Assembly: GCA_009914755.4 (NCBI GenBank)
Contig: CP068257.2
Coordinates: 6,944,001 to 7,008,000, forward strand
Length of the DNA: 64,000 nucleotides
Direction: 5' to 3'
DNA from: the human T2T-CHM13v2.0 reference genome, Homo sapiens
Under the pieces are notes generated by a model. That model worked only from the letters and a program-made list of their open reading frames with translations, was not told the DNA's origin and did no database searches. Shown here piece after piece: positions 1 to 64,000 of the stretch (position 1 is its first letter; each line of letters begins with the position of its first letter). The translations under genes were made by a program, and so were the position numbers.

Positions 1-535
1 GGACCTATTTCTTCAGGGTTTATAATTTATGTATGTTGTTACAAATAGAGAAATTACTTTTTCTTTGACCCAATAGGTAGAGGGCACTTTTGTGGACTCA
101 GAAAGCTTGCCTCTCCTATTTTATTTTAGGAAAATTTCTCAGATTCTGCCTCCTCATTTCCAAGCCAGAGTTTAAAATATTTACATTTTTACTTCATAGT
201 GTTAAGACATTGTGTAATGTAAGTATAATGTGTAAAAAAAAATCTTAAAAATCTAATAGTGATTTGGCAGAGACCAAAGCATGGAGGGCCTTGAAATGCT
301 GCTCTATTTGTTATCTATTATTATAAAGCAATTACCATAAACTTAATATCTTAAAACAGCACCCATTTACTTAGGTCAGAACTCAGGGCAGGCTCAACTG
401 TGCTCTCTGTTTAAGGTCTCACAGGATTCAAATCAAGGTGTTACCTGGGTGGAGGCTCCGGGGGTGAATCCTCTTCTGGGGCATTCAGGTGTGGGAGGAA
501 TTCAGTTCTATGCAGTTGTAGGGCTGAGCTCGCCA

Positions 536-842
536 TTTTCTTTTTCTTTTTTTTTTTTTTTTTTGAGACAGAGACTTGCTCTGTCGCACAGGCTGGAGTG
601 CAGTGGTGCAGTCTCGGCTCACTGCAACCTCTGCCTCCTGGGTTCAAGTGATTCTCATGCCTCAGCCTCCAAGTGGCCGGGATTACAGGCGTGCACCACC
701 ATGCCGGCTAATTTTTTTTTTTGTATTTTTAGTAGAAACGGGGTTTTACCGTGTTAGCCAGGATGGTCTCGATCTCATGACCTCGTGATCCTCCTGCCTT
801 GGCCTCCCAAAGTGCTGGGATTACAGGCATGAGCCACCACAA
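536..842 (-). mobile_element. Alu SINE, near full length, antisense
   Basis: T-rich tract followed by gagacagag...gcccaggctggagtgcagtgg...cctcccaaagtgctgggattacaggcatgagccacc, the reverse complement of the Alu consensus. ORFs 449..757, 576..788 and 441..647 lie inside it and are Alu-derived. Confidence 0.9.
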
Positions 843-2506
843 CCTGCTGAGCTCACAATTTTCTTACTGCCTATTGGTGGGTCACCCTCAGTTCCTAGAG
901 GCCACTCTTTGGTTTTTGCTCCTGGCTCTTTTTATCTTGAAAGATAGCAACAGTGTATTGAAATGTTCCCTTGCTATGAATTTCCCTTTTGCTACTAGCT
1001 GGAGAAAACTCCAGCTTTCAAAGAGGTTATTTGATTAGATTAGGCAAATATCTCTTTTGATTAATGCAAAGGCAGTTGATTGGTGGCTTTAATCACATCT
1101 GCAGAATTCCTTTGCCATATAATATATTAATGGCATTAACCTTGTCATGATATTTCATCATATTTACAGCCTCTGTATTAGGGTAGGAAATTTGGTGGGG
1201 TTGGTGGTATGCGGGCATTTTAGAATACTGCCTACCACACATTCTGTATTGAGGGGTTTGTGTGTGATTCAGAATATATTTGTATTCCTTTAGAAAGATT
1301 GCTGTGGCAGCAGGGAGGAGGATGTGGCAGAAAGGAAAGATACTGGCAGGAGAAAAATCCCACTCTTAGCAGTCTCCATTTTGATTTTGTAATGTCGTTT
1401 GATGTTTTTTTTTAGCAGATGTTTCAATCAGAAATGTGTGTTTAATAGTATGCCAACTAGAATGATTAGCCTGGACCAGAACAAGAGTCATGAGTCAGTC
1501 ATTGAACTGTTCATTACTTCAGGTCAATTCATACACAGAATAATTTCATAGATTAGGTTTTATTTCAGTCAGCTTTATTTCACTTTCTAAAGCAAACAGT
1601 TGTTTAAACCTCGGATCTCATTAACAGCATTTTAATAAACACAGTATTAGGGTGGGTTTACTTACCTAGATTGCGAATCTCATGGATTATATATTGATTC
1701 TTATAGGCTTAATTTTTGAATCGGGCATTATTTATTGTAATTCTTTAGTCTTACGTTTTGCATGTTTGAAGCTATATTTTTTCCTCTGAATACCACATTT
1801 GCCATGTCTCAGAGATTTTTTTGATGTTTCTTAATCATTTAAAAATAATACATGATTTTTCTTCTTGATTGAAACTCTGCCATTATATAGAAAGGACTTT
1901 TAAATTTTGCCAGTGGATAGATTTGGGAGTTTATCCTTATATTGTGAATTTCTAATTTTTATTGTATTAGGTCTAGGGACGCATCTGCTTTTACTGGATA
2001 TAACCTAGGAAATACCTGCTTTTTAAAATATGTGGACATTTCCTTATGACCATACATGTGAATTTTTTTTGAAAATTCTATGTACATTTGAATGGAATGT
2101 TTTCTCTATTTTTGGAATTCAGAGATCTGTGTGTATTTTATGTGTCTGTTTGAATCAAACCCGATCATTGCTATTATTTATTTCATATCTACTTAATATC
2201 CTGATTTGAGAGCTATGTTAAAGTCTAATCTATGCATGTTATTTCTACTCAGCTTTACTTTCTATGTGTGACATATACGTATTAGGTGTATAAACTTTAA
2301 TGACTATGGCTTCTTTTGGAATTTACACTGTAACATAAAACTTATGTTATTATGAATTATTATCTTTGACTTGTTCACTGCTTTTTAGTTTAAATTCTGT
2401 TTCTTTGCAATTATTGCTATACCTGCATTTTTTGGATAGCGTTTGTGTTTTTTCCCCTCAAGTCTGTTTTTGAATTGTGTATGTCACTGTGCATTGTGCA
2501 TATGTA

Positions 2507-2508
<2 letters not shown>

Positions 2509-2568
<60 letters not shown>
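2509..2568. repeat. (TA)n microsatellite, about 25-28 units
   Basis: Uninterrupted tatata run from 2511 to 2560 with degenerate flanks. Confidence 0.95.
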
Positions 2569-2587
2569 GCCGCTCCTGTGTTGCTGT

Positions 2588-3155
<568 letters not shown>

Positions 3156-4404
3156 AAAAGTATTTCATTCATTTTATATTATATATGTGTACACACACAC
3201 ACATACATAAATGAAGTCTGTAGTATAGTTACAGGTAAAATATGCATATGTGTTAAGTAGTATATTTGGCATATTTTGAAAGTTGCTGTCTTTTACTAGA
3301 GAATTTAACCTATTTACATTTGCTATCCATGGACTTGAATGTTAGCTTAACAGACATTAAAATTTTGGTTTTAAATAATTTTTTATAGACTTAGGAAAAC
3401 AAAGATTTTTTGGGGGTTTCTTTTTAATTCAGTATTGGTAATGAGAACTGATGCCCGATTCTTCTTTTTTTGTAATGATTTGTTTTCTTTTTTATGTGGC
3501 TCCAAGAATTTTCCTTTTATCCTTGTTATTTCAAACTTTCTGGGAAGTTTTTACCTGAACCTGCCATTCAGGGAGTTTAAAGAGGCATTGTTACAGATCA
3601 AGAGTGAGTATTTTTGTAGGGATATAGAGATAAGTGGAACAGTGATAATGACTCTTTGGGTTTTAGGTTCCTCATCTGTTGAATGAGGATTATGCTTAAT
3701 TAAATGTTAGCTTTTATTATTAGATATATACATAACTTTTCCTTTAGAATTTTAGTGATTATAATCCCTTCTATTTTCTCCCCTTCTGGTACTCATATAA
3801 AACAGACGTTGCACCTTCTGGATCAGATTTTCATGTCATTCTGCCTCTTTCTCTTGCTTTCCATCTTTGTTCTTTATTACTGCATCCTGGGAGAATCCTA
3901 GTTGCCTAACACTAAAAACAGATTGGTGAAGATTAAAAACAAATTTGGAGCATGGGGAGCCTTACAATACTTATTTATTAGAGCACGTAGCCTAAAACCA
4001 TTGCTATAGTTGGTACAGAATAAATACTGGATAATTAATTAAATGAACTGTGGAATATTTAACTTCTTGGTACTTTTTTATGATACAACTTTAATCTCAG
4101 AAATTTTGTTCATTCTGTTTTTTATAGATACATTTTGACAGATTATTTCAATCTATTAAATAAAAGTTTTGAAAATTCCTCAGACTCATTCTTAAAATTG
4201 GTAATATGAGTTCTCACTGAGTTTTTGTTGTTGTTATTGTGTTCTTGGATTAATATGGGAAAATATTATTATAACATGTTGCTTTTTTCCTTTTCTTACT
4301 CCCTGTCTTTTCAATGATGAATAAAAGTAAAAAGAAAAAATGCCATCTAGGAATTTTCATTATTGATTCAAATAAACCATTTAGTTGATAAACCATTTAA
4401 GGGC

Positions 4405-4834
<430 letters not shown>

Positions 4835-5730
4835 TAAGAGTGTTGACATTTGAGAAGTTCCCTGTAGAAATCTATTCTTTGATATTGTCTATGATTTTAC
4901 AAGTACTTTTTATTTGGTTTAGGAAGATACATTCCAGACTGTGTATATATAATAAACATTTTCTTTTAATGCCGAGTGCTCTTCATTAGCTATTTAATTG
5001 TAACATATGGGTTTGAAGCGTTCCCCTAAATGTAGTGTTTTATTTTCCTTCTTTTATTCACTGATATCTTTATATGATATTGTGAATTAGTATGTTAGAT
5101 ATATTCCAGTACTTTTCATAATAGTTTAGCTAATATAATATTTTTCATTGCAGATATGATTAAGAGAACATATTGGTGTTTCTAAAATGAGAAAGACATT
5201 GAGAACCTGGTCAATTTAAATTATTTTCTGTTATTATATACTTACCTCTCATTATATTTTATCTGCCAAGATTATTTTTAGTGCAAAAGGCTTCTGCAAA
5301 ACTTGCCATATGGTATCAAAATAAGCGATTTTAGATTTTAACAATTTAGCAGAAATTAGTTATGTTAATGAGTTGTTATAAACATTTTTCAACAGATTGA
5401 TTGTACTTTTTCTTTCGACATTTACGTGACCTTTCTCTTTGGACATTTAGACTACCAAGGTGTTGTATTTGCAGTTAATTCTGGGTTCTGTTAATGCACT
5501 AAACATATTTAGATACCTTGGGCATTACAATATAAAAAATTACCTGTTTTGTAAAAGCTGGTTATTACACTTTATCAATGAAGACAAATATTTATTTTTT
5601 TCTGTGTTTCTAATGCATTAATACCCTTGAGTGCCAAAATAGCACTGAAATGTTATTCTGTATACTTATAAACATTATATAAAATTAAAGTGTCACAACA
5701 GTAATTAGTGTTTATGAGTTATTTAGAAGC

Positions 5731-5933
5731 TTCTCCTGCTTCAGCCTCCTGAGTAGCTGGGACTACAGGTGCCCGCCACCACATCCGGCTAAATTTTTGT
5801 ATTTTCAGTAGAGATGGAGTTTCACTGTGTCAGCCAGGATGGTCTCGATCTCCTGACCTCGTGATCCACCCGCCTTGGCCTTCCAAAGTGCCAGGATTAC
5901 AGGTGTGAGCCACCGGGCCGGCCAGAGTTTTGT
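5731..5933 (-). mobile_element. Truncated Alu, antisense; lacks its 3' third and poly(A)
   Basis: cagcctcctgagtagctgggactacaggtgcccgccaccacatccggctaaatttttgtattttcagtagagatggagtttcac...gtgccaggattacaggtgtgagccaccgggccggcc. Confidence 0.85.
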
Positions 5934-7307
5934 ATCTCTTTCTTTTCTTCTTTCTGATTCAGCCCTCAGGAGTCATTTAGCTTTGTTATGTTGATTCAAT
6001 GCAGTAGACTGATGACAGTGAGGAAGAGTTTGATAGTATGTGAGATACAGATTTACACATAAAACATTGAAAACAATTATAATTTTAACTACTGTAGTCC
6101 CTGGTTAATTAGCAGAATATAAAGTCAGTGTAGTAACATGTGAAGATATCCACAGTAATGTTAGCAGGGTCCAACTGTCTCTGCTACGTGAGGCTCCAGT
6201 TATCTCAGCTAAGCTGTTTATGAGCCACACTCACAAACAAGATCACCAAAAGTTAAGTCTTTTTGGTATATGTATAGGAACACCTATCTATTAGGGCCTG
6301 TTTGAAGCAGCATTTTTGGTGCTTTGGATACAAAGATAGTATGGTGCCTCAACTGAAGGATCTTGGATTAGGATGAGAAAAAGGTAAACTGATCATGTAA
6401 TGGCATAAGCAAGTAGGTACCATGTAACGGTGTAAACAAAAATTTATGTTAGATAGTCATTTCCCAAAGAGAGATTTCATACTGTATAGTACAGGGCTCA
6501 TCAGACTCTCTTCAAAGAAAATGATGCTCAAAATGGACTTGGGAGAATGAGGAAGAGTTTGTGAATCATTCTAAGGGAAAACTGAATAAGTAAATGCAAC
6601 ATTTTACATAATTTCTTCTGACTTCTTATGTGTTCACTTGCCCTAGACTGCCCCTCTTGTTTGGGGCTTATTTCTGTGCGTTTTACCACTTGCAAGATAA
6701 TGGAGGCAGGTTGAAATGGGAAAGATACCAGATGACTAATTTTTTTCCCCCACATTTCTATCTTTTGTTAAGAAATTTGAAGTTGATTGCTACATTGAAA
6801 TATGTAGTTTTGTTTTTTTTTGTGAGTCTTTAACCATTTGTGTCCCTGTTAACTTATAATTGATGAGTTTATTTTGTATTTATTTTTAGGCAGGGTAAAA
6901 TAGTAATATGCCTCATAAATAATATATGTTCCTATTACTAGTTTTGGTAGGATTTAAAAACTTTATAATAATCCTCAATATAGAAACCTGCCCCTTTAAC
7001 CATATTACCATTTGCTTTTAAAAAAAAATCTTTAGGTTTTGTTTCTAAAATGGTTCACAATTTATTTTTGAAAATATAAGGAATGAAATTCTAACTTTCT
7101 AATTTGAATGGAAGGATGAGTTGGTAGCACACGAAGCACTAAATTGAGTAATGTAGATTTTATTATTTTTAACGAATCCTTTAATATTTTGCAGGTTCAA
7201 TTTGTTTACTTGTGATGTACAGAGAGTTTTTTATACCTTCCCAGCTTATATTTGAATATTCCTTTTCAAGGTTTTATAAAGAGATTTCTCGCCTTTACCC
7301 CTTTCAG

Positions 7308-7470
7308 CGATGTGCATTTTGTAAGCACTTTGGAGCCACTATCAAATGCTGTGAAGAGAAATGTACCCAGATGTATCATTATCCTTGTGCTGCAGGAGCC
7401 AGCTCCTTTCAGGATTTCAGTCACATCTTCCTGCTTTGTCCAGAACACATTGACCAAGCTCCTGAAAGAT
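7308..7470 (+). CDS. KMT2C: KMT2C-like exon encoding the C-terminal part of the first PHD/ePHD finger
   Basis: Acceptor cctttacccctttcag at 7292-7307, donor gtaagt at 7471. Translation: RCAFCKHFGATIKCCEEKCTQMYHYPCAAGASSFQDFSHIFLLCPEHIDQAPER. Confidence 0.8.
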
Positions 7471-7688
7471 GTAAGTTTACTACGGATAGACTTTTAAACT
7501 TCAACCAATGTATTTACTGAAAATAACAAATGTTGTAAATTCCCTGAGTGTTATTCTACTTGTATTAAAAGGTAATAATACATAATCATTAAAATCTGAG
7601 GGATCGTTGCCAGAGATTGTTGGGGAGGGAAATGTTATCAACGGTTTCATTGAAATTAAATCCAAAAAGTTATTTCCTCAGAAAAATC

Positions 7689-7694
7689 AAATAA
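7689..7694 (+). promoter_or_regulatory. Canonical AATAAA poly(A) signal with a GT/T-rich downstream element (gtttgcgtgttttttatt), about 220 nt past the unspliced donor of the 7308 exon
   Basis: aatcaaataaagtttgcgtgttttttattc. A possible terminal-exon read-through of the kind reported for BAGE transcripts. Confidence 0.35.
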
Positions 7695-9495
7695 AGTTTG
7701 CGTGTTTTTTATTCTTAAAACATTTTAAAAACCACTGAAGAAAGATGTAAATAGGGACTGTGCAGTATTTCTGACATATACTATAAAATTATTAAAAAGT
7801 CAATCAGTATTCAACATCTTTTACACTAAAAAGCCATCCAGTTGAAGAATTAGAAGAAAGTTCACTCAGGTGTTATTTCAGGATTTACGTTAATAGGAAC
7901 ACCAAACCCTTCTGAAATTCTTGGAAATTTTGTATCCCTGATAGGTGTGATAGAAATCTCTGCTAGCACCTTTTCATGATTCATCTATCTTAGTCATCTG
8001 TAATCTGCAGTTGTGCTGTTTTCCTTTCTTTTCCAAATAGTATTTTATAATTCAATGAAAATGTTTAAATGCTTGAAATTTACATTATACAGGAAATCAT
8101 AACTCTACTATTGTATCATTAAATAGAGATCTCTCCTTTTTCTTACTATGTGTTTTCCCAATGAGCATGTATATTTTGGCATCTTTTTTCTCCTAGTCTG
8201 TTGAATTTCCAATCTTATTATGGAACCTCCATGATATTTTATTCAGTCTTTTTTATGTCACCTCTTATTTACCTAATGTTAGCTTTTACCTGTTCCTTAG
8301 CAATGTTGATAAAAGCTTTTTTTCCTATCTTCTCCAGGTCTGTGAAACATAAGTATAGCTACTCCAGGCTTAAACTAATCTAAAATATGGTTAGTGTACA
8401 TGATCATTACCCTTTATCTTTGTTGAGTACCCTAATTTCATTTTCCATTAAAATTATTTTGTGTCCACATATGTAATCATATCACCCTTAGTAACCTAGT
8501 GTACAGACAAATTATAGGTAAGGCAAACAAAAATTTTAAATTATATTTAAGCTAATAAGGGATTTAAAGTTTTAAAATGCTTTAGATTGTACACTCTTCA
8601 ATCTGGAAGAGAAGAACTTTCATGCACAGCAACTGTTGTGGCTACTATTTATGTACTGAGTTACTTCAGCAAGTGCATACACTGGCAGTTATCAGAGTGG
8701 ATTATATTCTGAGTGGCATAATAAATATACTTTGTCATCTCAATAAAACAATTTTATGTGTATGTAAGAATCTGAATTTTATTCAGCCTTTTGTGTAGTC
8801 ATGCTTTAGACCTCAGTAAACAACATGCAAACTTGTATAAGAATGTTGCTCTGATGTTAGAACATTTTTTTACTCAATGGCAGTGCTACTTTCTACTGAA
8901 AACTGTGTTCTAATAGTGTATACCTTCAGTTACATGTTAGCAATCATAAATCAGTTTGTAAAATAATAAACTAAATACTGAGGTGAGATAATTTGCTGTT
9001 GTTGATCATGTATATAATGAAAGGTTTATGGCAACATAAAGCTAAAAGATATACTAAAATTATGAGTACTCTGCCTTTTTCCAAAATAGACTTATGGAGA
9101 CTCATAAAAATACATGAGCAAAAGGATAAAACTAAAAATAAGTAAGGAAATTTGGCAATGGAAAATTTAGATAGGATAAATATGAAGATAATAGAGAGAC
9201 CCCCAAAAAATGTGTAATTCCAGACAAACCACAAATTTGGCCCCATACCTTTTCAACAGTCAATACAAAGAAGGACATATGAGCCCTTAATCTGATTCTT
9301 ACTATTTATAACATCACTTGATATAATGATATAATAATAAGACATCCCTTGATAGAATGCAATGAAAAATTGTCTTAAAGTAGCCACCTTGCAGTAGAAA
9401 AATACCAGTTTCATAGGGCTGTTGCTTATAGCAGCCTTCAAACTAAGTCAGTGGTATAAAATCAAGGCCTAAATGACTAAATTAGATTTCTTTGG

Positions 9496-9800
9496 TTTTT
9501 TTTTTTTTTTTTTTTTTGAGATGGAGTCTCGCTCTGTCACCCTGGCTGGAATGAAGTGGCATGGCCTTGGCTCACTGCAAACTCCGCTTTCTGGGTTCAG
9601 GTGATTTCTCCTGCCTCAGCCTCCCAAGTAGGTGGGATTACAGGCGCACACCATAACACCCGGCTAATTTTTTGTATTTTTAGTAGAGACGGGGTTTCAC
9701 TATGTTGGCTAGATTTGTCTCGGACTCCTGACCTCGTGGTCTGCCCGTCTCAGCCTCCCAAACTGCTGGGATACAGAGGTGTGAGCCATCGTGCCCGGCC
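9496..9800 (-). mobile_element. Alu SINE, antisense
   Basis: Poly-T (22 nt), then gagatggagtctcgctctgtcaccctggctgg...gtgagccatcgtgcccggcc. Confidence 0.9.
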
Positions 9801-12800
9801 TCCTTGGGGATCTTAAACAGTGCATTCTAACTACACAGCGTTCTGACTCATCTGTTAAGAAGATCATAATCTTGGATTAAGTTCCAAGGATATAATTTAA
9901 AGAATATTGCAGATAGGATGTTTTGTCACCTTTTTAACATCTTTTATAAATATTTCTTCCTATCCTAATTGTGTGTCATGGCAGAAGTTACTTTTTATGC
10001 TTTTAAAATGATACTGTCTTAAATCATAGTGCTATTATGAGTGTTAAATGAACACAATGAATGGAATTCACATAACATTGTGCCTTGTATATATTAATTG
10101 CTTTAAAAAGGGTAGATATTTTACCTCATATCTAAGGCTTAAGTTATGAGAATGATAATACATATTGAGTATATGTATTTTCTGTTGCTTCCTAAAGGGC
10201 AGAGCAGTAGCTGTGATAGTTGACTGAGTTAGGAGTAAGGTTGACATCTTTTTATAAAAGTTGAGAAATTTAACAAAAGCATGTATCTCATTATAAAGAA
10301 ATCCACTAAAGAGAGTATCTGTGAAGAAGGCCAAGATTTTCATCAGGAAACACTTTTAGGGTGCTCTGTCATAGGTAAATGGCTGGTCATTGTTGCAACA
10401 TTATTTTCATGATGATACAAGGATACATTAACCTTGTCTGGAAATTTTACACTAAAAATCCATCTAGGAGATACAACCAGATATACTTCCTGAATAGGTA
10501 AACTGAATGGTAAGAAGCCAATCATGCAAGATAAGAGGAAAGACATTCCAGGGAGAGGGAACAGACCACTACACAGACCTTGAGGAGTGGACTTGGCATG
10601 ATTCATGAACAGACAGCATGTCATTTTACTTGGAGCATAGTAGCCTACTAGGTGGGGGTAGTAGAGACATCATCAAGGCGAACAAAGGCTAGATCATGAA
10701 GGCTTGTAAGCAAGGGAAGGAGTTTGGGTTCTGTTCGGTCTGCAATGAGAAGTTTTTGCAAGGTTTAAACATGGAAATGCTACATATCTTAATTCACCCC
10801 CTGTTCCTCAATGTATTTACTCATCATTTAGCTTTAATTCCTTTTACTTCACTTAAGCTTTAACTCCAGCCTCTTTTCTTTGGTTATCTTTGTATTTCTT
10901 GACATTAAGTCCTGCTGCTTTTCTTTTACCCTAAATTCTGTCAGTCCTCTGACCTTTCTTATCTACCTGCCAATGATATGGTCTAGCCTCTTTGGATGAC
11001 ATCCATGATTTATTTTTTCTTTCCAGAGATTCTCTTTTATAGACAAATCACTCAGCCCAGTGTCCTGCCAGTGATGAAAATTGGCAGATGATAGGGTGTG
11101 ATGGAAATTAGAAAGCAATGCTGATTTGGTCCTTTTTCAATTTACACTGTATGACAGCTATTTTGACTTTTCTTGCTGTTCACCAATGCTTTTATTCTTA
11201 TGTGTTGTCTGGACTTTCTTAAGCAATAGTTTCATCAAGTTTAAGGATCTGTGATAAGCTCTGTTCTAATTTAAGCTGAATGTTTTTGTCTTTTTTATTT
11301 ATCTCTTCTCTTTTTACAGCTGTCTCTTAGGAAATGACCTTCTCTAAAGATGATCATTTTGTTTCCTCTCACTTTTCTCCTGCCATAAGAACCTTGCTCC
11401 CTTTACTTCATTTAGCTTTATTGTATGCCATTGTTGGCATTTCATGTCTACTTTTGTGTATACTCAAATACTCATCACTTTCATTGATCAGTAGTAAAGT
11501 TTGCTGAGGAGTCAATTTGATTAGTAGTCAAGAGCCTGATCTTAGAAGCCAAATAGACCTGGACTTTACTCCTCTCCCCTCTTAAATTATCTTTAGTTAT
11601 AGCCTGTCTTTTTGCTTTTTCAACTGTTTAAAGAAAAATTTTTTAGTTGATTATTGCTTTAAACTTAATGTCTCTGGCTTACAGACATGTGTGTCTAAAT
11701 ATTCATATTTAATTTCTGTGATGACACCAAACCTATCCAGTAGTATCGATAATCTTCTTATACATGACCTCCGTAAGGTTGTTTCAGTATTCCCACACAT
11801 CTTCTCCCTGACTGGGAGGGTTGGAACCAACCTCATTTCTTTGTGTAGTGCTTTTAAAAATAATATTGTTTTTCACATAAGGTATATTAAGTGTTTTTGC
11901 ACCAGATGTATTACATGGATGTTTTCCTTTGACTAATTTATTACCAATGATCCATAGTAATCAGATAACACAGCAAGGTTGTCAGTAAGGCATTGGTGGA
12001 GATCATCATAGTCTAAAAAGTGATTTTTGTGACAATGACAGTTGTCTTGTTGCAGAGTGAACTTTGTTGTATATAACAGTGCTGTGCAGTATAAATATAA
12101 TGTGAGCAACATAAGTAATTTTTCTAGTGGGTATGTTAAAAATTTGAGAAAAAGGAAACATTTGGGAAGAATTGTAGTAAATTTTATTTAATTCAGTAAT
12201 CCAAAATAGTAATATTTCAAATTTTGAGATACTTTTTCCCCATTAAGATTTTGGAATTCAGTGTGCATTTTATGCTTACTGCATACCTCGATTTGAACTA
12301 ATTACATTTCACTTGTTCAGAAACCACATGTCGCTAATAGCTACCATGGCAACTTGAAGTGTCAGGGGAGCAAACTCTAGAAAGTTTCACAGAAGCATTT
12401 TAGTGTTCCTAGGAGAGTATAATAGAAAAATGAATTGATTATCTGATAATTAGTTTCTGATAATTAGTTGAGTATTCCCCCAATTTTTAAAAGTTTTACA
12501 GTGAGCAAAAAGAGATCAATTTTTCAATGTACATATTTTGAAAGATAAATACTAGTACTCTCAATATTAAGAAACATAACATCCCAGTTATGTCCTTTCT
12601 ATCAAAAATGAACCAATTTATGATGCTTCCATTGTTAATGATTTATTTTAAATGCCTATCACTTAAAGAGCCATTTAAAAGTGATTTTAGCAGTAAGTCC
12701 TTCACTTAAAATATGTTCAATAAGACTTGATTCATGTTAGGCAGTTGGGGATACAAAGTTAAAAAAGTTAAGGCCCCTGTCCTTCAAGGATCCACAGAGT

Positions 12801-12919
12801 TGTGCTGTAAATAAATGATTATACAGAAGTTTCTTGTAAGCATATGGATAAAAGTAATATTCAACAACTAAATGGGTATTTGGGTGTGGTAATAGGTATT
12901 CAGGAAATAATGTGCAGAT

Positions 12920-13211
12920 TTTTTTTTTTTTGAGACAGGGTCTCACTCTGTCCCCCAGGCTGGAGTGCCGTGGCATAATCTCTAGTCACTGCAGCCTCCA
13001 CCTCCTGAGTTCAAGCGATTCTCCTGCGTCAGCCTCCTGAGTAGCTGGGACTACAGGCATGTGCCACCACACCCTGCTAATTTTGTATTTTTAGTAGAGA
13101 TGGGGTTTCACCATGTTGGCCCGGCTGGTCTCGAACTCCTGACCTCAGGTGATCCATCTGCTTTGGCCTCCCAGAGTGCTGGGATTACAGGCGTGAGCCT
13201 CTGTGCCCAGC
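12920..13211 (-). mobile_element. Alu SINE, antisense
   Basis: Poly-T, then gagacagggtctcactctgtcccccaggctggagtgc...gctgggattacaggcgtgagcctctgtgcccagcc. Confidence 0.9.
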
Positions 13212-13602
13212 CATGAGCAGAGTTTTGAAGGCTGGGAGCACAGCAGAAAAACAAAATTTCAAGCCGAGGGAACAGAATGTGTAAAAGCACACAGACATGA
13301 ATAGCATGTTATGTGAGGTGCATGGCAGACAATCCACCATGACCATGAAATAGTGAGTGGTTCTGAGATTCAGTTGGAAAGGGAGATAAGGACCTTTTTC
13401 CCTCATACTTGAAAATTCTGATTTTCTTTTAGGTGAAAAATGAGGTATTGGTGGAGTTTTAATTTATACAGAGGTTAACAATTAGATTTACATTTTTGAA
13501 AGATTGTTCTGGATGTGTAGAAAATGATTTAGAGAGGACGTCAGAACCATAAGTAGAGATGATTTGATGCAGAAGATACTGCAGTTAGCGAGACAGAGTA
13601 TT

Positions 13603-13682
13603 AGGTAGGTGCAAAAGTAATTGCAGTCTTTGCCATTAAAAGTAATGTCAAAAACTGCAGTTACTTTTGCACCAACCTAGTA
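13603..13682. mobile_element. MADE1 (mariner Hsmar1-derived MITE), an 80-bp palindromic element
   Basis: ttaggtaggtgcaaaagtaattgcagtctttgccattaaaagtaatgtcaaaaactgcagttacttttgcaccaacctagta: near-perfect inverted halves matching the MADE1 consensus. Confidence 0.85.
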
Positions 13683-14579
13683 TGATAGACTAAACTATAA
13701 ACATATAAAGAAAGAATGATGTGTAGGAAGTTTAATACATAAGAATTGGGATCTGGCTGGATGTGTTGGGTCAGGGCTGAGTTCAGAGTCAACAATGATA
13801 CTAAGGTTTCTGCCTTTATCTATTCTTGAGAAAAATGGATGCTGTTTCGGGTTTTTAAAAAAGTTTCACTTTAGAGCAGTTGAGATTGAGTGTTTAGAAC
13901 ACCTGGCTATTGAGATCCAGTAAGATTTGAAGAATAAAGGTTTGGGGTTTATGAAAGAATTCTAGGACCAATAATACAGATTTAGGAATCATGGTGGCAT
14001 TTTATGGCGTGAGAGTTGATGTGATCACAAAGGGAAACTATGGGGGATTAGGAAAGAAGAAAAAGGATGAAATCCTAAGAAACTCCAGCATTTAGAAAGA
14101 TTGTATAGTTACAAAAGCCAACAAAGGAGGATGAGATGAAAGTGGGGGAAAACTAAGGAGAAATTAGGAGAGAGTTGCCATGATAGAAACTAAGGAAAGG
14201 GGCATTTTAATGTGGGAGTGGCTAGCAATGCAAATGCTACAAAGTGCAGAAAAGCCAAAGACTAAATCGGGTTTCCTATGGGCATTGGCAGCCTCACTAT
14301 TGTAGCTTCAGATGAGTATTAGGTGCTAAGCCAGCCTTCATGAAATACGTCAGAGGTCCAGCCAGCGTCCACATTTTGAAGCCTGTTTTTGTACTGCCCT
14401 CAAGCGAGGAATTATTTTTACATTTTTAAAAGAGTGTAAATAAAAACAAAAGGTCTGACTTTTTGTCAGAGACTGCTATGGCTCACAAAGCCTAAAATAT
14501 TTACTATCTGGCACTTTTCAGGAAAAGTTTGCAGACTCTGGTAGAAATAAAAGAAATATATTTTTACTCTGTTTCAAGA

Positions 14580-15175
14580 TGCTTGACTGGAAAAGAAAGA
14601 ACGTATGAGTCAGAGAGAAATTGATAGGATTGACCAAACCTTCAAAAAATGGGAAAAAGGCTGAGTGCGGTAGCTCACACCTGTAATCCCAGCACTTTGG
14701 GAGGGTGAGGCAGGAGGATTGCTTGAGCTCAGGAGTTTGAGACCAGCCTGGGCTATGTGGTGAAACATCGTCTCTACTAAAAATATAAAAATTAGGTGGG
14801 CATGGTGGCACATGCCTGTAATCCCAGCTACTGGGGAGGCTGAGGCGTGAGAATCCCTTGAACCTGGGAGGCGGAGGTTACAGTAAGCCTAGATCGCGCC
14901 ATTGCTCTCTAGCCTTGGTGACAGAGTGAAACTGTCTAAAAAAAAAGGAAAAATAATGGTTCATATACTTTGTGATACTTGTTAAATACAGGCATATTTA
15001 TATATATTATCAAAGGTTGGTATGATAAGCTTGACTGGAAAAGAAAGAACATATGAGTCAGAATAGTAGATAGGAATGATCAAACCTTCAAAAAATGAAA
15101 AGATTCATATACTTTGTGATTCTTGTTATATATAGGCATATTTTTTATACATTATCTAAGATTGGTATGATTTTA
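14580..15175. repeat. Local tandem duplication of a ~148-bp unit, A1-B1-A2-B2, with an Alu inserted between A1 and B1
   Basis: A1 at 14580-14655 and A2 at 15028-15100 (gcttgactggaaaagaaagaac.tatgagtcaga...caaaccttcaaaaaatg). B1 at 14957-15028 and B2 at 15103-15175 (ttcatatactttgtgat.cttgtta.ata.aggcatattt...ggtatgat). Confidence 0.8.
14659..14947 (+). mobile_element. Alu SINE, sense
   Basis: ggctgagtgcggtagctcacacctgtaatcccagcactttgggagg...cagcctgggctatgtggtgaaac...ggtgacagagtgaaactgtctaaaaaaaaa. Confidence 0.9.
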
Positions 15176-15989
15176 GAATACATTATTTTCCTTATTTTGC
15201 AATATGCATAAGTTTAACTGTATATTTGGCAGGGCAGTTTATCCTTATATTTTCTGTTTTATATAGTAAAAGAACTGTTAGTACATTTTCTTTTAATCCA
15301 CATTTAGGGATGGATGATGTCCATAATTATGTGGATTTTAATGCTTTTACAACTAGAAATTAATATAGATGAATATAGAATTAGTATATTAAGTAATGTG
15401 TTTGTGTATGAATATGTAGCTTCTGTCTTTAATGTTCTTCCACATAAGACATTTTCCAGTAATTAAAAAAAAGCCCTTATGTGATTTGAATAGTCTGTTT
15501 ATGCTTAAGAAGCATCTTAGTCTAATTGATATTAACGTTTCTTAATTTTGTCTCTTGTCTGATTTTGTAATTGCAAAATATATTTAGCATTCAAAGAAAA
15601 TGTTTATGTTACACTGCAAAGCATTTCTTAGTTGGTATTTTCCTTGTTTGGTTCTTTGCAGTGAGCATATATTGAGCATTAATTAGGTATCCAGCATTAT
15701 CATTGGCATTAGGAATAGAAAATTAAAGAAGACCTGCTTATGGTCTTAAGTAGATATAGCCACAAATAATTGCAAAACTATACGATTAAATTTAATGTGG
15801 TTACATTTAGATTAAATACCCTACAGTGTTTTTATTGATACCTCTTTCTGATTAGATGACAATTCAATGTGAATAACTTCAAATGTCTGAAAGGTTCATG
15901 ATGCAAATCCTTTCAAATGATTTTACTGTGTAGTCAGAAAAAATTTTAATTCTTATACAACAATTTCATTGTTTTACTGTTAATTATGG

Positions 15990-16161
15990 TGAAGGAAGAT
16001 GCAAACTGTGCAGTATGCGACAGCCCGGGAGACCTCTTAGATCAGTTCTTTTGTACTACTTGTGGTCAGCACTATCATGGAATGTGCCTGGATATAGCGG
16101 TTACTCCATTAAAACTTGCAGGTTGGCAATGTCCTGAGTGCAAAGTGTGACAGAACTGCAA
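15990..16161 (+). pseudogene. KMT2C: KMT2C-like exon encoding PHD finger 2 (residues K339 to about C395 equivalent), with TGA replacing the last zinc-ligand Cys
   Basis: Translation: KEDANCAVCDSPGDLLDQFFCTTCGQHYHGMCLDIAVTPLKLAGWQCPECKV*QNCK. The stop is TGA at 16148-16150, in frame (a TGC-to-TGA change at the C391-equivalent codon). Donor gtaagt at 16162. The 5' boundary is uncertain because no AG sits at the phase-required position. Confidence 0.8.
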
Positions 16162-18014
16162 GTAAGTTTTCATTTCAATTCAAAGCTGTGTATTGGGTTT
16201 AAGAGGGACCCTATTACTAGGCGCTAAAAGTTTGTGTAATATAATAGAGGTTGTTCATATTTTGGCTGTATTCATTCAGAGTGACTTCATCATACTTAAA
16301 AAAATTACTGGATATTAACGTTTATATTATTTTGAAAGAAGTCTAAACAAAACTGATTTCAATCATTTAAATTGCTCTGATCGTCTAAAGAGCTAATTTA
16401 AATTTACCAACAGTTTAAAAAATAAGCGATATTAACAATTTAAAACAAGCATGAGAAGAATAAAGTAGCTTGTCTTCAGGTGCACCGGGGAGGGGATGTG
16501 ATAGGATTTAAACCTCTCACTACAGACGTAGAAGAATTAGAGTTGAGTCAAAACGTCAGTCATGTGTTTGAATTTCCATTCCAGGAAGGACGCTTTCTAC
16601 TATTATTTTAATGTACATCTGCATCTCTCTAAAAGCCACCTTGAGTAGATCCTGCTCAGCATAATTCCAAAATGAAATATGTGGCATTTACAAATTTATA
16701 AGGGGGTTATCTTTTCCTATTGTATTTCATCTCTTGGTCATTTCTCCAGTCTTTTCTGTGATTTCCGCTTGCACCCCCATGATTCTAATGAGCATGATAA
16801 TTTGGGGATGTTACCAGCATCTTCATTTACAGGCTGAGAATTTTTGTTGTAACCAGCAAGAATTATGCCCAACTGCCATGATCAGTCTGTTTTTATTATT
16901 TAGTTTTAAAAGAAATAAGCGTCAATATCTTAGAGTTACGTGACATAAATAGGACTATGTACCTTCATATTTTGGTAAAAATTAGATAAAATATTCAGTA
17001 AACATTTATTCGATACCTTGTATCTGCACTCAGTTTCTTGGGAAGGATTAAAAGAACTTGAAGGAAGAGTACTTGTCCTCCAAGATCTTTGCATGTAGCT
17101 GAAGAGATAAAACATGTGAGTTTTTATGGAGAGGTTGAACTGAATAATAATTGGAGGCCAACTGGCCCATCTTCCTGTTGACTTCTGTTTATCCCCCAGA
17201 TTTCATTCAGAGATTCCTCTCTCATCTCTTCTTGCTTTCCCTGTTTTTTCTCTTCCCCTCCTCTTGAATTTAAAATCATAGTATCTGAAAGTAATTATAG
17301 TCAAAAATCTCAACAGAGATAACGCTGTAGGACAGGGGCCCAATCTTTGGGGGCAGAAGAGTGTTTAAAGAAAGGTTTTAGGTTTTCAATTATAATTCTT
17401 AATAATTATGACAAGGTTCGTCTTTTGAAATAATTATTCAGCATTTAATTGCTTAATAGACATTCTAAGCACTTGAACCTGCATTACATTTAATTCTCAC
17501 AGTAATGTTTATTATTCCCGTTTTATACCTGAAACTCAGAGAGCTTTAGTCTAAGTTGTTTAGTGACACAGCTAGAAAACAGCAGCCTGAATACAAATAG
17601 AGATCTGATGCCAAATTTGATCCTCTTTACGTTATATGACAGTCTTTTCAATTTGCTGTGCCAAGATTTGATCTTTCCACACAGTAGCACATAGCAGTTA
17701 TAGCGCCTTCCTCTCAAAAATTATATTTTAAAAGTAAAGATCAAAGGCTATTCATCTTGCCTTAACCCTTCCTCCTTTGCAGGAATCCTAAAATGGCTAG
17801 AGCAAGTTAACCATAGGTGAGCATTGAGTAAAGATCACCATTTAGGAGGTAATCCTTATGGTAGGGTTACCTCTGTTACTATCTGCAGAGACAAAACAGA
17901 TACTGAGGTATTTATGAACTGTGCGGTTCCCAGGACTGATGATTTTCATGATTACTTATGTTGCAAAACATAAGTTTAAAGATAAGCCATCATTAATGCT
18001 ATCTTACTTTTTAG

Positions 18015-18129
18015 ACAATCGGGAGAAGATAGCAAGATGCTAGTGTGTGATACGTGTGACAAAGGGTATCATACTTTTTGTCTTCAACGAATTATGAAAT
18101 CTGTACCAACCAATGGCTGGAAATGCAAA
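18015..18129 (+). CDS. KMT2C: KMT2C-like exon, start of the next PHD finger
   Basis: Acceptor ctttttag at 18007-18014, donor gtaagt at 18130. With the 2-nt carry-over it reads (K)QSGEDSKMLVCDTCDKGYHTFCLQRIMKSVPTNGWKCK. Phase is [14 protein letters not shown] the previous exon. Confidence 0.85.
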
Positions 18130-18639
18130 GTAAGTTGTTTACTTTTTTAAATCCTCTGTATGTTTTATATGGAGAACAGACAAATCGGATATCTATTCAA
18201 ATCTATACATTACCATCAGCTTTTTAAAAACAGCTTTATTGACATATAACTGACATACAGTAAACTGTACACTCTTCAAGATAATGAACATAGTCATCAC
18301 CGTCAAAGTTTCCTGGTGCCTCTTGGCTTGCTTTGTGGCTGTTCAAACCCAAACCCTCTGTCTTCCTAGTCTGCTTTTTCACTATAGATTAGTATTCACT
18401 TCCTAGAATTTTTAATAAAAGCTTCATATAGTATATACTCGTTTTTGGTCTGGCTTCTTTAACTCAGTGTAATTATTTTGAAATGCATCTCTATTGCTGC
18501 ACAGATCAGTAGTGATTCTTTTGTATTACTGAGTGCTGGAGATACCACAATTTGTTTATTGAATCACCTGTTGGTGAACATTTGGGTCCTTTAAAATTTT
18601 GATCTATTATAAAAAATGCCGATGAACTCATTAACTAAC

Positions 18640-19060
18640 TTCCTACCTCACTTGGCTTCTGCCCCTTCAGGGGGAGGTGTTCAGAGCCAGGTTGGGGGCA
18701 GTGGGGTAGTGGAGATAGCCCTTGGAATCCAAGGTGCGGTTTAGCTTTTAAGCTTAGTCTTCCTGGGCTGCTGGTGTCGCGAGGTTGAGGGATGGAGATG
18801 ACCCTCAGGTGCTGCATGGGCCTGGAGCGTGTTCTCCCTGGAGCTGGAGAGGGCGTGATGGCCCGTGTGCGGGAGTGGAAGGCACAGCATTGTCATTGCC
18901 CTTCTCGGAACTGCTTTTTCTAGGGAGGAGGTGGAGGGCCTGGGAAAGGAGGATGATGTCGCCAGAACCCCAGGTCCCTGGCGTGGGGAGGAGGTGGGAG
19001 CAGACTCAGAGAGATTCTGTACCTGCACCCTGTCCTCGCCAGTGAGGTTTGGCACCTAGA
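18640..19060. other. Unexplained GC-rich block of ~420 bp (~60% GC, several CpGs) inside otherwise AT-rich intron-like sequence
   Basis: Overlapping stop-free ORFs of 60-104 aa on both strands (18741..19055, 18785..19045, 18865..19059, 18920..19102). These are typical of GC-rich non-coding DNA. I could not match the block to Alu, L1, SVA or LTR signatures. Confidence 0.3.
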
Positions 19061-20917
19061 ACTGCAAGCAGTATTACCAGGTTCTGTTGTGGTCTTCAGC
19101 AAGTTCTACTAGGCATCTGCCTGAGTGGTGGGGGTTGAGGGGAGGGGCTTTCTCTCCTGGGGGGAAAAAGAGCTGCTGGGTAACTGTGCTCAGCTGTGGC
19201 TACCTGGGAAGTGGGACCTGAGGGCTGAAGGATTGTGATGAACTCTGGCCTGCTTCCTCAGGTTGTTCAGATTCCTTCTCTTGCTGAATGACATCATTGG
19301 AAAGGAAAAACTCTGCTGTTTGACTGATTTGTATATTTACACTCTTATCTTCACTCAGTTCCTCTACTTGCCTTTTTAGTTTTAATATGAAGTTGAATTT
19401 GTAATTCATTTTCTTTCCTAAGGAAAAAGGACATTTAAGACTATAAGTTTACCTTAGGCTATAGCTTTGACTGAAGCCAAGTTTATTGTATTTGTAACTT
19501 TATGTATGTATATACCTTAGCGAATAAGTTTTTTTAAGTTGTGCTGAAGTATGTTAATTTATGCTTACATTTCATTTAATCAGAGAATTTAACTAAGGTA
19601 GGTTTTTTAAAATAAATATTTTGATACTTGAAGTATTGACTTTTTAAAGGTGTAGCATTTGTGTTTATTAATTTCATTTAGTTAGATGAAGTCCTTTTAC
19701 CTTATTTTTTGACTTGTTGATTCAACAAGTTACAATTGACCACTATTAATTGTTCCTATCAATTTATCATATTTTTAAACAAATAATTTGTGGCTGTTAT
19801 TTAGCAAGTAGGTCAGGCCAGTGTTAATATATTGTGTTTTTTACCAGTATAAAATTGTTCTTTATTCTATTTAATGTGTTTTTTGTTGAGGGATCAGGAA
19901 GGGCAGGTATTTTGCTTTGCCTGACACTATGGCCACGTAGGGTGTTAGTTTAACAGTTGAATGGTTATCTTTTCACACTTATTTTAGATTCTTTTGTGTT
20001 ATAAAAATGTATCTTTTGAAAAGCTTAATAGAAGTAACTGTTTGGATTGATGGTTGTAATTGAAATGCTTGGCTGTTTTGAGGCAAAATTTTTATTTTCT
20101 TTCTATTTTTCTCTTCTTTTACTTCCTGCAATGATTTATAATTCAGAATCTCATTTTGTGAATGTAAATGATTATAAATATTAAAGATATAAATTTTCTC
20201 CCATTCCCCACTGAAAATAAAGTTTTTATTCCCCTTTTGTCTCATTCGATTAACCTAGATTGTAAACCTTGTCACAATTTTCTTGCAAAAATATATTTCC
20301 TCTGTTAATTCCAACTTTACCCTCAATCTTTCGGAGTCTTGGTTGTGATCCTTTAAAAATAATTATAACGTTTTTGAAACCCTACATGTCGGAAAGAGAC
20401 TGTTCCTTTTAGGCTATAAGAACTTGGAACAGTATAATGTTTCATATTACAAATTTTTCTTTTTTATACTCTGAAAACATTTTCTTCAGTTTTTTTCAGT
20501 TTATGCTGTCACGAGAAAAATCTTAACTTGAAAAAATTTAATCATAATCCTTTTTTTCTTCCTGAAAGCTTTGGGAGATGTGTGAATCCCCATCCCCGCC
20601 TCCACCCCCCGCCCCAGCACCTTTTTAAAAAAATATATTTACTTAAAAAATTACCTTCTTTACACTCTCTAATAATATCTAGTAACTACTGGATAATTTT
20701 TGTCTCTTGCTCTTAATCTTCTTTATTATGGTTTTCATTGTCTTGAGAACTGGTAGAGAATTCTGGGTGTCTTTCTCAGCTTGTTCTGTCTCCCCTTTGG
20801 TGTGCTTCTTTTCGATTTGCTCTTTGTAATCTGCTGTTCTCTTTTGAGAGTGACAGGATTACATAATTTCTGGGAATACTATTGGATACTTAATCTTTTT
20901 ATTCTGTTCTATGAAGG

Positions 20918-21125
20918 CACTATAGTGTGGTGGTTAAAAGCTTATGCTGTGGAGTCAAACTGTAGTTTTTTCAGTTACTAAATTGATGATCTTTGGCTAC
21001 CTGTTTAACTTCCCTAAGTCAGTGTATAGAAGGTTAACGGTACTTACCTCACAGGGATGTTGGATTTAGTGAAGTGGTATCTATAAAGTGCCCAGCACAA
21101 TGCCTAACACAAAGTAAGTACAGAA
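20918..21125 (+). mobile_element. MIR SINE, ancient mammalian-wide interspersed repeat
   Basis: cactatagtgtggtggttaaaagc..tgctgtggagtcaaactg...tacctcacagggatgttggatttagtgaagtggtatctataaagtgcccagcacaatgcctaacacaaagtaagtac aligns to the MIR consensus core. Confidence 0.75.
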
Positions 21126-21626
21126 ACAGTTACCATAGAGTTTTTCTTGGATTGAAAGGTTTGTCCTTTGAACCATTTGAAGAATGATCATCTTTCTCTG
21201 CTGTTGAATTCTTCTGTAGTCCTCTCTGTAGTCTTGAGTCATAATTTGCTCATTTGTTTGCATTTAACATTTGAGTGTTTACTGTGTGCGAACACCACTG
21301 TAGTGAAGGCTGGAGATGTTGGGGCAAATCAGTGTGCCCCCACGGGGCTGTCAGTCTAGTTTGGGGCTGCTCCCTGGTGAGCTGGAGTGGGGTTGATCTT
21401 TTCAGGATCTTTATTGTAAACCAGTCATTGTCAGATAGGTTTCTTTTTCCTATTTTTATCTCAAGAATGTCTGTTCTTTGGTATGTTATGCGTTTTTAGA
21501 AAGTTTTTACTTGAAAATAAGTTCAAACTCTAAAAGTTGGAAAAAATAAAAATAATACCTATATCCCATTTACTTAGATATATCTGTTGTTAGCATTTCA
21601 TTATCATTGGGCATGCCCTCTCTCAC

Positions 21627-21672
21627 TTTCTCTGTGTGTGTGTGTGTGTGTATGTGTGTGTGTCTGTGTGTC
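21627..21672. repeat. (GT)n microsatellite, imperfect
   Basis: gtgtgtgtgtgtgtgtgtatgtgtgtgtgtctgtgtgtc. Confidence 0.9.
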
Positions 21673-22273
21673 TCTATTCCCCCAACCCCCTACTATTTGA
21701 GGGTTAATTACATACATTGTGCCTTTTTACCACCATTTCAGTATGTATTTCTTAATAGTAGGAATATTCTTAAAAAATCACAATCCTGCTATCAAATTCC
21801 TAAACTTACATCAATGACATATGTTTATCTAACGTACCAGCCATATTACAGTTATGTCATTTGATCTTATGTCCTTCATAATCTACCCCTTCCTCCAAGT
21901 AGGTTCTAGGATTTAGTTTTTGTCATTGGTATTTTTGAAGAATAGAGTTCTTCTCGATATACTTGTTTTTTTTTTTCTTTTTTCAAACAGAAATTTCTCC
22001 ATTTTGTTTTTGATAACCCCTTATAATTAGATGAGAGGCATGCATTATTGGCCAGAATACTGCAAAATGCTGATCCATCCTCAGGGTATCACAACTGGAA
22101 GCATATATTATTCCACTTTCCCTCATGAGAATCACCTGGTCAGGCTGTTGCCCAATTTCTATTCCCCCCTCCTTTGTATCTAATAAAGCAGTATGTGAGG
22201 ATACTTTAAGACGATGCAAATATCTTGCTTTTCCTCAGAATTTCCTTCTAGATTTGAAAAACTTACTCCCTAG

Positions 22274-22560
22274 GCCGGGTGTGGTGGCTCACACCTGTAA
22301 TCCCAGCACTTTGGGAGGCTGAAGTGGGTGGATCAGTTGAGGTCAGGAGTTCGAGATCAGCCTGGCCAACATGGTGAAACCCTGTCTGTACTAAAAATAC
22401 AAAAATTAGCCAGGCATGGTAGCGGGTGCCATGTAATCCCAGCTACTCAGGATGCTGAGACCGGAGAATCGCTTGAACCCAGGAGGTGAGGTTGCAGTGA
22501 GTTGGACTCATGCTACTACACTCCAGCCTGGGTGACATAGATAGACTCTATCTCAAAAAA
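22274..22560 (+). mobile_element. Alu SINE, sense, with TSD aaacttactc/gcc
   Basis: ggccgggtgtggtggctcacacctgtaatcccagcactttgggaggctgaagtgggtggatcag...ccagcctgggtgacatagatagactctatctcaaaaaa. The flanking repeat aaacttactccc / aaacttactgcc is the TSD. Confidence 0.9.
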
Positions 22561-22602
22561 CAGCAACAACAACAGCAACAACAGCAACAACAACAACAAA
22601 CT
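22561..22602. repeat. (CAA/CAG)n trinucleotide microsatellite abutting the Alu tail
   Basis: cagcaacaacaacagcaacaacagcaacaacaacaacaaac. Confidence 0.9.
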
Positions 22603-23089
22603 TACTGCCTGATGATGCCATTTTAACATGCTTTCTTTTGGTTGCAAATGATGCATTTCCAGCTCTAGCACTCCCACCACATTTACCAGTTAGCCCTCTG
22701 CTTTCTTTTGTAAGCAAGAACACTTCTTTCACATGTTAAGCTTACTATTAATATTGACTCATGAACTCCTATTATCTTCAATCATTTACAACTCATTACC
22801 TAATTATTTTTTGGCTCAAATAGTCACATACTTGCTGTCAGTTGCTCCTTCAAGCTGGCACTGGTGTTCTGCCCTCACCGCTTTTTTGAACACTTCATTA
22901 CTTTTTGGTGTAACAAGATGTTACAAGCTCATCTTATACCTCCCATGCCCGAGTCCTGGAATAAGTCCATTGTTAAATAAGTAACCCAGATTCCTTTAGT
23001 GGGGAATGGGTGCCGGGTGTGCTCATTGCTACTGGAGGGTGTTTACTTCTTCACCCTTTCAGCAGGTGGTGTCACGAAATACATGCATG

Positions 23090-23213
23090 TGTATACACTT
23101 ACAGAAGTTTGTCCAACCCATGGCCCGCAGGCTACATGTGGTCCAGGATGGCTTTGAATGTGGCCCAACAGAAATTCATAAAATTTCTTAAAACATTATG
23201 AGGTTTTTTTTTT

Positions 23214-23253
<40 letters not shown>

Positions 23254-23345
23254 CTCATCAGCTGTCATTACTGTTAGTGTATCTTGTGTGTGGCCCAAGA
23301 CGATTCTTCTTTCAATGTGGTCCAGGAAAGCCAAAAGATTGAACA
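23090..23345. repeat. Unclassified interspersed repeat carrying an embedded (GT)17 microsatellite at 23217-23252
   Basis: gtttgtccaacccatggcccgcaggctacatgtggtccaggatggctttgaatgtggcccaacagaaattcataaaatttcttaaaacattatgag...tagctcatcagctgtcattactgttagtgt...tgtggcccaagacgattcttc is a motif family I recognise as repetitive but cannot name confidently. Confidence 0.4.
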
Positions 23346-24506
23346 CCCCTACACGTTATGTATATACACATAAATATTCATATACATATACATAACTTAG
23401 AAATAATGAATTTATACCAGCACCTCCAGTTCTTATCCTTCTCCACTGAGTTCTTTGCCTTTTCATTCTTGCATGTCTGTTCTTCTACAGTAAAAATTCT
23501 GGGTTGTAGAACAGCACATTTATTCAGTTGCTTAATCTAAAAAGCAAGTCTGCTTCAGTTTGCTCTCAGTAATAGATTTTATTCCCCTTTTTCTTAGTGA
23601 TTTAATTTTTTAAATATAGAAAGTATTAGTATACTTTCAAAACTTAAAACTATATGAAATTTTGCTCAGAATTGTCACTGTCTCTTGTTTATTACTTATA
23701 CCGCATTTCCCCCAGCCTCTTGGAAGTAACTAACTTCATTGTTTTCTGTTTTAAACCTCCTGTTATTTTTCATCTAATAATAAGAGGATATATTGCTCTT
23801 TCAGTGAAGGTAGCATGTTGTATATGTTCTTTTGCATGTTGCTTTTTTCATGTAATAAAATCTGGAAATCACTTCCAGGCAAGTTAGGCAAGTTCAAGAG
23901 ATCTCATTCTCCTTTTAAACAGCTGCATAGCACTCCATTGTGTATCTGTGCTATCGGTTACACAACCAGTGGCCTGTGCTTTGGTATTTCAGTAGTTTAT
24001 GATATTTTGCATTATAAATGATTTTACACTCCCTGGCTTTGTGCATGTGTGTTTTTGAATTCTCAGGGACAAATCTGTAGGGTAAATTCCTAGGATTATT
24101 GCCTCAGGAGTGTACACATATGTAGCTTTGTTAGATACTGTGAAATTCCCTTTTTTGGGGCTTATGGTACTTTGCATTGCCACCAGAGATGTGTGAGAGA
24201 ACTTTTCCTACGTCTTTGCTAACAGGATGACTTGTTTAGCTTTTGAATGTTTGTCTGTCTTCTGGGTGAAAAGTAGTGTATCAATGTAGTTTTAAATTTT
24301 GTTTATCCTTAGAGTGAAGTTGATCGTTTTTTCATGTGTTTAAGGGTCAGTTTTTATTTCTTCTCATGAATTGTCTGTTCGTGTGTTTTGCCTGTTATTG
24401 AAGATTTTGGCATTTTTCCCTAAATTTAAGAGTTCTTTATAAGTTAGGGATGTAAGCCTTTATATGTGTTACATGATGCAGATACTTTCTGCTAGCTTAT
24501 TTGTTC

Positions 24507-24727
24507 TTTTTTTTTTTTTTTTGTGCTTATTTGTGTGAGACAGTGTCTCACCCTGTCACTCCGGCCATAGTACATTGGTATGGTCATAGTTCACTGTAGC
24601 CTTGACCTGGGCTCAAGCAATCTTCCTGCCTCAGCCTCCCGAGTTAGCTAGGAGTTATGTCTACCACGAAGCCCAGCTAATTTTTTACTTTTGTAGAGAC
24701 AGGGTCTCACCATGTTGTCCAGGCTGT
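24507..24727 (-). mobile_element. Truncated Alu, antisense
   Basis: Poly-T, then ...gagacagtgtctcaccctgtcactccggcc...cctgcctcagcctcccgagttagctagg...ttttgtagagacagggtctcaccatgttgtccaggctg. Confidence 0.8.
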
Positions 24728-25198
24728 ATTATGTGTCTTTTGACTTTGTTTTTATTATTTTTTTTGCCATGCAAAAGTTTCTTTTTGTGGAGTTAGATTT
24801 ATTAATCTTCTTTTGCTTCTATATTTTTGAGTCATATTCAGAAAGCCTTTCCCTACACTGAGGGTATAGAGGACACAGATAGTCTTCTCATTGCTGGTAA
24901 GCAGTATGTTCATATTGTCTAATTTGATTGAGTTATAAGATAATGTCTTTATCCCAAAGACATTTTTGCAATTGCTGTATGTATATACATTACAGTAACT
25001 AAATCTTTTAGTTAAGAGATTCTGGAAAAGAATTGACAATGGATCTAAAGTAGGTTAGTTTCTCTTGTAAGGCTTTTTTTTTTTGGAGGGGGGATGTCAT
25101 GATTAAAAATATTTTGTACTATCAGATCTGTTATTTGGTAGTTTTCTTTATCCTTACCTGTAGTCTTTCAATAAAGTGGGAAAGAAGATGAGATTTCA

Positions 25199-25440
<242 letters not shown>

Positions 25441-26165
25441 AACATAGATAAATAGATAAATTTTAGTCACTGATTGGTAAATGAGGCTAGCAGTGTCTTT
25501 TTACTATAACTTAAAAATTACCTTGATGAGATTGAGTTAAAGGTTTAACATACTGGTATCCTGATTTAAAATTTACTGGTGACTATGTTTCTGATATCTA
25601 AGTTTATAGATTTCCTGAGATTAGTCTTTTAATTTACAGACAATGATGAAGAACAACGATTATATCCAAAGAATATTTTGGCTAGGTTGGCAGGTATGGT
25701 TAAGCAAAATAAATATTGGTGGTTAGCAAATCTTTTCTGTCTGTGCTTTTGAGTCTATAGTAATTTGTCGCATCTGGGTATCTACTATTAGAAAATGCCT
25801 ACACATTCTAGATCAGTCTTTACTTTTTAACTTAGGTACCTCACATAACATGATTGATCCTCATTTTCTTAACTAAAAAATGAGTATGAGAACTTTTCCT
25901 GTGTAATTTTCAATCCATTTGGAAGTACTTGTGTTGTAAAACATGTTTTCATTAGGTTTTCTGGTGTGTGGCTGATTCTAATCCATAAATCCTTGTGTAC
26001 TTTGGCTTTCATTCACTTAATAATTGTCTGCTTTGATGAATACCTTCTGATTTAAGTTCTAGTGTAGTCAAATGTTTTATATATCTATAGTTAGAAAATT
26101 TAAAATTTGTTTGTACATTACCATAACAAATGTTCTGAATTTTGTAATATCATCCCAACATACAG

Positions 26166-26866
26166 TGAATACCGAATTGGAAAAACAGATTTCTAATGAG
26201 GCTGATAGTGAAGAAATGAAAATGTCTTCTGAAGTGAAGCATATTTGTGGTGAAGATCAAATTGAAGATAAAATGGAAGTGACAGAAAACATTGAAGTCG
26301 TTACACACCAGATCACTGTGCAGCAAGAGCAACTGCAGTTGTTAGAGGAACCTAAAACAGTGGTATCCAAAGAAGAATCAAGGCCTCCAAAATTTGTCAT
26401 TGAATCTGTCACTCTTCCACTAGAAACCTTAGTGTCCCCACATGAGGAAAGCACTTCATTATGTCCTGAGGAACAGTTGGTTATAGAAAGGCTACAAGGA
26501 GAATAGGAACAGAAAGAAGATTCTGAACTTTCTACTGGACTGATGGACTCTGAAATGACTCCTACAATTGAGGGTTGTGTGAAAGATGTTTCATACCAAG
26601 GAGGCAAATCTATAAAGTTATCATCTGGGACAGAGTCATCATTTTCATTATCAGCAGACATAAGCAAGGCAGATGTGTCTTCCTCACCAACACCTTCTTC
26701 AGACTTGCCTTCGCATGACATGCTGCATAATTACCCTTCAGCTCTTAGTTCCTCTGCTGGAAACATCATGCCAACAACTTACATCTCAGTCACTCCAAAA
26801 ATTGGCATGGGTAAACCAGCTATTACTAAGAGAAAATTTTCTCCTAGTAGACCTCGGTCCAAACAG
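26166..26866 (+). pseudogene. KMT2C: KMT2C-like large exon (exon-14 equivalent, 701 nt) interrupted by an in-frame TAG
   Basis: Acceptor cccaacatacag at 26154-26165, donor gtagggtg at 26867. Translation: ...NTELEKQISNEADSEEMKMSSEVKHICGEDQIEDKMEVTENIEVVTHQITVQQEQLQLLEEPKTVVSKEESRPPKFVIESVTLPLETLVSPHEESTSLCPEEQLVIERLQGE*EQKEDSELSTGLMDSEMTPTIEGCVKDVSYQGGKSIKLSSGTESSFSLSADISKADVSSSPTPSSDLPSHDMLHNYPSALSSSAGNIMPTTYISVTPKIGMGKPAITKRKFSPSRPRSKQ. The stop is TAG at 26504-26506 and the frame is continuous on both sides (ORFs 26072..26506 and 26543..26875 share a frame). Confidence 0.85.
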
Positions 26867-29800
26867 GTAGGGTGATTTTAATGATATTGACAGAAAAGAT
26901 ATTGGAACAATTCTATAAAATCAGAAGGTATATGTGTAGCTTTGGTGTGGATGGCAACTTTTTCTGTCTTCAGATAGAACTTCAGTGTAATATTGATTAT
27001 GTGTTTCAGCCATTATTTTTTAAATGCTGTTAAAGAAGAATGCCGTTTATTAAATTTGAAGGGATCTTATTTGGAATTTCAACTCAGCTGGGCCATAAAG
27101 ATGCAACTTATTGATAATAGTTTCTAATAGAAGGAACTTTAAAAATACTTTTAGTTCTGTGCTGCAGTAAATATAGAGCCTAAAATACAGTATAGTTTTG
27201 GGTATACAGTAACTAACATCTATTATTTCCTTCTAATATATTTATTTATTGATATTATTCATTGTATATATTTTTAACTGGATAAACATCAACATTTATG
27301 ACAGGAATTTTCCATGCTGGGGAATTTCTCATTTTGGTGTTTTTATTAATTGCTAACTCTTGTGGGATTCCTTTTTTCAAGTAGGACTTATTTCAGTAGT
27401 TTCATGGAAAAAATCTTAGAATTGTACTGTTGATTCTCAGTAAGTAAAGATAAATCTTCCTGTGTCTGCTTTACATCATGTACATTCTACCCTTTAAGAA
27501 TGAGTTCCATTTCTAAGTGAGATTTAAGTAAAACTGCATGGCAAAATGAGGATACTATAGGTACGAATTATTTATTGTTTTACAAATTTGCTACTTTCTG
27601 AAGTGTTTTTTAAAATTGCAAGATAAATAGTGGAGAAGTGTTAATTCACAATAGTAATTTGGAGTTTTAAGTTTCATGATTGAAATTGCTTCAAGTGAAG
27701 TTTTAAGTTTCATGATTTAAATGGATTAAAGTTTGGCTTTTTATAGGAATAATATCTTGATTTTAATCGTATAATTTTTAAACTGTAAGGCCAGGCTTTT
27801 AAGAAAATCATTTTTAATGTGAAAATTAGTCTCCTCTATATCAAACCCAGATATATTTTATTCTCTAAAGACAAGGTACACGAAAGGGAAAGTAGTTGTC
27901 AGATGGGATTTAGCTGTTTCTGCATGGCAAAGACGTGTGCAGTAAAACTAGGCCACTCTTTATATATGACTTTTTCTAAGTATTTTCTCCTTGACAGTTA
28001 TTTCTGCTCTACCATGAAAAGTTTTTCTTCTTAAACCAGTTGTTCTTTTTTCCAGTAAGTTTTGTTTTGTTTTGTTTTGAGTAGTTATATAATAATTATA
28101 TCATTCTGACTGAAAAGACTTTAGCAATGGAAATTTGAATCTCAAGTTTACTTTTGGTTGATATATTTACATTCTTTAAAGATACTGCTTCATATGTATT
28201 CCTGTTAAATTTTGCGTATCTCTCCTTCCTTGAAGACTTTTGTTTCAATTGAGAAACCAGGTTCAATACATTAGGACTCTCTTTCTGTAGACTTTATGTT
28301 CTGAAATATTGGGGAGGGGGGTGTATTTCCAGGCTTATTCCATCTTATATGAGCCATGTCCTAGTATTTTGTTGAGCTGCCTTTGAATTCCCAAATCCGA
28401 TGATAATCTTTCTATTTTTCTGCCCCTCTTGTTACTACTTCATCATTTGCTGCTAATCTTGTAAGCATTTTGTAGGCTGTGTTTTCCCTCCCTCCAGCTT
28501 TTTAGTTTTCCAATCTTGGTTTTAGTTATCTAGAAAACAGCCTTCACTTGATGATGAACCTGCTAATATAGTGCTGTTATTAGGGAGAGTATGAATTGAA
28601 TAGTACAAGATAGATCTTCCATTGGTGAGGCACTGGGACCATAACTTGCAGGAAATATTCTACAGTTAGCAGGAATGTGTATATACGTATATTAGAAATA
28701 CTGAAGTTCAGTATTCTGTTACATGAATTTCTTTGATATTAGGCATTTCCGTATTATACTTCTGTTTTTATTTACTGTTGTTTCTACATATTCTTCACAT
28801 CGGGGACCGGCTGTAAAATAAGCTGCATTTTCCTAGCTGTGATTGTGATGTAAGCAAGATTCTTTGGTTTCCAGTTATTCTTTTGTTAAAGTCACTGGCA
28901 TTTTCATATTTTGTTGAACATTACCAATTCTTTGGTCTTTACCAGTACAGTAAATACTAACCAAAGAAATGTAGATTTACCTTAAGTTCTGTTTCATGGT
29001 GGGCAAATTATTAAGTTGATTTTAATGATTTTCTATAATAGTATTATATGAGCTTTTCTAGGAATTCAATTCAAAATTAAACGAACATTTTAATAGGAAA
29101 CATCTGAAAGATCTAGTTTGTGATAGATAGTGATTGGATTATCAGATGTTATCTGGGGGTACAAGCTAGCCAACCAGTAGAACGGTGAGCCAGTGCTGTC
29201 TAATAGAAATATGATGCAGACCATATGTGTAATTTTAAATTTTCTAGTAGTTACACTTAAAAAAAAAGGTGAAATAAATTTTAATATATTTTATTTAACC
29301 TGGTATATTCAAAACAATATTTCAGCATTTAGTATAAAAATGAACAAGATGCTTTATACTTAAAACATCAGTTCTGGCTAGCTGCATTAGAAGTGCTCTG
29401 TGGTCACATATGATGGTGGCTGCCTTATTGCAAGATGCAAGACAAAACATTTTGAGAAATACAAAAACAGCAGTTCCAGAATTATTGGTGAAATTAAAAT
29501 ACCAAAAGAATTCAAGTTCGACAAACTAAGACTGTGGCTGTGCTTTCACAATTTTTAAGGACTGAAGTAGAAATATTCTTTTTCTGTTGTTCATGGAACA
29601 CATTTTAATGCAGATAATTGCTAAACCATTTGTTGCAACAACAAATCATTCACATCTTCAAGTATATTCAGTTTTAAATATATAATCCAAATAACCCAAT
29701 ATTAGAGATTTTCTGAAGGTGAGATGTTAAGACACAGAAAATGGAATTTATATCTCAGGTATTGGACATCCATTATGAAATATCAAATCATATAGAATTA

Positions 29801-30221
29801 TTTTCCTTTAAGGAGGTTAGTAATTAAAAGTTTAGTTTTTTGTATTTTTCCTTTCATATGGAATATTTCAGGTGCTATTTAGTTAGAAATATGATGCTTA
29901 TTTTCTTTATGACATGTTTGAGATATATCTCAAATGTATGATTTAGAACCTAACTGACTGCAGGAATAGTAACACATTTTTCTGATGGCTGTGAATAGAA
30001 TAAGATTCCTTTTGTTTTTTGTTTTTTTGCCTATTACAATAGATGCAGGATTTCACAAAGAAGAGGAAAAATTAGACATGATAAGGTAGAAGTAACAGAC
30101 AGCAAATTTGATATTGTTTCATACAAATTGTCCTAATGACCTAGTTGTATTTTCTCATCTTTTATTGAAGTTATATATTCATAAATAATTTAGTATTTCA
30201 TTTTTCAGCATTTAAAAATAT

Positions 30222-30357
30222 TTTTTATTTTTTTATAGAGATGGGGGTCTTGCTGTGTAGACCAGGCTGGTTACAAAGTCCTGGCCTCAAGTGATCCTCT
30301 AATCTCGGGTCTCCCAGAGTGCTGGGATTACAGGTGTGAGCCCCACAGCGCCTGGCC
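30222..30357 (-). mobile_element. Left-arm-only Alu fragment (FLAM-like), antisense
   Basis: tttttatagagatgggggtcttgctgtgtagaccaggctggttacaaagtcctggcctcaagtgatcctct..cccagagtgctgggattacaggtgtgagccccacagcgcctggcc. Confidence 0.75.
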
Positions 30358-30939
30358 CATTTTCAACATTTCTATAGGTATATGTGCTTTGCGACTTGGG
30401 TTTAAGAAAGTGGTTATTGACACTGACACATATTGTAATCAACTCAGTAGATTTTAGAACATCAAGCTAATGACCCTACCCTAGACCAATTAAAATGCAC
30501 TTCTAGGATCATCTTTAACTGTAACCCTGAAAGTGGAGTCCTGAACTAGAGAAATGTGCTACTTGTCTTACTGATTTTTAAAAATGCATTAAAATTAATA
30601 CTATAAGGAATGCTCTTTAAAAATGTTGGAAAATAAAGTGGAAATTTTAAATTTGTCATATTAAATCATAACATTTGTTTTTATTTCTGTCTTCAGTCCA
30701 TTTCTCTCATTGCACAATTGTATTCCCATTCTAATTAGGAAATTCTGAGATAATAATCTTAGGTCTTCTTGTATGATTTACCCTGTATGTATCATCACGT
30801 CTTATAGAAAGATATTGAATGTAATCACACTACTATGATCTACTTCAGACACCCTCATGTTCTAATTGCTTTCATGGTGGTATTGAAAGTTTTTATTAAG
30901 CATTTTATGAAACGTATTATTTGCAGTAGATATTTATTT

Positions 30940-31240
30940 TACTTTTATTTATTTCTTTGAGATTGAGTCTTGCTCTGTCACCCAGGCTGGAGTTGTGGCA
31001 CGACCTCGCTCACTGCAGCCTCTGCCTGCCTGGCTCAAGCAGTTCTCCTGTCTCAGCTTCCTGAGTAGCGGGGACTACAGGCACACGTCAACACACCTGG
31101 CTAATTTTTTTTATATTTTTAGTAGAGATGGTGTTTCGCCATATTGGTTAGGCTGGTCTCGAAATCCTGACCTCAGGTGATCCACCTGCCTTGTCTTCCC
31201 TAAGTGCTGGGATTACAGGGGTGAGCCACCACGCCCAGCC
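30940..31240 (-). mobile_element. Alu SINE, antisense
   Basis: T-rich, then gagattgagtcttgctctgtcacccaggctggagt...ctaagtgctgggattacaggggtgagccaccacgcccagcc. Confidence 0.9.
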
Positions 31241-33243
31241 TGCAGTAAATATTTCAAGAAAATTTCATAAATGGAAACATAGGTACTGTATTTTGATATC
31301 TCTTGGACAAATTATTAGAAGTTTACTTTATATAAGAAGAGTACTTTCAGTTTTAAAAGTAGCCAGAGAACCATAGTGTTAAACCTAAAAAATACCTACC
31401 CCTTTGGAACACCAAGCTAACAACACAGCAGATTAGAAGTACCAGACTTTGCTTTTAGTTCACTTGTGCTTGTTGTGGTATTTTTGGAGACATTACTGTT
31501 GCTAGCACTACCTAATTTGTATTGTGAAATTATTGAAGGCTAAAGCTGATAATAGCTGTTCCTGTAGTTATCAAAACAGGATTGGGTCTAATTTCTTGTT
31601 CTACTTGATATTGAACTCAATTTTATATATGAGACTTCTTTTAAGAATTCCCAAAAGAGTGAAGTGTTTGCTGCTGTAACTCCAGTGTATACAAGTGATT
31701 GTATTTACCAAAAAGACAAACTGTAAATTCTTTTGTTTCTTTTACCAGTTATCTTCCTTTCTGCCTTCTGTCTTCATTGCTTTCACTTTTCCTAAATTAG
31801 ACTTACTGTTTATAAGCAACCTTGGTTTTACATAGTATGTTGGAAGAGTGTGGGGCCGGGGTTGATTTAAGATTTGGAGGTGTAAAGTTTGCCTTTGAGA
31901 CATCAAACCTTCTATGGCTGCTTTTAAAACTGATAGTACTCTTGGGCTGTAAGAATGACTTTGATCGTATTTAACAATCAGCAATAGAATTTGACTTTTA
32001 ATAGAAAGTTGCTTCTAAATAGACTATCCTCCACTTGTCATTATTGTTCTCATTTCCCCATCCCACAGTCCTTGTATAATTTACTAGCTTGGACAGTTTA
32101 CCTGAGAAATTGGCCTCAAAGCAGAAAGAAACTTAATGCTAATATTAAACTATTTTTGGGTTAAATTATTTTTCTTGGGTTCAAATTCAGTCCCTGCCAG
32201 GTAGTGTTTTTTTAGTTTCTGTAGTATTTGATAGCAAGTTGATTCTATTTACAACTTAATAATGATTACATTAGGAACTATTTTGCTTTTAATTCAGTTT
32301 GTAGATTAAGGAGGCATTATATAGATTTTTTAGTAATTTTTAGTAACTTTTTTTTAAGTGAAGAAATTCAAGATTCTAGGTTATTACTGGTGGAGGCATT
32401 AGTGTGTTTCATATCATAGCTCATTGTTTATTGATGAATTCATACACACATGCAAAAAAAGATAATAGATGCTCAGCAGAAAAAAAGTTCAGTAAGTGCT
32501 GAACAGGGTGCTTAACGTAGCAGTGGACAGAAAGGGGCATGATCTTTAATTACTGTGTAAAAAGTGCTGCAACTGGATTGTAGGAGAAGAGCCCATACAT
32601 TACAGGGGCAGGTAACCTTTTCTGAATGGTTTGTGTAAATTCTTGATCAAAGCTAAGATCTGAAGGATAATTTAAACTTTGATAATTATAGCTATATTTT
32701 AGTTTTAAGGCCTAAGGAATATACTAGATAATTTGTCAGAATATCTAAGTATAATGATAATTTTTCTTCAGAACTATAAAATTACACAAAGTCTGTCTTT
32801 TCAAAGTGAGATAAAATTTTGGCATCAAAGCTAACTTTTAAATTATGATGAATAATACATAATTACCAGAAAATTCTTATTTCTGAAATAAAATTATTCA
32901 ACATTATTTTTATCTTAGAGTATGACTTTCTGTCTCATATTTTTTAGAACTGTCTACTGCCAACATAATATTAAACTATTGACTAAAAGAATTTAAGATG
33001 TATGTTAGCCAAATCTCAGAGAAAAACCAATGGAAATATTGAGAGAAGTAATTTAGGTATCTCTTGCCCCACTGCCTACCACTAAATAAAATTACAAACA
33101 ATAAAACGTCCTAGGTGGTGATGCAATGAGAGGCACTAATGGTGTGGTAAGAGAGATGATGGTTCACTGGGAGCACTAAGGAAAGGTCTCCTGATGAGAA
33201 AATACGTAAGGCCATACCTGAAGGGTTAGAAAACGCCAGACAT

Positions 33244-33537
33244 GGCTGGCCGTGGTGGATCACATCTGTAATCCCAGCACTTTGGGATGCCAAGCCTGGT
33301 GGATCACAAGGTCAGGTGTTTGAGACCAGCCTGACCAACATGTTATTGCTCCTAAAATACAAAAATTAGCTGGGCCTGGTGGTGCATGCCTGTAATCCCA
33401 GCTACTCAGGAGGCTTGAGGCAGGAGAATTGCTTGAACCTGGGAGGTAGAGGTTGCAGTGAGCCAAGATCACACCACCACACTCTAGCCTGGGTGACAGA
33501 GTGAGACTCCATCTCAAAAAATAAAGAAAGAAAGAAA
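33244..33537 (+). mobile_element. Alu SINE, sense
   Basis: ggctggccgtggtggatcacatctgtaatcccagcactttgggatgccaag...ctagcctgggtgacagagtgagactccatctcaaaaaataaagaaagaaagaaaa. Confidence 0.9.
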
Positions 33538-33539
33538 AT

Positions 33540-34720
33540 GCCAGACTTTTATTGAAGGGCCAGAATGGTATAGTGAAGTGTTCTGAGTCAGCTGGGCTCT
33601 GATTGATACAGAGCTTGGCATGTTTGAAGGACAGCAAGGAAGCCAGAATAGCTGGAGCATAGCAGCAGGGAGACAAGTGCCACAAGATGAGTTGGAGAAA
33701 GGCACTGGGAAAGGTTTGTATTTTAAGTGCTCTGAGAAGCAATTGAAGGTTTGAAATAGAATAGTGACTTGCTTGATCACATTTGTACTTTTGAAAAGTT
33801 CCTCTGGCTGCTGTGGGGAAAGGTTTGAGTAGATGCAGGGTGGGAGAAGCATAACCAGCAGTAGACTCTTGTAGCAGGTTAGTTGAGAGATGGTGGTGGC
33901 CACGAGTGTGCTACTAATGGTGGAAGTGACAAGAAGTAGAAGGATTGGAGACAAAACTTGAAGATAAAAAGTCTTGAATTTGCTGATGATTTGCATTGAT
34001 GAAGTGTTGGGGGAGAGGACTGAAGGAGCAGAGGAGAGTGACAAGGGACTGGATGCCATTTATAAGGATGGGGAAGACTGGGATGAAAGCGGTTAAGGGA
34101 GAAATTTTAAACATGGCAAACTTAAGAGGGGTTTTGTGTGAGAAAATGGAAATGCTAAGAAGGAAGTTGAAAATCCTTCTAATTTGGAGATCTTTGATTA
34201 AAACCAGAAATAAGAATGTGGGAAGCATCAACTTCCAAGATGCCCTCATTGTAGATAATATCATTTAGGATCTAGGCTCAAGCCCTGGGAAACTCCAGGG
34301 CTTTGGAAGTCAAATAGAGGAAGAACACGTACAGGAGGTGAAGAAAGATTAGCGAAGAAGTCAGTGAAATATCCACAGGTGGACTGCTGCCAAATCCAGC
34401 AGAACAGTATGCCAGATGTCAGGAGCATGAGTAAAATGAGAAAAGAGAAATGGCTTTTGACAACACCTCCCTACTAATAGTAGGGAAGAAGACATAGGTA
34501 CAGATTCAAGTTGATTGGAAATTATGAAAGTGAGGTAATTGACCTGCAGTGGTTGCTGCTCAGTGAAATCAGCATAGTGATTACCTGAGCTAGGTTAGAG
34601 ATTTGATGGGTAAGAAAGAACACCTGAGGGTAATCCTGGAGGGAGAAAAATAAAGTGTTTGCTGGAGAGAATGAGTTGGATTGCTGGACTTCAATGTGTG
34701 CGGGTTGAGTTTGTGACTTA
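33540..34720. repeat. Degenerate ancient interspersed repeat (MIR-associated family); long - strand ORFs here are spurious
   Basis: Purine-rich, low-complexity sequence (e.g. ggaagtgacaagaagtagaaggattggagac...ggagagtgacaagggactggatgcc...gcagtggttgctgctcagtgaaatc) resembling an old mammalian repeat consensus. ORFs 33260..33742, 33514..34059 and 33914..34264 on the - strand have no recognisable domains. Confidence 0.35.
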
Positions 34721-36903
34721 AAAATGAAACCAGTCTATTGCTTGTGTGGCTTTTCTCAAAATACTGTTATTCCATTACCTATCTCTTACCCCAAGAGTAG
34801 TCACATTCTTATTTCTGGTTATTTTAATTCCTGGTGTTATTTTTATGTGATTAATGAGATAGTACTTGTTAATTTGATGATATTCTAGAAACCTGGTAAG
34901 TACTATGTACCTTAAGTTTTGGTTACTTGATTGGTAAAATTATGCATGCACCATTGAATTACCTAATTCAAAATATATTCTTTTATTGTTTGACATTTGT
35001 CTTGTTTTTCTTTAAAATGTTATCTTTGTGGAGTAAACATTTTTCTTTATGCTGTTTAGCATCTTCAGATTAGTTCAGGGTATTGCTGAATGTGGTTGTT
35101 CAGAAGTAAAATGCTTTAGTTTTAGTTATATAGATTTTAATAAGATAGTACTTTCTACATAATTTATCAGGCACTTTAGGCATTTTAATTTGCAAATTTA
35201 GGACAATTTGCTTTAACGTTTCTTCACTTTTGTCCATTGGATGTAATTTCCATAAAGTATTCATTTCCCTAAGTAAAAACCGAAACCAAACCGACAACTA
35301 ATGGTCACTGAAGAAAGAGTGATTAAATGCTAAGATTATAATGGTATTTGCATTTTAATGTTACCAGCTATATACAGTTAAAAGTGTATGCATTTATCGA
35401 TTGCTTATGTTTCTCATTGCATTCTTTGGCCTACTGGTTTTTGTTGTTTATAGCTATAGAATATAGAATTCCTTATGGTTATCCATTTCTCCTTTTAAGT
35501 AGAGTGATAGTTGTTAGAAGAAAAATAACCCCCCAATACTTTCTTCTAGTGTTAATTCTTAAAGTGTGATTGACGTTTATTTACTTTTTGGTGCAGTAAT
35601 TGCAGTTCATGAGTCAATGTTGATGTCATATAAACCTTAATTTTTAATGTTTCATTGTAGTGATGTCTCTGTAGCAGCAAACATTTAAGTTATTTGTTAT
35701 AGTTAAATGTTTAAATCACTGTTAGTGATTAGCTTATTTTGCCTTCCTTGAAGCAATTTGTCCTAAATTTCCATACGTTTGCATTTGTTTTTGCTGTCCT
35801 AAAATTCCTTAGTTGCTGGCTTTGACCTTTTATGTTGCTGAGTTTTACACATCTATTTTCTCAACTGCCATATCTTAGGAGGCTTGGAGTACCCATAATA
35901 CAGTGAGCCCACCCTCCTGGTCCCCAGACATTTCAGGAGGTCAGGAAATTTTTAAACCCAGGCAGCTTCCTGGCAGTGCAATTTGGAGCATCAAAGTGGT
36001 ACATAAAATTACATTTACATTCATATATCATTTCTGTCTGATTTGTTTTGCCCTACTGGATGTTAAGAATTAAATCTTTCTTTTCTAGATTGAGTTTCCA
36101 GAAACACTTTTTAAATCTAAAAATTTTAATGTAAAGAAATAATATGCTTGCATTTAAAAATCAAGTATACATTTTTAATACCTCTTTTATGGTTAATTCC
36201 TTTTGTTGTGATTACTACTGGTTTTATGAGGGAGAAGTCCTTGACATGTAGACCAAAAGGTAATTAAGGATCTTTTCATTCATGATATCATAAAACTTTG
36301 TTGCTTAGAAAAAAGCAAAAGAAAAAACTCCATTAATTTATTATGTTCTCATGGAGAAGAAATACCAAAATTGTGGCAGATTTCATTGTCTGTTTAATAC
36401 CTTAAAATCACAAGGCTTTTTCCCCCATGACATTGGTTGATGGCTCTGCCAGTCCTTGAAGTGAGTTAAGTAGTGTGATACATTTTGAAGAGAAAAAAAT
36501 TACTTTGAAAAAGTATTAACTCAAAAGTTAAAAAACTTCATTGACTGGAGATGACAGTTTTTCTTCATATTCTATATTTAATATTCTGGAATATGGCTGT
36601 TTAATTTAGACTAATGAAGGATTTTAAGGAATTCTAGATTATACTATATTTTCTTTCATGACTGGAAGAACTATTTTTTTAACCTCCCTACCTCCCCCTG
36701 ATATCATCTAAGATATTGAAGTATAAATATGCCTCATTTGACAGTTTGATAATATAGACCACCAGTTTTTACTTAATTTTTTTCTGGGTCAGAATTTCAT
36801 GTTGGAGAAAATAAATTGAGAGACTACTGTAGTCTTGATTTTTAATCACTGACTTAATTTTTCAAAAATCTTTTATACCAATTTAATAACACAAAACAAA
36901 CTC

Positions 36904-37208
36904 GGCTGGGCGCAGTGGCTCATTCCTGTAATCCCAGCACTTTGGGAGGCTGAGGGGGCAGATCACTTGAGGTCAGGAGTTCGAGGCCAACCTGGCCAAC
37001 ATGGTGAAACCCTGTCTCTACTAAAAATACAAAGAAATTTAGCCGCGCGTGGTGTCATGTGCCTGTAATCACAGCTGCTAGGGAAGCTGAGCAGGAGAAT
37101 TGTTTGAACCCAGGAGACGGAGGTTGCAGTGAACCAAGATCGCACCATCGCACTCCAGCCTGGGCAAAGAAGTGAGACTCCGTCTCAAAAACAAACAAAA
37201 AACCCAAA
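36904..37208 (+). mobile_element. Alu SINE, sense
   Basis: ggctgggcgcagtggctcattcctgtaatcccagcactttgggaggctgagggggcagatcacttgaggtcaggagttcgagg...gcactccagcctgggcaaagaagtgagactccgtctcaaaaacaaacaaaaaac. Confidence 0.9.
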
Positions 37209-37836
37209 AAACTAACCTGACCCCATCCATCCGTTGTGCAAAGAACCTGATGCACTTCTCTAAAGGGATCTCAAGGAGAGCAGGGTAAGAGAAGACAGGA
37301 GTGGCAGTTTGAAACTGGGAGCTGGCTGTATTTATTACATCCAAAGGGAGAAAAGCCATTCCTCCCGTTCCTTTTGTTCATGTGTATCTATTTTATGTTT
37401 ACAGTATCACCATAAATTTTTCACTTGGAAACCATTCTGCTAAATAGGGAATAAGTTCATTTCAAACTATGATAAGGGACATCAGTTGAAGATATGACAT
37501 ATTATTTAACTTATCATGAGGGAAACATCTAAGTATTTTCCTGAGCATCTGGATAATTTTAAATATACATAATTCTTCTACTTAGGTAGGTGCCAGGTTT
37601 CTTCAAGGAGTAATTAATTAGTACAAACAAGGGTGAGGGGGCAGGGAACACCATACTCTGGTACTTAATGTCTGAAATTATCAGGGAATTTAACACATTT
37701 TCCCATAGATTTATTTCTTGTGTAAGAAGTCAGATAAATTATTTCCATTTCAAGTATTTATTATTCAGATTATTTAAAGCAAAGCTTTCACAAAGCCTTT
37801 TGTCAGCTTTCCTGTAATCCTCAAATAATTTTTCCT

Positions 37837-38013
37837 GGCTGGATGCTTTGGCTTACTCCCATAATCCTGGCACTTTGGGAGGCAGAAGCAGGAGGATCAC
37901 TTGAGCCCAAGAGTTCTAGGCTGCAGTGAGCTGTGATCACACCACTGCAGTCCAACCTGAGTGACAGATCAAGTTCTTGTCTCAAAAATAAAAGTAATAA
38001 CAATAATAATAAA
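37837..38013 (+). mobile_element. Internally deleted Alu, sense
   Basis: ggctggatgctttggcttactcccataatcctggcactttgggaggcagaagcaggaggatcacttgagcccaagagttctaggctgcagtgagctgtgatcacaccactgcagtccaacctgagtgacagatcaagttcttgtctcaaaaataaaagtaataacaataat. Confidence 0.8.
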
Positions 38014-39787
38014 TTTTCCTCTAAATACAATGGTGAATGAGGTAGAAATGTTGAGTTCATAAGAGAACTGTTGAATAGTGAAGGAAACTGACTTAATTTT
38101 AATGACAGGAAGAATACTGTCACACACTAGCAAAAATGAACTTTCATGCTGATGTAGCAGTACAGAATATGCTTCCAACCCAGGGACGCTGGAGCCAGGC
38201 TTGCTAGCTAAGTGACCTTGGACAAGTTACTTAACTATTTTATTCCTCAGCACACTCATCTCAAATGAGGATAATAAAACCTACTATATGGGATGGATGA
38301 GAGTAAAAAATACTTAGATTAGTACATAGTAAGTACTCAATAGATGTTAGCTATTACTGTAATCAATGCAAGACCAGTTAATGAGAGAGTTTTTCCTTAT
38401 CCTTACTCTATATTGAATACGATTTGTTGCACTTCGAAATATCTGGATCAGGCTACAGTTGTTGTCGTCACCGAGAATGTAGGAGTGGGAAAGAGAAAAA
38501 TCATGCAAAGGCTTGCTGATAGCGTTCACATTGACAGGCCTAAAGTATGATTCTAAGGTTGTAAGCATTTTATATTTAGATTTTTAAGTTGTGGAGTATA
38601 CTTTTAAAGATAAAAATAATAAGCCAGGTCTTTTACTACTTATCTAAAGAAGTGTTTGTATAACATTTAATAAAATGTTTTATCTCAGTGGCATTTGGAT
38701 TTAAAAATTATTTTGGGCTGTTACAGAATGTTGACTTTTCCTAATCTGTTACATAGGGCCATGGGTCTGGATTTCCAAGAAAGCGGAGACCTTGAGGTGC
38801 AGGACTGTCGGGGCGAGGTGGCCGAGGCAGGTCAAAGCTGAAAAGTGGAATCGGAGCTGTTGTATTGCCTGGGGTGAGGCTTGCTTCATGTATATTTTCT
38901 CTAATCTAAATGTCAGTTAATGATGAAAGTCTCATAGCAAGTTAATTTGATCTTATGAGTCATATAAATAGGTCAAAATGTTTATTTTACTGTCCTACTT
39001 TTCTTTTTTTTTGAGCCTCTGGTTACATTTTCTTGTATATTTACTTTCTCATCCTTTCTCTTTTCTTACCTTCCTCTTTGACTCCTTATCTTTCTATGCC
39101 AACCCTCTCTAAAAAGTCATTATGTAATATAGTAGCTCTTTTATTTAAAAAATTTTAAGATTGATAGATATTTGCTTACTATCATGTTATGAAGCTTTAT
39201 TTGTATGTGTATTACAAATACATTTGCTAACTACTAGCAAATATTTTATGTAATAACTTCGCTATTTTATTAAAATCCTGTTTTTAAAATTCTGAAATGT
39301 CATTTTAAGTATAGGAGACAGGTGAAATTGTTCAAGTTTACTACTAAACGAGGAATAAGGAAGCTTAGATTCTCGTCCTTTTTTCAAAAAGAAAAATTTT
39401 AAAACCAGGCTTATTGAGGTATAGTTGACATAAGCTATATTTGACTTGACATGTACAATTCCATCAGCTTTGATATATATATATACACCCTTGAAAACGA
39501 TACCACAATCATGACAGTGAATATATTCATCTCCCAACGTTTCTTCATGTCCCTCTGTAATTTTCTGCATTCCCCCTGCCATCCGTCCTTGTCCCCAAGA
39601 TTAGTTTGCATTTTCTAGAGTTGTATATAAGTGGAATCATACAGAACTGTATGCTTTTTGGACTGATTTATTTCAGCACAATTATTTGGAGATTCATCTA
39701 TGCTGTTGTATTTGTTAACGGTGTACTCCCTTTTCTTGCTGTGTATTAATTAAACTGTGGATGCACAACAGTTGTAGACCTGTGCAC

Positions 39788-40091
<304 letters not shown>

Positions 40092-40282
40092 TAATGTCTT
40101 CATCTGGTTTTGGTATCAGCATAACTCCAGCTTCATAGAATGAATCAGAAAGTATATTCTCCTCTTCAGTTTTCTGAAAAAGTTGTGTAGTAGTGGAAAT
40201 GTATCTTCTTATATTATACATGAATTTATTAGTGAAACCATCTTGGCCTGAAATTTTCTTTGTGGGGGGTTTTTGTTGTGTT

Positions 40283-40835
<553 letters not shown>

Positions 40836-42513
40836 CTGTGGGACAGTTTTTAACAAAAAATTTTATTTCTTTAATAGGTACCTATTTAGGTTATCTGTCT
40901 CTCCTTTCATAAATTTGCATCTTTCAAGAAATTTGTTCATTTCATCTATCTTGACAAATTAAAGGAATGGAGTTGACCATAATGTTTCTTATTATTTTAG
41001 TACCTGTAGAATCTGTAGTGATTTCACCTTCCTCATTCTTGATACTAATAATTTGTATCTTGTCTTATTTTTTTCCTGATCAGTCTGGCTAGAGATTTAT
41101 CAATCTTATTGATCTTCTTGAGTCAGCCTTTGTTTTCATGGACTTTTCTCTATTTTCTTTCCCCTTTCTGTTTTATTGATTTATATTCTCATCTTTATTT
41201 CTTCCTATCTTCTCACTTTGAGTTTAATTTGATCTTCTTTTTTTGTTTACTCTTACGTGTCCCTGCTTGGAAGGGACACTTGTGAAGTTTAGGTCAGAGC
41301 TTTCTATTCTCCTTGGCTTATATCTGTCGTCTAGGAAAATGATATTTCTATCACCTTCTGGATAAATCACACTATTATCTATGCAGGCAACAATAGCACA
41401 TATTTTCTCAAAGACTACCTTTGCCCTCAAGTTAGGTTTTATTTTTCTAGCAGTCTAAAGGTCATGAAATCAATTATAAAATAAAAACAGTGGGTCTTCA
41501 AGCTAGATGATACTGTTTTCTTTCTTGCATGGACAATTATTTTAAAATGTTTTGGTTTTTCTGCACTTATTATTTAAATATGACTCCCCACCCCCACTTG
41601 AATCTAGGGACATTGTAGTTTTCTACTGCAGACTTTATTTCCAGTTTATACTGGGAATATATTGTTTATATCATTTTCAGTGAAAGCATTCACTGGTTAA
41701 ATTTCCTTTTAAAAATAATAATGGATCTTTACAATTTCTTTGAGCTGCTCAGTGTGTATAATGTGTTGAATTTTCTGTAAGTGGTTGGGAGGTAGAAATA
41801 GATACTTTATCTCTATTTTAGCCATTTCCAAAATTATATAACTCAATAGTCTTGTCAATGCATCATTAGTCCTATGACTGAATTAATGATTACTTTTAGT
41901 AGTCACTTAATTTCTTACTGATGATGATGATTCTACTTCTGTGAATCATCTTGGATGATTCTCTAAAATCTTAGAAAGCTGATTTTGTTAATGCTATGCA
42001 TATAACACATTAATACATTTTCTCTATTAAAAGAATTAAAGCGTTATAGGTAGATCAGAATTTACCATTACTAACTCCTCAGTCCTCCTTATTTCCCTGT
42101 TACCAGTTTGGTATATTTATATATTAGGTTGATCCATATGAAATTGCCAATATTATTTCTGAACTGATGAAAAGCAGCAATTTCTTATGAGTCAACCTAT
42201 TATATGTGCCCATAGACTACATATAATGAATTTGCATGTTTTTATATTATAGTGCTATACCTCAAATACTGTTCTGCAATTTATTTTTTCACTCAACAGT
42301 GTCTTTTGATAATTTCTTTCATGGCAATCTATACAAGTTTCTACCTCCCTACTTTTAAAATGTTTCGTACTTTCCTAATGTTTGGATTTGTCATTGCTTT
42401 ACTTACTCCCTAATGATTAATATTGGCATTATTAACACTTGTAGTCATTAGGGTTCATATGACTATAAATTGCTCTTATAAAGCATTAGTACTATCCATT
42501 GAAACTGCTTTTA

Positions 42514-42876
<363 letters not shown>

Positions 42877-42906
42877 CTATTTAGTTAACCAACCAAACTT
42901 CCTTCC

Positions 42907-43242
<336 letters not shown>

Positions 43243-43627
43243 TAATTCAGTTGTGTTATGTTTTGACCTTGAACATAACCTGTTGTGTTTCAACTGTCTT
43301 TCCAGGCTTCGATTGTAAGCTTTTTAAAGAAAGAGGATTGTATTTTATGATTTTGGCAGTGCCCTCCTTGTCTTCTTCTACAACTTCTAGTTCAGAGCTT
43401 TATTTTGTTTCATAATCACTCTAGAAATTATTAACAAACCAGTGGGTACTTAGTTGATTTAGTCAAATAGAACTAAGTCCAGACTGAACAATATTGGTTG
43501 ATAATCATTTGGCTAATACTGAAATTTTGATGTTATTCAAAATAATATTCTAAAGCGGTGCTAATAGAAATATAATGAGAACCACATATGCACCTTAAAA
43601 CTTCCTAGTAGCCACATTAATAAGTTA

Positions 43628-43900
<273 letters not shown>

Positions 43901-44379
43901 TTAATTTTAATGCCTTCCATTTCGATATATTTAAAATATTACCATTTCAACATGTAATATGTAATTATGTGCTGTATTTTATGTTTGCAGGACATCTCAG
44001 TTCAGACTAACTACATTGCAGATCCCAAGTGTGTGTCATTAAAATAGTGATAGATTTGTGTGTGTACATACATATAATATTATCATTTATAGTTTCTTGA
44101 TTAGAATTCTGCATAATCAAGTCTTACTAAGACAGGTTTATTATATTTTCTCATTACTTATTGGTCTATAGGAATTCTACCTCTAAAGAGAGAATTAGGT
44201 GAATAATAAAATGTCATGACTCCATTTTATAGTACTATCTTAGCATTAATATTTGGAATTGTTATTCTAGACCTTAGCAAAAATATATGTTTTGATTATG
44301 AATTTTCTGAAGCTTTCCAGTTAAGTGTAAAACAAGTGAAAAATATAACTTCGTATTTTGTGTATTTTGCTTTTTATAG

Positions 44380-44481
44380 GTGTCTACTGCAGATATTTCA
44401 TCAAATAAGGATGATGAAGAAAACTCTATGCACACTACGGTTGTGTTGTTTTCTAGTAGTGACAAATTCACTTTGAATCAG
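44380..44481 (+). CDS. KMT2C: KMT2C-like short exon (exon-15 equivalent; acidic, serine-rich linker)
   Basis: Acceptor tttgctttttatag at 44366-44379, donor gtttga at 44482. Translation: VSTADISSNKDDEENSMHTTVVLFSSSDKFTLNQ. Phase 0 matches the end of the 26166-26866 exon. Confidence 0.7.
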
Positions 44482-44673
44482 GTTTGAACTTGAAAATTTA
44501 CTGTCTTCCTCATTGAATTCCTCCTTGCACATTTCTGCTTTATCTCATATACACAGAAGTGATCCAATATTTAGCTATAGAGCTATATTAGTTAAGAAGG
44601 TATTTTTAAAGTAAAATTTGTAGGTTTTTAGCTTAGTCTCCATTTAAAATATGTTCTGTTTTCTTAACTTCAG

Positions 44674-44778
44674 GATATGTGTGTAGTTTGTGGCAGTTTT
44701 GGCCAAGGAGCAGAAGGAAGATTACTTGCCTGTTCTCAGTGTGGTCAGTGTTACCATCCATACTGTGTCGGTATTAAG
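44674..44778 (+). CDS. KMT2C: KMT2C-like exon encoding the start of PHD finger 4 (exon-16 equivalent)
   Basis: Acceptor ttcttaacttcag at 44661-44673, donor gtaaac at 44779. Translation: DMCVVCGSFGQGAEGRLLACSQCGQCYHPYCVGIK. Confidence 0.85.
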
Positions 44779-45774
44779 GTAAACATCCTTAAATTGAGTT
44801 AACAAATACGTATTGAATTTTTATTTGGTTTTAGTAGTAACATGAGCTCCTAGTTCTCACAATTAAGTATTATGATTATTAAACATATGTGACAGTATTT
44901 AAGCACTTTAAATACTGCTTTTAAGGGTTTCCTATCTCAAGAAATTTGCTCCTCTATAAATCTTATATTGTACTAATATCCTGCTTTTGTCTTGAAAAAG
45001 TAAAACATAAAAATATATGCATTTAATTTAAAAGACAATTTATACTATTCACAAAGATTTTAGGTTTAGGTGATTCATTTTGTCTGTTTATTTAAAAAGC
45101 TGAGAACTGGAGTATTTAGTAAAAAATTATTGGCCCATTCTGTTCTTTCCCGCATTCTCTCTCCTCTGTGCTCACTCATATACAAAATGACATTTTCTCC
45201 TTATAGCCAAAAGAAACAAAACAAGTGTCATATTTAATGCAATTGGTAATAATCGAGAGTCAGCACTGCTCACTTTCAAGCATTTCAGTATAGAGGCTTT
45301 CTGGGGAACGTTTTAAGTGGTATCGTGTGCTTGGTTTTAAATATGGACAGGTCTCAATACTTCACTAGTTGTATCTAAGGTTCTTGGTTTTTTCTTTTTA
45401 AGAACTCAGTCTTAATAAAACTTACATATTTGAATAAAGTGTCATGGCCACTGAAAGCAAGCATGGAGGTATAGCTGTACAGCAGAGGTCTTAAACTGTA
45501 TACTCCATGGACCTGACTGTGGCCTGGGGGTTGGGGACCCCTGCTATAGAGGTTTCAGATTTAAATTCAGAAGTTAGAATGAAAAAGAATTATATTCTTT
45601 ATCTAAATGATTTCACAGTTAACTGAGAGAAAGTCAGTATAAGTTGAAAAGTTTATCAGTGTTAATAAGAATGAAAAATATGTACAATATGCAATTACTA
45701 TTAAATATAATTTGCCCATAGTTGCACACTGATTTCATTATCATGACAGTTAAGTATCAGAGCTTCTGGTTTCT

Positions 45775-46250
45775 CACTCTTCATTCATGTATTCAGCAAC
45801 CATGTGCTAAGGTACTAGGACAAGCACTGGATTAACAAGATAAAGATGATAAGGTCCACCCCTCAACAACTGTATGCTATAATCCAAAAAACAGGCAATT
45901 CCCATACAGAGTCATACATACAATGACAGGCATAAGACACCACTTACTGGAAGACATAGAAGGGATACTAGCCCAGGTTTGTGTCAATATTGTAGGCTTT
46001 TTGGTAGAGGCAATTCATAGGTTGATAGCTGAAGGGGAAGGAAAACACATGTAGGATAGAGGGAAGAAGTAAATGCAAAGAGCTGGAGGTGAGGATGATC
46101 ACTGTGGAGCTCCGTGTAGTCTAGTTTGGCTGGATGCTAGAACAAAGGTGCAGAGTATGGTAAGTGGCGAAAGATAAGGCTGAATAACCTGACAAGAACC
46201 ACACTGATGTGAGAGTTTTGATTCCATGCTAAGGAATTTTCAACTTTTCC
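45775..46250. repeat. Ancient MIR-like or associated interspersed repeat (degenerate)
   Basis: cattcatgtattcagcaaccatgtgctaaggtactaggacaagcactgg...agctggaggtgaggatgatcactgtggagc...tagtttggctggatgctagaacaaaggtgcagagtatggtaagtgg resembles the MIR 3' end (reverse complement) plus an adjoining old repeat. Confidence 0.35.
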
Positions 46251-47256
46251 CAGGTGCAAAAGGAAACCAATGACAAAGTCAATGACTAGAGATTTAAAAT
46301 GTCACTGGTCAAGTGACTGCTTGTGACCTGTAATTGCTTAACTAATTATTATCACATGAGTGTGGGGTCTGTTAGCCTTAAATCACTACCTTAACCTTGA
46401 GAAGTTGATGATGCCTTTGTTTTCTGAGAACAGTTTCCGTGTGCAGGCTGACAGTTCTATAGGGGTGGCAGAAGAAAAGTGTAGGGCCAGAAAAAAAGAT
46501 ACACAGACTTCTTGTGATTTTTTTAAAGCTATGGAACATGATGAAGTAACAAAGCATAAGTATACCCTTCACTATGAATGATTATGTTTTCACATCTTTC
46601 ACTAGATGTGTGTAAGAAAAAATATTTAACGTAGCATGTATTAACCAAGCTATTGAGAGGAATACCGTTCACTACTTACAGTTTATTTCAGAAATCAATG
46701 ATTTGAATTTAATTCATAAATTTTGGCAACATACCTTCATCTAGCTCTTGAACACCTGGCAGCATCTGAAATAAATCAAATATTACTTATAAAGTTTCAG
46801 TCAAACAAGAGACATTATCATGTAAACCCACTGCAAGTCAAGGAGCATCTGTACTGTAGATTGATCATCCCTAATCTATAAATCTGAAATCCAAAATGCT
46901 CTACAACCTGAAACTTTTTGAGCTCGGACATGACACCACAACTGCAACATTCCACACCTGACCTCATGTGACAGGCTCTGGGGAAAACAGTAAAAACTTT
47001 GTTACCTGCAAAAAATTACTGTAAAATATTGTAGAGAATTACCTTCAGGCTATGTGCATAAGGTATATATGAAACATAAATGAATTTCATGTTTAGACTC
47101 AGGTACCATCCCCAAGATATTTCATTAGGTATATACAAATATCCAAAATCTGAAAAAAATCTACTTTTGGTCCCAAGCATTTTGGACAAGGGACATTTAA
47201 CCCGTCCTACTGGAAAAATAAAATTCCTTTTCAGTATGACAGAAATTAAGAGATCA

Positions 47257-47379
<123 letters not shown>

Positions 47380-47705
47380 TTACTCTCACATATAATTGTT
47401 TTTAAATCATGTAAATTCTAAACAAACTTCTGAAGGTATAATTACACAAATTCTTAGCAATCGCAAAAGTAGATGACTGGGCTACTGTGTCATTTTTCTA
47501 CCTGTGTTTTGTTGATAATATGCAAAATTTAGGAATAATGTAGAAAAATGATGTATGTCAATATAGCTTACAGATGAAACTTTTTTGGCTTCACAAAGAC
47601 ATACTTATCATAACTGATACAATTTTCATACTACAGTGCTCTTTTGCTTTATAAATACTCAAGTTATTTTGTGTGCTGCTTCAAATTTTACTTTTGTGCA
47701 TCGCC

Positions 47706-47775
47706 TTCCATCTCCTTAGTACATCTTATAGTAGCTGTAAGTTGATCCTGTATTTCTTGAAACTAAAACAAAGAA
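47706..47775 (-). pseudogene. Possible C-terminal coding end of the ANKRD-like gene (stop at 47706-47708)
   Basis: Reverse complement reads ...QEIQDQLTATIRCTKEMEGDAQK followed by TAA. The boundary is not defined. Confidence 0.3.
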
Positions 47776-49238
47776 TTAAAAAAAATTACATTTGGAAATG
47801 ACCTAAATGTCCATCAGTAGATGAATGAATCAACAAAATATATATAAAATATTTTAGACTATCACAATCTTTTTTATTTAAAAAAGGTCAGAATCTAGGA
47901 TAAATCATCCCATTACCTGTTTTTTGTAATTAATTTTAGTGGGACACTGCCACACCCCTTCAATCTGCATATTGTTCGTGGCTACTTTTGTGCTATAACT
48001 GCAGGGCTGAGTTATTGCAACAGTGATATTATGGCTCACAAAGCCTTAAATAATACTATCTGGCCCTTTACAGAAAAGTTCACAGACCCCTGCTCTAAGA
48101 CTAAAACACAACATTCTTCTTGCTCTTGAATTACATTTTATCAGTTAAATACTCAAACTTGCAAACTGGTAAAATGTGGAAAGATAAAGGATTACCTCAT
48201 GCTAAGCATTTATATTTTGAATTCCAAACACTACCACATCAACTATAATTTTATTTTTTGTATGTATGCATTTAGTTTTATTATAGCAAAGCAACTTGCA
48301 CATTTTTAAATATTTAAAACTAAGCGTCATCTTTCCTTTCTAGGGAAACAACAAGAAAATTTAAAAACAAGCAGGAACAAAATTAAAATCGACAAAGTCA
48401 GTTCCAAATAAGATCCTACAGGATCTTATTGACTCTCCCATTGAATAGCAGGACTCAAGTCATCATTAGGAGAGAAGTAATTTAAAAGCGTCATCTTATA
48501 CTGCAAAGATGTCCATTAAACATGCCAAAGGAGAAACCTTGTTGTCTAAATGCCCACTTAACCAACCCGAACATCTCAAACTCATCCTTTGCTGACCTTA
48601 TATAACCCCCTTTTTAGTTTAGCTTTTTCTATAAATAAGAGAAAATAGATACATGTTGGCAAATGCTAACTGTCCATATTCATATAGAGACAAAATGTGC
48701 TCTCTGAGCCCAATAGAAAGAGAGTAAGGATTTTCATCAAAATAAAAATTTATTCAGTAAAATGGCCTTTCTGAACAAGTTAACCTGAAATCTATGAAAT
48801 AAGTACACACAAGTTCTTTATACATTCAGAAAAGTAGAGACTAAAAATAAGATAATTTTCTGAAACATTCCATTAGACATTGTCCTCTGAATTAATCTGG
48901 CTTGCCTCACCATGCCAACAGAGAAATCATTAAAAATAGACTGTTTAACAGGTAAAAAAAAAAAAAACTCTGTCAACTTCTGTGAGAAATGATGCATAAT
49001 TCTCAACTTTCCTAAGGTTAAATATTTAAGAAAAAAATATGTATAAAAAATGGCAGAATAAAAGAGATTAAGATATAGGTGCATTATAATAAAATTTTAA
49101 TAAAATTAATAATAAGGAAAATACAAAAGAAAGCCATCCACTATAAAATTTTAATAAAATTAATTATAATAAAAATACAAAAGAAAGCCATCCACTAAAA
49201 TTAGTACCCCAAAACACTTTATATTAGTTAACTAGCTA

Positions 49239-49406
<168 letters not shown>

Positions 49407-50813
49407 TCATTGAAGCTGTCTCACAGCTACCTGATGTTATTTTTGTTACTGATTTTACAAATCACATTATTAAACCATTAATAATATTTAACTCTAAAGC
49501 ATACACTTTGAAAAATATCACCACACAGATCGATTCACCTTCTTTTCCTCATGTGTACACATTCCTGTGTATTACTGAATCCAGTTAAGGATACAGAAGG
49601 TGTTATCTTCCTTCCAAACTGGTATTGTTATTCACACAACATATTCAGCCCACTAGTCATTCCTCCCCTGATGAATCTGCAATGCTTAAAAACCTGAAGT
49701 CTCAAAAAGAAATGAGTATGTGGTTGAGACCGATGGTAGTAAATTATACATTGTGGAATGATTTTTCTCTTTCTTTTTGTTAGAAACTCAAATCAACCTC
49801 AGAGTTCCTCACATTAAATCATCTGCTTAAATGCTTCCAATAGATGTCTATCTCAGAAGAAAAGTAAAATTACAGTGGCCTTAGATGCTCTAAGTAACCT
49901 GTCCTCCACCGCTCACCCTGACTCAGCTGCTATATCTCTCCTCCCTACTCACTCCATTCCTACTCTGAGTCCTGCCACTCCTCGTTAGTCTGAAATCCTC
50001 CTTAGTCTGAAAATGGGGATGCAGTGTCAAACTAATAAATCACAGATAGCTATGCCTCTTTTTGTCCTGGACAAAGTTATATCCAAATGATAGTAATTGA
50101 GCCTTGAAATAAAAATTAGGAGCAAATTTTTTATTTAAAAATGAAAGTAAATTATAAATGCCAGTGGGAAGATTAAATCAAATATGATTTGGCTAAAATT
50201 TACTACTTCATTTTCCCCATATTATAAGTAAAATTAGATGCCTTTGAAAATAGAATGATCATATCTATACATAACTTGAGATTGAAATAGTTTCAGATTT
50301 AAGTCAAACTGACATGAAGAAGAACAAAATTTTACCAACTAAGACATATTTAAAGCTACTGAAGGAAAGTAATTATGAAATAGGTAATACACTTCAGCTC
50401 ATCTAGGAAATCTGAAATTAACTGTCAAAGTACCCCAATTTATTGAATCAACTTCAAAATACCATTTTAGGTATGAGCATTTCCATATATCTGATTTATC
50501 ATGGTCTTAAAATGTTGCAACATAAATACATTAAAATTATTATTTCAGTAGTATGACTATATTATTACTATTAGTCTATATTAACATTTTATAACTTAAA
50601 ATTTTATAAGTGACACATTGACTTTAATCAGAGGAAAACATCTCTCAGATCTAACTTTGACTTGTTGGAAACAAGGAATGTTTCTAAGCAGATATATTTA
50701 TCATATGTATCCTTTTTTATATTCAACTAGATCCAACATTCAGCTGTAACCAAATATTACTTTAAATTGTGCTTCAGGAAGTTTGAAAAATACTTATTTT
50801 TCGTGATACTTAC

Positions 50814-51729
<916 letters not shown>

Positions 51730-52683
51730 CTAAATAAAACAAAGAAAACTTGTAACTAGTATCCAATAGGATAACATATTGTGATTGTTTCTGAAATTAA
51801 ATAATAACCCGTACATTTATACAATGAGAGGTTGCCATAACTGTATATCTAAATGGGAAAAAAGAAGTTGAGTCAAAACCTCAAACCTCATATGGCATAA
51901 ATTCCCCAAAGTTCAAAAGTTTATTTGAAGACAGTGAATCCATGAAAGCAAAAAAGAAACCACTAGATAATTTTTTTAAATTTCAGGATGAAAAAAGGCT
52001 TTTACTGAATTACAACAATTTGCAAGGCATGAAGAATTAATAACTATGACCACATTAAAAAATTGTGTTTACACTCTGACATCTAAACTATACCTCTCCC
52101 TGTAGTGAGAGCCTTAGCTTAGCAGACATTTGGACAGATGAATGACATTTTCCAAATTCTTTAAGCTCACTTTTTCTAAAATATTGTCTAGATATTCTAC
52201 TTTTCTAATATTTTTATGGTCAGTTTTAAGAATGATATTTATTGATAAATGATAAGTCTAGGCATTGTACTAAGCACTTTTACACACACAAATCAATGAA
52301 CTCATTTAGTTATAATTCTATAGCAAAAGGTTAAAAATATAAGGAAGCTGCAGGATTTTTCCCAGCTTTTCTGACTCTACTCCTAGTGCTCTTCCACCAA
52401 ATCAATAACTTCTGTGAGGTAGATACATACATACAAAAATAATCTTCTATTTCAAGACACCAAAAGTCAAGAAAATTAAATTTATATAGCTCTTTTTAGA
52501 AAATCATGAGATTATTTACTATTGTGATAACTTTTATTTCTTTTCCATAACATTTGAAACGTAATTAACATGAAATAGAGGAAAATATGCTGAACTATGT
52601 CACTAGGAACAAAATACTTACAATATCATTAAGTATATATTATAGAATAGCATTGTTTTCATAAGGCTTTTGAACTAAAATAA

Positions 52684-53049
<366 letters not shown>

Positions 53050-53176
53050 CACCATGATTCATTTTTAAGATGAAATAAAATTTGGGGACTGTTTAGGTCT
53101 AAATAATATACATTAAATGAAAGAGATATTGTAAGTAATATTAATGAGTAGAAATATGAAGTTTTACCAAGCATTA

Positions 53177-53383
<207 letters not shown>

Positions 53384-54846
53384 TTAGAATTTATCTTATC
53401 AGTGAGGACTAAGCTCTAATTTTTTATCTTGCCCAAATTCCTACCTAAGGGGTCCAGGGAGTCATGCTCTACAAACCATGGATTCTCATCAGATGGGTTT
53501 TATTTGACCCTGTATATTGTGACTTGCTTTTCAATCTGACTCTGGCATAACATTATGAGACAAGGAAGAAAATATTTAATCCAAAATATATTTCCTTGCC
53601 ATGCCTTGAAATTGCCCTGCAAAGTCTCTTGTGGGAAAAATCCACATTCTATAGAGTACCCCCTTTCCCCTTTGTTTTCCTTCCTTTCTATGCAGATCCA
53701 GGGGATAATCAGCTAACAGCCAGGCACCCTTTTGGGTCCGATAAGAAACATTTTACAACTGCTCTCTCTGAAGTCTGCTGAGAGATTTCTCTGCACAATA
53801 AAACTTGGTCTCCACAATCATTTATCTTAACCTGAACATTTCTTTCCATTAATCCCAGCTCTTCAAATAAACTCAACCAATTGTCAACGAGAAAATGTTT
53901 AAATTTACCTATAGCCTGGAAGCCCCAGCTTTGAGTTGGCCTGCCTTTCTGAACCAAACCAATGTATTTCTTAAATGTATTTGATTGATGTCTCATGCCT
54001 CCCTAAAATGAATAAAACCAAGCTGCGCACCGACCACCTTGGGAACATGTTCTCAGGACCTCCTGAGGGCTGTGTCAGGGGCCACGGTCACTCATATTTG
54101 GCTCAGAATAAATCTCTTCAAATATCTTACAGAGTTTGACTCTCTTTGTTGATATTAGAAAACATTCGTACGTTGGTTTATTATCCTAATGAAATTTCTA
54201 TGTTCTTAAATATTATTTTTCTTTCTAGTTCTCATGTTTTTAGTTTCTCACCTCAATCTCATCCAAAGGACATGTGTAAGTTGAAATGTATTGATAAAAG
54301 AACAACCTGCATATGTTTCTGTTACTAGTAACTCCAGCAAATAGTATGAAAAAGGATGTTGAAAATTATTCAGTAAAGTTACAAGATAAAAATTATCTTT
54401 TCTTCACACAGTAATTACTTCTCAGTTAGGATGAATCATTTAGTTAATTAACATAAAGTTACTTTTATAAACAAGTTGATACATTCACTAGAAATACATT
54501 TTCATCTTCATGAAACATTCATTGCAAGTATCCCTAAACATAATTTATATTGTAAGATAGCATTTTTGATGTCTTTATGAAACATATCTACAGATTATTG
54601 TAATCCAAGACTAGTTTAAGAATGTAATATGTTACCCTACACTTTTTAAGATTTTTTTTGGGTAACACTTCCAGTCTATCCTATTGATTAGTATGTATTT
54701 TATAACCAATTTTAAAATATGTCTTGGAACAACACAAGATCTAATATTTAATTAAACAATAAAGAATAATACATGTCTTCAGCATAAAACTGAATTAATT
54801 TTATCTACATAGCAGAGACAGAGATGTTGAATAAGCTAATCAGTAA

Positions 54847-55193
<347 letters not shown>

Positions 55194-55669
55194 TGATAGT
55201 TTTTAAAATAATTATTCTGTGTAAAGAAAAATATCTGTTTTATACTCTGTTGGTTGAATTATAAATTAATATAAACATTCTTAAGAACAATTTAGAAATA
55301 TTGATCAAAGATCTAAAACAGATCTAAAAAAGTGTCTATACTTTAACCAGAAGAATTTATCCAAGGTAAATAATTAGAAATGTAGAAAACTATGTGTATA
55401 TAAAAGATGTTCCTTGTAGCATTATTACAAAAACTTTTTAAAACCTAAAATTCAATTCATCAATTAAATAATGAGATTTCCAAAGCATAAAATTCTATAC
55501 AGCCATTAAAACTATGATTTAAAAGAATATGCATTTAATTATTAGAGAAGTATTCACAATTAAGAACTAGTGATATTATATCCAATAATTTCACACTCTA
55601 TAAGATTAAGAAGCTTTCTTCCTTGTTAAATCCTAGAAGGAAAGTTCATAATTACAAAACCTCTCCTTA

Positions 55670-55851
<182 letters not shown>

Positions 55852-56249
55852 CCAAGTTGCTCACAGTGATTTTCTTTAAGTTCTATTCATCTTTTACACA
55901 AACAAAATGTATTTTTAATTTTCAATAGGTGAACACAATCTGTAACTGGGAAAAAGCAAAGTAGAAATAAAATACATGAGTAGATTTCTGGATATAAAGG
56001 ACCGTGCATTTTTAACATTCAGACACTGAACAAGTATGAACATATTGAGTGCCTACAAGGTGGAAGATATTATAATAAGCTCTGAAGATAAGACAACACT
56101 TCTGCTATTATTTTAGCTTAAAGTATAACGAAGAACCAAGATAAAAAGATGACAGTTATAAACTCAGATGGGTCCTGTAAAAAAAACACAAACCATAGTT
56201 ATATGATTGCATAAGATAATTTGATCTATACTTCACCCAGGGAAGATTT

Positions 56250-58110
56250 CCGTGAGGAAGAGATGCTACACTGAGAAATGAAGGATGAGAAAGAAGCAGT
56301 TAAGCAAAGAGGAAAGAAAAGCACTCTGGCCAGTTTGCAGCATGTGCTGTGCTGAAGCTCTGCTACAATCTGTTACTAGCTCTGATGTAGTAACAGATAC
56401 TGATTTTTCATCTTATCTGAATGAATAAAAACAAAACAGACAAAATACATTAAACAATGATTTTCAATACAGTGGACTTCAGGCAATGAGGATGGTAGGT
56501 GATCACTGAAAGACAGAAAATATAGCAGGCATTACAAATGTCCCAGCTCTTTTGACAGAGTTTTAACAGAGGTTCGAGGCCATGAAAAAGGGAGAAAATC
56601 TGACATAGAGCTGGGGTGATGAAGCTGAGAGGCTAGGAAAACCAAAGCAGATAGAGATCACAGGACAGAAAACTGGAGAGAAAAGAGCAGTACAGGAAAC
56701 AAATCCTGGAGGTGTGCAGAGATTCCCTCCTGTGTATTTAGTGGAGTAATGAAAAGTGCTTGTGTGCTAGGAAACTTCCTAAGAACAATGGAAAATAAAA
56801 TTTAAAAAAAGTTAAAGAAAATTAGCAGAAACTATGTCTGGGGTTCACACAATGACTGGAAGAGCGTCCATTCCCATGAGCCAGGCCAAAATACCACATA
56901 CTTCACAGGACAATGAATATTCAGAAAGGTCTTGCCTCAGGAGTGAGGAATTACCCCAAATCTAAAAGCAAGCATGGAAAGATTTTAAGTAAATCTCTGT
57001 ACTCCAAATAAAACTCAAGACAATAAGTGGAAGCAGGGAAGTTTTTTTTTTTAAAAAAACAAACAAACCATACTTGCAGAGATGCAAATTACATTGTCAG
57101 AAGTAAAAACTATAGTGGATGGAAATAAACACAAATTAGAGATAACAAAGGAAAAATTCCTAAATTTGACACAATAAACTGCAAGAAACTTTCAAGCAGC
57201 TCACAGATAACTCCCCAAATAAAAAAGAAGAGACAGAAAAAAAATTAAAGAAAAAATGGCCCAAAATATTCTAACGCTTAATACAAACCATAATCTCACA
57301 GATTCAGGAAGGAAGTGTCTGGGACAGAAAAAAATGAAAATGTATCATTGTAATTTTTATACCATCTATGATGTATAATATTACTGAAGGTGAACTGTGA
57401 TAAGTTAAAATTATATACTAAAAATCCTAAACACTAAGATAGCAAAACAGTTATCGCTAATAAACCCAAAAATATATATAAAATTGAATCGTAAAAAACA
57501 GTTGACTAATCTAAAAGAAAGCAGGAAAAGAAGGGGAACAAAGAACAGTTGGGACTAATAGCAATCAAACAGCTACTAGACAAACATAACTGTATCAATA
57601 GTCACATTATAAATGACACTTGTCTAAGAACCTCAACTATAATACAGACTGTCAGGCTCAGCAAGAAAGCAAGACCCAACTGCAGGCTGCCTATAAGAAA
57701 TGCACTTTAAATGTAAAGACACAAATTGGTTGTAAGGATGGAAAAAGATACATGCTAACAGTTGCCAAAGGCAGCTGAGCAGGAGTGGCTGTATTAATAA
57801 CAAAGTAGATTTCATAGCAAAAAAAAAAAATTCTAGCAATAAATAACAAATGTCATGTCACAATAGTAAAAGGTTCAGTTAATCAACAAAACATAACAAT
57901 CCTAAGTCTTTATGCCCCTAATAACAAACCAGCCTCACAATATATGAGACCAAAGTGGCCATAATTTGAATTGACTTTTAAAGCAAAACAAATATTTTAC
58001 AGTGTCAAAATTGATCTCTTTAAATCGCTAAAAACTATTGAAATTCCAAATTGGAAACTTCAGAGTATCAAAATGTAAAAGTAGAAACATCTGAATAAAA
58101 CCTTATATTT
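56250..58110 (+). mobile_element. Ancient, highly diverged L1 fragment (ORF1 3' / ORF2 5' endonuclease region), sense
   Basis: 57600-57990 reads ...agcaagacccaactgcaggctgcctataagaaatgcactttaaatgtaaagacacaaattggttgtaaggatggaaaaagatacatgctaacagttgccaaaggcagctgagcaggagtggctgtattaataacaaagtagatttcatagc...caatcctaagtctttatgcccctaataaca.... This parallels the L1 ORF2 N-terminus (agtcaagacccatcagtgtgctg..acatgcaaagacacacataggctcaaaataaaaggatggaggaagatctaccaagcaaatgg...aggggttgcaatcctag...ctatcctaaatatatatgcacccaatacagg). Confidence 0.6.
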
Positions 58111-58149
58111 TTAGGCCAGGCACGGTGGTTCACGCCTGTGAACCATTTT

Positions 58150-63830
<5,681 letters not shown>

Positions 63831-64000
63831 CACTTAATCTAAGAGTTATAATTTAAAAAATCATTTTGTTTATGCTCATGAAGACTCCTGATGTTTTTAC
63901 ATTTCCTGGATTCAGCAGTTCGGCCTTCTCACCGTCTCTTCGTCCACTTTTGCAAAAACATACACATCAGTGAAATAATGTGTAATCAGATTCCTATGAA

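What the first reader, a model, noticed from the sequence alone, without database searches (positions are those of the whole stretch)
5731..7720. Possible BAGE-type transcript end: antisense Alu fragment, then a KMT2C exon-7-like exon read through into the intron, ending at AATAAA
The exon at 7308-7470 has a strong acceptor. About 220 nt downstream of its donor there is a canonical AATAAA (7689-7694) followed by a GT/T-rich element, which would make a composite terminal exon of ~400 nt. About 1.4 kb upstream lies a truncated antisense Alu (5731-5933) that carries the classic exonisable motifs (tattttcag|TAGAGATGG acceptor and CAG|GTGTGAGCC donor). BAGE genes are reported to be built from MLL3-derived exons plus repeat-derived exons and to terminate inside MLL3-derived sequence, so this arrangement is worth checking.
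Basis: partly seen in the sequence, partly recalled or inferred. Interest (0 to 1): 0.5.

Follow-up and report, generated by a model that had tools for sequence, protein, structure and literature searches.

The report
BAGE-type 3′ end in KMT2C copy
This stretch is a decayed duplicate of part of the human KMT2C (MLL3) gene, and its Alu-derived exon plus read-through "exon 7" match the known tail of BAGE1-type cancer/testis transcripts, so it is a known kind of locus rather than a new feature.

Summary
The described sequence features are all present, with small coordinate corrections. The window is a pseudogenised copy of KMT2C (MLL3). It is collinear with macaque KMT2C from intron 6 through exon 9 and about 6.6 kb beyond, at about 90% identity. 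KMT2C-like exons continue to about 44.8 kb and carry stop codons in the KMT2C frame. The exon-7 acceptor and donor, the AATAAA and its GT/T-rich tail are all present in macaque KMT2C too. They are inherited, not new, and an AATAAA this close is expected by chance (24% of positions). The Alu is an old antisense AluY-like insertion that a shared deletion truncated. The human copies gained a GT donor (CAGGCA to CAGGTG).

The BAGE1 cDNA as I recall it aligns as two blocks with canonical splice sites, 5812-5902 and 7308-7818. Published primers verify its 5′ half. Its 3′ half matches an independently fetched human contig better than it matches the window. The Alu acceptor lies 3 nt downstream of the proposed one. 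The recalled cDNA runs past the AATAAA and ends 22 nt after ATTAAA (7791-7796).

No tool gave transcript evidence. The BAGE 5′ exon is not in the window. In this copy the exon-8-like acceptor is destroyed (AG to GG). The locus type is already known and of low interest.

The parts
5731..5923 (-). Truncated antisense AluY-like element (consensus positions 1-194). The rest of the element, its tail repeat and the unique flank were lost in a deletion of about 270 bp.
   Evidence: macaque KMT2C has the full-length Alu plus a (TTTC)n tract at the orthologous site (L001 about 8163-8630); human contigs L002, L006 and L007 share the truncation.
5812..5902 (+). Putative Alu-derived exon of 91 nt. The acceptor AG is at 5810-5811 and the donor GT at 5903-5904.
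   Evidence: block 1 of the recalled BAGE1 cDNA matches 88 of 91 nt; the donor is CAG|GC in macaque and CAG|GT here; the GT is present in 8 of 9 human contigs.
7308..7470 (+). KMT2C exon-7-like exon. Frame 0 gives the KMT2C extended-PHD segment. Frame +1 gives DVHFVSTLEPLSNAVKRNVPRC..., the C-terminal part of BAGE2/3.
   Evidence: the exon and both splice sites are identical in layout to macaque KMT2C.
7471..7476 (+). Donor GTAAGT of the exon-7-like exon. It is used in BAGE2/3-type and KMT2C mRNAs and read through in the BAGE1-type mRNA.
7690..7714 (+). AATAAA (7690-7695) plus the GT/T-rich stretch GTTTGCGTGTTTTTTATTC.
   Evidence: conserved in macaque KMT2C intron 7; the hexamer is frequent by chance.
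7791..7818 (+). ATTAAA (7791-7796) and the point where the recalled BAGE1 cDNA ends (7818). This is the likely poly(A) signal and cleavage region of the reference cDNA.
   Evidence: The cDNA is from memory.
7308..7818 (+). Composite terminal exon of a BAGE1-type transcript: the exon-7-like exon plus 348 nt of former intron 7.
   Evidence: 505 of 511 nt match the recalled cDNA.
15988..16161 (+). KMT2C exon-8-like exon (15990-16161). Its acceptor AG is mutated to GG (15988-15989), its first bases are changed to TG, and it has an in-frame TGA at 16148-16150.
   Evidence: macaque TTATAG|CAAAGG against window TTATGG|TGAAGG. PDB 2YSM (MLL3) alignment shows Cys replaced by a stop.

Best explanation
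Identity of the locus. The region is the 3' module of a BAGE-family locus. BAGE loci are hominoid pericentromeric duplicates of a KMT2C (MLL3) fragment.

Features inherited from KMT2C. These are an old antisense Alu in intron 6, exon 7 with its strong acceptor and GTAAGT donor, and several poly(A) hexamers in intron 7.

How the family uses them (largely inferred from a recalled cDNA). In BAGE1-type mRNAs a 5' BAGE exon lying outside this window is spliced to a 91-nt exon exonised from the Alu (5812-5902). The Alu donor was created by a C to T change, CAGGC to CAGGT. That exon is then spliced to the exon-7-like exon at 7308. The donor at 7471 is not used. The transcript runs on into the former intron and is cleaved after an intronic poly(A) signal. 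The reference cDNA appears to end near 7818, after ATTAAA 7791. AATAAA 7690 is a possible proximal site. This makes a composite terminal exon that is all 3' UTR. In BAGE2/3-type mRNAs the same exon is internal, read in the +1 frame, and spliced on to the exon-8-like exon.

This copy. The exon-8-like acceptor is destroyed. If the copy is transcribed, only the intronic-polyadenylation ending, a cryptic acceptor, or skipping to the exon-9-like exon remains available.

Shown: the homology, the signals, their ancestry and the dead acceptor. Inferred: that transcripts use the signals, and that this copy is expressed at all.
For: - Collinear alignment of window 1-24719 to the macaque KMT2C locus at 86.5-94% identity per block, about 90% overall.
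- Base-level conservation of the exon, both splice sites, and the AATAAA with its GT-rich tail.
- Exons 8/9-like match PDB 2YSM (MLL3 PHD1-2) at 208 bits, with R to L and Cys to stop. There are further stops in KMT2C-like exons.
- Frame +1 of 7308-7470 equals the BAGE2/3 C-terminal peptide as I recall it, 52 of 54 residues.
- The recalled BAGE1 cDNA aligns as 5812-5902 and 7308-7818, with AG before both blocks and GT after the first.
- Recall check 1: published BAGE primers and probe all lie in the recalled 5' half, and the recalled primer-to-primer distance is 286 nt. That this equals the reported amplicon size is also from memory.
- Recall check 2: the recalled 3' half has 1 mismatch in 511 nt to contig L003 and 2 to L010, against 6 to the window. 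At 7485 (C) and 7743 (T) it carries variants found in human contigs but not in the window or in macaque.
- The literature confirms that BAGE loci are full-length and truncated genes in juxtacentromeric regions of chromosomes 9, 13, 18 and 21, generated from MLL3.
- Loss of the exon-8-like acceptor.
Against: - The cDNA used for the key alignment comes from my memory, not from a database. No tool returned a BAGE cDNA, EST, poly(A)-site read or spliced ORF.
- One recalled base (7606 A) matches no genomic copy, and 5893-5894 (GA) matches none of those covering it.
- The BAGE 5' exon is absent from the window: the peptide [10 protein letters not shown]..., the primers, and the 385 recalled nucleotides. 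A promoter for this copy is therefore not shown.
- This copy is the most divergent of the ten sampled (97.0-98.3% identity). Published work says truncated BAGE loci are nonfunctional.
- A consensus GTAAGT donor 219 nt upstream would normally suppress a nearby poly(A) site through U1 snRNP (established knowledge).
- The hexamers are expected by chance.
Confidence: 0.65

Rival explanations
1. Inert relic. This copy is one of the truncated, untranscribed BAGE gene fragments or KMT2C pseudogene pieces. The Alu motifs, the exon and the hexamers are passively inherited sequence, and no RNA ends or is spliced here.
For: - All signals except the Alu GT donor pre-exist in macaque KMT2C.
- The hexamers are at chance frequency.
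- No BAGE 5' exon lies within the 7.3 kb upstream of the exon in the window.
- The copy is the most divergent of those sampled and carries a dead exon-8 acceptor and several stops.
- The literature states that truncated BAGE loci are nonfunctional and outnumber the five genes. Twelve loci were assayed together.
Against: - All splice and poly(A) signals needed for a BAGE1-type 3' end are intact in this copy.
- The 5' exon could lie upstream of the window.
- Nothing here tests expression either way.
Confidence: 0.45
2. Internal exon only. As in KMT2C and BAGE2/3, 7308-7470 is spliced at its GTAAGT donor to a downstream exon, and the intronic hexamers are never used. There is no transcript end in this interval.
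For: - The donor is consensus GTAAGT and is conserved.
- The +1-frame ORF continues into the exon-8-like sequence as ...RKMQTVQYATARETS, as in BAGE2/3.
- U1 binding at a strong donor suppresses nearby poly(A) sites (established knowledge).
Against: - In this copy the exon-8-like acceptor is GG, not AG, and the first codon in the BAGE frame becomes TGA.
- The recalled BAGE1 cDNA reads straight through the donor for 348 nt.
Confidence: 0.1
3. The window is the genuine KMT2C gene, and the finding is just its exon 7 with flanking introns.
For: Collinearity with macaque KMT2C and intact exon-7 and exon-9 splice sites.
Against: - In-frame stops in the exon 8-, 14- and 16-like exons, and a lost exon-8 acceptor.
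- Substitutions relative to the solved MLL3 PHD structure.
- About 9-10% divergence from macaque, more than I would expect for the single-copy human orthologue (my estimate is about 6-7%, from memory).
- Exons 10-13 were not found (query from memory).
Confidence: 0.01

Closest known systems
BAGE gene family and BAGE gene fragments: KMT2C/MLL3-derived juxtacentromeric duplicates on chromosomes 9, 13, 18 and 21 (Boel 1995; Ruault 2002, 2003)
   Same: - KMT2C intron 6 to exon-18-like content on one strand, pseudogenised in the KMT2C frame.
- Exon-7-like exon with the BAGE2/3 +1-frame peptide.
- Alu exon and read-through terminal exon matching the recalled BAGE1 cDNA at 97-99%.
   Different: - No BAGE 5' exon or ORF ([10 protein letters not shown]...) in the window.
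- The peptide differs from recalled BAGE2 (EPAPF against EPTAF; QYATARETS against QCATARETS).
- The exon-8-like acceptor is destroyed.
- It is about 2% diverged from nine other sampled copies.
- It is therefore not BAGE2 or BAGE3, and not identical to the BAGE1 cDNA. It may be a gene fragment.
KMT2C (MLL3) exon 7 with introns 6 and 7 at 7q36.1, the parent locus
   Same: Same Alu insertion site, same exon, same acceptor and donor, and the same AATAAA plus GT-rich element (macaque orthologue).
   Different: - In macaque the Alu is full length with a CAG|GC non-donor.
- The KMT2C reading frame is open in the parent and broken here.
- Exon 8 is spliceable in the parent.
Alu exonisation from antisense Alu elements (Sorek, Lev-Maor and Ast model)
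   Same: - Antisense orientation.
- Acceptor AG after the T-rich linker (TTTTCAGTAG|AG).
- Donor created by a C to T change in CAGGCG to give CAG|GT.
   Different: The exon lies in a 3' UTR of a young chimeric gene rather than being a cassette in a conserved coding gene. Its inclusion is not demonstrated here.
Composite terminal exons and intronic polyadenylation
   Same: An internal exon with a competent donor is extended to a hexamer plus a GU/U-rich element in the downstream intron.
   Different: The donor is near-consensus, which normally disfavours intronic polyadenylation. In this copy the loss of the next acceptor could tip the balance, but that is inference.

Membership tests
KMT2C (MLL3)-derived segmental duplication | Collinear nucleotide homology to KMT2C introns and exons | tested here: met
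   Window 1-24719 aligns in order to macaque KMT2C locus L001 at about 90% identity. The exons 8/9-like hit PDB 2YSM (MLL3) with E = 6.5e-61.
KMT2C (MLL3)-derived segmental duplication | A paralogue, not the functional parent gene (disabling lesions) | tested here: met
   Stops in the exon 8-, 14- and 16-like exons. The exon-8 acceptor is changed from AG to GG.
BAGE gene (full length) | 5' exon encoding [39 protein letters not shown] | tested here: inconclusive
   Not found anywhere in the 64-kb window by tblastn, primer search or blastn with the recalled 385 nt. It could lie upstream of the window start, which is 7.3 kb before the exon.
BAGE gene (BAGE1 type) | cDNA contains the Alu exon and the exon-7-like exon read through to an intronic poly(A) site | tested here: inconclusive
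   The recalled cDNA aligns at 5812-5902 and 7308-7818 with canonical boundaries. The cDNA itself is from memory and only partly validated.
BAGE gene (BAGE2/3 type) | Exon-7-like exon spliced to the exon-8-like exon, giving ...LLKDRRKMQTVQCATARETS | tested here: not met
   The acceptor of the exon-8-like exon is GG. The first codon in the BAGE frame would be TGA, and the peptide has Y in place of C.
BAGE gene | Juxtacentromeric location and cancer/testis-restricted expression | not testable with these tools
   No human reference genome or expression data are available. No satellite DNA was seen in the window.
Alu exonisation | Antisense Alu with a usable AG acceptor and a GT donor | tested here: met
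   The GT is derived relative to macaque GC.
Alu exonisation | Inclusion of the Alu segment in mature mRNA | not testable with these tools
   Only the recalled cDNA supports it. The protein databases held no spliced ORF.
Composite terminal exon / intronic polyadenylation | Poly(A) hexamer with a downstream GU/U-rich element in the intron after an unused donor | tested here: met
   AATAAA at 7690 with a GT/T-rich tail, and ATTAAA at 7791. This is not above chance.
Composite terminal exon / intronic polyadenylation | Mapped cleavage sites or 3'-end reads | not testable with these tools
   No EST or poly(A)-site resource is available.

The most novel reading that the evidence does not exclude
Two novel readings are not excluded.

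(1) This divergent copy can no longer splice to its exon-8-like exon. It could be an undescribed, transcribed BAGE-family member whose RNAs are forced to end by intronic polyadenylation at 7690-7818.

(2) The poly(A) module is conserved between macaque KMT2C and the human copies. It could also be used in the parent KMT2C gene to make a short N-terminal isoform.
Probability: 0.1. Interest if true: 0.35.

Novelty: already known. Interest (0 to 1): 0.2.

Why it matters
The result mainly serves as a correct annotation. The interval belongs to the KMT2C/BAGE paralogue family, which is a well-known source of false KMT2C variant calls. The family is also a textbook case of a young hominoid gene assembled from a frameshifted parental exon, an exonised Alu and a co-opted intronic poly(A) site. 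The comparison with macaque shows which pieces were already waiting in the KMT2C introns: the acceptors, the exon-7 donor and the hexamers. It also shows which piece was new: the Alu GT donor. The dead exon-8-like acceptor in this copy is a small copy-specific detail. It predicts which transcript forms the copy could still make.

Tried and rejected
- Searched the window for the classic BAGE RT-PCR primers and for the CFIF* coding end of BAGE1. Neither was found. The BAGE1 coding and 5' exon is therefore not in the window.
- A weak minus-strand tblastn hit (PEDGSAFCSIL, 22053-22085, E = 0.059) was dismissed as chance. The recalled 5' nucleotides give no blastn hit.
- Rfam gathering scan of the whole window: no hits.
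- Protein-database search with the BAGE-frame peptide gave only macaque and two other non-human ORFs, with no human BAGE2/3.
- Search with the KMT2C-frame peptide plus read-through tail gave only genomic-context ORFs and no spliced product.
- Exact look-up of the window's 101-aa ORF: not on record.
- The Ruault 2002 and 2003 papers and Grunau 2006 are not held in the library.
- Full-text searches for BAGE with Alu or exonisation, and for junction k-mers, found nothing.
- Tandem-repeat scan: no satellite DNA.
- The idea that the window is KMT2C itself is rejected because of stop codons and the lost acceptor.
- The idea that the AATAAA is a BAGE-specific innovation is rejected because it is in macaque KMT2C.
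Full report
**Observation.**
It occupies 5731-5923.
- The Alu contains tattttcag|tag|AGATGG (5800-5817) and CAG|GTGTGAGCC (5900-5911).
- The block 7308-7470 follows a pyrimidine-rich acceptor (ctcgcctttacccctttcag) and is followed by GTAAGT.
- In frame 0 the block reads RCAFCKHFGATIKCCEEKCTQMYHYPCAAGASSFQDFSHIFLLCPEHIDQAPER. This hits Pfam zf-HC5HC2H and PHD.
It lies 219 nt after the donor and is followed by GTTTGCGTGTTTTTTATTC.

As a statistical matter the hexamer means little.
- AATAAA occurs 79 times on the + strand, about 1.2 per kb.
- 24% of random positions have one within 250 nt downstream, and 41% have AATAAA or ATTAAA.
- Four ATTAAA hexamers lie nearby, at 7564, 7588, 7655 and 7791.

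**What the locus is.**
tblastn with KMT2C sequence recalled from memory found KMT2C-like exons in order on the + strand:
- 7308-7470
- about 15990-16161
- 18013-18129
- 26126-26866
- 35882-35998
- 38745-38888
- 44380-44799

Several of these carry in-frame stops.

Tool-based confirmation:
- The exon 8/9-like translation matches PDB 2YSM, annotated [quoted passage not shown], at 208 bits. It shows R to L, Cys to stop, P to R and V to I.
- A database ORF from Macaca mulatta led to the macaque KMT2C locus, L001. Its neighbouring gene product is 4575 aa with PHD, zf-HC5HC2H, FYRN, FYRC and SET domains.
- Window 1-24719 is collinear with L001 at 86.5-94% identity per block, about 90% overall.

The window is therefore a pseudogenised KMT2C paralogue, not KMT2C itself. 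The open literature held here confirms two points. MLL3 is duplicated on chromosomes 9, 13, 18 and 21 as the BAGE family. BAGE loci comprise full-length genes plus nonfunctional truncated genes, with twelve loci assayed together.

**Ancestry of the signals.**
The base-level alignment with macaque shows the following are all present in macaque KMT2C:
- the exon-7 acceptor;
- the AGAT|GTAAGT donor;
- the AATAAA and its GT/T-rich tail.

They are inherited intron features, not innovations of the duplicate.

The Alu is also ancestral. Macaque has a full-length antisense Alu preceded by a (TTTC)n tract. The window lacks about 270 bp (L001 about 8163-8430), which removed the unique flank, the repeat and about 100 bp of the Alu. 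The three human contigs that cover this point (L002, L006, L007) share the deletion.

Two changes are derived relative to macaque:
- tattttTag became tattttCag;
- more importantly, CAG|GCATGA became CAG|GTGTGA, which creates a GT donor.

Eight of nine human-derived contigs have the GT.

**Other human copies.**
One scan of metagenome contigs with a 26-mer from the intron returned nine human-contaminant contigs, L002-L010.
- They cover window 2838-12996.
- They are 97.0-98.3% identical to the window.
- They are 97.1-99.2% identical to each other.
- At least ten distinct copies are therefore sampled, allowing for possible assembly chimeras.
- The window is the most divergent of them.
- All contigs covering the exon carry the T at 7329 (Leu to Phe).

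**Comparison with BAGE transcripts.**
No tool holds human cDNAs, so this step rests on my memory of the sequences and is marked as such.

(a) BAGE2/3-type. The proteins as I recall them end ...GTAL|DVHFVSTLEPLSNAVKRNVPRCIIILVLQEP..FRISVTSSCFVQNTLTKLLKD|RRKMQTVQCATARETS.
- Frame +1 of 7308-7470 gives this peptide, 52 of 54 residues.
- The continuation RKMQTVQYATARETS lies at 15993-16037.
- In that transcript type the exon is therefore internal.

(b) BAGE1-type. I wrote down the BAGE1 cDNA from memory (987 nt) before inspecting the contigs.

The 5' half was checked as follows.
- Published oligos all fall in it. They are TGGCTCGTCTCACTCTGG, CGGCCAGAGCGGTTTTT, and the reverse complements of TCCTGTTGAGCTGCCGTCT, CTCCTCCTATTGCTCCTGTTG and the probe CGTCTCCATCACCGTGGCTGCCACAA.
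- The recalled distance between the classic primer pair is 286 nt. That figure as the reported amplicon size is also from memory.
- None of this 5' half is in the window, in L001 or in the contigs.

The 3' half aligns as two ungapped blocks.
- 5812-5902: 88 of 91 nt.
- 7308-7818: 505 of 511 nt.
- AG precedes both blocks and GT follows the first.

The recalled sequence is closer to independent contigs than to the window.
- It has 1 mismatch in 511 nt to L003 and 2 to L010.
- It has 6 mismatches to the window.
- It carries 7485C and 7743T, variants present in some human contigs but absent from the window and macaque.
- ORF P0004, from another contig, also has the 7485C-encoded His.

This argues that the recall is genuine rather than modelled on the window. 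It is still not a database result.

The architecture matches the recalled BAGE1 cDNA: an Alu exon, then the exon-7-like exon read through its donor into the former intron. Two details differ.
- The Alu acceptor is TAG|AGATGG (exon start 5812) rather than cag|TAGAG (5809). The published reverse primer ends ...GGAGGAG, which is [14 protein letters not shown] ...GGAGG|AGATGG.
- The recalled cDNA continues past AATAAA 7690 and stops at 7818, 22 nt after ATTAAA 7791-7796. The composite terminal exon is then about 511 nt. AATAAA 7690 may be a proximal alternative.

In BAGE1 the ORF ends upstream (...GTALCFIF*). This looks like read-through of the CT|GTGCTTC donor that BAGE2/3 use. The whole interval is then 3' UTR.

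**Copy-specific feature.**
In this window the exon-8-like acceptor is destroyed. Macaque has TTATAG|CAAAGG and the window has TTATGG|TGAAGG. The exon-9-like splice sites are intact. A BAGE2/3-type mRNA therefore cannot be made normally from this copy. If it is transcribed, three outcomes remain:
- termination in former intron 7;
- a cryptic AG;
- skipping to the exon-9-like exon.

This is inference. A consensus GTAAGT donor would ordinarily suppress nearby poly(A) sites through U1 snRNP (established knowledge).

**What is not known.**
It is unknown whether this copy is transcribed. The BAGE 5' exon and promoter are not in the window. The copy is relatively divergent. Most BAGE loci are reported to be silent fragments. 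No transcript evidence could be obtained. The protein collections contained only genomic-context ORFs. The key papers are not held. Text searches for junction k-mers found nothing.

**Verdict.**
It is right in kind, with corrected boundaries, and unproven for this copy.
- The thing itself is a member of an already described family.
- Interest is low. Its value lies in correct annotation and in a tidy illustration of how a young gene reused pre-existing intronic signals plus one new Alu donor.

Noticed in passing
window 15988-15992: The acceptor of the KMT2C exon-8-like exon is GG instead of AG, and the first two exon bases are TG instead of CA (macaque) or CG. This puts TGA in the BAGE frame. 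This copy cannot make a BAGE2/3-type splice.
   Followed up: yes
window 16148-16150, 26126-26866, 38745-38888: In-frame stop codons in the KMT2C frame of the exon 8-, 14- and 16-like exons. The substitutions F for L in the exon-7-like exon (7329T), SS for GT (7401A, 7404T) and L for R in the exon-8-like exon correspond, from memory, to recurrent 'KMT2C' false-positive variants (L291F, G315S, T316S, R380L, C391*).
   Followed up: partly
window 18130-26125: No match to KMT2C residues encoded by exons 10-13 (query from memory). The exon-9-like to exon-14-like distance is about 8 kb, against about 14.5 kb that I recall for KMT2C. This suggests a deletion of those exons in this copy.
   Followed up: no
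window 5730/5731 (L001 8163-8430): A deletion of about 270 bp relative to macaque removed unique flank, a (TTTC)n tract and about 100 bp of the Alu. It is shared by human contigs L002, L006 and L007, so it predates the spread of the copies or lies in the human lineage generally.
   Followed up: yes
L002-L010 (metagenome contigs): Nine human-contaminant contigs in public metagenome assemblies are all mutually distinct (97.1-99.2% identity). All those covering the exon carry the paralogue-type T at 7329. None looks like bona fide KMT2C. L009 keeps the ancestral CAG|GC in the Alu.
   Followed up: partly
L004, at window-equivalent 7402-7404: Contig L004 has GCCGACACC, giving EPTPF in the BAGE frame. 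This matches my recollection of BAGE3, so it may represent that gene.
   Followed up: no
window 48000-56000: GC skew turns negative after about 48 kb, beyond the last KMT2C-like exon found (44799). Whether this marks the end of the KMT2C-derived segment was not examined. No satellite or long tandem repeat is present in the window.
   Followed up: no
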